Origin: Lepidodermella squamata
Taxonomy: Eukaryota > Animalia > Gastrotricha
DNA: 64,000 nucleotides
Direction of reading: 5' to 3'
Assembly: GCA_047495785.1 (NCBI GenBank)
Contig: JBLDXI010000001.1
Span: forward strand, 434,001 to 498,000
Part shown: positions 1 through 64,000 of the stretch, one piece after another
How positions within the stretch are numbered: the first letter of the stretch is position 1
Layout of the letters: the number at the start of each line of letters is the position of its first letter
Notes under the pieces: generated by a model
What the model saw: only the letters and a program-made list of their open reading frames with translations
The model's database searches: none
What the model was told of the DNA's origin: nothing
Program-made: the position numbers and the translations under genes

Positions 1-137
1 GGTTGCCGCCGCTGCACAAAACAGCAGAAGTGGCCTCGAAACCTGTGAACAGGACGGGGTAGACTTGCAGAAATTAACAATGTTCGAAACTTACCAAACG
101 CAGCGCAGAGAAACAAAGCTTTCAGCAAGATTTGCAT
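1..137 (-). CDS. 5' end of a secreted or membrane protein gene running off the window; probable third cadherin-like paralog
   Basis: ATG at 137 gives MQILLKALFLCAAF, then a GT-AG intron at 94-43 (52 nt), then GFEATSAVLCSGGN. The signal peptide and phase-1 intron resemble the start of the cadherin gene at 32374 (MQVLLFLAA|V). TATA-like TATAAAA near 205. Not in the ORF track. Confidence 0.6.
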   Translation of the reverse strand, partial: MQILLKALFLCAAFGKFRTLLISASLPRPVHRFRGHFCCFVQRRQ

Positions 138-1172
138 TTCTATTAAAAGTAAAACGAAATTACAAACGGTGTGAGCAAAAGTTAGCAATCAATTGAAAGA
201 TATTTTATAAAATTGGTTAAAAGGAAATGATGCAATGCAGCGATGAATTTCAGATGATACGTTATTCAGTAAAAAAAATCGCCTACGCAATTGTCATGGG
301 AAGCGACTGTTGAAAGGCAGGGCGGTTTCTTTTTTGCAAGTTGTGAATACCTTTGAATAGGCATCGCCCTGCAAGTTCGCCCACGTGCCGCGACCTTGGC
401 GCATTTGTAAAACTCTCTTGCATCAATGCATCAATCACGGAAAATTCTAAGAAATCGGTGTAAATACATTTCAATTCATAGAATCTATTTATTAAGTTTT
501 TTCTGAAACATATTCATCCTTCGCGGACGTGGGAGTTTGAGTGCACCATTATTCAGTTGAATCACTTGGCCTTCCCACCATTTTTTACGTCATGAAATAT
601 TTGCGCGCCATTAATTTTGGGCGAAACCAGCCAAGGATTCTCCTATTAGTTGAGTGATGATTGGTGGAGAGACTTATAAAAGTAATTGTAGATTGAAGAA
701 TAGGCTAATTTTTTGATAATTAAACTATTCAGATATTCAGATTTCAGATAGGGCTTGGGAAAATTCGATTCACGGGGTAATTAATTTGATCCAAAAATAT
801 TACCGTAGCCCGATTAGCTACGCGGGCTATTAAAATTTTAACTTCGGTATTTTGAAAATTCGGAAATTAATTTTTGGTGAATTCTTCATTTTATGTTTTC
901 AAACCGACTTCATGCCTTAACCTTTCTCCGAGATTTCAACATTAGTATCCGTTTATTTCCTGATATGTCTGAAGAGTTAGGAATGATGCAGCCTAAAATA
1001 TTTATATTGCGTATAATAACCGGGGACACAATTTAAAAACTCTTATACGCGTGTAAAAAATGTACCGCACATGAACCTCAATCGAAATGGAAGATGAAAA
1101 TGCTCAACATATTATTTTATTTTTTCTTCAAATATATCGTCGATGCACTGAATATGATCAAATGGATTCTCA

Positions 1173-4100
1173 TCAAACTGTCGTGTGCCGAAGAGTGTTG
1201 CTCGGCATTTTCATTGAGCTGAAATTAAAAAGACAAATCAAAATTAGTTACAAAAAACATACTCGCAACTAACTCTACTATGCCTTCGCGTTTTGCCTTG
1301 CGTTGTAGTGCCCTGGCGATGCCCCACGCTGACAGAGCTAACACAAGAGCGCCCAGTAGCGAGCCGACAATTGCGCCGATCTCTGAGGAAAATAGAATAC
1401 TCCCGAATGAAAAAGAATCGATTAACGATCAAAAGACAAACCTTCAGGGGTTAATAAATCGCCGGATGAGCTCGCTTGACTTTCCATGCCATTGTCCGGT
1501 CTTGTAGTTCTCGGCAACGGTGTTGTCGATGTTGTTGAAGTTTTCCACAGCACAACAACAGTCAGAGTGCCAGTTGTCGTATAAAACCCGTTTGAACACA
1601 ACGCTTCCACGTAATAAAATGGTTCGTCGGAGTAGGAGAAGTTAGCCTGCGCTGTTGTTGAGATAGCGCCATTTGCTGCAATGCTGAACTTGTTGTAACC
1701 AGTGTTCGGCAGAACGTTGTAATTCCAACTCAGTTGCCGGTTGTCTTGATCAACGCACTTCGTGTTGTGAAGGCCGCCATAAACAACGCCAACTGAACCT
1801 TCTCGCACCGAGGCGACGCTTGGCAAGCTGGTGATAACGGGCGGTTGCGGGTCATCGATCAGACTCACGGTTAGCGTGAAGGTCGTCGCCATGCCGAAAC
1901 GATCAGTTGCCGTTGAAGTGATGACATAAACTGGTACTGATCTGTAGTTGAAATTCGGTTTGTCCACCGATCTTATAACTTAACAATTCGCCGATACTTC
2001 AAAAGATCATGAGATTTTTTAGAAAAAACCTACTTCCTTGGGGTGTTATATAGAACTTGCTGGGGGAGAAGGGATTTATATCTCGAATTTGATAAGTCAT
2101 AGTTAGCGACGAGTTGCTTCGAACTCGCATATCCCACAGCGATTGGGCAACAGTGACGTTTTCGTGCAAGAAAACTGTAGCACTCGTCAAATTCATGTAA
2201 GGCCCAGTGGGTATTTGAATGACATTGATGACTACAGAGCTCGTCACAGTCGGCAGTATCGTATTGAATGCCGCGAAAACCATCGTGTAAGAATTGATCA
2301 GGTTGTAGTTGAGTTGCGGGTTCAAGTTGTACCCAACAGCTGAGAAAGTCAAACTCTCAGAATTTCGAGAAAACACTAAATCGCTACTTACTCTGCGTAG
2401 TGCTGTTGTAGTAAAATTGCGAGGATCCGGAACTTGGCAAAATGCCAATGTAGGTGATGTTAACGGGATACAGTCCATTAGGATCGATAGCTTGAATTGA
2501 GACGAGATCAGTCGGACCCCAATATACATCTTCGCGTACTGAAACGTAAGCTGGCAACGACGTGAATTTCGCCGGTTTATCAACTCGGTCGATCGAAACC
2601 GTGATGGTGCACGTTGAAGTTGGCGATGTCTTTTGGTCACTGGCTTCTATCACGATGTAATAGATCGGATTACGGCTGAAGTCGAACATGGGACTTGTTC
2701 TTGCCACGGCAGCGTTGTACTCGAGCACTGATTTGTTAAAAGATTATACCGTGTTTTTTTCAAGTGGATGAAACTCACGGTTAGAGTACGGCGGAATGTT
2801 GAAAGCGTAGTTCCAAGTAGGCCGAACTTGGGTGATGTTGTAGTAGATCAAATCGTTCTCGCGATCAGTTGCCTGCAACGTGTATATGTACTTCTGCCCT
2901 GTCGCATCCTCCCTAACATTGGGGAAAACAGTCGCGGTTGGCTGGTTCGGCCCCGGTGGAGGCTGGGTAAAAGTTGGCGCCGTTTGATTCATCACAATGT
3001 AAACAACAAAGGTCGTCGTCGACGTAGCCGGCAAGTTAGGCGCTGGCGGCGAATCGACGCAACAAATAGTCAGCGTATAGGTTGGGGAGGTAAAGAAATT
3101 GAACCCAGGCGAGGCCGGCCCAATGTTCGTAGTGATTACTTCAAACATTAGAATAGTTTTTAAATTTATTAAAAATCTACAATTTGTACCATCAAGCGCT
3201 GGGTCGATGTAGAAGAATCCAGATGTATCGTAAGAGCTGAGAACGCCAGTTGCCGGGTTGCGGAAGTAAACTAGTCGCGGATCGTTCTCGCGATCAGCAG
3301 TTGTCAACGAAAAGATCGTTACATAGCCTCGAATCGACTCGGCAATCGATGTACTATTCTGTAAAAATAATCAATAGGCCTTCTTAGAATCGACATTTTT
3401 AGGTTGAATTTTACCGGTAAGTTGAGAAAAACTGGTGCTGTATTGACGCGTTGAATGAAGAAGGTTATCATTCCGGTAACAGTGTACGTTGGGGTGTAGG
3501 CGATGACGTTCAAGTATATCACTGGCGCCACTGAATTATTAAACATGGGCGGTGGATAGGAAGGGCTCGTTGAAATCGCTAGAAATTAATTAATTAGAAT
3601 TTATAACAAAATTTTGGTGCGAGCAACTTACTGGCCGTCGCCAACGGTGATGCAAAGGAGGAAGCTTGGCCGGATAGGAACCACATAGTATTTTGATTAG
3701 CTGGACTTTGACCGATCAGCGCGAACTGCAACGCTGCTTGATTAGCCTCTTTCGTGGCTGTAATGGGAACGCTCCAAGTCGTAGCAGTCTCCGGGATGAG
3801 TTGAAACTAAATTCAAATTTTAATCAAACACATATCTAACGGCAATTTTTGATGTGATTACCAAAGGGTAAGTGAGTATTGGTGGATCTTCAACGTTGAC
3901 GATGTTAACAGTCATAGTGAAGACAGGTGGTGCCATTGTTGATAACGGGTCGCTAACTATGACTTGCAAGGTGTACAACGAAGTAGCGGCTGCGTTGAAA
4001 GTCCACGTCGGAGCCGCTGCAGGACCGCTAGCTTGTCGATTGCTGTCGTAACAGATCGCTTTAAATTTGGTACAAACATTACTGATTACGCTTTTTTCAT

Positions 4101-6113
4101 TTCAAATAAAAATACCATTTCCGCTTAGGTAAAATGCGTTATGCGTTGGGGCGGTTACGAAGCTGTAAAGGAAGCTGATGTGACCATTGGGACTTGAAGC
4201 GCCCGAGATTGTGTAGAAGCACGCTTGGCCGGTTACATTTTCTTTGATGAAAGCTACATCCTATATCAAAACATGAAACATACTTATTGACGACGTGAAA
4301 TTATCGAATTAGCACTCACATTATTTGGAGTCAGAGTTGGTTGGTAGATACGCTGCAAAATGTTGATAATAACCGAAGACTGAAATTTGATGAATCGATG
4401 ATGAGTCTTTCAAGACAATATATTACGAATTATTACCGAAATTGTGAGAGTGGTTCCGCCGACTTGATTCATCAACCAAACCGTAACATTGTACTGCTGA
4501 TTAGCAGCGTAGCTCAGCGTTGCAGGTCCAACAGCTGCCGTTAGCCTAAGTCCAGCACACCGAACTGCGGTTGAAGCCACTGGAACACAGGCTGCGGTAC
4601 CAGTTATGTACGGCCCTCCAGTAAACGATATAGCCGGTGCGACATTTATGATAGCAAAAGTCGCCGTGTTCACCGCGGGGTTGAAATTCGGAATAATCGC
4701 CTGCATAGGGTAAAGCTGCAAGGGCCCTGTCGTTCCTTCAACCACAGAAATAGTAGCCTGTAATAAAAAAACCCAAATTCGAAAATGAAATTCGTTAGTG
4801 CTATTATAATCAAACCGGTAGATTGACCCAACTAGGGGTGGTCGGTGTGTTGAGAATGGTGATGTAGTACTGAAAAGTTGAAACCAACCCACCACCGTCG
4901 ATTGCTGTCACGTAGACGGTGAAAATCGGAACAGCCGCGCCGGAATATGAATATTGAAACATGTTCAAACAGGCTAATGCGCCGCCCCCGCATCGACTTG
5001 CGTCGTAGCTCAGCACTGATGTGTTGGTATTACTGCCGACAAACCGGGTGTTCGTGATGTAGAAGGGTATAGGGTTGACAGCGCCGACATTGGTCAAATC
5101 AACTCGTTGAACGTTAAGGTCGACTGTGTTGAATGCAGTTGTATAGATATCAGGGTCCGAAACGAATACGTTCATCGCTGGGCCGGCAAAGGTTCCAGAA
5201 ACTCCGTCATACTGATAAATCGAGACAGAATTTCCAGTCTGAGTAAATACCGGGTACTCATCTATAGAAAATCGGGTAATCTGTGTGGAGCAAATTTTGC
5301 ATATTTAAAACTCACTGCAATCTTTGACGTAAACAGTCAAATTTGCCAGGGCTTGGGCGTTACAAGCGTAACACCCAAGAGTCCTTTGCAGAACACGGAC
5401 TTGGTAAGAGAAGTTCGATGATGCGAGAGATTCGAAGTCAAGCCGGTTGTTAGGATTGATCGCCGCCATTGCAACTTAAGAGGAAAATATATTTTAGTTT
5501 TAAAATTAAGGTTGTTTCAATCCTTACATTGACAAACAGTAGGAGTTAAAAGCTGGCCATTAGTCGAAAACCAGCCGTCGTGGTTGCACTGCAGGCAGCT
5601 TCCACCCTGATTATTCCAGTTACCCCACCAATTGTTGTTGGTCTGGCAGTTACAGCAAGCGGAACAACCAAAGCATGGGTCTTGACAGCAGTTCCACCAC
5701 CACGGGTTGTTGACTCGACAGGTGCAATTGCAGCCACCACAGTTTCCACAGCCCCCGGCGTTATCGCAAGAGTTGAAGGTATTGACATCGAAAACAGCCG
5801 CCGCCGGGCCGGCTGGAACCGTTGTAGAGCAGGTAACGGTGTTGACGAAGATATTAACCGGTTGATTTTGCGAGTTGAAAGCCCGCAGCGACATGTTGAA
5901 GACACCGAGAAACAGCGTCGAGTTTTGGCACTCGTAGATGAATGACCATGTCGGAACTGGTTGCATGAAACTGACGTCAGTTATGAGACCGGCAGTCGAC
6001 GAGCCTAGAGCTGCGTTGAAGCCGGGGTTAGCCGCGCAACCGTTAGGCTGTCCCAAGACGGGACATGTCACGCTGAGAATCAGGACTAAACAAGCTATTA
6101 TAGTTGCAATCAT
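1173..6113 (-). CDS. Atypical cadherin-repeat type I membrane protein A (CDHR-like), multi-exon
   Basis: Signal peptide MIATIIACLVLILSVTCPVLG. About ten or more cadherin-like repeats with motifs such as PVFLNLP, VSVREDV, ATDRENDLIYY and AIDGGGL. Thr-rich stalk, then spliced TM IGAIVGSLLGALVLALSAWGIA and a short tail ending LRHTTV* (stop 1173-1175). Confidence 0.85.
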
Positions 6114-6686
6114 TTTTTGTTTTATTCTCGAATTGGACGGAATGATAGCAGAAGCAAACTTCTGGTCATTCAACCTACACTTCTTTTGATCGCCATTCAG
6201 CAGCCACTCGCCTATTCATGAGTGTGATGCAATTTTTTCGCACCGAATAACGCCCACGCTGATGTTGTAGGTGGAAATGCGGGGGCTTAATTCCACTATT
6301 CACTACCTTATACTTGGCTGTCAACGCGTTCTGCCGTTGAGTAGCGGGGAAGCTGTGATTCAGAACTACGAAAAATTGGGCCATAAAATGAAACGTGATC
6401 ATCTGCCTTATAAATATGTTCAACCCAGGGAAAAAATTCCGATCAAATTTAAAGCCGAAGTGTATCGGTTAACATTTCAGCTTCAATCTTGGGAAAATAA
6501 AATGTTTACTCAATATGAAACATCGGTTCACTTGATGTGAAAGTTTGCTCCAGAAAGCCACAGGTGACGTTTGTTGGCGCTTGTTAGGCGCGTGCCAAGG
6601 TTTGTCGCACGTGCGACCATGAAAGAAGGGGACGATTTTAATTACTTGAGTTATTTCATTCTTCCTTAATCAGAGTGCCTAAAAAC

Positions 6687-8179
6687 ATGGCAATAATTTG
6701 TTTTGTTTGCATTTTTTTACTTTCTTTGCTAACTGATACGAGGCTTTGCCGGGCCGCTAGAAAAATTCCGATTCGCCACCCGAGAGTTATCACCGAGAAT
6801 TACAAGCCGAGTCAAACGCTGAAATGGGCGCCTACCTCAGCTCCTGGTTTATGTCTGGAATTTAAGTTGAACTGTAAGCTCCTTTTGATTAACGCAATTA
6901 CGTAATTGCTATAAATAAAATTGACGTAGCTTTGGACATGGAAGACAGCGAGGAATGCGCCAATGACGTACTCGGTGTTTATGATGGTCAATCACAGCAG
7001 AGCAATTTGATATTCTGGACATGCGGTACCGATAAGAAGACACCGGTTTACTCATCAAGCCATCAGATTTTGATCGTGTTTAAAAGCGATTCGAACCCGG
7101 CAACTGTTGGCAAGGGCTTTTCGGCCGTAGTTAGTTCAGTCGCGTGCACCAACAACCCGACAACTCAGAGCGTTACTTTGGTTATACCTCCTAGCCTCCG
7201 AGTTGCAGTCGTAGCTACACCGACCACAACTACTACTCAGCGAACCACACCAAGGACTACACCTTACGTGCCACCAACTTGCGGAATACCAAAATATAAA
7301 CCTATTGAGCAGATGGCCGGAATGGCTCGGCATCGCCGCGATTCAACTGATAACGCTACAACTAGAATCGTTGGAGGCATCATCGCTCGGCCTCATTCGT
7401 GGCCTTGGCAAATCCTTATTTTCCATGACGGCACGCCAATTTGCGGCGGCACCCTCGTTTCTTCTCGCCATATAATCACCGCTGCTCATTGTTTCCCGTC
7501 AGACATAGCGAAAAAGCTCAACGAGTACGAAGTCTGGGCTGGTCGCCATTACAAATTCATTTTGGACACTGTTACTAAACGAGAGCAAAAGTTGAATGTC
7601 GATGAAATTATTATCCATCCCGAATACAAAAAGGTCAACGAACACGATTCTGACATAGCAATCATCCGCCTTGGAGCACCTGGAGCCATTTATGACGATT
7701 GGGTGCAGCCTGCCTGCTTGCCTTACAACGAAACTCACCATCCAGCCGACGGTGCATTTTGCTTCGTAACAGGATTCGGAGCTACTAAGGGAACCGGTGG
7801 AGACGAAGAGCTGAAACAAATAAAGATTCCAGTAGTCAAAAATGACGAATGCGCAAGTTGGGAAAAGACGCTCAAGGTTTGAACTGCAGATGATTCATTT
7901 AAAAATCAACAATTATGATTTTTTTTTATCTTTAAGAAATTCATGACACCTCGCATGATGTGTGCTGGCTTCAAAGAAGGTGGCCATGACTCGTGTCAAG
8001 GCGACTCTGGAGGTCCGTTGGTGTGCAAAATCGGTTCTAACGACAACTGGGTGCTTAATGGCGTGGTTTCCTACGGCATCGGCTGTGCGGAACAAAACAA
8101 AGTTGGAGTTTACGCTCGCGTTACCTCCATGTTGCAATTTATACATGAGAAAGTTTTCGACTATAAGCACGTTATCTAA
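6687..8179 (+). CDS. Secreted CUB-domain trypsin-like serine protease 1
   Basis: Signal peptide; CUB domain ([16 protein letters not shown]); Thr-rich linker; R-IVGG activation site; TAAHC, DSDIA and GDSGGP intact; S1 Asp in HDSCQ; two short introns. Confidence 0.92.
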
Positions 8180-8714
8180 TTAATACATCATACTTTTTTG
8201 TCGGTTTGATCACTTGCATCCTGTTGTTTTTACATTTCATTTTACCTGTTGGTCAATTGAATAAACGCGATCTTGGAAAAAATTGAAATTTTCGTCATTT
8301 TCCGCTTACCGACTGCGGAAACTAGAACTAAGCATCTGGATCTTTTGGCGTTCAGCAATTGTTAGCGGGATACGTTCAGCATATTGGCTTCAAGCTTCAA
8401 GGTGTCAAATGAATGGCAGTCCTATGAAACGGCTGTATTTCGCTGCTCGAATCAGGGTTAACAAATTTAGAATGCTCATCTCCATATGGCGAGGAAATTC
8501 CCCTTTCCTGGGTAAAAGTGCGCAAAGCTTTTACGCTTTTACGCTTCAAAAAGCTTATTTGAATTGTCAAAAATGGATAATATTAATAAATCAGAGCACT
8601 CGATTGGTTCATTGGTCGTATTGACATTTCAAATGCGAAAAACTCAATTATTGATTAATAAGAGCGATTAATAGAGCGATCCTTTATCCCTTTATTCTTT
8701 TTTTATTGCAATTA

Positions 8715-8910
8715 GGGTGTGTTTTTATTCACCCCGGAATTTCGCATAGCTGTGTAGGCACCGGATGACAGATTTTTCGATGTAAACACCAGAGGTTTTC
8801 GGGCAATGAAGTCATCTACACAGCTCCAAATTTTCATTTTCATTTTCATTTTAAGATGAGCTTCAGAAGTGGGCGACCCGAAAATTCGGGGTGAATAAAA
8901 AAACACACCC
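8715..8910. mobile_element. MITE, PIF/Harbinger (Tourist)-like
   Basis: About 28-bp terminal inverted repeats GGGTGTGTTTTTATTCACCCCG / CGGGGTGAATAAAAAAACACACCC, flanked by TTA on both sides (8712-8714 and 8911-8913). Confidence 0.75.
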
Positions 8911-9206
8911 TTAGGGTCGGAGAATACGTTTGAATCACATAGTTTAACTCGCCATAGACGGGCACGCGTCGGGCTAAAAACATGTAGCCAAAAGAACATG
9001 CCGAGACTCGTGTCAACATGATTGTTTTCCTCGTGTTATATGCTCCTGATAGCTGAAAATCTGGTCCCAATTACGCTGCTGTAGCAAATGGCGCCATTTT
9101 GGCGCCGAACTGCAATAGCTAGGTTTCTATAGCTTCAACTTTTAAATAAGATTTAATTTCTATCTGTACTAAAAACACACCTGGTTGTTGCCTCTGATTG
9201 TCGGAA

Positions 9207-10743
<1,537 letters not shown>

Positions 10744-10880
10744 CTCTTATGAACAATTAATTGTTTTCTTTGTAATAACAGTTTGTTTCGCTACGTTTTC
10801 GTATTGTCGTCAGGCAAAAAAATAAAACTTTTGTACGGTGTCTCTTTCCTTGTTTTAATATTATACGAAAAAATATTAAG

Positions 10881-12088
10881 TTAATTTTTATAAATATTCG
10901 GATTTATATAAGATTCGATTGGGTAGAAGCCAGATGGGTGATGGCGCTTCTGCGACCAAAATAGCTTGAAACCGGCGACGTCGCGCAATCGCCGGTAAGT
11001 TTCGATTGCGTCGACGTAGAATTTCGCGTCGGACTCAGCGCCGAGCGGCAGATGCCACTCCATGACCAGACTAGCGACTCGTTTAGCCAGGAAACCGCTG
11101 TCGATCGCCTGGCGAAGTGCCTCGACTTCAGCCCCTTCAGTGTCCACCTTCAACAGCGAAATCACTCGCTTAAGAAAACGAATAAAGAATAGAGTAAAAA
11201 ACCGCGGGAAATGAACTTAGGATACCTCATCATCATGTCCGAGAAATTCGCTTATTCCAGGTAGATTTTTCATCGTCCAGTAAGCATTTTGATTTTTATA
11301 AATTGAGCTGTCATGGCCCTTGCGGACCTCGTTGGCACCAGCAAGTCCGAATGGGAAAAACCGAACTCCTGATTCGCGCTTCGTAGCGTTTAATGGCAGA
11401 CTGGAAGATATTTATTAACATAGAAGCAAAAGTTGAATTGTTAGGATAGATACCTTGGATCGAATGAGTAGACCGAGCAGCCATTCTAATAACCAAACTA
11501 GTCGTCAGAGTCTTGGATCAAAAAAAGCTAAATTACCTCAGCCATTTTATCATCAAACGACCAGTCATCGGCTATTCTAAAATTAATCGAACATTTTATT
11601 TTCTTGAGGGAAAGCTAATTAAGGAGGAGATCAAACCCGAATGAATAAACCAAACATTCGTTGGGAGTATTTTTCAATTTGTAAGGCTCATCCTCGCATA
11701 GCCGATACATTTCCTGGCCAAAGAACCACATTTCATCACCGCCTACGGTCTTGATCAACTGACAGGCGGTGTTCGGCTCCCGTGACATGGCTAACATCGC
11801 TGATTGGTAGATATCGCTTTTAATCAACTGCGGGACATTAGCCGCTGATTCGCGACCGTCTTTCATCGCCGCAGCTCGGTATAATTTCCATGCATTTTCA
11901 GCATGTCGAGCGTAAACCTCCTCGTTACTGTAAAAGTTGAATACGTCCAACGTATCATCGGCTACCTCGCCACGGTAGTTGATGATTCTGTCGCCGGATA
12001 GCACCAGGTAAGCGAAAATGATGTTCAGAATAAGTGACAAAAATATCGGAGGCCAAGTTAATGCTTGAATAAATTGGGCCGAGCTCAT
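10881..12088 (-). CDS. METTL24-like (FkbM/Methyltransf_22-type) type II membrane methyltransferase, motifs intact
   Basis: N-terminal signal anchor IFLSLILNIIFAYLVL. Spliced motifs CLVYSFGIADDWSFD, GCSVYSFDPS, FFPFGL, LGH, LKVDTEGAE and LVMEWH. Confidence 0.85.
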
Positions 12089-12736
12089 AGCTCGCCGTTT
12101 TAATAATTTCAAATCGCGATATAAATTTTTCTATAGAATGTGATTCAGAGATTTTTTGCCTGAGATTGCCAGAGAAGATTTGCACTCAGATGCTAGCCTC
12201 TTGAAGAAAAGAATATATCATGCTGTTATCGTTTTAACGCATTAATCACGTCTTACGCTATATAAGTGTTAAGGTAGAATAAAGTTTGTACAAAAAAGTC
12301 GCTCATCTTGACAAAAAATATTGAAAACAGCTTAATGATGGCTCATAGCAAAACATGCCGCGAAATATTGAAACAGTTTATTGAATCATTCACTATTAGA
12401 CAAAAGCATTTTTACTCGAGTGAGCCTTTTTAATAAATGGAACAATGTAATGCGCACTAGTTTACCTGCGGCTACAGCTTTCTCGCCTTAAATATGCTTT
12501 AATTAGCTCGTTATCTATGAAAAATGTACTGTTGACTCGCTGATAAGCTGCTTTTTATGAAAAAATTCTTTCAATTACTTGAAATTATAAATAACCGTTG
12601 AATTCATCCGCGGCCTTGTCTTTTGGTTTATTCGCCCTATGCTCATCATTTATTTTATATGAAATTTTCTTTTTTGATATTTTGACAGGCCCAACCTCTA
12701 CTTTTTCGCCAAAATTGTTATAGGACTTAGCTATAA

Positions 12737-13886
12737 ATGAAAAGATACGCGCTGCTCGGGCGGTATTACGATGTCCGATCGGGGATTCTATCGATATCGA
12801 TGATTTTCAATTTAATCGGCTTGATTATAACATTAAACCGCCACGCTGAACCGCCTGTCGATGAACCTGGTTTAGATCCCCTCCCCAAACGGTTGCTCGA
12901 CGCTAAAAAATCGGAGCGGTTCTATCAAAGTCATTTCGAACGACTAGCGGCTATGTTCGTCTCGCAAAAATCAATCGAGAGCAACAAGATAATTGGTTAC
13001 ATGTACCACGAAACTTTGCTAGCTATGGCCAGCGAGCCAACGGTAGCTTGCCCCACGCCGTTACTAGCATTTGGAGATGATAGTACACGAGAAATGGGAC
13101 GGAAAGCGTTTCGAATCTGTCAGGAGAAGCCCTTCCCAATCACGTTTGACCGCAAAAAGTGTTTGGCTTACTCATTTGGGTAATAATTAGAATTTCTGTC
13201 TCCAACTTAACGATCCATCTCATTTTTTTTAGTTCCGCGGATTATGAAACTTTTGACAGAAAACTTAGAGAGGTTTGCCAACTCAGCAATTAACTGCATG
13301 AAATACAACGATCGAAAATTTAATTGCAGAAAGGCTGCTCGGTTTACTCGTTTGGGCTGAAGTGAGAACATTTATATCGAGTATTATCCGCCTCAATTTT
13401 TCTGTAGTTTGAAGTTTGACTTTGAGGAATCTTTCCCTTACGTATTGTCGAACGTAAATTCGGTGAAAAACGCGACATCACGCGCTGCACCAACTAAAAC
13501 TTTGGCAGCAATCAGTTTACAGCTCGATCATCACGAGGTATTTCATCTGAGTTCATTTTTCAACAATTAGCTGAAATAATTTTGATCGGCTATTTTAGCG
13601 AATTATCGATATTTTGAAGATCGACACGGCTACGGATGGTGTTTTAGGGCTACGGCAAGCTATAAATGACGGCTTTCTGGCTAAGCGAGTGGCTCGTCTC
13701 GTTATAAAATGGGACTTGCCAATCAACGAGACATTCAGTTCCGATCGCTATATGGAGATAGCCGGGACCTATCGAATGCTTCGCGACATTGCGATGTTCA
13801 AATTAATATGGACTCAAAAGGTTCATGTTTGGTGGGGTTTCCACGCTTTCGAATCATACATTAATTCTAAACTTTTAGTAAAATAA
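12737..13886 (+). CDS. METTL24-like paralog with degenerate motifs
   Basis: Signal anchor ILSISMIFNLIGLIITL. The frame stays open across four introns at the same positions as its neighbour. Motifs CLAYSFG, GCSVYSFGLN, LKIDTATDG, LRQAINDGFLAKRVA and ESYIN. Confidence 0.8.
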
Positions 13887-14090
13887 ATTTGACAGTCTCA
13901 GGGAGTGAATTCATCGTAACCCATGTTGATATCTTCGTAATGCAATAGCGCCAGATAAACAAATTAAATCCCTTACGTCATATTTCATCAAGGTGTTACC
14001 TCATGTGCCATTTGCTTGCGGAAAAAACGTATCTCAAAGGAAAGTTGCAATTAGAGATTTTCCAGTTGAACGTCAGGTAATTTTCCTAGA

Positions 14091-15320
14091 ATGCTTGGCA
14101 GGAGGTTATTACTGGCGATCTTGTTTTCGGCTCATCTTTTGATCGTATCACACGGCTATGATGCATACGAGAATGGCGATGACTACGTAGCTGCTGGGTC
14201 GCAATCAACTGGTTGTATCGAAGAAGATTACATAACCCTCGAGGATGGGACCTTAGTTTCGGTTCCAGAGGGCAAAAAGTGTCCTTCCGGGTCGAAGTTA
14301 ACCACCAAAAAAATCACAAAGCGAACAACTACGCGCAAGAGTAAAGTTTCTATATATAAAATTGAAGATTTTTCATCTTTCGCCTTCATATAGCTACGAC
14401 AACTGGGAGACCTTCCAGCGACGTTGACACTGATCAAACGGGAATCAACTGCGGACGACCAGCTATCGAGCCGATAGAGAGTGATTTCCACGTTACCACT
14501 CCTAGTAATGACGCTGATCTTACTCGTATTGTTGGCGGAGAAGTGGCTCGTAGGCATTCATGGCCATGGCAGGTTTCAATACATTACGACGGCAGTCACG
14601 CCTGTGGAGGAAGTCTTGTGTCGCCTCGCCACATCGTTTCAGCAGCCCACTGTTTCATGAGCACGACCAATGCTAGCTACTACAAAATCTATGCTGGCAG
14701 GCACGATCGCGAAACTGGCGAGAGGGGGAGGCAACAACTGCTGAAGGTCGAGAGAATCACCATCCATTCCAAGTACAAAAAAGCGGCAAAATACGACTCA
14801 GACTTAGCGATTATCAAGCTGAAGGCGCCCGGTGCTAAGTTTACCAGATTTGTTTCACCCATTTGCCTGCCTCGAGGTGCTGATCACGACCCCGCGCCGG
14901 GCCAAAAATGTTATGTAACAGGTTTTGGCAAAACTCAGAATACGGGCGGTGATGGGTTATTGAAACAGGTTGCTGTGCCGGTTATAAAAAACGAAGACTG
15001 CAAGGCCATGAACGCCGATCTTCGAGTAAGATTCATCATGGAGGATTCGCGAATTAATTTCTTATTTTTTTTCAATAATTTTGTAGACCATGCTAACTGG
15101 CAATATGATTTGCGCGGGCTACAAAGAAGGCGGCCACGATTCGTGCCAAGGTGACTCTGGAGGTCCTTTTGTTTGCAAAATCGGAAATGGCGATAGATGG
15201 GTTTTATCTGGCGCGGTTTCGTTCGGAATCGGATGTGCTGGCAAATCCAGCCCTGGTGTTTACGTTAGACTTAGCAAATTTCTCGACCATTTGCGACAGG
15301 AGATTGACGATCTACCTTAA
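14091..15320 (+). CDS. Secreted trypsin-like serine protease 3 (no CUB domain)
   Basis: Signal peptide; small two-Cys N-terminal module and K/T-rich linker; NCGRP...TR-IVGG; SAAHC, DSDLA and GDSGGP. Confidence 0.92.
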
Positions 15321-16020
15321 AATGATTATTTCAATGTAAAAATCGACGTTTTTCAGCGTGATTTTGTTTCTTCTCGGCTCAATGTTTGATAATTCCTTTG
15401 GCTATCATCTAATGCTCGATCCCATGTTGAATCTGTGTTTTCCCTTTGCGCGAATAGTCGATGAATAAAATTAAAATAATGCAATATTACCTGACTTTTT
15501 TCCAAGATAACTTGAACAAACAAAAATGGTTCGGATTTCGGAAATTGGGCACGTTTATGACGTGTAGTTCTGGATTTCATCACAAGAAATCACAGAGTCA
15601 AGATTTCGATTGAAACTAAAAATTATAAACCAGCTGGAGGATCTTCGCACAAAATAAATCTGCGATTGAAGTAACACATTCAAAACGAAATGGTAGGTAT
15701 CTTCCTTCATTTCGCTCCAGTTTCGGACGCACTTGTTACCAGTGGAACATTGCCCTCTAACAAATGTCCCAAAGCAATTAGTTAGTCTATTTCACCTTCA
15801 TTCTTGATTGCTGCTGCCTTTTTCTGATCATTTCATATTACTCTCGCCAATTCACTAGAGCACTTGCAAGGCGGTCTTATGTAAACACTGGCGCCATATC
15901 GCGTGACCTTATTGAATCCGCAACGACGACCTGGGACAAATGGCGCCGTGGTGCAAACAAAAATCGACTCGGTTTTAAATAAATGCCACCAATTCTACTT
16001 AATTCTCAATAGGTGTCGCT

Positions 16021-18474
16021 ATGAAGCTGCTATTCATCTTCTCAGCCACATTAATATTAGCTCTCTACCAAGTCGAAGGTGATGTACCCAAGTCGAAAAT
16101 CGCATCAGGCGGTGTTAGCTTCAGGCGACCGAAATCCGGAAGTAATTCCGATAAATTAGATGAGAAGATACCCATCATAGCTGCTGATGAAGGACAATGC
16201 TTGAAACTGGTGATCAAAAGTAAGAATTATCTGTATAGTTACCATCTACTGCTGACTAATATTATGCTTGCTTGCTGAACTTTTTCAGGGATTGAAGTAA
16301 AACATAGCATAGGTTGCAGGAACGATTATTTCGCTGTTCACGACGGCGAATCGGATACGGCGCCACTGCTGTTCAGAATCTGCGACAATAAGACGGCCCC
16401 GTATGCATTCGCAACAACAGGCCGCAGCGCTTTTCTGCGCGTCAAAAGCAACTCGCCAACCAGCTTAAAGATAGAGTCGACTATAACTCCTGTTAATTGC
16501 ACGACTTCAATTGGTAAGTTATTAATTTTAAACTATGTATATGAAACTTCTCAATTAAATATACAGACAAACATCACGTGGAAAACTGCGGAAATCTTGG
16601 AGTACACCCGAAAGAAAATTGGGATAGTCTTACACCTGGATTCGAGGAATCAATTCGTCACAGCTGGCCTTGGCAGGTAAACTGACCCTAAAGTTTAACT
16701 TCAAGCAGAAATATAATTTTAATTATCAGATTCTGATCACATTTGACGGCAAACAAATCTGTAGTGGCAGTTTGGTGGCACGGCGTGTCGTTTTAACCTC
16801 AGCCTATTGCCTTCAGAATTATTCAAAATCAGCTGGATTCACGCGATTCGGTTTCATCGCAGGTCGCCAATCAAGGGATTCGCCCGACCCAGCATCAGAA
16901 CAGTTACTCCAGCCCGAGAACGTTGTCCTCACTGAAGATAAATCGCACAAAAATGCCGAGTGGAATCTGGCTCTGGTTGTGCTGAGATCACCCGGCGCTA
17001 TTTTGAACAAATATGTATCGCCGATTTGCCTCCCACCAGCCGACTACAAGCCCGTCACAGGATCGGTATGCTTCGCGACCGGGTTCAGTTTCAGCAACGC
17101 TAGTTCCCCTGCCCTATCCCAAGCTCCTCTGCCCATCCTTAGCCACTCGGATTGCTCGGCGATAGAACGCGCAGCTACAAGAACGCAACACCGTTCCTTG
17201 AACGACAAAATGCTATGCGCTGGCTTCGATGAGGCCGGGCACTTTTCTTGCATGGGCGACGCTGGAGGGCCACTGCTGTGCAAAGCACCAGGAGCCACGA
17301 AGCCTCACTGGGTCATTGCCGGCGTTGTAGTAAACCGGCCTCATTGCGAGAAGAAAGACTCACCGGCTTTTGCAACAGCTGTCAGCTCATACGTTGCATG
17401 GATTCGTAACAACATCCCGCAAGAAGAGTCAATAAAATCGCCCAAAGTCTATCAAAGCGGTAAAGTTTCTTTGCCCCACGCGTGTAAAATAGGAAAAAGT
17501 ATTCATTTTCATATCAGGTAAAATCAAGTGCGGCCGGGCCGAGTTTCCGCCGATAGAAGCTGGTCACCCAAGACGTCGCCGCGACAGCGATTATTCTGTT
17601 GATAGCAAAGATGATTACTATGACGGCAGCGTTACTCCAGGCTCAAGAATAGTCGGCGGTGAGCCTGCTCGGAATAACTCGTGGCCGTGGCAGATTTCGA
17701 TTCGTCGCGACACCGGCATGCACATCTGCGGTGGCAGCCTTATTTCACCTCGGCACATACTGACAGCGGCCCATTGTTTCACCGAGGCCATGCCGAAGCC
17801 TGCGCCTGAGAAGTACCAGTTTCAAGCTGGTCGGGTTACCAAGTACGGGAAAGACTCGACGATGCAGATGCTGGAGGCTGAAGAAATCATTCTTCACCCT
17901 GGTTATCGAAGCAGGAAAGCCGTCAATAATTATGACTCTGACATCGCAATTATTCGCCTGAAAGCACCAGGAGCGGCAATCAACCAGTATGTGTCACCCG
18001 TTTGCTTGCCGGCAAACACAGTGAGATTAGGCTCGGATGTAAAATGTTATGCGACTGGTTTCGGCGATACAAGAGGCTCAGGCAGCGACGAGGTGTTGAA
18101 GCAAGCTCATCTACCGATCATTTCAAACGCAGCTTGCAAGAAATGGGACCCCAAAATCGATGTATGACATTCAAATAATTTGTTTCGAACTCAGCGTTTC
18201 ATTTCCCTTCTTTATGTAGCCGATTCTCACAGGCCAAATGCTGTGCGCTGGTTGGATGGATGGACATGCCGACGCTTGTCAAGGCGATTCAGGTGGACCT
18301 CTGAGTTGCAAAATGGGCGGGAAAAAGCGAGACGCTTGGGTTCTCGCCGGAATAGTCTCGTTTGGATTCGACTGCGGCCAAAGGTCAAGCCCGGGCGTCT
18401 ATGCACGCGTCCCAGCTTTTCTCAAGTTCATCCATGAGCATGTGAATGATCTTTCCCTTGTTGAAAAACCGTAA
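16021..18474 (+). CDS. CUB + inactive trypsin domain + active trypsin domain (polyserase/ovochymase-like architecture)
   Basis: Signal peptide; CUB domain (CRNDYFAVHDG). Domain 1 has TSAYC, WNLAL and GDAGGP. An intron near 17460-17517 joins it in frame to domain 2, which has SR-IVGG, TAAHC, DSDIA and GDSGGP. Confidence 0.85.
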
Positions 18475-18623
18475 ACATTTGTGTGGGTATTCCGATACCT
18501 AGTTGTTGTTGATAAATAAAACTGCAACAGGTTAACAGGTGAAATTGTCTAATTTGCCGAAGCGAAGATTCTAGCGCCGATCAGTCAGCATAAAAATTAT
18601 CACAACTTAAATTTAAATGGATG

Positions 18624-19008
18624 TGGCTATGTGAACACAGGAATAATTTTAATCGGCATGACCCGGTGATTGTTGCTATACAAATTAAAAAAATTCAAAA
18701 ATTTATATTTTTTGCGTTTTTTCGCAACTTTTGAAAATTAATTAAAAATCAACGGTAACCGATGGTGATATGAATTTTTCGATACCAAATTTATGTCCAA
18801 ATTCGTAAAATTTGATTTATGCCGAGTTTGGAAAAATTTCCCAGGTACTTAGCCGGTTTCATTAGCCCAATGACGAAAAGTGTATCGCGCATTGGCTATT
18901 CGTACACGTGCGTGACATACAGCCGAATTTATGCGCGCACGGTGTTCAAATAGCCAATCACGCACATATTGCCATTGGGCGATACACAATCCTGTGTTCA
19001 CATAGCCA
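18624..19008. mobile_element. MITE-like element between convergent protease genes
   Basis: Perfect 19-bp inverted repeats TGGCTATGTGAACACAGGA / TCCTGTGTTCACATAGCCA; target-site duplication unclear. Confidence 0.65.
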
Positions 19009-19243
19009 TGACGAATTTGGATGATCGAAAATCACCATGGAGGTGTTATGCATATGATTCTGATCTGCATTCTGAAGTTTGACCTGCAGCTCGACTTCCG
19101 CATTAGCCGGGTCCTTTGTGGCTAGCTCAAATGCGTAGTAGTTTTCCATCAACAAATAATAATAAAAATGAGATCCACTTTGTTTATTATTTCCGAAAAG
19201 CAATGCGTTTCAATATTTTAAAAAGGGCAACGATCAACAATGT

Positions 19244-21297
19244 CTATCGATTAACACCAGCCCGACTTGATATTTGGTAGGCGATCCAGCGAGTATACAG
19301 CGAAACGCGAACATATACCCTAGAGAAAGCTTACAAAGCTATAACAACAATGCATTTTTATCAAGAAGTTGCTAACCCTGGTTTGTTTCTTTGAGCGCAA
19401 CCAATGCCGAAAGATACTACACCATGTAGCACGAACGTTTCAGGGTTCGTTGGCGTAGCCGGGCAAGAAAGTGGGCCACCGGAATCACCTGAAAGGAAAA
19501 AGCTCGCCTATCGAGATAAATTCTAATATAAGGGTCTTGCCTTGGCAAGAGTCGATGCCTCCATCTGAAAATGAGAAAATCTTCAACACGACAAACATTT
19601 ATGAAAGAATTCCACGAGGCATACGGTTCGGGTATAATTGCATCAATTTACCCGTAGTTTACATGTTTTTGCCTTATTTTAGGTTTTAGCTTACTTGCAT
19701 AGCCGGCACAGATCATTGGCTTTGCCAATAGTCTCTCCATCTGAGGATCCATGTCGCGGCAATCTTTGCTGTTGATGATCGGAACTACAGCCATTTTGAG
19801 CCAACCTTCGTCGCCGGTACCCTTTGTTTCACCAAACCCGGTAACCGAGCAATTTACACCGGGTTGCGGCGGTGGAGAAGCATCTTCAGGCAAACAGATC
19901 GGGTAGACGTAGCCCGACAACTTAACTGGCTCCCTAAGGTAGACCAGCGCAATATCTGACGAATGTCTTGAATGAAAATCTGTAAAGAAATCTCAAAGCT
20001 GTTGAAGATCAGGTAAAAAGCAGCAACTTACTGTAACAGGCATGAACAATGATTTCTTGAACGGCTAAAGGTCCAATTTCATGATTTTTGTCTTCCGAAT
20101 CACCAACGCGAAGCTTAGTTTTGCCCAAATAAACCTCCCAGTTATCAAGGCTTTGTTGAGATCTGAGGGAGATATTTTAAAACAACACTGATATAAGTGC
20201 TGTTTTTGCTTTGGAATAAAATAACATACTGAGTAAAGCAGTGAGCAGCGGTTACGATGAAACGCTCGTTGATAAGGCTGCCACCACACCTATGTTCGCC
20301 ATTGAAACGCAAACTGGCCTGCCACGGAAACTTACGAACCGACGTTCGATTACCGCCAACGACGCGACCCAGCTTTTTCAACGGATTGTTATTATAGATC
20401 GAATAGGTTTCTGGGTTTCCAACTGGCACAGTCAGAGGCACATAACCCTTAGTAACATCTGCATGGCCGAGTTTGATCAACTGTGAATTTCCTTGATTCA
20501 AGGTCCAATGTTTAGATTTTTTCGCAGCGGGCCTCACACCGCATTTTAAAACTGTCCATTTGAAAATAATGTAAGGATAGAACGGAATTCATCTTCCAAT
20601 CAGTTGATAAATGTACCAGAATGTTTTTCATCGGATGAGTCGAGTTCTCTGGAAATTTCGCCAGCCTCCGATTCGCGTCTTCTCCGCTTCCTCGCCGGCC
20701 ACTGTTCGTCCATCTTCGGGCATTCATTCGGGTCTAAATCTATACAAATGAGACGTAATAGGACAGTAAATGCTCGGAAAAATCAGGCAAACCATCTGAA
20801 ACATGTCCCAGGTTCATCGGTCGGGAAGTTGGGACATTTTGATTGCCGGTCACAAGCGTTCTCGGCCTTTTTTGTACCAGCGCATCGCTAATAACAAATC
20901 TGTTGCGAGGAGGGCTTGGCAGTGGCTTCGACGTCGACCTTCTTACTGTCGTTGTAGTAGACTGCGTCGTCCACAAGTTAGCGATTTCGGGCGGCTCTGT
21001 CTCAGCGAATGCATTTTTCCCGTCCGAAAAATCGTCGTTAATAATCGAATAATTCATTTCCGCGTAGTCACTTGATGGCCCGTCGGGTTCATAATCGCCT
21101 CTGTCTGCAGATTGAGCCTTCTGATCGGCAGCTTCGTAATCGCTTTGATCATCCTCACTAGAAGCGAAGACACTCGGGCTCGCGTTCACTGTCTTGTCAT
21201 CGTTGTAATAATCGTCTTCGTATTCGTCACAATTCGCGATGGCAGCTATACTTATAAGCAACAAGGCTGCAATACCCGGCAAATGCCAATAGATCAT
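19244..21297 (-). CDS. Secreted trypsin-like serine protease 5 with long acidic N-terminal prodomain
   Basis: Signal peptide [21 protein letters not shown]; acidic Tyr-rich region; KCGVRP; R-VVGG; TAAHC, SSDIA; GGIDSCQ on a micro-exon; GDSGGP; ends AGVNR*. Confidence 0.88.
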
Positions 21298-21961
21298 GGT
21301 CCAATTTGCCCACGTCGCGTTCTCGAAATCTACCGTAAATGTTGAAATAATAGCCTATTTCCTAATAGCAGAAGCTAGTCACACTATTAGTAGTAGCCCA
21401 ATTCGGAGGGTATAATGAAGCACGAAAATTCCAATAGTCAGGATTTTTCAAATTTCCAAGGCCGAGCTGCTATTCTAAATTTACGCCACTATTTGTTTAA
21501 GACACCTATTGGTAGTTGATGGCCAAATTTGAGCACGTGCCTTGAAGTGAGGCAGCATGTTTCTCATCCCACGAACGAACCTTCGTCGCATGGACATCAA
21601 ATTTTAAGGTTATAAAGTCGGAAGTTATATTAGATCGAATGCAAGCGAGCTCTGTTTAATGCAGCAAGGCGTCGCATCATGAAAAAATGATAGCAAGAGT
21701 TTTGAACTGAAGAATCTACCTTCTAATAGGAAAAGCATTGAAGTGATCTCATCCAAAGTTAACCGAGAAGATGCTTTATTAATACGGGCATTCAACAGCA
21801 AAATTGGAAGCTAGAATCCTGGATTTTCATGGGCGCACCCGAAGTGAATTGGTGTCGTATTTTGCCAATAATAATATGAACAAAAGACCCAACAATAAGA
21901 TTTGAGATCCATCAAATTGTACTTGCAATAGCAAGCGTTGGCGATCATGAACAAAATTCTG

Positions 21962-23936
21962 TCAAATGACGTCAGCCCGACTTGCTATTTGATAAGCGAT
22001 CCAGCGCGTATACAGCGAAACGCGAACATAAACCCTGGAACAAACTGTCAAAATTACTAAAAGTGAATGCTTGTGTTGGATGTTTCTAACCCAGGTTTGT
22101 TCATCTGGGCGCATCCGATGCCAAAAGATACTACACCTTGCAGCACAAAGGTCTCCGGGTTCGTCGGAGTAGCCGGGCAAGATAGCGGGCCACCGGAATC
22201 CCCTGACAAAAAGAGGAGCACAAATAAATGATCGTGTTGCTTGAAATATTTATCGGCTGACCTTGGCACGAGTCGATGCCACCATCTAAGAACAAGCGCG
22301 AAACAAGAATATTTTATCCAATTTTGCATTCGAATGTTTTACCTGCATAGCCGGCACACATCATTGCGTTTCCCAAGAGCGTTTTCATCTGAGGATCCAT
22401 CACGCGGCAATCTTTGCTGTCGATGATCGGAACTACGGCCATTTTGAGCCAACCTTCGTCGCCGGTACCCTTTGTTTCACCAAACCCGGTAACCGAGCAA
22501 TTTACACCGGGTTGCGGCGGTGGAGAAGCATCTTCAGGCAAACAGATCGGGTAGACGTAGTCCGAAAACTCGACTGGTTCTTTGAGGTAGATAAGTGCGA
22601 TATCGGAAGAATGCCTTGAATGGTAATCTTTAAAAAGAAGTTACTGCGGTTCATGTGCCAAAGTTTCCGGCAGAAACTTACTGTAGCAAGCGTGAACAAT
22701 GATTTCTTGTAATTCCAAGGGGCCTATTTCTTTTCCTTCGTCGTACAAATCGCCGATGCGAAGCTTGGTTTTACCTAAATAAGCCTCCCACCTGTTTAGG
22801 CTTCGAGAACTTGATGGGGATAATAATGCGCTTATTTTTGTTTAATTTCTTTGTATTAATGCGAATAACATACTGAGTAAAGCAGTGAGCAGCGGTTACG
22901 ATGAAACGCTCGTTGATAAGGCTGCCACCGCACCTATGTTCGCCATTGAAACGCAAACTAACCTGCCATGGGAAATTTCGAGCTGAAGTCCTTTTACCGC
23001 CAACAACCTTGCCAGTAATGTTTGCGCTGCTAGGTACTAACGCTGGCGGTCGGTATCGTGCATTATGGTAGATCGAGGAAGTGCTTGATTTGCCCACTGG
23101 GACCGTCAGCGATTCATAACCGCTATCGATATCGGCGTAGCCAATTTGCACTACTTCCGAATTCTGCTTTCGTCGATTCGCGATAAAATTTTTTGGATTT
23201 TTACTTCTAGCAGGCCTTATGCCACATTTCAATACTAATGGAATTGGTTAATTTTATTCTTTAGTGAACGATAACGATAGACTTACTCAGCTTATTTTCA
23301 CCAAATGATGAAGCTTCCCCTCGCATATTCACGCCCTGTGAATCTGGTCTGTTATTCTCCCGCGCTGGCCACTGCGCATCCATCTTCGGGCAGTCATTCG
23401 AGTCGAAATCTTAGGAAGAATATAACACTGAAGTCAGAAACAAATGCGAATATTAATGTCAAACCCTCCGAGCCATATACCATTGGTCGAGAAGTTGACG
23501 TTGTCTGGCGGCTTGTTGTTAACAACGTTCTCGGCCTTTTATAAGTTGATAAATGCCGAATTGCATTCGGAAGTGGCGTAACTGGTTTCTTCACCTGGGT
23601 CTTGAACCGCGTCGCCCACATTTCAGCAATATCAGGCGGCTCGGTTTCAGCAAATATGTTATTCGATACAGAAAAATCATCCTCAATGGCATCGACAAAT
23701 GTTTCCAGGTAGTCACTTGGTGTCGTGGTTTCCATGTTGTAGTCACCTGACGACGTGTAGTTGTTATCATAATAGTTGTATTCGTATGATTCGTCCTCAG
23801 ATTGAGCGGTATTACGGCTGTTGCTCGCCTGCGTCACGGTGTCTTCGGGGAAATAGTCTTCGGTTGAGTAATCGTGCCCTTCCGCCTTGAGAATCATCAG
23901 TAATACTATAACCGCCGCCAAATGCCGATAAAGCAT
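21962..23936 (-). CDS. Secreted trypsin-like serine protease 6 (tandem paralog of protease 5)
   Basis: Signal peptide [20 protein letters not shown]; same prodomain motifs (FAETEPP, KRPRTL, CPKMD); K-VVGG; TAAHC, SSDIA and GDSGGP; same exon structure as protease 5. Confidence 0.88.
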
Positions 23937-24409
23937 GTCGGCGGCCTATTTCGCACTTATTAAATCGGTTGTGATTATGACCAGTTCTAATAGGAATACG
24001 CTAAAATAAATTGCGTAGTCTTAATCCTGTAAATCGTAGCCAAAATGTAAAGTGTCACCTGTGCGCGCACTATGTAAACAAAACCTGCGAAATGTAACCA
24101 CAAAAGTGAAACTGTAGTCAGGTGCGTTAAAATGGGGCCCTAAATCAATAATTCGCGCGGTAGCCCTATTTCTTTGAGTCCGTGCCCATTTGAATAGCCC
24201 GCTGCATTTTTTGAGAGCCTATGTCGCACCGAAAGCTAAAAACAGCTGGCCTGAGGCTGTCATATGACTTTTTCTGGTAAATTGTTTGCAACTTTTTCTC
24301 GGCTTTCCTGTGACCTGGCCGTGAATTTTCATGATCGTTTAACCAGAATGAGGAAAACCTGCAGCTTGAGGTACTGGACTGCGGCTTTGTTCACTCAATT
24401 TGGCATTTA

Positions 24410-24695
24410 TTGGTCGATGTTTAGAGACATATTAAGTGATATCGGCATTTTTAGAGATATAGTAAGTGATATCGGCCCCATCTCTGTCTGTTGTCTTCAG
24501 GTCTAAGATGTCGGACCCGATTGTACCCGAACCGACCCGGACCAAACCCGATTCAAGGACAACCCCGCTTCACATTCATTTAAAAATCGGGTGTTTTGCA
24601 ATAATGACCTTGCGTCAGCTGTTGTTTTTCAAATGACTGTGAAGACAGAGATAGGGCCGAATTCGCTTGCTACGTCTCTCATCATCGACTAATGA
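24410..24695. mobile_element. Degenerate MITE-like inverted-repeat element with an internal 30-bp tandem duplication
   Basis: GTCGATG..AGAGAC..ATCGGCCCCATCTCTGTCT is mirrored imperfectly by AGACAGAGATAGGGCCGA..GTCTCT..CATCGAC. TTAGAGAyATAkTAAGTGATATCGGC occurs twice at 24421-24476. Confidence 0.5.
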
Positions 24696-25523
24696 CCTCA
24701 AAAAAGTGACAGGAACCATAAAAATCCGCCAGGCCGACAATGATAGTAATAGAAATACTATTCTTGACTTATTTTCATTTTTGATTTGTGATATAGGCCA
24801 TCCTGGCTAAAAAGGTTTCGTATTTTTCTGGTTCAATATTCGCTTCAAAATGAGCTGATGACACAAAAACTTTTAGGTGGGCAATAATCGTTAATCCTGT
24901 CCGGCTTACAATAGTCCTCAATCCTGCAGACATCCGTCCAACGAGCGCTAATCCACACTCGCACACATGGTTTTGAAATGTGCGTGTCCACTCCCAGCGA
25001 TCATTATTGTGTACAAACAACACACGAGCGCGCAGCTGGTGACGTTCGCGGAAGAGAAAACTAGCTTCCTTGATCTCTTGATCTGCTTTATTATTACCCT
25101 TGGAGAATCACTAAACACTAAATTGCTAACCCAATGACCAATGACGTAAAATTATTTAGGACAAGGAGAAAAAGATCTCAAAAATGTTACTAATATTCCT
25201 GAAAAGGGATAGAATTGTTTATTGACATGATAGCCCTAGCCGTTATTAGACAGAATTTTCCCCTATCCGTGAGACGATGATGAAAATACGATGATGAAAA
25301 CACATCTGCCGGCCAACGTTCAATAAGGCGAGACCAGTTCGAATTCGTCATTTTTCCTGCAAGCGTCGCGTGCGGGCATGTTTTAGAGCGGCCTGAGGAG
25401 TGGTAAATCCCCGCTACCCCGCTCGAACGCGCTCGCTCCGAGATTTTTTAACCCGGCCAGGCCCTTCAAAGGAGTCCAACAAGCAGACCCGGCCCGTGGT
25501 CACCGTACCCGGCCCGGTCCGGC

Positions 25524-25572
25524 ACGGCCAAACTAGGCGCTATCATAGGTAGATAGCGCCTAGTTTGGCCGT
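25524..25572. repeat. Perfect 21-bp inverted repeat with a 7-nt loop
   Basis: ACGGCCAAACTAGGCGCTATC-ATAGGTA-GATAGCGCCTAGTTTGGCCGT. Confidence 0.9.
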
Positions 25573-26742
25573 CATCCGAAACCCCTTGTCTTTTTGCCCC
25601 TTTTCCGTTAGTTTCTGTTGGCTAGGGTTTAGTTTACGATTTCTCTGAAAAAGTTGACAATTTCATGGGCGCGCATAGGAATACCTTGCAGCCTTGATTT
25701 CTATATAAAAATTAAGGTAATAATAAGAATGAGACAGTATTACGGTATTTGGTCGCACCTCTTGGTGGCTATGGGACAGAAAGAATGCTCGGAATGCCGA
25801 GCCGAAAGCGATGAAACAGAGGTAACGTAATCACGCGTGAAGTGAGGCCTTCTGAAATAACTCTCTGGATGTGTAAACCTGAGATTAATTCTTCTGAACA
25901 ATGTTATCTTAAAGCTGATATAATTACGACGAGGTCAGGTGAACAAGCACCAGATGATGCTTAAGCAATGAAAGATGTCGTATTCCGTCCTAAATTTAAT
26001 AAAATTATTTCTATGGTTGAAACAAATCACGAATTATTAACAATTCTCTGCAGTCAACTTCTCAGATTTTTCAAATTTCGGATGTTATCTCGACAAAGCA
26101 AAATCGAAAATGAACGCCTAAAATGGCTCATTGGCGCTCGAGAGGTGAATCTTGAGATAATCGGTACAGCAGGTGCGAGCGTAGCGAGCTTAAAATTTTG
26201 AATTTAGAAAGGTATTTTGGTCATTTGCAACGGTGAAAATGAGAGAATTGGCAACCTTCATACATTTGTATCAGTACATGCAGTACACCTGCAATTTCCG
26301 TGAGCCTTGTAAACCCCATAGCCCATAAAAAAATTGGTTTTGACAATCTCAGGATCCCTATCAGGCAAGGGCCCCTGGGCACGTGCCTCATGTGCCCATG
26401 CGCTAAAACGGCCCTGTGCCCAGGTCTCATTTTTTGTTAAATTTCGAGTTGAAGTTGGAAAAATGATTTATGGAGTTCTCAAACGCTGGAGACAGCTGTT
26501 CGCCGTGAAAGAACTTTGCGCTTCAGCAGCTTTAATTTTTAGATGCCATCCCAAACAAAAGGTGAACCAAGCCGGTAGATATTCAATTATTCCTGAACCT
26601 TCAATGCACTTCATCGAAAAATGAACGTTTGACAATGTATTTTTGACAATTTCGAAATACAATAGACATATTTCAACATTCTCGTTTATTAAAAAGATCA
26701 ATATCGAATAGAAATTAAAAGCTTATATCACAGGAATCGAGT

Positions 26743-29700
26743 TCATCGGTAGTACTTGTCGTAATAATTCGGCGGTGGTGAGACCTGTTTGATGCTCCTG
26801 GGAAAACAGCAATAATAAATATTTATGAGTGTGTAAGCTCGCGCCAACTTACTGTAAAGTCCCAGTTTGAGCAGCCTGCCCTTGCATGACTTTAGCCAAA
26901 CCGTAGGCAAGCCCAGCTAAAGCCAACGCGCCGACAACTCCACCAACAATGCCGCCGATTTCTGGTCGAGAAAAGCGATAAAAAAGTGCTCAAGAAAATC
27001 TGCCGAGAAAAACTCACGCGCTTCTGTTAGACAATTGCTGCACTCGCCGGTCGTCGTAGTCGCCTGGGTTGTTGTCGTAGTGGTCGCTGCCTGTGTCTGC
27101 GACCAGTACGCCGTGTACTGAACATTAATCGTCAACGTTCCACTCGTCGAATAGGCGCCATTCGAGCACGTGACGGTCAGGTAGATGTTCGGCGTCGATC
27201 GGTACACAATTTGCGCATTCGCTATGGTTGAAATGACGCCGGTAGAAGAGCTGACCGAAAATATGCCCGCCGCCGCCGTCGGCATAATCGTGCCCGTGTA
27301 CGACAGCGGCCGGCCGTCTTCGTCGCTGCACGCCGTCGAGTAGACAGTCGCGGCCGTAGCGACGCCTTCCGTGATGGTTATGGCGTTTGGAATGTTGGTC
27401 AGCGAAGGCACGCCTGGCTCGTCGGTGATGCTCACTGTTAGGGTGTAGGTCGTAGTTCGAGGTGGCAAATTGTTACTGACAGCATTCATCGTCAATATAT
27501 ACCGAGGAATTTTCTGGTAGTCCAAGTTAGGATTTTGTTGAATTTTCACAACTAAAACAAATAAACAGTTCAACCACAAACGAATTTATTGGAGAAGTGT
27601 AAAGGGTGGCCAAAAATTCCGCAGAAGGGAATTCGATGCGCATCATTGACGCGCATCGAATTTCCTTCGGCGGAATTTTTTTGGCCACCCTAAATATAAA
27701 TTTTAGCCCATTTTCCTGAATCACTAAAATGTACCATTCGCCATGTCGGTGAAGATCGGAATTTCAGCTTCCATTTAGGCAGGCATCAGGCAGGCAAGAG
27801 AAATTCTTAGTTTTCGAAATTCTCGAATTAAAAATTAAATATTTCACTTTTCTAAATCGGTATTAAATGTATTACAGGTGCAGTAACCTCAAAATACCTT
27901 GAAACTTGAAACTGACCCAAATGTTTCTAAAATCGATAACCCAATCAAAAATACATTTTTCCCACTTTTTCGAAGTTCCAAAAACTTTAAAACCCTATGA
28001 AACTACAAAAAAAGAATATAATCGCATTTCTTTAATTCAAAAATTCAATTTTAAATTGGTTTCTCAAGTTTGATGTCATCTGATTGTCCTAAGCACCAGC
28101 TATAAAATTTATCCTGTAATAAGATGATGAATGATTGCACCGACGTGGTGCTCAACATGCCAAAATTATCCCTGCCTTAACGTCCAGCTTGATGCAATTT
28201 TCGACGATTTCTAGGTTTCCCGTTTGGAATGCGTAAAATTCTACTCTGATGACTTGGATCTACATCGAGAAATTATGCGATGACTCACGTCCATCTTGCC
28301 CAACCGTGAAAATGTTTGTGTTGGGCTGGACTGAAATAAGGCCATAAGTAATGCCGGTCGTTGAGTTGTCAGAAGTTCTCAAGTCCCATATCAAGGTCGA
28401 CAAGGTTTGCGACTCGCTGATACTGACCGTCCCCGTGTACGTATTAGCATTACTGGTCGGTTTGGCCCGTTGAACAATGACGATATTGACGAAACTCGTC
28501 ACCGTGTAAATAGTATTCGACACCGTAAAACCCGCCTGGTACGAATTCTGCTGCTGGTAGTTGAAATTCGGGCTGGAAACATAGCCAAACGCGCGAGTTG
28601 ACGTCGAGTAAGAAAATTTCGAAGAGCCACTCGACGGCGAAATCCCAAGATAAGTGTAAGTCAACGGGTAATTTGCCGGGTTTATATCAACGGCGCCGAT
28701 TGTTAGCAGCGTGGCGGCTAATGTAACATCCTCTCGAATGTTCACCGTCGCCGGCAATCCGGTCCATTTCGGAGGCTTGTCAGTTCGAACGACCGTAACA
28801 GTAACCGTACATGTTGAGACTGGCGTTGTGAACTTATCAGAAACCTCAACGGTCATCACGTACTCCTTCACCAGGGTGTAGTCAAGGATAGGTGTCGTGT
28901 TAGCATATTGAATATTGAACTCCAAATCTAAAATCAATGTCTGAATTTTAAACCAAAGGAAAAATCTAATAACTTACAGTACAACCCAGTCGGGATGCGG
29001 AAGGCTGGGTTATAAGAGGGTTGCATGGTCAGAATTTTGTAAAATACCGGATCTCCCTCTCGATCTGTTGCGTTGAAGTTGTACATAGGATAGGTGGCTG
29101 AGGCGTTGTCAAGGATGTTAACGTAACCCGAGGCCGGAATGGCTGGAGTCGTGAATCTAGGCGGCTTATTGATTGGCGTAATCGCAACCGAAATTTGGCT
29201 GGTAATTGAAACGGGAGCAGCCGGCGGTGGCCCATTTGTCGGGTTATTGACGTAGACAATTTTCAGGGTGTAAGAAGGAGTGACGTAAGCATCAAACGCG
29301 GTCGTACTTCCGATGGAATAACCAACAACTTTTATCATTTCAAACCAAATAAATTTTCATAAATCATCGCAATGAATTCACTTACTCCCTGTGCTGAAAT
29401 TAAATGTTGAAATGCTGAAGAAGTCGCTCGATGTAATATTGACGTAAGTTTGCGTAGTTGCGCCGACCAAGAACATGAAATTTCCCGGGTCGTTTTCCTT
29501 GTCGTAAACGGACACGGTGAAAAACGACGCTATGCCGGTTTGATTTTCATTCAGCGACGCGAAAGCGGCTAAATTCTTGAACACTGGCGGCGTGTCGCAG
29601 TACAACACGTTGACGGTAAACGCCATCGATACTGTGTATTGGTTATCGGTTGTCTGAACCGAAAATGACAGCGGGGTTACTGAAGAGTTGAGAGCTGGGG

Positions 29701-32374
29701 GTGTCGAATATTTCAACACTGAAAATACAAATATGAATAAAATAACTGAGATAGTATTTTACTAAGCCTACCAGACGTTATTGTAGCTGGCAGTGGGGCT
29801 GCAACCGCGGCTGAGTTCATCGGGCTCATGAAAAACATGAGGGTGTTACTCGCCTGTGGCTGCTTGATAGTCCAGGTCAAGGCGTCACCCTCCGGCTCGT
29901 AGGCTGTTAACGTAGCAACCGGGCCATTTTGAACACATTCATAGATACCGACTGGAACTGTGGTCGTGTTCAGAACAGGCGGTTTGTTTCGATAGATCAG
30001 GCTCAAGGTCAACGTGAAACTGGTTGCCGCCAGGGCAGAGATACTGTCGGAAATTCTTACGGACAAGGTGTAGACTGGCTCGGTTTTCTGGTCGAAAATC
30101 CACCCGCAGCATGTCCCAATTTTCACGCTGGCAGTGAAGCAAAGTACTAGAAGACGCAACATTTGCAATAGATGCGAAAATTCTTTAAATCTATCATACG
30201 GTTTGTGCCCGAAGATATTTGGAAATTAGAGGATGCCGGGGTAGATGGACTCGTTGACATAAGTTGGTAATTAATTGTGTCACTCTCGCGATCCGTAGCA
30301 GCAATTGTCCAGAAACAAGACCCAACAGTTTGATCTTCGCCGATTTTGTAAGTAGCCTTAAAATTAAAAGGCAATAATTAAGATTATTATTTCTATTTAA
30401 AAATAAATGTATACTGAGGTTAAGACTGGAACAGGCTGCCGATTAACTAGGACGACATTGACGATGAGAGAGTTAGTTGCAGTAACTTTAAACGACGCCG
30501 TAACAGTTGAAACCGCCCATATCGTCAAGTTATATTTGTTAACCGCGTAATAATTCAGGGTGCCGCTGGTTACAGTCGAAGTCAACTGCACATCTTTGCA
30601 CGTTACACCTGCCCCGGGTGTGATCGAACACGTAGCCGCTGCGATTTGAAAGTAATTGGCGCCGCTTGGTGGATCGACGCCAGTCAACAGGAAAACAGTG
30701 GACAGGCCGTTCTTTTGAATCGATTGCAGGGTGTATACAAGACTCACTCCAGCGTCCAACTCGCCGACATTGACTGAAGCCTGTTTTAAACATGTTTTGC
30801 ATTAATAATTGTCAAAGGATCTATAAATTTGTAAGGTTCGAGCATTAAATTTTTCCAATTTAAAAAAAAATTTATTCACTTGCAATGATGCTTCGATCTT
30901 AGCTACTCTGGTAAGTGTCCACAGATATTTACAAAACTTGTTAATCGTGGCTTCGAAGACTTCAGGTATTGGAAAATTACTTATTTTTTAAAAATCGATA
31001 CTTGGAATCGATATCTCAGCTGAAGTATAACTCGTTAACTGACCGCTCATAGTGCAAAATACGCGTAATTGTGAGATTTATCGGATAGGTAAAAAATAAA
31101 AAATCGAATGCACGGGAGATCTTGAAACTTGAAAAACTTGAATTTCAACCTTAATTTGTGATTCCAGCATTCGACGTTTTTAAAACCTCGAATGCTTGAA
31201 TCACAAATTAGGGTGAAATCTCGGTAGACTCGTTATTCAATTAAAATTTCAGCTCACAGGCAGTGATGTGATGTTCGCCGGTTCGTAAACTGTTGTTATC
31301 GAAATTGTGTACGACTGAGTAGTTGTTAGCCCTCCCCCATCAGTCGCCACAATGCCGATCGTATAGACCGGGGCTCCGTTCTGATAATTGAACATAGGCA
31401 AACACGCCGGGCAACCAGTCGTGTCGAAAGCCAGCTGGGTGGTCAACGAGTAAACCCCAGATGGATTGACGATTTTGAACGGCGGAGTGCTGGCAACGGT
31501 GGTCGCGCCTTGCTTCACCTGGATGATGGACAGGGTAAACGCGCCATAAGTCGAGTCGTATGTATCGTTGTCGCGAACGACGAGATCGCATATTACACCC
31601 GAGTAGGTTGTTGGGCTTCCGGTGTATTCAGGTAACTGGTAGGTAGTAGGAAGGCCGGATAGAAAAATCGGATTCTCGTCTGCAAGAAAATTTATATTAT
31701 TTGTTCGTCACGTCGAGGACTTTTTAACAGAAAAATAAGAAATCTAATATCTTACTGCAGTCGGAAATGGGCACTGCAACGCTGTAAGAGCCATAACCAC
31801 TGTATCCTGCTTTAGTCGCCTGAACCACTAGCTGCATGTAATAGTAGTACCCAGGACTTTGAGTATCTTCGTAGTTGTAGTAGCAACCGGCAACGGTAGG
31901 ATCGAGCCTAACGGTAACTGAACACCAAAATATGTTTGAATATTTTTAGCAAATTTATCTGGACAAAATACCATCACAATTGCTAGGACATGCTTGCGTG
32001 CCACAAGTCGTTGACGCTATGTTGAAACAGCCTAGGGCCGAACCCGCTGGGGTGACTGTTCTCGTCAGCGTTGTGGCTAAACCCGTTGTAGCAGTAGCAC
32101 AACTGAATGAGACGTGTATCACTAACGAAAATCACGACTGGTTCTCAAAAAATTGATCTAAATGGCTGAATCGTACCGGTTGCTGCCACGACAGTAGTCT
32201 GGCATGGCATTTCAGGTATCGTAGATACCGGATCGTTCGTGAACGAAATTTGAACGGCCTGTTGAGTGCATGACAGCCCGATCATGGCGCATACTACAGA
32301 AAACAATCGTGTAGTTATCAAATTTAGCACGTGATCAATCGTCTACCTGCAGCTAAAAACAACAGCACCTGCAT
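26743..32374 (-). CDS. Atypical cadherin-repeat type I membrane protein B (paralog of A)
   Basis: Signal peptide MQVLLFLAAVCAMIGLSCTQQA; repeats with ATDGGGL, ATDRESD, VYDKENDP, ATDREGDPVFY and VNIREDV; poly-Thr stalk; TM IGGIVGGVVGALALAGLAYGLA; tail ends VSPPPNYYDKYYR* (stop 26743-26745). Confidence 0.85.
27604..27690. mobile_element. Intronic fold-back mini-element
   Basis: GGGTGGCCAAAAATTCCGCAGAAGGGAATTCGATGCGC followed by its near-perfect reverse complement; TAAA on both flanks. Confidence 0.65.
31142..31219. repeat. Intronic near-perfect palindrome
   Basis: ATTTCAACCTTAATTTGTGATTCCAGCATTCGACGTTTT / AAAACCTCGAATGCTTGAATCACAAATTAGGGTGAAAT. Confidence 0.75.
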
Positions 32375-32767
32375 TTTCTCGCTGTTTTGCGTGGTTGATC
32401 AACTCATACTCGATTTAAAAGATAAAAGAGTAGTGCGACCTGCTTTCGGATTACTCCATCCAAGTTTGGATATTTGGTTTTTTATCAAATTGTGAATAGG
32501 GCATTGATGTCGCTAAGGCCCGCTGTCAAGTCTGACAAAAACTGAATGACCTCGCGTACAAATACTATTTATTTCATCTTTCGTTCATTCATTCATCCCA
32601 GGCAGTTATACGCTATCGAGAAATGTTGTTTCAAAAGGGCGATTTTCGCCCACGCAGAGGAGATAGTAGCATAATTACAAAACGAAGAAATTATGTTTGC
32701 AGCATTGACCCGATGAATCATTCGAATTTACAGATCATCAATTAATCGAATAGAAAACAAAGATGGA

Positions 32768-34267
32768 CTAGTCAGTGATTGTTTTTCGGAACCAGAAACG
32801 AACCCGCGCATCTTCCCCAGTTGTTACAAAAGCAGGCATTGTGGGCGAGTGGCAGATCGATCGGCAAATAGCGTTGTGACCAAGATGAAGTAGACGCTGG
32901 CGTTGCGTTGTGCGTGCGTCCCAACTACACATGGAACCAGTTTTTTCGTCCGGAAAAAGGACGAAATCCTCCGTGTGGTTGAAAACAGCCTAAAAGACAA
33001 TTAATAATCGATCACATCACTCAAGAATTACTCCATTTACCTGAATTCGATGTTCGGGCCGCCCTAAAGCACCAGCTCCTGTGTAAGCTAGCATCAACCT
33101 GGCGGCGCGAAGGTCCCACAGTTGCACTATTGAATCTTTGCCAGCTGAAATAACGTATTTCCCGTTCTTGGAAAAATATGCCGAGCAAACTTGCTCGCCC
33201 TGATGAGCTTTTTCGAACAACATGACACGGCGGTTACTGACGCCGTCCCAAACGGCGATATCGCCATCTTTGCTACTACTGACGAACATTGAGCCGGTTG
33301 GGTTGTACTTTAGACAGGTTATAGGACCTTTATGTTGGTCACCCGGGTCTGCTGAGACGAAGCATTGCGTGGTCGCAACATCATACAGGCGAACAGTGGG
33401 ATGCTGTGTCCCGACCAGCAAGTAGTCGCCAGATGGATGGAAAGAGACGACCCTCAACTCGCTGGCCTCACGGACAGCTTTAAAGGCTTTTTTGACCGAT
33501 GGTCTCGAGTAATCGTATAATTTCAAGTAATAATCGCTACTACCAGAAACAAGAATTTGAATAAATGGATGAAAATCGATGCAAGTGACTTCGAGGACGT
33601 GGTCGTAGAGAGTGCGAATAACTGGGTGAGTTTCCATCTGCTGCTGAGGCTGATTCTGAGGATCGCCAGTGTGCTGTTCACCGGGCGCCGTAGCTTTCGC
33701 AACCATTCTATCGACATCCAAAATTTTGATGCTCGCATCTTCGGAACCCGTTGCGACTAATAGGCCATTTGGATGAAAAGCCGAGGCTCGGCAAGGTGCC
33801 TTATGAATGGTAGAAAAGCAGCACTCGTAGAGCGCTGGCTCAGGAGCCAAAACTGCCGAGTCGACTGGGTAATCGAAGTCAAGCACTCGGTCGCTGACGT
33901 CCTCAGCTTGGACGCTATTGAAATCGAAAACGACAGATGGGCTGACTGGTCTGTCTTGACTTTCGTTATCAGTCGCATTTTCCGATTCCATCGGCTGAGT
34001 TTTGACTGTTTGTGTTGTCTCATCTCCTGATGCTTCTGCTTTCACGGGAGCAGATTCAGTCGGAGTCGATTTGCCAGTCTTCTTGTCAGTTTTCCACATA
34101 TTGTCGAACCACTCTATGAGACGGTTTGTAGGAACTATAGGCTCCGGAAATCCCATTTGCAGCTGAAGATTGTGGGCAATAACTTGATGTCCATCGTACA
34201 GCAACTGAGAAATTACCAAACGGTACAATGTATCCTTGTTTCGGAGCGTAGCTATGTCGTCTTTCAT
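32768..34267 (-). CDS. CSTF1: Cleavage stimulation factor 50 kDa subunit (WD40)
   Basis: N-terminal [13 protein letters not shown] dimerisation motif; [17 protein letters not shown] and WDGVSNR; one intron; last exon [18 protein letters not shown]...[12 protein letters not shown]. Confidence 0.95.
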
Positions 34268-34467
34268 CTTCACTGATAACAAATCTATTCTCCGAATTAA
34301 ATATACACAATCAAAACAAAATTATGACAAGTTAACTCTGGGATTTCACCAATCATTTTCTACTAGCTTGTCCGAATCAAGTCGATCGACGCACCGTCGA
34401 GTGGGCAGCTAAAATAGATAAAGTTCCACTGAGGAAGGCGTTAACCAGGAACAAAGTCGGGCTTTGC

Positions 34468-34481
34468 GTTGTCCCGGCAAT
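34468..34481 (+). promoter_or_regulatory. X-box-like (RFX) motif in the CSTF1/DNAI1 divergent promoter
   Basis: GTTGTCCCGGCAAT is close to the GTTGCCATGGCAAC consensus and lies upstream of a motile-cilia gene. An ETS-like CCGGAAG follows a few bases downstream. Confidence 0.4.
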
Positions 34482-35358
34482 TCTGACCGGAAGAGGTTTT
34501 TACGAAAATTCAAATCCCGCCACATGGGCTCAACATTGCCTCGACCTTTAATTGATAAGATGTGATTTTGAAAATAAGAAATGTCATATTAAATGTTTTT
34601 GATTATTTTGTAATATCATAGATACGACGCTTTTTCTTGGTAACAGGAGCTGAGCCTGAAGCCGTTTGTAGGTTTCGCTGAGTGAGTGGAAAAGCCACCT
34701 AGGTACTTATGCCTGGGCCCTGGAGAAACAGTCAGCAATAACTGGAGTACCAGGGGTAGGGATTCATTAAGTAGTTAGTAATCCAGACCAAACTTTCCTA
34801 GAACGTAAGCTCGCGATTTTCTCACTAGCTCCGCCTTATGGCAAAACCTTCAATCCGTCCGGGCGATTAGAAATCGTAAATTCGTGATCGTGATCGCGAT
34901 CGTGGATTCTCTCTTCATGATAGTTTTCGAAAAAAAATTCGGCCTGTCATATTTGTGGATTAACCTTGCTGAGGCTTGTGTTAGGGCAGATTCTGTTCAT
35001 CATCGAAATTCGGCGAAATTGCTTATTATAATCAGCCTTCTTACTCCGTTATTATCAAGGAGAGACTGGTTGTAGAGTAAGATCCCAAAATAAGATAGGT
35101 AGACCTAGTTTTGAAAATATTTCAGCAACACCTCTCCTAATGGTTTCGCGGGCTCCCACCAGTGAGGTTTTTTGATTTATACAGCAGAAAATCCTAGACC
35201 AATTTGAACTCGGAACTCGGAAGCACTGCTTGAGTTTTTATCGGTTTTCACTATTATAGTCAGATTGCACTATGAAAGGGTTTCTGCTTGAGTTGAAGAA
35301 CTTTGTGAACATCATTATGTTTGTTTTCTGTTAGTAGATAATTATTGTCGAATAGAAT

Positions 35359-38300
35359 ATGGCTGCTAAGGCGCCACAGAAAGCCGCTCCGCCTAAGCAA
35401 AAGCCGGTATGTTGAAGAAATGTTGATTACGCATCAATATGTGTTGTTTTTGCAGGCGGCTATTGGTAAAGGAAAAGGAAAAGGAAAGGTAACTTGGCAA
35501 TTCACTTCTTTAACTCCTCATTTTTATCAACTAATTAATAATGAATTCGATACATTTAGCCCAATAGACCGTTTTCGATTGAAATCTTGCCGGTAAATGT
35601 ACAGTAGTAACTGACTTCTCGCTGACTTAGAGGCTCACTGTAAAATTAGCTTACTGGTATTACTACGAGAAAGAAGTCAGCGGAAAAATGATACATAGCA
35701 AAAAATAGCGAATTCGTACATAGTTTTACCTGCTAAATAGTATACATTTCATCACCATATTTTTTTAGGAGGAAGAAGAAACAGCCGTCGAAACAGCCGA
35801 GGATGAATGGACTGTAAGTTCGCTATGCTTTATCGAAAATATGTTATTTATCGGTTTGCAATATAGAACCGGCCAATGTTAAAACCTGAGGACCAACTCG
35901 ATCTGACTGAAGCCGTAAATTATAATTTAACAAATATCTTGCTTGAAGGCTGATTTGATTTTTCAGGAATTGAAAGAAGAGATAACTAGAATTCTTACGG
36001 CCAATAATCCTCATGCCCCACAGAACATCGTAAGATACAGCCTCAAGGTGAGACTTTCTCATTACCATAATTTGTGCTCATGCTACTGAATAACCTTTCG
36101 TAGGACTGTCAATATAAACCCCAAGGACATATCGATCAGCTGGCCATTCATTTCCAACTCGAAGGAAATTTATTACACAAAGATTCCGATGAGGCCAAAC
36201 GTCAACTTTCACGACAATCCGGAGCTCCGGTTGAAACAGCCGAGAAAGGAGATCAGGCTAAAGAAGGCGCCGCTCAAGCTCAGGCCAAGTCTCCTGAAGC
36301 TGCAGATGAGAGCAAAGATGAACAGAGGGACGATGAAACGATATCTCCAGTTGCGAAGAAAGGAGAGCAGAAACTTACCAATCAATTTAATTTCACGGAG
36401 CGAGCTGCCCAAACATACAATAATCCCACCAGGGTTGGTTGAACATGCAGTAAGAATGTATTTTTAATCTTTTGACGGAATAATTTTCTAGGAGCGAAAC
36501 TACAACACCGAACCTCCTCCGCGCGAAACCTTTTCCGGAAATGTGTCCCAGTGGGAGATATTCGACAGCTACCAAGAAGACTTCCAGCGGCAGCAACGCG
36601 AGAAGGATAAGGAAACGAAGAAAGCTCAACCTAAAAAGGAGGAAGAAAAGGGCAAGAGAAAAACGTTGACAGCCGAATCATTGGTAAGCTATTATTGCTC
36701 ATGATTGAGCCTCTGTTTTGACCTTCGAGACTCCAGGGTATGATTGAAAATGACTGGTATAAGGTGAGAGTTCGCGGAATACAGAATTAATCGTCCGTTA
36801 TACTCATAAATATAATGTTCATATACATAGAAACCAGCATGGATATTGACTAGCTATAACTTAGATTGTTTCGTCTAGATTGCGAACTAAGCGTATTCTG
36901 TTATCAACGTATAAAAATGAATCTTTTTATAATACAGGTCAGCGACGACGTTGCAAGAGTGGCCAATTCAGCAAAAATTATCGAGAGAATGGTCAATCAG
37001 AATACCTTCGATGACGTTGCACAAGGTTTTACAGAAGATCGATTTAAGGGTTGAAAAATTCTCAAATAATTCCTTTTTAGATTTCAAATACTGGGAAGAT
37101 GCCAGTGACGATTATCGTGACCAAGAGGGAACATTATTGCCACTCTGGAAATTTACCTATGACCCAGCGCGAAAAATGGCTGTCACCTCTATCTCTTGGA
37201 ACCCGAAATACCCAGATTTGTTCGCTGTCGGACATGGATCATGTAATTTTTCTGATTTCTTTATCGATATAATATCTACTGTCATGCTTATATATTATTT
37301 AAGATGACTTTACGAAACAGCTGACTGGAATGCTGTTGTTTTACTCGCTTAAAAATCCTTCGTTTCCCGAATACCGCTATAACACCGACGTCGGTGTAAT
37401 GTCACTGGATCTGCACCCGAATTACCAATATCTCTGCGTCTGCGGGTTTTACGACGGCAGTGTGGGTGTTTTCAATGTGACCGAAAAGCGCCTCGGACCC
37501 GCCTACATGAGCACATCGAAAACCGGCAAGCACACTGATCCAGTTTGGCAAGTCAAGTGGCAGAAAAACGATCTCGACGATAACATGAACTTCTTCTCGT
37601 GCTCATCCGACGGCCGCATCGTACAATGGACACTTATCAAAAACGAGCTCATGTACTACGACGTAGCGAAACTTGCAATCATCGAATCGTCACCACAGGA
37701 TGGCCCTGATGGCGCTAGGTTGCCTAATCTAGCAGCTGGCACAACTTTTGCTTTCCACCCGACTATGGATTATCTATTCCTGGTTGGAACCGAGGAGGGA
37801 AAGATCTGCAAATGCTCGAAGGCCTATGGATCGCAATTTTTGGATGTTTTCCAGGCCCATCATATGGCGATTTACAAGGTCGCATGGAACTCGTACCATC
37901 CTAAAGTTTTCGCCACTTGCTCGGCTGATTGGCTTGTTAAAATCTGGGACCACACATACCCGTAATTTTTTGACTATCTAGCGTGATCCAAATATTTAAT
38001 TTTTACTTATTATAGGGAACCGTTGTTCATCTATGACCTTGGGGCTCCTGTTGGCGATGTCGCATGGGCACCATATTCATCCACTGTTTTCGCTGCTGTG
38101 ACAAATGACGGCCGTGTTTGTGTTTTCGATCTGAATATCAACAAATACGAGCCCTTGTGCCAACAACCGGTGGTCCAACGCAAGAAAACCAAATTGACCC
38201 ACATCGGTTTCAATCCTCTTCATCCCGTTTTAATTGTGGGAGATGATAGAGGGGCAGTTTCCAGCTTGAAGCTGTCGCCTAATCTGCGAAAAATGCCGAA

Positions 38301-38406
38301 GGAGAAGAAGAATGAGCCGAACAAGAAACCCGAAGAAGTCGAAATCGCGAAAATGGACAAGATCCTAGCATCCGTTCGCGAGTCCGATAAAGCGCCCGCG
38401 AAATAA
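35359..38406 (+). CDS. DNAI1: Dynein axonemal intermediate chain 1 (outer arm, IC78-like)
   Basis: [93 protein letters not shown] and LKLSPNLRK; many short introns. Confidence 0.95.
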
Positions 38407-38626
38407 CTTATTAGTAGCTATGATTCACTGATACTATAAAGAAATATATTGAATCGAAAAGGTAACACCTTTGCTGTTATACGAATGTGTCTCAGTCAGC
38501 TTGCGACGATTGTTTTAGCATTAACCACTTGTTTTAGCGTGATCTCAAAGCCATTTTATTAATTTTATCGGATCATATCTGTGATGATAATTTTAGCATT
38601 TAAAATAAAAATACGTGAATTAATAA

Positions 38627-39070
38627 TCATTTTGGTATCGCATTTTTCAAGCGCTCGAAGCACATCAGTATCGTAGTTAAATTGTGACTGCCAGGTAGCA
38701 CTTGAATGACTTTATCACGAGATTTCGAGCCCTGCAAATCACGAACACAATTATTTTCAAACACGAAAGCTGAAAAAATTACCCGAACGATATCGACGTC
38801 TGACTTCCTAACACTCAGAGTGGTGGAGAGGAACTTGACTAGTTCGGCATTCGCCTCGCCGTCTGAAGGTGGCGCGGCGATTTGCAACGTTACCAACTTC
38901 TCCTTTTCATCGACGGCTAAACAGAGATGGATAAATATTCAACGATTCAATAAGGAGAAATGTGCCAACGAACCCACCACATTGCTCTCCTTAGAGTTTG
39001 GTTTAACATTAACATTGAACTCGAGTTTCTCTTCGGCCGGTGTTGGTGCTTTCGACTTTTGCTTCTTCAT
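38627..39070 (-). CDS. C15orf40: UPF0235 / DUF167 (YggU-like) protein
   Basis: Three exons encoding [29 protein letters not shown] and GSKSRDK. Confidence 0.88.
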
Positions 39071-39264
39071 GGTTTCAATAATTAACACTAATACTTAACA
39101 AAAACTCGACAACTCAGATTTTACAATTTATTCATTGCATTGACACGAATTAGTATAAAAATGACTGGCTTTCCTTGCTTGTAGTTCACAAGAAATATTT
39201 ACTTATATCGCCTTGTTTAATCAAGTGATCGGCACAACAAATTTGTTTGGTTAGACTGATTTCA

Positions 39265-39435
39265 TCAGCCCCAAAGCAGGCTAGCCCATGTGAGCGGAGG
39301 GCCGTTGGGTTCGGGTCCTTGTCGGAAGCCGAGGTAGACAATGTAGGGTACGAAGCCCCATTGGAACAGAAACTTGGCTAGGGTGACCAGCGATTGCAGC
39401 TTGGTGACGAAACCGCGAGGGACGACAGCAGTCAT
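39265..39435 (-). CDS. TOMM7: Mitochondrial import receptor subunit TOM7 (56 aa, no coding intron)
   Basis: Hand translation MTAVVPRGFVTKLQSLVTLAKFLFQWGFVPYIVYLGFRQGPEPNGPPLTWASLLWG* matches the Tom7 signature WGFxPxxxYLGFxxG...SLLWG. Below the ORF-track cutoff. Confidence 0.95.
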   Translation of the reverse strand: MTAVVPRGFVTKLQSLVTLAKFLFQWGFVPYIVYLGFRQGPEPNGPPLTWASLLWG

Positions 39436-39890
39436 TATTCGACTATAATTTTTCCTAAAACAAAGAAAAGACTCTTGGTTTAACGTTTTTTTGTCGGCAG
39501 CGTGAAAACCGCACCTTTCTCATTTTATTTCTTTTTATCTTATTTTTATCATGTAAGAATTTTATATTTACACATAACAGACATAGAAATAACTTGCGTC
39601 GTTCAGAAGAATATTTTTTATAATTTTGCATTTTATAACATCACAAAATGAATGACCAAAAATTATTAATTTTTGTTAAGAAATCTGGCGCGCCAGCTAG
39701 AATGCTTTGTCGTCGTATAATTGCTTTGAATATGCGACTGTATTATAGAAGCGGACGTCCAAGTGAGCAAAAATGCGTACAATATTTTATTAAGAATAAG
39801 AATAGCAGTATTAATAACGAGAACGATCAAATAGCACGTGCTGAGAAAGGCCCTGACGAGGTCTTTGAACTCTCGGTTTCAAAACGACGA

Positions 39891-42689
39891 CTATTTAGTA
39901 TCGGCAATCATTTCACCTTCTGTTTGGCTGGTCGAAATAGGCGGGATGACGATGGGAAGCGAGTTTTGGGGTTGATCCGATTCCGCTTGCTTATCGAGGC
40001 TTTGAGGGCCGCCCATCTGTCGACGCGGCGCCGTCTTTTTGCGATCAATCTTCATCGACAGCATCTCGTCGGGGTTGTACTGCTCCGAGCCGTTGCTGCT
40101 GTCGAGGTCAGGAATGACAATCGGCGTCACGATCGGCTCTTGCTGCTGCAAGTTTCAAATAAAAGTATGAAAAATCAATTACGAAAATAAATATAATTTC
40201 GTGTCAATATTTTAACAGATTCAAGTTTTTAAAAGGGCCAAAGTTGAATTCGAAACCTGATAAACTGCACTTTGTGTCGCCCTGAGATTGTACTGCTGAT
40301 TGCGGCCGTTATTGCCCATTATCCGACCGCCATTGTTCTGGCGAAAATGACCAAAATTGCCGTTGTTATTTCCATTGCTATTATTATTGTTGTTCAAACG
40401 CGGCTGCATGTTATAGTGGTGATTGTGCTGGCTCTGGTGTTGGTGATGGTTGACGGCGCCGGCAAACGAAGAGTAGTTGTGCATTCGGCCGTAGCGATCG
40501 CTGCCGTTCCGCCGCGGCATGTTGTTATTCTGGTTGTTCTGGTTGTGGAATCGACGCGGTAGGTGCGGATTCTGCTGGTTGCCCGAAAGCATTGGCTGAT
40601 CACTTGCAGACGATGATTCCGAGACATTGGTGTTACTTCTCCGGCCATTCGCCTGATTGCCGCCGTTCGACCAGTGATTACCGTTTCGATTGCCGTTGCC
40701 GACCCAATTATTCATATCGTTTCGGCGCGAGGAGTTGAATTGAGGTTGATTTTGTTGGCTGGCATTAGCCGAGTCGTTTTGATGTTGCACCGCCGGGATC
40801 TGGACGTGAGGGAAGGTTGGAATCACAACAGCCCTAGGTGCGGTGACCAGCAACTTCTGAATTTCTTGCTGTGCTTGGGGAGGTAAAAATTGATTAGATG
40901 CCATCGGTAGAACCTAGAAACATTACGAATGAGAGTTAAGTTTATAATTGTAATAATTAATACTAACCGATCGATGAAGCTCATGAGCGCGGCGCTCTGC
41001 CGCTTCGATATCGATTACATCGTGATGAGCAGCCAAACCGGGAAAGGCATGATGCATGTGAGGCGGGAGAGGATGGGGCCGTTGATGCAACGGATTAACC
41101 ACACCACGAGCGGGGCCTAGCCCGTTGTGCAGTTTTATGAACAGCGAGGGTGATGTACTCAAAGACTTGTCGTCCGGTTCATCGCCGTAGTTCGAAAGTG
41201 ACGATTCTCCGTCACCAGCATTTGTTCCACAGTCACTTGCAGGGCCGATCGGGGCGCTGTTTGTTCGGCTATGCAGGCCGCCTTCCTTGCTATCATCATC
41301 ATGCTCGAAGCTGTCGGTGTTGCAGTTGCCTTCGTCGCTCGAGGTATCCGAGCTGACCCAATCCATTGGTTTGTCATCGCAATCCGTGCCGTAAAGATGA
41401 ACCAGCTCGATAAAGTGACGTTCAGCCCAGACTCGGTGGAAAACGGTCTCAGGATGGACCGACATGACCGAACTGAGAATGCTTGGGACGAGAGCTCGCT
41501 CTGAATTGGCCACAGAACTTGGCCGAATCAGCGATTCGAGTTCGCAATAAGCGAAATGAAAAGCGGCTTGAATTTTTTCGAAAGCGAATGATCCTCGAGT
41601 GACATCATTCTCTTTGTTGAATGGGTCAACCACTGAAAGCATGTGCTGCTGCTGAGGGTTATCGGGGTCCCAGTCGCGGCGAGCGAACCGAGATCCTGCC
41701 CCGGTTGGGTCAATGCCAACACATCTGTAGTTGAAGTTGATGCCGTAAAGCTCCAAAAATTCCAACAGCAGGACGCCAAGATTGGCAGTTGGAGCTCTAG
41801 CATCCTGCCCTCGCTCGTGAAGTTGAAAGAAATTTATTAGCATTAAAATCAGGCCATAAGATGAGAGGCCTCCGTGAAAGACTTCATTCAGTTCTCGATG
41901 TGCAATAAACTGTTTCAACACGAAAGCTAAAGGTCTGAGGGTGTGGAACCGTGTTTGCCAGTCATTCACAAATTTGACCGCATGGATACTCGCAGCTGCA
42001 CTGAATGTTATGTCAACGCTCAGTTTGGTGCGAAGTTCGGTCAATTTAACGATCGGAACTTGAGCCTTGTCGATAACGACGCTATGCGCTTCATCTGTCA
42101 CATTGCGGGCGATTAGAGCTTGCCGTAGTTTAACCAGAGATTCGACAGCAGTCGGGTGGCTTGGTTCGTGATGCCCATCAGCTATGTCGTCATCGTGTAA
42201 ACCAGATACGACTATGTCCAAGTCGCTAGTCGGGAGGAAAAGTTTAGTACGAGTACTGCCGAATACACGAACTTTTGCAGCCGGCCATACTTCCTTTACC
42301 ACTCTCTTGATTTGCTGCACTATTCTGCAGCGTAACCGGATTTCCCAGTTCCGAGGGCATAGCCACTGGTAAAGGTCATTTATTTCTTCGTGGAGACCAA
42401 TTATATCATTGGTATAAAGTTTCGATTTGGTCCACGGCACCATTCCGATAACAGGCGATGGATTAGTGGGGTCGATGCGGGCAGGTTGCTGTTTTCTTTT
42501 AGACAATCGATTGTCGTCAACAGGTACCAGAGAGTGTTCACCAGGCCGCTTTTTCTCTCTTTTTTTGTCAGCATTACGTTCACTGTCTTCCGTCCAGCTC
42601 TTTTTCAATTGCATGAATACATCATTGTCAGCTACGATATTCCACAGAATATGAGCAGGCCCGATCGGTTTCCGAGCATGACGTTCCAT
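39891..42689 (-). CDS. TENT4: Non-canonical poly(A) polymerase, Trf4/PAPD5/PAPD7 family
   Basis: GLHEEI, catalytic VFGS..TKLFLPTSDLDIVV, VPIVK, ELNEVFHGGLSSY, NLGVLLLEFLELYG and DPFNKENDV. Three exons with an N/Q/H/G-rich C-terminal region. Confidence 0.93.
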
Positions 42690-45600
42690 AAATCAATATC
42701 TACCAGCAGAGGACGTATTATAAGACGAAATCACTGACAAACTTAAAGGCTTGAAGCCTAAAATGTACAGCACATTCCAATGAGAAAACATTCTAAGCTT
42801 GATACTAATACTTCGATTCTAGGAGATGGCGTTGCATGCAACAAGGCCGCACATTTAAGACACTGGCTCTTAGTAACCCTGCGCTTTTGACATAACGGAT
42901 GGCGTCATAAGCGTATCAAATATAACGGCCTCAGGCGTCAAAACAGGTTTAACAGCAATGTTGGCAATGATCGATTGGTCCATCGAATCAACCATTATTG
43001 AGATTTTCAGAGATTAAGATAAAAATCAACATGTTCCAGACAAAAATGTAGGAGAATCAGGAGAAGCAGTTCGACGAAAAAAACATATCCTTATATCTTT
43101 TACTCGAAACTATCAAAACGTTGACAGTAATGTATAGAGTGACAGACACTTCTCACAGTCGCAGTGCCAATGACCGTAGAATAAAGATCGAGACCGCCAT
43201 ACGGCTGACAAAAAAACGCATGCATAGGGCCTTAAGCCTTGTGCGCCTCGTAAAACCGATTGATTGAAACGCCCGAAGCCCCAAGTTCCTAGCCTGATAT
43301 GGTAGCTAAAGGCGTCACCAGTTTGCGAAGAAAAATGCCCGCGCGGGAAGCATGGCTAACTGTGTGAAGACCGTTGTCGCTGCAAAATAATTCGAATAAA
43401 ATTGTTTTATTACCAATAGTGCAAATTACTTGATTTTACTCATTTTTATATCAAAGGAATAATACATTTTACCGCAGTAGAATATCGCGACCTTGCAATT
43501 TTCGTGTTTGTGAAGTTTTGAGTTTTGAGGAAGACAGGCGCAGCCTTGGCAAGCTAGATTACTGCTAACTATTAAAAATAAGTAATGACTGCTCTGAAAA
43601 GGCGTTTTGACCGGAAAACCAATTTTTCTGTCTTCGATCAATCCACCTGGTGGACCATTGAGGGCATTAATCACCATGCACCTTGTTTTTATCTAGCGAT
43701 GCACGCTGCGACAGAAGTCCGCGATTCGCTCGTCGTTCGCAACTAATATACAATGTTTGTACTATTCGTATCCTTCGTAAGGCAGCTTGTAACATCCAAA
43801 TTGACAACGTATTTTGATTTACGGCGGAATGGAATTTTTCGCTTTGTGAATTTAAAACTGAAAATCAGTCGACATAAAATCAAGATTAGGAGGCAGAGCT
43901 AGCATAAAAGTCAGTCGAATTCCGACAGGAAACGAAAATCTGACAGGCTCTGGAGCTTAAAGCTCTAAGACTGGAATGGCTGTCTATGTTGTTATTAGCA
44001 GGATTTCATGTTACATGCTGATCAGTTATTTTCTTTCATCGCTTTGATTGGATTGAAAACGCTGAGAATAGCGTTAAAAATGATCAATTTGACATGATTT
44101 TGCATTGTCGAATGACGCGTGAACCTTAGGGGGTTGGCGAAGGTTTCCGGATGGAGTATTCAGCGATATACTATTGGCGAGTAATCAGTCGAGCACAACA
44201 CGCAATGAGATTCGAGATCCACAGGTAAATATTACACAAAGAAATGTACAGTTAAGGTCGTTTGGATTTGAAAAGTTGGTGGCTGTTCCGAATATCTACC
44301 GGCTAAAGAAATCCGGTCCATATGACTAAATCCAGTCCACTATCTAAATGGCCAGTTTTAGCGGCGAATCTGTGGTGAAATTTTTTAACAAAGGTTGAGA
44401 TCGAATTTACTTCAAGAATATAATAAAATGTCATGGTGCAAGGTGCATGGTTCAATTTTCGCAAACAACATGACAGACCAGGGACGAAGAAACCTGATCT
44501 GATGATAATGCTGATGATAATGGTTTTCGCGTGAACTTTCTCTTCACCTCCGTCTCAAAGAAGCTCACCGTTGCAACGCGTTCGTCCTGAAAACTCTTTG
44601 AAATCGGTAACTATCGGTAATGGTGTTCCATAGCAAGCCGGATTTCCATCATATCACCTAGCTTTCTGAAATTTTACTCAACATTTTAAATGGCAAGTGG
44701 TTGCTGATTGTGCAACAAGAAGCCTGTTTTTCGAATGTGCGAATAAGCTTCGCGTCTTCGCTGGCTTGAAAGTTTTTCGCTGAATTTACCAAGATAACGA
44801 AACTAAGAACCATAATGCTTTATTCTCAATGCTGGCTTTAGAAAAACAGGCAAACATTGCTACCAGACATTAATGGGATTCGGTGACCAGATTATGCAGT
44901 TAATTTCAGTTTTAATCATGACAGCAAATCCAGCAAAATCCAATAACAGCCGCACGAGATTTCTCAAATCGCAGTCAAAACCACATCGAAAATATTGATG
45001 CCACACTCGCTTTTTCGCTCGCATTTTAATAAAAAACCATTTCGTCCCGTTTCGCATAACAGTGAATAAATTTAGCAGAAATATATAGGTAAAGATATGT
45101 TGTCGGTAAATAATAAGGATAACTATTACTATTATCATCGTAGGAAATTTCCAAAGGAAATTCAGCTTATAGCGCGTTTTTACATCTCAGATTTCACACA
45201 TGACGTTTCTTTAAGCTGTATCAATTCGAAAGTATAGTAAGAATAGCAGCCTTTCGTGTCGCGCACAAGAAAAGAAGAAAACAAGAATGTTATTTATGAA
45301 AACTGAAAATCAGGAGTAAATAGTAGTTTTTATCTTTACACGAAGATTCAGCTGATTCAAATATCGAAAAAATGTCTGCTATCGCACCAAAAAAATTAGA
45401 GCAGCTGAGTAGAAACCAGCAGCACCTCAGAATATCAGCTGATTTCGGAAAAGCCAGTCAGACCTCAAAATACGGAGCGAAAAAAAACAAAAAAATACAT
45501 ATTATACATTTTCAACTGCCAAAAATTAATAACGTTAAGGAAGATTCGCTCGCTCCGCATAAAAAACTGAATCCAGAATAACAACATTATGAAACGACTA

Positions 45601-46085
45601 TTTACAAGTATGTATAATTATGGTGATTTCGCTGAATAGAATGATTAGTATCCAAGGTAGATATTTACAGAATGAAACAAAGGTAACAATGGTGCTGTGT
45701 CTCAAAGACCGAAAAAGGCGACAGCGCCGCATGTTAACGCCAAGTGTGTATTATATATAATACTAGAGCTTTGCCGAAAAAACACGTTCAATAAGAAGAT
45801 GGAAACAAAACAAAATGAAGATTCGATTTGTTCAGATATGGGACGCGGCCAAGAAGAAAATGACGACACAGATTTGTTTCGTGTTATGAAAACAAAGAAA
45901 ATATGTAGTGGAAATCAAAAAAACAAAAACTGATTACATAGATGACATTCAACCTCGATAAATTCATCATAACCATAATCGTTGAGCAGTTCAAAAAATC
46001 TTTAATGTATCACCGGAAGTTTTGACGTGATTAGGCAAAAGCTTTCCTCTCACACGTCTTGTGTCCCTTTTTCGCTGTGCAATAG

Positions 46086-49000
46086 CTACTCGATGAAGTT
46101 GGCGTGTTCGTCGAAGGCGATGCCCGACTCCATGGCCTGGGCGCGGCGGATGCGAAACTGCTCAGCAGCGGCCAGCATACGGTGGTGCTGCTGGAAACTC
46201 GAGATCGCCTCCACATTTTCGACGACGCCAACGACAAAGCGCCGCTTCTGGGCATGACGCGAACGGTGCATCTGACGGGCTCGCTCCAGCAGCGTAATCA
46301 GCTGACCTTGCTGTTCGCTTTCGTTGGCTTCTAAAAGAATAAAATTGATACATTAGCTCACGTTAGTTCACGGTTTATAGATTATTTTTGAAACTAATAA
46401 TGAGGACATTTCAGGTGACGCTAAATCTACCATGCCGAAAAAATCGATAGTATCGAAAAAAGGAGGGAACCTAGCTCATCTTATCATCAATTTGACCTTC
46501 GATTGCGGCTTTACCAGCAATCTTGAACAATTTTTCATTATTTCTCAACTAAAAATGTGAATAGAAAAGTGGATAATCAACTTCGAATAAAAGAGATCAG
46601 GTTGTGACGCCCAATGCCATGATTCAACTAGAACTTCAAATATAATTGAAAATAACGGAGAATTTTATCCCAAGTCGAAACAATTGCCATCGGGTTTTTC
46701 AGTGAAATCGGTAAAAAATGCATCTAGTACTTTTAGGCTTATAAAATGGGTAGCTATTCGTACATAACTATGTACGCAGAAATTGCTATTCGTACATAGT
46801 TTTTCGCGATTTTTCAGAGTTATTCGAATGGGTGTGAAAATTCGACATTTGACGATGATAGCATGGAATTTCACAGGGAGATGCAGAAAAGTGAGGCCTA
46901 TCTAGTGGTCAAATTTCGTCAGATTATCTTTCAAAGTATTCAGGCTAGGGTCGTGACAAACAATTCAAATAATGCTACTTTGCTACTCTACCAAAGGGGG
47001 TCCAATGGTGATTTTTTGAGGGGAGATAGGCCTGATGGTCAGCTATCAGCACACACAAAATTAGATTGATGGGATGAAAATTGAGCCAGTCGTTCACCTT
47101 AGAAAAAAGCATATCGAAACTATGTACGAATAGCAATTTTCGCGTACATAGCCATGTATGAATAGACATTCCGTATAAAAATACTAAAATTCTCTGCGAA
47201 ATTCATAAGTAATTGTGCAATTTATGAGACTGTAATCGAAGAAATTCAACATTTCCCCACAAGTTGATTCAATTAGAATGAGTCTACTTCATAACATAGA
47301 AAGTCGGTTCTGATGACCCTGATTTTGTTTACCTGGATCGGATGCCGATTTCTTGAAAGCCTTGATTATCTTGCGGAAGCAGGCGGCGAACTTGTGGAAA
47401 ACCAGTCCGACAGCCATTCGAAATTTAGCCATAGTCAGGCAGTAGATGAAGCAATTGATCGTGTGATTGCAATCCGCCAGCCAGTTCAAGATGCTGTCGC
47501 GCGTCGTCATGTCATCGTTACCGTCGTTGTACTTGTTCAACTCGATGAAAATGTGGTGAACCGACAGCGGCATCGTTAACCCAATGAAAATCGTAGGCAA
47601 CGCCAGCAGCGTCAGCCAGGCGAATATCAAGCGACGCCGGCGACGGGCCTGTTTCTTGTGGTAGACAATGCACGCCTGATTCACCGGCTGTGTCTGTTGC
47701 GCCGGAACCGGCTGCAACGGCATAGCGGCGGGGATGGTTTGCAGCGGCGACATCGAACCAGCCACGGTGGTCGTCGCGGTTGCTTGCGTTCCCTGCCCGG
47801 TCGAAGACAGCGAGGTCAGACGACGGAAGGCGAACACGCGACGAGTCGCACCCAGGGGCGGAGCGTACCAGATGAAGCGAATCGTGTGCACGACGATCCA
47901 GCCGTTCAGAACAAGCAGGATCAACGCCGGCAGCCAGCAGCACTTGATCTCAGACAGAAACGGCCAGGCGTCGGTCCACTTGTCAGCGAGAAACGAGGCG
48001 GTCGACACGGCTCGAGTTGAAGCCGTCGACGTCTCTACCGTCGTATTAGTCGACTCAGTGCCATTGCGGTACATGGGAAACGTCATATTATCCCTTGCGA
48101 AATAGTTGACCGCGTTCACGATCATTAGGGCGCCACTGACGATGAAGAACGTTTCGAGTTGAGCTGAGCGGCGCTTGAACGTCGCGAAACCAAACAGGCC
48201 GAGCTGCGGCGATGTAGGTACCCTTGTCGCCGTCCTACGAGGGGGTGACGAGATGTGGCCATGATGGTTGTGGTTCCAGCACACACTTTTCCAACGCTCG
48301 ATAGCTATAGATAAATTAAAGAAAAATTAAATCATAAAATAGAATTTTAGTAAAAACAGAATATCTTTCACCGGAACAAAAGTCGAAATATGCCATGCGT
48401 CATTTTTTGAATAATTCTACGACTTTTAGGCGAAGAATGAGTGAATTGAACATACTGTCTTGTAGAGAATATTACACTAAATTTACTGGTGATTTTTCAA
48501 GAATTATTGTGGTCAATCTTGACCCGCAAGAAATATCCGAAAAGTGATTTCAGGCCACTGGAAAATTCCAAAATTTGGTTCCGGTAAAAGAAGGCCCTTG
48601 TACTAAAAAATCTTAATTTTCCGCCGACTCAATCTTACAAAAATGCATACTTTTCAAGCCAATAACACAATTCAGTGGTTCTCAAACATGTTCGCCCCCG
48701 GCCAAAAATCGCCTGAAGATTTATAACTAAAATCAGCGAGCGAAGCGACAACTTCTGTTTAGGAAATTGTGGCTGTTTATTATTCTGATATGGCCGATTT
48801 TGCTGGAAATTTGCAAACACTTTGTAAAATCCTGAATTCCTACATACGCATGGTAAAATTTTGCCATTGGGAAATTTCATTTCTCCAATGCTAGCCATAG
48901 AGTATTCCCTTATTATTGCCTACGAAAGAGCCGTCCGGCCGCACGCAATGCAGGAGATAGGCAAACTTTTCAAAGAAAGCTAAAGAAATGAAACAACATA

Positions 49001-49722
49001 AATCGAAGAAAATAATACAGCATCCCCAGTTTGTAAAAATAACTCGTGCATCATAAAATAAATTGCCAATGGAATTTCATTGAAATTCAACTTACCGATG
49101 AAAACGATGAGCCAAGCACTCAGATCGCGGAGAATGTTTAGAATCCAACTTTCCAGATTGGGATTGACGCGGCCTTCCTTGAAGAAAGTCGTAAGGTAGA
49201 AATCGAAGGGCGCCTCCAATTCGATGAGAAAAGTGAGACAGCCTGTCATGTCGATTGCGCACAAGGCGACGAGGTAGAACCAAAACGGATGTGACAAGAA
49301 GTGACGGTAGCACAGCAGAATTGCCAGCGAGAAGGCATTGCCACAAAACCCGACCAGCAACTGCAGCACTTGCATAATAGGCATGATCTGTAAAATCATA
49401 GCAAAGCTATAAATTTTTCATGTCTGAAAACAAAAATCACGGCGCGACTAATTACGGAAACAGCAGCTTCCTCTTAAAAGCGCGACCGTTGCCAAAAAGT
49501 GAGACATGTCAAGTTCAAAAAACACACCTTCTCTATAGGATCATGAAAATCGATCGGAAAACCGGTCGACGAAGTACTAGGCGGGAGCGACGAGCCATTA
49601 AACGAGGACAACGTGGTTGTGATGTACTCGCTAATATTACTACCATTTCCACCGCCGGTAAAAGTGGTCGAATTAGGATTACCGGCGGTCGTATTGAAGA
49701 AAGATGATTCAATCGTTGACAT
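46086..49722 (-). CDS. Class A (rhodopsin-like) orphan peptide-receptor-type GPCR
   Basis: N-glycosylated Ser/Thr-rich N-terminus; TM1 VGFCGN; TM2 YLVALCAID; TM3 LSAWLIVFI|AIERW; TM7 NHTINCFIYCL. A last exon at 46333-46086 joins in frame; unspliced, the frame stops at 47289. Confidence 0.85.
46754..47165. mobile_element. MITE-like element in the last GPCR intron
   Basis: About 50-bp inverted arms built from CTATTCGTACATA units (46754-46803 versus 47117-47165). Related ATTCGTACA motifs occur near 18898 and 35712. Confidence 0.7.
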
Positions 49723-51042
49723 ATTGTGAGTTTCGTAAGATTTTTATCATGAGCAGGTACCGAAAGTAATCAGAAAAGAGCATTTACAACGATGCTTGTA
49801 ATTTCACTTTAAACTGTTTTTCCTTCAAATTATCTATGGGACAGAAAAAGTATAAGAAATCAAGAGCTAATTAACCGCTTTTTCTGCCAAAGACATATGT
49901 TCATTGTTGTACCTCTACCTAAAATCCAAATGCACAAAAAATATTAATAATAATGGTATTACACGAGGAGAGAATCATGAAGTAGAATCCTAGCCAAAAT
50001 GCCAGGTAATAATCGTAAAAAAACCGTGTTGGTTTTTACGGCTAATAATAATAAAATTTGGCTGGTAATAAAATGGGTGAGCGGCAGGGGAGACGGCCAG
50101 AGAAAAAGGAGGGACGCACGCGTGCTGCTCAGACGGCAACAGCAGTAGGGTTTTCGACAGACGGCCAGAGAAAAACTAACCAGCAGCAACAGGAGGGTCG
50201 CTTTGCGAAAAATACACGCACACACATAGACATGGCACGGGCAGGCAGTCGTAATGATTAGCAGCCTGAACTTGTCGTCGTCCGCATCAATGTACTGGGG
50301 CGCACTTCACTACTAAATGCACGTGGTGTTGGTGGGGCTATTGCATTTTGTAGGAAATGAGCGCAGCCAAAATCATTAACATCAAAACTAACATGACTTC
50401 TACGCGCAGTGGGTCGAGGCCGCCCGTCTGTGCCTCTAATAAAACGCAGACTAGCACCAATAAAACGCAAACGCCGCACAACGAAAAACGAAAAAGAATC
50501 GCAGCCAAACTGACGCGCCCGGCAGTTATGACAGCCGACTGAAAGGCCAGGCCATGGCAGGTACAATTTTACCTCGAAAACCTGTCGACACGATCGACAC
50601 GAGAAATAATGAGGCAATAAAGTGTGGAACAAATGAATAAAAGCGTCTGCATTTGCAAAGAAAAGAGGAAGGAATTATAACGATTGTTCTCGTGAAACAT
50701 GTTGTCAAGCAAGAAGTCAGGCCAGCCATTTTTTTTTAACCCCGCGCCGAGTTCGGACTGAGAACATTTTCGTGTGGGGTGGCGTTATTTGGCGCGAGGT
50801 TTAAAGTCCATCAACGAACATGAAAACGTGCTGTTGTGACCAGTGGTCAACATACGATATCCAAAGAGAGTGACGAGCTGTTTTTTAATCGCTTCGCACT
50901 CGATAAACATCATAAAAAAACATCAAAACAAAGTGACCGATTTTTGCGCACCACAATATTATTTAAGCCCAAAAAAATGAGCATTCGATTCACGTGACTC
51001 GCTATCAATTAGTTTATTACCCAATTAATGATGACAATATAA

Positions 51043-52672
51043 TTATAAGAAACCATATTCACGCTTGTCGAGCTTTTTCTGCTTCGACATAGATTTGAGG
51101 CGTGCCTCGACGAATGGCCGCACAGAGTCATCGATGGCCATTTCATAGATCGCTTCACGCGGCACTGTTGATGGAAATAAAACTTTGGCGGCACTGATTG
51201 ATTTTGGACTGAGCGCAACCATGTTTGCCCTAGTAAAATCGAGGCCAGCGTTGAGACATTTCAGCTCGGGCTGACCGAGCCGCTGAATAACAGCGGTATT
51301 TGTTTCAGCTGCCGCTGTACCAACGATGAAAAGCAAGCGGTCCGAAAATTCGACTAAACTGGGTTGATATCGAAACATGCCTAGAAGAAAAAAATTAGCA
51401 AATGCGTCTTAATTATTTCTTTGCCCTGGTTTCCGAAACGGACCTTCATTCAGTTCGTGAACCCCGCGGATGAGTTCATGTTTATCCATCAGTGATAACT
51501 GAGCCGGCACACAATTTCTGATCATCGACAACCATTTTCTAACCGGAAGAACCGCTGGTAAAATGTCAATAGCCCAATGTACATTGAACCCGGCTGTATG
51601 CATTGCTGATAAAACGGCCCGAGAAGTCGGACACTCTGTGTTCTTCAAAAAATCAAGGCCGCTGGCGAAAAGTGGCAACGTTGTCGCGTCACCGGGCCGT
51701 ACAATGCACAGCACTTTACCGGTATCGGTAAGCGATTTTTTAACATGATAAAAAAGCCGCTCGAGGTCGCTTATCGACATGCCGGGTGCACAAACTTCGC
51801 TCCAATTGATGATGATGTGCTGAAAGTGACACTCTTGATTGCGCGATAGCATTTGAAAGTAAAGCTGAATCGGGCAGGATATCCTGTAGTCACCCTGACC
51901 AAGAGGCGCAGGCGTGTGCTCACCTGGGATCACTTGATTTGCAGTCGGCGGAAATGAAACAAACGTTATGTGCTTGAAGAGGGAAAATTTCTTCTCTATA
52001 AAAAAAATATTGATTTTAAGTCGATAAATTATCGATCGATTTTTTCCGCGAACCTAACGAGGCTGGAATCGAACTCCTGCTATCACCATAGTAGCATATG
52101 TCATCGACAGCCATGATGTCCATGTAGCGATGAACTCGTTCGTAAATATTGTGATCATAAACAAGACCGAATGAAGCTTGACCACCGAATAGTACCAAGT
52201 CATCGATTGCCTTGACAGTAGTCAAATCTGTTCCCGGAGCGATTTGAATTTTTTGAGGAGGAGGGGGGTGAGCTGCAACCTCGGCAGCAGCTGCCATTTT
52301 AGCTATCCGGTGATCTGAATTCGGATTAGCTTGTTGCGTCGGCACTAATTGGGCGTTCGAGGCGTTTGTATTTAAACTCTGGCAACTGTTGCTAGCAACC
52401 AAGGCTGTCGATGTTTGAGCCGGTGGCGGTGTTGAATTGCGACTGCTCAGCAAACTGGTTCCAGCGCTGCAATAGTACGCCTCCGCGTCAGCGTCGACTT
52501 GGTTCGGGGCGGTTCCAACCTCCTCTGAAAATCGAACAACCCTCGCTGGTAGGTCGACGCTCGATGATAGAGGACGGTGTCGAAGCTGGTGGTTCAACAT
52601 GTGCGGAGTGGGCGATCTATTTCTATGTTCGGATTTTCGCCTGTGATCGTACGGCTGGTGTAGAGGTATCAT
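51043..52672 (-). CDS. Uncharacterised protein with a degenerate class I SAM-methyltransferase-like fold
   Basis: Three exons splice in frame through short GT-AG introns. DDICYYG, FQHIII, VKKSLTDTGKVLCI and MHTAGF recall methyltransferase strands, but there is no GxGxG motif. Disordered N-terminus. Confidence 0.6.
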
Positions 52673-52904
52673 TTTCGCTATTTTTTATGCCTAAAAAAAC
52701 TGCATAAGAATTGTGAAAAAAACCAACGAGAAAAATTGACAGGTGTGCCTTTTAGTCCGATCTCTCTTTGCAATAAGAAGGTAGGAAGCTTCGCGTTTAA
52801 AGAAAATATACTGTGCGTCATGCGAATTGTTTTCATCAATAAAAAAGCGCGCGCGTGCGTACACATTGCGGCCATTGACAAGGTGGGAGCGAGGACACGC
52901 TCTG

Positions 52905-52919
52905 GTCTCCCTTGGCAAC
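52905..52919 (-). promoter_or_regulatory. RFX X-box-like motif
   Basis: GTTGCCAAGGGAGAC on the minus strand, about 235 bp upstream of the ATG at 52672. Confidence 0.5.
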
Positions 52920-53534
52920 GCCTATATTAACCGCATGTGATAGTCGTTGTTTGGTGTTATTCTAATAATGGGCGCGGCCATTTCACAGTAGCCATCTTAA
53001 TTATTAATGACTGTTGTGACAATTGAAGCTCGGCAATCGTGTCATTCAGAACACACATGTTTCTAAATTATTAGCTACCAATTTTAGTGATTGCGATAAC
53101 TGTCGAGATTTATAAAATAAATTGGTCGAACTTCCAGGGTAAAACTAAATGCCCAGACATATTGAATATCATGTAGATCATGTTTTATGTGGGTTGTTTT
53201 TTGAATAAATAATTCAATCACATTCGATGTGCTAATGAGTTCTTACCTAAATCTAAGGTGACAAAAACAACCGAATTACAGCGTACATAAGCTTCCCGTA
53301 CAAGTGGAAAGCACCTCGGCAACACCGGCTCTCGACAATTATTGCTATAATCAACGGTGACTTGAAGTGCGCGAGCACACCTTAGCACCTGGAAGCCTAG
53401 AAACTGTCCGTGACAAAGTACATACGCATTACAACAATAAGTTCAAATTTATTACTTGTGTTCTATCGCATTTTAATTCGATAAAGCAGAGATAATTTAT
53501 GGTAAAAAAAGTGTCAAGAAAATTATTCAAATAT

Positions 53535-54632
53535 TCAACAATCTGAGCGGCCAGGTTTGCATAACCACGGCGGGACGAAAAGGTTCGGCTTAGTTTTGAA
53601 TGGTTTCTGCTTCATTTTGATAACCCTGACGGGTGAGTCATAGTAGTCATTTTCTGGGATCCACATCGATGTCGTGGATGTAGTCGGTTGAGTGGTAGTC
53701 ATCTCCGCCATCATCATATGCCGGCGATAAGCGGATGGTTCGGGGTAGAATCTACTTTCTGCAGCGATTTTATCTTCGGACTTGAAGCGTCGCACGATCT
53801 GCATGTCCTTGTTTTCCATTATAACGACCTCGCCGTTTGTTTCATCGGGCGTTTCGTCTATTGGCCCACTGCTCCGGTCTGCGCCAATCAATGAGACTTG
53901 CCCGGTGGCAGCAGATCTGTCGCGCTGCATCTCAGATGGCTCGTAGAAAACTTTACCCGATATCGACTCGCCATCGATTTTAATGTTGCCAGACTCAGGC
54001 TCGTCCCTTCGCGAAATCCAATAGGTAGGCTGGTAATCAACCGGCCGATTTACGATGCGAGTTGCTGCTGCTGGCTGATCGGCCATCATCATTTCGTAAG
54101 GGTTCATTCGCATGGCGTTTTGCTCGGCCATCAACTTCTGGCGGATGTATTGGTTGTAGTCGATTGTTGTAGTTGGCAAGGGTTCGCCTGCTCGCTCCAT
54201 CACGAACATGGCCGGCTTAGCTTGCCATGGTTGCTTCAAAGCTGGCCAAGTACGCCAATTCTTAGAAATCTCTAAGCCAGGGCCGTTGGGATACAGATTG
54301 CCAGTATGTGGGCTGAAATGGACCTAAAAACAAAGAAATTAGAGGCAATGAGATATCAACTGGATCCTTACTTTTTTGCCGGATAGTTCGATCTTCATTT
54401 TACACCTATAAATAAAAAGACGATTGTTAGCAATATCTCATAACGACGAGTCCAAGATTCCAAACCTGTGCTGTTCCGGCGTGTTCCAATAATCAGAGCA
54501 GACATATTTTGGCGGCTGGCGGTAGTAACCAGGTGGGACAATGACCAGTTTCTCTTGGTTAATCGATGGCGGGCACGAGAGGGCATTACCAGCCAAGATG
54601 GTGACAACAATGGAAATTGAAACAAATTTCAT
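53535..54632 (-). CDS. Secreted PPGY-family protein A (unknown function)
   Basis: Signal peptide MKFVSISIVVTILAGNALS; three exons; VPPGYYRQPPKYVC..RCKMKIELSGKKVHFSPHTGNLYPNGPG; ends PPWLCKPGRSDC*. Confidence 0.8.
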
Positions 54633-54710
54633 TTTTAAACATAAACAAATTGTTCTAAATACAAGATTGAGAAAAATCAAGCAACAAAAACTATTACTGG
54701 CAATATCTTT

Positions 54711-55559
54711 CTAATCACTCTGCGTGATTATGCGACCGTTATTGGTTTTAGACTTCGATATAATTCGCCATTTTGCTGTAGTCCGCCTGCTGTTCACAGG
54801 CCGGCTTGTAACCACAGCGAAGTTACTCCGATCTGCAATATCAGCCTTGTTATGGGCACCAAGAAACGTCCATCTACTACCAGCTGCAGCTCGATCATCC
54901 CAAGAGACATGCCGGTCAGAATGAGCTAAACTGGAGCTATCTACGTAGTCGTAGTAGGCGGGACTTTTCGACCCTCCGGGTTTAACCGACCAGATCGCAC
55001 CCCCAGCAGCTCGACCCGGTTGTACCTGATCGGCATTGGGGCCTCGGTTCCAACGTGACTGCATGTCTAGATTCGCAAGACGAACCAAGTCCTGTTCGGC
55101 TTTCTGCCGTTCATTCATCTCTTCAAGGTAGAGCTGCTGTGGTTGCTTTTCAGCGGGCCAAACTTTCCAAGATTTGGAAATCTGAAATAAACCGTCAACA
55201 ATTGATCTAGAGAAAATCATCAAAAACAAACCTCAACACCTCGGTTGTATGAGAACTGCTCTCCAGTTTTCGGGTTGAAATGAATACGCTTTGGTGCATA
55301 TCTCGGGTCAGTTCGGCATCTTTAATTCGAGTTACAACAGAGATCAAATAATTGTGAGAGAATTAAATGGCTTTTACATTGTCACGTTGTTCTCGTTCAA
55401 AGCACAAACAGGCACTGCAGGTTGCGCCAGATAACCGGGTGGAATAATCGTTATTCCTCGATCCATGCTGAAACATGGTTCCGCAGGCGATGAAAGAACA
55501 ACTGTAAAAAAGAGACAGAGAAATGAATTTCTCCGCGAAATTTTGCCAAATCCTGCCAT
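54711..55559 (-). CDS. Secreted PPGY-family protein B
   Basis: Signal peptide; three exons; SMDRGITIIPPGYLAQPAVPVC..NNVTICRTDPRYAPKRIHFNPKTGE..ISKSWKVWPA. Confidence 0.8.
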
Positions 55560-55993
55560 GATCTCTGAATGTACTGCGTTACTTTGCTCAGCTAAACAGT
55601 TGTTTGTTTCGGCCAGAAATTGGGCTCAAAAGACTCAATCTGGCGCGCGTCACGTGTTGCAGTCTTACATCTCCGGAACTTTTTTGACCTCTCTTCGTGT
55701 ACAGGACGCGTCTTATGAAATTCCATTAAATTTCGATTCATTCAGACGAGAGGCCATGAAATTTGAGAGTTAAAGGTTTGGAGAATATAATTCCCAAGTT
55801 TTAGCTTCGAGTTCAAGATAAGTTGGGACTAAACGGTTAATCAGTCTTTGTTTTCTTATCTCAAGATTCATAATTTCAAACAAGTGTTCTAAAGAACTGG
55901 AATCGCTGTATTTTTATTCCCAGCTATACAACATTCACATAGATTTCACAAACATCTTTGCCGTAATAATGAATAGACAAACATGAATTTTTC

Positions 55994-56870
55994 TTAGCAA
56001 ATTCCGCCCATGCATAGCCAAGGAGGGTCGACTCGATTCGAAGGCATAGTTATTGTCCAAGGTCTTTCAACTTGAAGCGCTGTTGGCCAGGGATTTTCGA
56101 TTATTCGATTGGCAACAACTTCACCAGGCCGGACACGTTTCACCAAACTAAGATCATCGCCTTGAACCACGACAGTTTCGCCATTAGTCAGCAACCTCTC
56201 ATCAGCAATTCCAGGTGGGAAAATTGAAGCTGTCATGGTGTTGACCATCGGCGCCGTGTATTGCGGCTGGTCTGCCATGAGTCGTTGGGTCAATTCTGGC
56301 ATCGGAATTATACGCTGATTCTCAATTTCGGCCGCCAGCCTCTGATTGAGCAGCTGGTCAACTTCTGGTGCGACAACAGGCACTTGACTGACTTGGCTGG
56401 TCGGGACGGGGAGGTAGCTTGGAACTGACTGTTGCATGACCACTTTGACCGGAGATGTCTCGACGCCAGGTATTGGGGCTTGAATAGCTGCAGGCCAGGC
56501 GCTGCGCGGAGGCTGGATGAACCGACCCGGTCCCAAGGGGTAGGATTTGCCTGTAGTAGGATTGAAATGAACCTTCTTTCGAGAAACCTCCAGCTCTGGT
56601 CGACACCTGGAAACAATTAAATTTCAAATTCAAGTAATTTTATGAAAAGAGTAAAACTAGCCCAGAAAAGTGCGGATTAGCAGCACTGGCAAAGTTGTCA
56701 CACAGGTAACGCGGTGGCTGGTAGTGGTAACCAGGTGGAAGGGCCATGAATTCATAGCGATCTTTGACCGTATCGACATTTTTACGATTCCACGGCCATT
56801 CAAAGCCGACGTTAACCGTGAAAACGGCGGCGGATAAGAATGTAAACAGCAACAAATGAGTATTCCACAT
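55994..56870 (-). CDS. Secreted PPGY-family protein C
   Basis: Signal peptide MWNTHLLLFTFLSAAVFTVNVG; LPPGYHYQPPRYLC..GCRPELEVSRKKVHFNPTTGKSYPLGPG; ends PPWLCMGGIC*. Requires a GC-AG intron at 56661-56607. Confidence 0.78.
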
Positions 56871-57043
56871 TTCAGTTACGAAAACTTGAACGTGATGAAA
56901 TTGATGCTACTTTCACAACAAACCCTATAATACTTTGACTTGTGTAGCAACACAAATTGCGCAACAGATAGCGGCCAAAAATCCACTTCTTCCGAAATTT
57001 CATAAAAATATTGCGAAATTCATTCAATTTCATTTGCAATAAT

Positions 57044-57906
57044 ATGTTTGCCTGCGGAGCCATTTTTGTTATAGGTTGCCTCTTCTCGATATGCGAGAGC
57101 CGTTCGAGTATGGATCGCGATGCCGAAGTGGTTCCACCTGGTTACTTCCGAGAACCTTCTGAACTTATTTGCTCGCCAGATCAAAACAACGTTACAATGT
57201 ATCTTGCGTTACTTTCTACTTGAACAATTGTTCACCATGTTCTATTTTTAAAGCTGCCGTAGTGAGCCCCGCTACACCAAAGATCGGATTCATTTCAACC
57301 CGATTACCGGTGAAAAATACACGAAAAGTCCAGGTGCCAAGGTGAGTCTAGCTAGGACAATGAAAACGGCAAATGATTTAAAATTTTTAGTTGAAAAATA
57401 ATTGGCCCGTAATACCGACCATGATTCAGAGCGGACCTGCCAGAATTGTTCCCGCTTTTCATCAACCAAAGATACCGTTTGACGACGAAGCTACCATGGC
57501 CGCACTCGCGGTTATGGGCGTTCAGTCTTTGCGCCAACAACAACCGGATTTTTCGGAAAACAAGCAGTCTGAAAGTGCTGATTCTTTGAATTTGTCGCCA
57601 AATGAAACTGATGAAGATGGCCGCGAGCAGTCTCGCAAATTCTACAGAACTTGGTTCGTGATGAACCAGCCGCACGCTACTCATCCCATATTTCCGAGAC
57701 CGATCTTCGTCCGGCCAGTGCCAGCAGTTTTTGAAGCTGAAAATCATGAAATTCTTGAACCTGCTCAGCGAGACGGTGTAAGTTCAGAAAAGTCAACCGA
57801 CACCCTTGAATCGTCTTTGGAAACTACGACGACTCCGATTCGAACATCCACATCAGATGACTTCGAAGACGAATACGTTCTGGAGAAACGACCCATTCTG
57901 CTCTAA
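57044..57906 (+). CDS. Secreted PPGY-family protein D
   Basis: Signal peptide MFACGAIFVIGCLFSICES; three exons; SMDRDAEVVPPGYFREPSELIC..NNVTICRSEPRYTKDRIHFNPITGEKYTKSPG. Confidence 0.8.
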
Positions 57907-59756
57907 ATTTATTGCTAGAATAATTGCTAAATAAAATAAAACCGATTTCTCTTTTGAATTTATTTCTCGATAAATTATTAGGCCAAAGAAATGCAGACAA
58001 CTGTATTTTCGAACAGAAATTACAGGTATGCTGAGGTTTCTTATTAGGCGGTTTGAGTGCTCATCGGCCTGATGTCGCTGTCAAATAGTTTCCTGATACA
58101 CGTATCGGGGCTGATGATTTTGGTGTTTGCCCAGCGAGGTCTGTCGATTGCGCAATGCCGTCATGTCAGCTCGCACTCGTCTGCCAGCATTCAAGTGGAG
58201 GCGCACGCGGCAACTTGCAAGGTTTGTAATTAACTCATTACTGCCGCAATATACAGGTGTAATTAAACCTGTGCTAATTAGCCGCTGCCCATATGGACTC
58301 AACTGTTTTATCGCCGCGGCTTATCTTCGCTTGGCCGCTGGCTTTCGGCGTGACTGGAGCGCGAAAAAATCGCCGCCTGTGTCACCTGCGCCGCGCTCCC
58401 TCGCCGCCACCGCAGCCGCAAATATTTTGACCGCGCGGCGATAAATAAGTCGGTAGCCGCCGCGGCAATAAACACCCGCGAAGACTGCAACTCACTTGCT
58501 TTATCTAGAGAAGGCGTTTACGCGTTTAATAAATAGCAAGGGAGCACTTTCAAGTGGCATCGTCGCTAAAACCGCAGCGTGCTATTTATAACGCTTAGCG
58601 ACTTATTTTTCTGCAATGATTTATAGGTCAAACGAGGCAGCGGCGGCGCGCGAGGATGCGCAAATTCTTGACGGGGTTATCTACTCGATAATGCCCGCTG
58701 GAGTGGTTTAAGCGCGGGCTCGTATCCTTTTCTCCATTATTTATCGCTACCTATTGTCTGCCCGGCGGCGATGAAAGACAGCGTGCGCTTTATGACACCT
58801 TTTATTGGAGTAGTCGACCAGTAGTATAGTAGGTATAGCAGGTAGTTAGAGTGGCGGTGATGCAAGGCGACACAAAGTGGCGATCATTCGTGGCCGCGTA
58901 CGGATGATAATAAGTTGAGCAGGCGCAGCGATGAGAGACAAAACGCTTGTATACTATTTACACACCTTTGTCGCTTCTGTTACAAGACAACCAGCCGCCT
59001 CGACACCAGCAGCAACAATGGCGCGCGCGGCTTCTTGTCTCGAGAGCGGTGGCCAACCGCCGAAAATCACGTTCCAGCGCCAGGGCACTGCGCGGCTATG
59101 CGAGCGCGCGCCGAAAAACTGCGCAGCGATTTTTGCAGCGGCGTTACCGAATCTTAGAACGTGACGATTTCACGCACACGCTCAGGCCATAATAATAAAC
59201 AAAAATCGCGCGAGATTATTGCTCGTTACAGCGGCGTTGCGGGCAATAAGGGCGACATCGCACCTGTCAGTCATCTCTCGCATCGCGGGTGCCAGCGTGG
59301 AACTGCCAGCAGCCAGCCTGAGATGCCTAATCGGTTTACATCTTACACTACGCGCAATGTTAGCTCGAGGATGCCAGCGCTCGATATTGTCACTACCACC
59401 ATCACCACCACCAGATGCGCTTTCGCATTCCTCAATCGTCGTGAAGCTTCTGTGGTATTTATCGTCTATCATCCGGGATCCGCCCGGTGCCAGTGCGCTA
59501 GAGCAAACAACAAATGGCCGTGTTATGAGTATCATTGCACGATGCGATTCTGTCGACGAATAAACAATCGCCTCACCTTGAAATACCTGGACTCGTCGAC
59601 GAAAATCTCGCACCCACCACCGGAAATTGTATTTTTTAACATTTTCTTGAAAACACCGCTCATCAACGGGTTCAAAAATATGCGTTTTTTTCATGCGATC
59701 TAGTCAATTTTATAAAATGATGTGTCGAATGTTACGGTGGCTGAATCGATAGTATT

Positions 59757-62203
59757 ATGCAGCTGAATAACATTATCAGATTTCGTCGGAAATCGGAGGT
59801 CGTTGGTTTGGCTGTGCTTAACGCTCTTCTTTTCCTGGCAATAGTTCCACCAGCAGTAGCTTCTTTCAAATCATCATATATCCCAAGCATCAAAATCGAC
59901 ACCGAATTTTTATCAAGAAGCAGATCGGAGAATTCAACTTCAACTCCTTTAGTGACTAAAGCCGAGAGCGACTTCTCTATAGGAACCACCACTGATGCTT
60001 CTCAAGGTAAGGAAATGCAATTGCATTAAAGCTTTCAGAGCCAATTTTTTTATTTGCTACAGAATTCTCCTCGGGGGATGGCATTAAGGAAATGGCTACT
60101 ACAACCGAGGTTGCAACAGCAGCGAGATCGATAGATTATATTACTACTAGCAAACCCTCGAGGTCACTGGAATCTCCAGATGGCCCAATGTCTTCCCGAT
60201 CACCCTACTTTGAGGTATTCGAACCCGAAGCCGACGAGCAGCTACTTTCTATACCAGAGGCAGGCGACGAGTATTTCATCGCAGAGATAACTAGTTTATC
60301 TTCAAATGGGACATTGGTGCTTAATCTGACGTCATCATCACCGAGCGCTGTGTCTTTACTAAGCAGCTCTTCATCATCGTCTTCGTCTGTTGGAACGCAG
60401 GCTTTGACACAGCAAGCTTCGACTACAACAACGACGGCAAAGACGCCGTCTGAGCAGCCGGCGATGAAACCTTGCCTCGAAATCGACGGCAGGCAATACC
60501 CTATCAAATCGCTGTTGGAAACAACGCCGCTTCATTTTCGCAAAAGCAGCACGACAGCGCCGTTGTCGAACAAGCGCGGCGATGACGGATTCATCGACAT
60601 TAGGGTCGAGCCTACTGGCGCTGACCTTTGCAGAAAGATCGCCGTGGAAGAAATTGAAAGATATTCCGCTATGTTTGCCAGCAATAATCATGGATTACCA
60701 ACCGGATCGTGCAAAGGCCCAAAAGGCGACAAGGGCGAGCCATCTATGATTACATTTACGATAGGCATGCCAGGTAACTGATTAATTTTCTCCTGATTAA
60801 GGGTTCAAAGCTATTTATTGTAATTTATAGGTCCCAAAGGCGATAAAGGCGATTCTGTACCAGTTTCGCATCACTCTCATGGCCTCAGAATGAAGGGTGA
60901 CAAGGGTGATCAGGGCCCACCTGGTCCCCCTGGACCTCCAGGGCCCAGTGGGCGACCTAGTAATTTTTTTCCGGGCCCTGCTATTGCTTCAAGCTTCGCC
61001 AGTCGGAAAGTTACGTTTGAAAGCCAACAACAAGATCAAGCAAGCCGGCCAAGCCCAATCAGTCAAGGCGGCACTGTCATTTTTCAGAGAAAATCCGATC
61101 TTCACGCCACATCCGACCGCTATGAAGCTGGCACCCTGGGATTTATTCTCGACGAGCAGTCGCTTATGATCAAAATTGATGCGAAAACATGGCGAAGTGT
61201 GTTGCTTGGAGCGCGGGAGTACGTTTCACAGTACGGCGAGGATGATAGCGAAAAATTGAAACCCGTGCCGTCAGCTGCTTATCTGAGGATGAAGACCAGC
61301 CACCGTGTCGGCGGCGCCATGCCGGTAATAGCAGACCGACAAATCGTGCTTCCTAAGCCCTTGCAATACCCACCTGTCATCAGCTCGCCCCGATTGCATT
61401 TGATCGCCGTTGATTCCCCAGTTTCAGGGCAACTCGGCGGAGTTTCGCACTACGACACCTTGTGCGACCGAGAGGCAAAGCGCCTGGGTGTTGCCGGGTC
61501 TTATCAGGCATTCATGTCCTCGCATTTCGTCGCTCTCGAGTCGCTCGTTAACTTCCACCACGATCTCAGCGTGCCTATTGTCAACTTGAAAAATCAGAAA
61601 CTTTTCAACAATTGGTACGAGCTGTTCAACGGAAAAGGCGGCTTACTACCACGATTCGACGACAACAGGCAATACCCAGAAACAATTTTCAGTTTCAGCG
61701 GGTATGACGTGTTTAAAAATGCTGATGGGAAGTTTAAACCTAGCGAGCGTTTCATCTGGCATGGCTCGAATTCGACTGGCAATACTGTTCATTCGTCGGA
61801 CTGTGCATCGTGGCGAAAACCTTCTGAAGACAACGCCGGGCATTTGGTAACCGGTCGGGGTAGCCCAATTGACCCTGATGAGCGAGCTATCCTAGGCCAG
61901 CGTGACTATGACTGCTCCCAAAGTGGCGTGCTGCTCTGTATTGAAGTCACCAGCCGTTACAGTTCGGCTGTGTTCGCAAAACGCCGGCCTGCGCTTCAAA
62001 AAACAGCACGAAAAATCGGCAGCGGTGAGATAGGCAAAAGACGAGGTCATCATCATAATCACAAGAAGATTTCAGGGAGACAAAAGCGGCGAAAGAATGT
62101 GCACTCATTGGAGGAGAATGTCTATTCAACTCATTCAGTTGAACTCGGCAGCAATGAAGTCACGTCGTCGACACTTCAAGCTGAGCCTAAACATTTTATA
62201 TAG
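59757..62203 (+). CDS. Multiplexin (collagen XV/XVIII family) with trimerisation and endostatin domains
   Basis: Three exons in frame; hydrophobic leader; Ser/Thr-rich region; short Gly-X-Y runs; trimerisation domain (GTLGFILDEQSLMIK..WRSVLLG); endostatin domain (LHLIA, LCDREA, YQAFMSS, PIVNLK, IWHGS, VLLCIE). Confidence 0.9.
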
Positions 62204-62699
62204 TAGACATCCCTCCGCAGTCTACCCTCCTAGTTTCATTTATAGATGATTTCTTGTCAAAAGAGCTTTTACAAAAAGCTCCCTGCTCGTGTTGAAAATA
62301 CATTCCTTGGTATAATGAACTGCTACAAGTGCCGTGAAATTCTGGAATTTCCGATCTGAGAGAAAAGTCTTTAGCCCCGCTCGATGTAAATAATATAACA
62401 CCCTTTCTGCTCTTGCTCCTTCGAAAAAGCCAAATTTTTAAAATGATAATTATAGCTAATTTTTTATATACAATTCTTCAATGGTACATGGCCTTTGATT
62501 CGTCCTTGATGATGCGAGATCTTTTATCTTCGAAATTCTAAAATCTGTATTATGTTTTGAAACTTGTATGCATATTGCTTTGATAAATATTTAGATAACA
62601 AGAGAAAAAATGTGCAAATCATATTAAAAAATAAAAATTGAAGCGCTGACTGCATTGGAAAACATTAGCCTTGGCATGAAGGGCAACTAGTACGGTTGT

Positions 62700-63164
62700 T
62701 TAATCGTAAAAACCTCGGAGTTTCATTTCGTTAACTATTCGACAGGTAAAACAGAGGGGGCAACAACAGAGCTGGAAGCCCTCCTGGCACATCGGTTGTC
62801 TGATGCCTGTTAGCGTCCTAATAGGAATTTATATTAACTTTTGCTAATATGGTTATTGTTGAAGTTTACCTGAATCGAACTGCAAGCGGCAGAAGACCGA
62901 AAACCATAGGGTAGCAAAAGCTTTCTCCTAGTTGCGAGGAAATAACGCAGGTGGTGTACGGCCACAAACAGGAAGCAGAAAGACCTAAAGCGAGTTATAA
63001 CTTAGCTTCCTTCAGCGTATTAATCGAATAGCTTTCATACATGTTGAAATGGAATGACAGCAGTCACAGAGCCCAATAGCGTAGGACTGACGAATAGCTG
63101 GAACCTGGTGTGGGAATGGATGAACACTAGGGTTCGGCTGAGAAGTGATTGCTGGAGAACTCAT
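62700..63164 (-). CDS. PLAC8/cornifelin-family Cys-rich protein 1
   Basis: Three exons by hand: MSSPAITSQP..YAIGLCDCCHSISTC|LSASCLWPYTTCVISSQLGESFCYP..VRFR|TLTGIRQPMCQEGFQLCCCPLCFTCRIVNEMKLRGFYD*. Not in the ORF track. Confidence 0.88.
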
Positions 63165-63406
63165 TATTTTCAAAGTTTTACTTTATTTCTTTTTAGTGTA
63201 TAGCTTCAGTATAAATAATTCTAAAAAATGCAATTCAGCAGTAAAGAGATAGAGGAGAGACCACGTTACAGCAGAGAGAGATCACAGGAGTAGTTTCACC
63301 GGATAGAGATATTGAGGATGGCTCTACACAACCGTCACTTGACTGACTCTATAGGCATCAAGTTGTGAAGAAGCCGAAGCTATTAAAGCAATCGTCATGT
63401 TGAGAT

Positions 63407-63876
63407 TTATTCGTAGCCGCGAAGCTTCATTTCGTTAATAAGGCGGCACAAGAAGCATAGTGTGCAGCATTGATATTGGCAGCCCTCTTCGCACATGCCT
63501 TGCTGGATGCCCGTTAACGTTCTGTCAAATTAAACACTTGCCATTCAAGTTCTCATAATTTTTAAATTGATTGGGCTAACCTAAACCTGACGGAAAGGGG
63601 CAATGCTCCTCCCGGGCAGCAACCCGGGAAGCAGCAGTTCTCACCAAGTTTAGAAGAGGCCATACAAGCCGCACAAGGGAGGCAAAACATCACCAGGCAG
63701 CCTAAGGATGGAATTTTAGAAATTAACCCATGAAATTAAGCTGCCTTACAGGTTCCGCAGGAATGCGTGCAATCACACAAGCCGACAGAGTAAGTCTGGT
63801 TCCCTGATTGATGGGTGAACGGTTGAACGGTGTTCGCGAAGCCCGCTGCTGGCTGTCTAGTTACTACGTGCGTCAT
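63407..63876 (-). CDS. PLAC8/cornifelin-family Cys-rich protein 2 (tandem paralog)
   Basis: Three exons: MTHVVTRQP..YSVGLCDCTHSCGTC|CLVMFCLPCAACMASSKLGENCCFPGCCPGG..VRFR|TLTGIQQGMCEEGCQYQCCTLCFLCRLINEMKLRGYE*. Same intron positions as its paralog. Not in the ORF track. Confidence 0.9.
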
Positions 63877-64000
63877 AATTCGCGAAAGTTATGCTCAACG
63901 ATTATGCGCCTGTGAGAATTGAGAAAAAAATCAAGCTTGTTGGCTAGTTTGCTTTCGATAAAAGAAACCTCCGCAGGCTTGTCATGCCATAAGGCAAACA

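Follow-up and report, generated by a model that had tools for sequence, protein, structure and literature searches.

The locus raises the question of whether four neighbouring genes, A to D, encode members of one new family of secreted proteins, and whether the two kinds of protein that they specify act as partners. The genes are located in a 64-kb window, which is the whole stretch of Lepidodermella squamata DNA that was analysed (Table 1). An earlier note made from the sequence had described them as a cluster coding for secreted proteins with a common N-terminal module, and both the gene models and the paralogy of the genes bear this out: tblastn comparisons within the window gave E-values of 6e-17 for A-C, 8e-14 for B-D, 6e-9 for A-B, 1e-6 for A-D, 9e-7 for C-D, and 4e-5 for B-C. 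No family member besides A to D was detected by tblastn in the window, and an Rfam search of the window returned no match. The introns are 48-60 nt long, amounting to seven splice junctions, and exon 2 measures 88 nt in both B and D. The intron of gene C has a GC-AG boundary, the sole donor that keeps the module in frame.

Table 1 Positions of the family genes and of neighbouring features within the window
Feature	Positions	Strand	Size or remark
Gene A (subtype 1)	54632-54466, 54405-54372, 54323-53535	minus	329 aa
Gene B (subtype 2)	55559-55378, 55319-55232, 55181-54711	minus	246 aa
Gene C (subtype 1, divergent)	56870-56662, 56606-55994	minus	273 aa
Gene D (subtype 2, divergent)	57044-57198, 57254-57341, 57391-57906	plus	252 aa
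Spacer from B stop to A start	54633-54710	minus	78 nt; candidate operon junction
C-D interval between divergent start codons	56871-57043		173 bp; candidate shared bidirectional promoter
Two genes downstream of A, orthologs of the 321-aa and 115-aa ORFs of L001	51046-52453	minus	no function assigned
GPCR-like gene	47409-48305		weak 7tm_1 match, E 0.0028
Multiplexin-type (XV/XVIII-like) collagen, last large exon	60890-62203	plus	Pfam Endostatin, 2.5e-34

Genes A to D are real and expressed. In A and B the predicted splice junctions are in use, as indicated by RNA contigs from run X2 for three of the seven junctions of the cluster and by uninterrupted orthologous reading frames for four. At intron 2 of gene A, an RNA contig skips positions 54324-54371 exactly, and introns 1 and 2 of gene B are marked by loose contig ends at 55319 (matching 55378-55388) and at 55183/55228. 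Intronless orthologous open reading frames on contig L001 read through all four junctions of A and B at the protein level; the A ortholog P0001 spans both junctions of A, and the B ortholog (ORF L001:3680-4306) both of B. Coverage of gene C by X2 RNA is low, and the 3' part of gene D is covered by contigs. None of the X2 contigs lies over intergenic DNA, the B-A spacer and the C-D interval included, or over positions 54543-54691.

The family is under purifying selection. Differences from X1, a close relative in the same species complex, comprise 19 synonymous and 10 nonsynonymous changes, with five and none in gene A and twelve and seven in gene C. All listed indels relative to X1 with lengths that are not multiples of three fall in predicted introns or spacers: a 1-nt insertion in X1 at 56647 is inside the intron of C, and a 1-nt deletion in X1 at 57212 is inside intron 1 of D, of which exon 3 contains only indels of multiples of three.

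The pattern PPGY-x2-[QE]P-x4-C-x9/11/13-C-x10-[VI]HF[NS]PxTG fits all four proteins; it is the pattern proposed earlier, in which the cysteine spacing had been given as 9/12, with spacings of 9, 11, or 13 residues. The module had been put at about 55 residues; conservation continues through SKNWxxWPAxKQP, and its length is about 90 residues. In each of the four genes, a phase-2 intron splits the codon directly before the second cysteine. The division into two subtypes was upheld by a tree, which separates A, C, and A-like proteins from B, D, and B-like proteins with support of 91/98 and places C and D on long branches. The motifs ascribed to the subtypes were also found: QPP[KR]Y, KKVHF, and a PPWLC...C end in A and C, and SMDR, NNVTICR, PRY, and RIHFNP in B and D. 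The protein of gene A consists of a signal peptide, the module, an LMADQP motif, a Thr/Met-rich patch, and the C-terminal sequence PPWLC-x6-C, and that of gene C ends in PPWLC-x4-C. In the protein of gene B, the signal peptide is followed by SMDR, the module with a conserved NNVT sequon, a predicted helix, and a tail with the motif WD.R.AAG.RW; the tail of the gene D protein is acidic. The tails are divergent, as had been stated, but they are not merely of low complexity, since motifs are retained between orthologs (LMADQP and YYDSP in A-type proteins, WD.R.AAG.RW in B-type proteins). The tails contain no repeats, and their composition is unlike that of typical repetitive structural proteins.

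The proteins were examined for signs of export. Within the first 40 residues of A to D, the best 15-residue Kyte-Doolittle means reach 1.85-2.56, as in signal peptides, and the best 19-residue mean beyond the N-terminus is below 0.85, so that no transmembrane segment was found. The NNVT sequon is retained in all three B-type proteins. From these three observations we infer that the products of A to D are secreted via a cleavable signal peptide and do not span the membrane. After likely signal cleavage, at sites assigned by eye with the -3/-1 rule applied by hand, five cysteines are left in A and P0001, three in B and its ortholog P0002, four in C, and two in D. Mature A, B, P0001, and P0002 thus have odd numbers of cysteines, and C and D even numbers. 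An upstream cysteine of D might survive cleavage, and the argument from parity would then break.

Searches for described relatives agreed with the earlier impression that the module is no known domain. Pfam-A (24,736 models) contained nothing above the gathering threshold for the exons of A to D taken piece by piece, whole P0001 and P0002, or the module alone, the best E-value of 0.02 being noise; matches to GH97_N, Bowman-Birk, and Sex_peptide were all below the cut-off. Among PDB sequences, the best match of a 92-position profile, A3, was a dynein regulatory complex subunit with an E-value of 0.86. Compared with 1.84 billion representative sequences, the same profile found P0001 and P0002 and otherwise three weak matches to repeat proteins; this species' own RNA-derived fragments were not returned, so the coverage of gastrotrich transcriptomes in that library is incomplete. 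A word-index protein search gave no match for exon 2 of C and only P0001 for exon 3 of A. The ESM Atlas provided no usable match, with scores within the range of shuffled proteins, JGI metagenome scans with A-type and B-type alignments detected no relative, and a literature search on the PPGY motif yielded nothing relevant.

The three weak matches to repeat proteins were rejected as relatives, including that to P0003, the E-value of which (3.9e-6) was summed over five repeats. The core HFNPxTGxxYxxGPG...W resembles the P0003 repeat FNPATGEYFRFGPG..GW, with an hhalign probability of 57% over 29 columns. The core motif is like short beta-hairpins of the xFNPxTGxxY type, which are WW/OCRE-like. 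WW and OCRE domains are recognised by two conserved Trp about 20-22 residues apart around a YYxNxxTG hairpin and by a Pfam match, but no family member has a WW or OCRE match in Pfam, and P0005 and P0003 themselves have only weak sub-threshold ones. The likeness covers only 29 columns of a repeat protein, and it was put down to chance or to convergence on a hairpin motif and not to homology. AlphaFold2 produced no confident fold, with pLDDT values of 45 for the module and 47 for a full B-type protein, and therefore the standing of the module as a putative domain derives solely from its conservation. A helix directly after the module, at residues 96-133 of P0002, was predicted with confidence.

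The only relatives detected were a B-like gene followed by an A-like gene, encoding P0002 and P0001, on contigs L001 and L002 from two metagenome assemblies. Both orthologs are intronless in the related organism. The modules are 73% (A) and 62% (B) identical to those of the orthologs and the tails 27% and 36%, and synonymous sites are saturated. The order and orientation of B and A, the short spacer, and the downstream synteny are all retained: the block B-A-g321-g115-GPCR-like is common to the window and L001 (tblastn 5e-106 for g321 and 8e-44 for g115; tblastx). The collagen adjoining the cluster, which the earlier note had pointed out, is genuine, as evidenced by its endostatin domain and a G-X-Y run at residues 3-23, but its position is not conserved. 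Since a Cys-loop channel gene takes the place of the collagen in L001 and L002, the adjacency is probably coincidental. The proposal that a pair of subtypes had been duplicated stands in so far as each subtype-2 gene adjoins a subtype-1 gene. Duplication of the pair as a unit would have to be reconciled with the head-to-head arrangement of C and D, as opposed to the tandem of B then A, with their long branches, and with the related organism, which has no copy of C or D at the B-A locus. Judged from these searches, the family is so far known only from one animal lineage, very probably the chaetonotid gastrotrichs. We consider it highly probable that A to D represent a real, secreted, lineage-restricted new family.

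Based on these features, a mechanism can be proposed. Both subtypes are old, with a novel module of about 90 residues that has one conserved pair of cysteines and is under strong constraint; the helix that follows it leads into a fast-evolving tail, probably largely disordered. The layout of the locus would place one subtype-1 gene and one subtype-2 gene for joint expression in each pair. Genes B and A are on the same strand, with a gap of 78 nt that shrinks to 53 nt between their L001 counterparts, both within the range of about 50-150 nt that characterises SL trans-spliced operons. An acceptor-like TTTAG is located 21 nt before the ATG of A and is followed by a short out-of-frame uATG; in L001, the sequence motif AATAG occurs 10 nt before the A-like ATG. 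The B-A spacer contains neither an AATAAA nor an ATTAAA poly(A) signal. B and then A probably constitute one transcription unit, and D and C may share the divergent promoter region between them. The subtype-1 and subtype-2 modules would pair outside the cell, where an extra cysteine at the mature N-terminus of both A and B might form a disulfide that fixes the pair, and the variable tails may give material or binding properties to an assembly in the cuticle, adhesive, or egg envelope. This explanation as a whole, including the pairing of the subtypes, is the best that we can offer, yet we give it slightly less than an even chance. The putative disulfide-linked A-B heterodimer taken by itself is rather unlikely, and the odd cysteines of A and B could equally well join two copies of one protein or link it to other proteins. 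With pI values of 8.8 and 9.8, A and B are both basic and thus not complementary in charge. In a bolder version, the module would be a new extracellular fold for dimerisation that only gastrotrichs possess, a trans-spliced B-A operon would deliver equal amounts of the two subunits of a disulfide heterodimer that builds a structure peculiar to the phylum, such as cuticular scales or duo-gland adhesive, and C and D would be a non-covalent variant with a bidirectional promoter; we regard this version as improbable.

The strongest competitor to pairing is that each protein serves independently of the other subtype, as a monomer or homo-oligomer, in the structure or matrix of cuticle scales, adhesive secretion, or egg shell, with the proximity of the genes only a trace of tandem duplication. 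Since such duplication yields adjacent paralogs by default, the arrangement taken alone says little in favour of pairing. The secreted appearance of the proteins, their variable tails, their good representation in whole-animal RNA contigs, and the long branches of C and D, as in fast-evolving structural families, all suit independent components, as do Thr-rich patches that suggest O-glycosylation. It is harder to reconcile with them that the subtypes are old, that B then A with a very short spacer was kept in a second organism, that cysteine parity differs between A/B and C/D in a coordinated way, and that the tails are atypical of repetitive structural proteins in composition and lack of repeats. 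We consider independent components a doubtful but serious possibility.

A secreted ligand of two paralogous subunits, with the module as its receptor-binding part, would resemble heterodimeric hormones from adjacent genes. The small, conserved, one-disulfide module, the adjoining paired genes, and the GPCR-like gene in the same conserved synteny block are compatible with a ligand; however, that linkage may reflect general microsynteny, with unrelated genes in between, hormones seldom have long, fast-evolving tails like these of 130-270 aa, and neither a cystine knot or other hormone fold nor processing sites around the module were found. We regard a ligand as quite improbable. Still less credible is that A-type proteins are prohormones from which the C-terminal PPWLC...C loop is released as a small cyclic peptide comparable to somatostatin, allatostatin-C, or urotensin. 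The loop is kept in A, C, and P0001, and P0001 has a KR 17 residues before its end, but A and C have no dibasic site before the loop, the loop varies in residues and in length (six residues between cysteines in A, four in C and P0001), B-type proteins have no such end, and constraint is strongest in the module near the N-terminus and not at the C-terminus. The combination of a dibasic site with a conserved loop of fixed length that marks precursors of the somatostatin/allatostatin-C type was not found in these proteins. Chance open reading frames or decaying pseudogenes, which the lack of database relatives outside one lineage and the non-canonical GC donor of gene C might suggest, have a negligible probability given the spliced RNA contigs, the synonymous excess and intron-confined indels relative to the close relative, and the conservation of orthologs at saturated synonymous sites, and are refuted for A and B.

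We know of almost no molecular biology of gastrotrichs, and database searches returned no annotated gastrotrich proteins. One gastrotrich genome appeared in 2024 (PMC11660948). A secreted family that is expressed, under constraint, and without relatives elsewhere is a candidate building block of structures peculiar to the phylum, for example the scaly cuticle, the adhesive tubes, or the shell of resting eggs. Wherever a phylum is poorly sampled, lineage-restricted families are a common finding, and this one as yet gives no sign of an unusual mechanism. The B-A pair offers a clean test case of whether an animal operon can co-express two partner subunits.

Three known systems are similar to the proposed arrangement. 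As in the SL trans-spliced operons of nematodes, tunicates, and others, B and A are same-strand genes with a gap of 53-78 nt, and a candidate acceptor motif precedes the start codon of A; such operons usually join unrelated genes, whereas two paralogs would be joined here. GPA2/GPB5 and bursicon alpha/beta are heterodimeric secreted proteins from adjacent paralogous genes. They also have two paralogous subunits of one domain, with cysteines available for pairing; in contrast, the family of A to D has a single conserved cysteine pair, no cystine-knot signature, and long variable tails, and its heterodimer is putative. Orphan tandem families of secreted proteins in small invertebrates have the same signal peptide, small cysteine module, fast-evolving tails, local duplication, and lack of outside homologs. 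The family described here is more structured than a simple tandem array, since its two old subtypes persist side by side in pairs, of which one is syntenic in a second organism.

The products of genes A–D, four predicted secreted proteins of one family, all begin with a hydrophobic stretch, and a hydrophobicity scan found no later membrane-like segment in them. Behind this stretch lies a conserved module that matches the pattern PPGY-x2-[QE]P-x4-C-x9..13-C-x10-[VI]HF[NS]PxTG in all four proteins. The earlier note was right about the motif PPGY...C...C...HFxPxTG but set the module at about 55 residues; conservation extends to SKNWxxWPAxKQP, which makes it about 90 residues long. Among six sequences, PPGY, P, C, C, HF, P, TG, G, and Q of the module are invariant. 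The similarity of A–D to one another (tblastn E-values 6e-17 to 4e-5 within the window) indicates paralogy well beyond chance, and tblastn found no fifth family member in the 64-kb window. AlphaFold2 did not fold the module with confidence (pLDDT 45), and the one part of the complete B-type protein that it predicted confidently is a long helix (residues 96–133) directly behind the module.

Gene models and other features (positions within the window)
Feature	Positions	Strand	Product	Remarks
Gene A	54632-54466, 54405-54372, 54323-53535	minus	329 aa	spliced model
Gene B	55559-55378, 55319-55232, 55181-54711	minus	246 aa	spliced model
Gene C	56870-56662, 56606-55994	minus	273 aa	spliced model
Gene D	57044-57198, 57254-57341, 57391-57906	plus	252 aa	spliced model
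Upstream ORF before A	54633-54660		18 codons	out-of-frame ATG 13 nt before A start, downstream of acceptor-like TTTAG
Microsynteny block	47409-55559	minus		matches L002:10001-16632; B, A, 321-aa, 115-aa, and GPCR-like genes; ends exactly upstream of B
CstF-50	33017-34282	minus	421 aa	one long exon
Mitochondrial-type poly(A) polymerase	40923-42689	minus	588 aa	one long exon
Trypsin-type protease 1	6932-7882	plus		CUB domain in same ORF (Pfam)
Trypsin-type protease 2	16670-17521	plus
AT skew	44000-52000	plus		strongly positive, 0.12-0.14, over run of minus-strand genes

The introns of A–D are 48–60 nt long, and all but the single intron of C have GT-AG ends. As described previously, the codon immediately 5' of the second cysteine is interrupted by a phase-2 intron in each of the four genes. 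The intron of C (56607-56661) is predicted to have a GC-AG boundary, with TGG before and GCTAGT after the donor junction, because this donor is required for an in-frame module; no contig from X2, a run treated as RNA, covers it.

A word search with exon 3 of A returned one relative, the A-like ortholog P0001 on contig L001, which, together with L002 and L003, comes from two ENA metagenome assemblies. A tree placed A and C with the A-like ortholog on one side and B and D with the B-like ortholog P0002 on the other (support 91/98), in agreement with the two proposed subtypes; C and D are long branches. Genes B and A, in this order, stand in tandem 78 nt apart. The spacer lacks AATAAA and ATTAAA, contains TTTAG 21 nt 5' of the start codon of A, and was covered by no RNA contig. 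The pair is a candidate two-gene operon. Genes D and C are arranged head to head with start codons 173 bp apart, and C has its own AATAAA downstream. Each subtype-2 gene (B, D) adjoins a subtype-1 gene (A, C), as had been claimed.

L001 and L002 keep the order and orientation of B and A, with 53 nt between the two. The genes that follow downstream are conserved as well, namely g321, g115, and a GPCR-like gene, the last with a weak 7tm_1 match (E 0.0028). The locus of the related organism (L001/L002/L003) contains neither a C/D copy nor a collagen. The collagen reported beside the family is present in the window and is of the multiplexin type (Endostatin, 2.5e-34, and a G-X-Y run), but the related organism has a Cys-loop channel gene upstream of its B-like gene instead, so the adjacency is probably a coincidence. 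The B-like and A-like genes of L001 (3680-5498) are intronless, whereas B and A (53535-55559) have two introns each, and the g321 ortholog is one ORF in L001, whereas the window gene is split (52453-52046 and 51999-51433). The GC content is 38% in the related organism and 44% in the window; the published L. squamata assembly has 122 Mb in 157 contigs with 43% GC (PMC11660948). The metagenome contigs seem to derive from a related, intron-poorer animal. The poly(A) polymerase and CstF-50 genes, each in one long exon, illustrate how few introns many genes in the window have. The best named matches to CstF-50 are only about 50% identical and are scattered across ticks, scorpions, a leech, a nemertean, molluscs, and flatworms; a single ENA protein reaches 76%.

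Signal cleavage sites were placed by eye using the -3/-1 rule. With these predicted sites, A, B, and both orthologs have a cysteine within the first three mature residues and odd mature cysteine totals (A 5, B 3, orthologs 5 and 3). Such a cysteine is absent from C, and that of D falls in the predicted c-region of the signal peptide; C and D have even totals of 4 and 2. Odd totals imply either a free thiol or an intermolecular disulfide. Judged from gene order, every subtype-2 gene is placed to be expressed together with a subtype-1 gene, and this layout and the odd counts make partnership between the subtypes the most economical reading. The modules would join the two proteins, by a covalent bond in the case of A and B, and the variable tails would give the assembly its properties. 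The odd cysteines may also serve homodimers or cross-links to other matrix proteins, and the subtypes may not pair at all. The products could also be unpaired structural proteins, a two-subunit ligand, or the precursor of a C-terminal cyclic peptide. Of the earlier interpretation, the new module, the two subtypes, and the paired layout are borne out; duplication of the pair as a unit, heteromers, and a role in an extracellular matrix are putative. Interest in the family is modest unless the reading as an operon-encoded heterodimer holds.

That A–D are not genes is the weakest alternative, given the transcript and substitution evidence. Run X2 behaves as RNA and has zero depth over the B–C and C–D intergenic regions. 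An X2 contig of depth 52.6 lacks precisely 54324-54371, intron 2 of A, and the loose ends at 55319 and at 55183/55228 match the following B exon; RNA agrees with the predicted junctions of A intron 2 and of both B introns. L001 contains an uninterrupted B-like ORF (208 aa) and, 53 nt further, an uninterrupted A-like ORF (379 aa), continuous across all four predicted A and B junctions. The models of C and D are supported indirectly, by homology to the other members and by X1, contigs of a relative 1–3% apart: in X1 the predicted C intron carries a 1-nt insertion at 56647, D intron 1 a 1-nt deletion at 57212, and D exon 3 two indels, both of 3 nt. Listed coding differences between the window and X1 comprise 19 synonymous and 10 nonsynonymous changes (A 5:0, C 12:7, B 2:3, with all three nonsynonymous changes of B in the signal-peptide region). 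Synonymous sites are saturated in the comparison with the L001 orthologs, and identity to these is 73% (A) and 62% (B) in the module and 27% and 36% in the tails. These comparisons show A–D to be genes under selection, with the module as the constrained part.

Searches of Pfam with exon pieces and contiguous orthologs, of PDB sequences with the module, of the ESM Atlas, and of two JGI metagenome scans detected no relative in any described family, which bears out the absence of a known domain. An exhaustive search with a profile, covering 1.84 billion representatives, matched only P0001, P0002, and, weakly, three repeat proteins; its library is thin for gastrotrichs, since L. squamata's own transcript fragments were not returned, and its silence says little about other gastrotrichs. 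The only outside sequence resembling the HFNPxTG core is P0003, one of these three weak matches, a 732-aa library protein without a Pfam family, in which about ten repeats FNPxTGxxYxFGPGxxPPxGWKxL alternate with YVDPxTGExxW units. The likeness of its FNPxTGxxYxFGPG..GW repeat spans only 29 columns (hhalign probability 57%); we rejected homology and take it as a short hairpin motif. A–D are a new protein family of a common kind, that of lineage-restricted secreted genes in a barely studied phylum.
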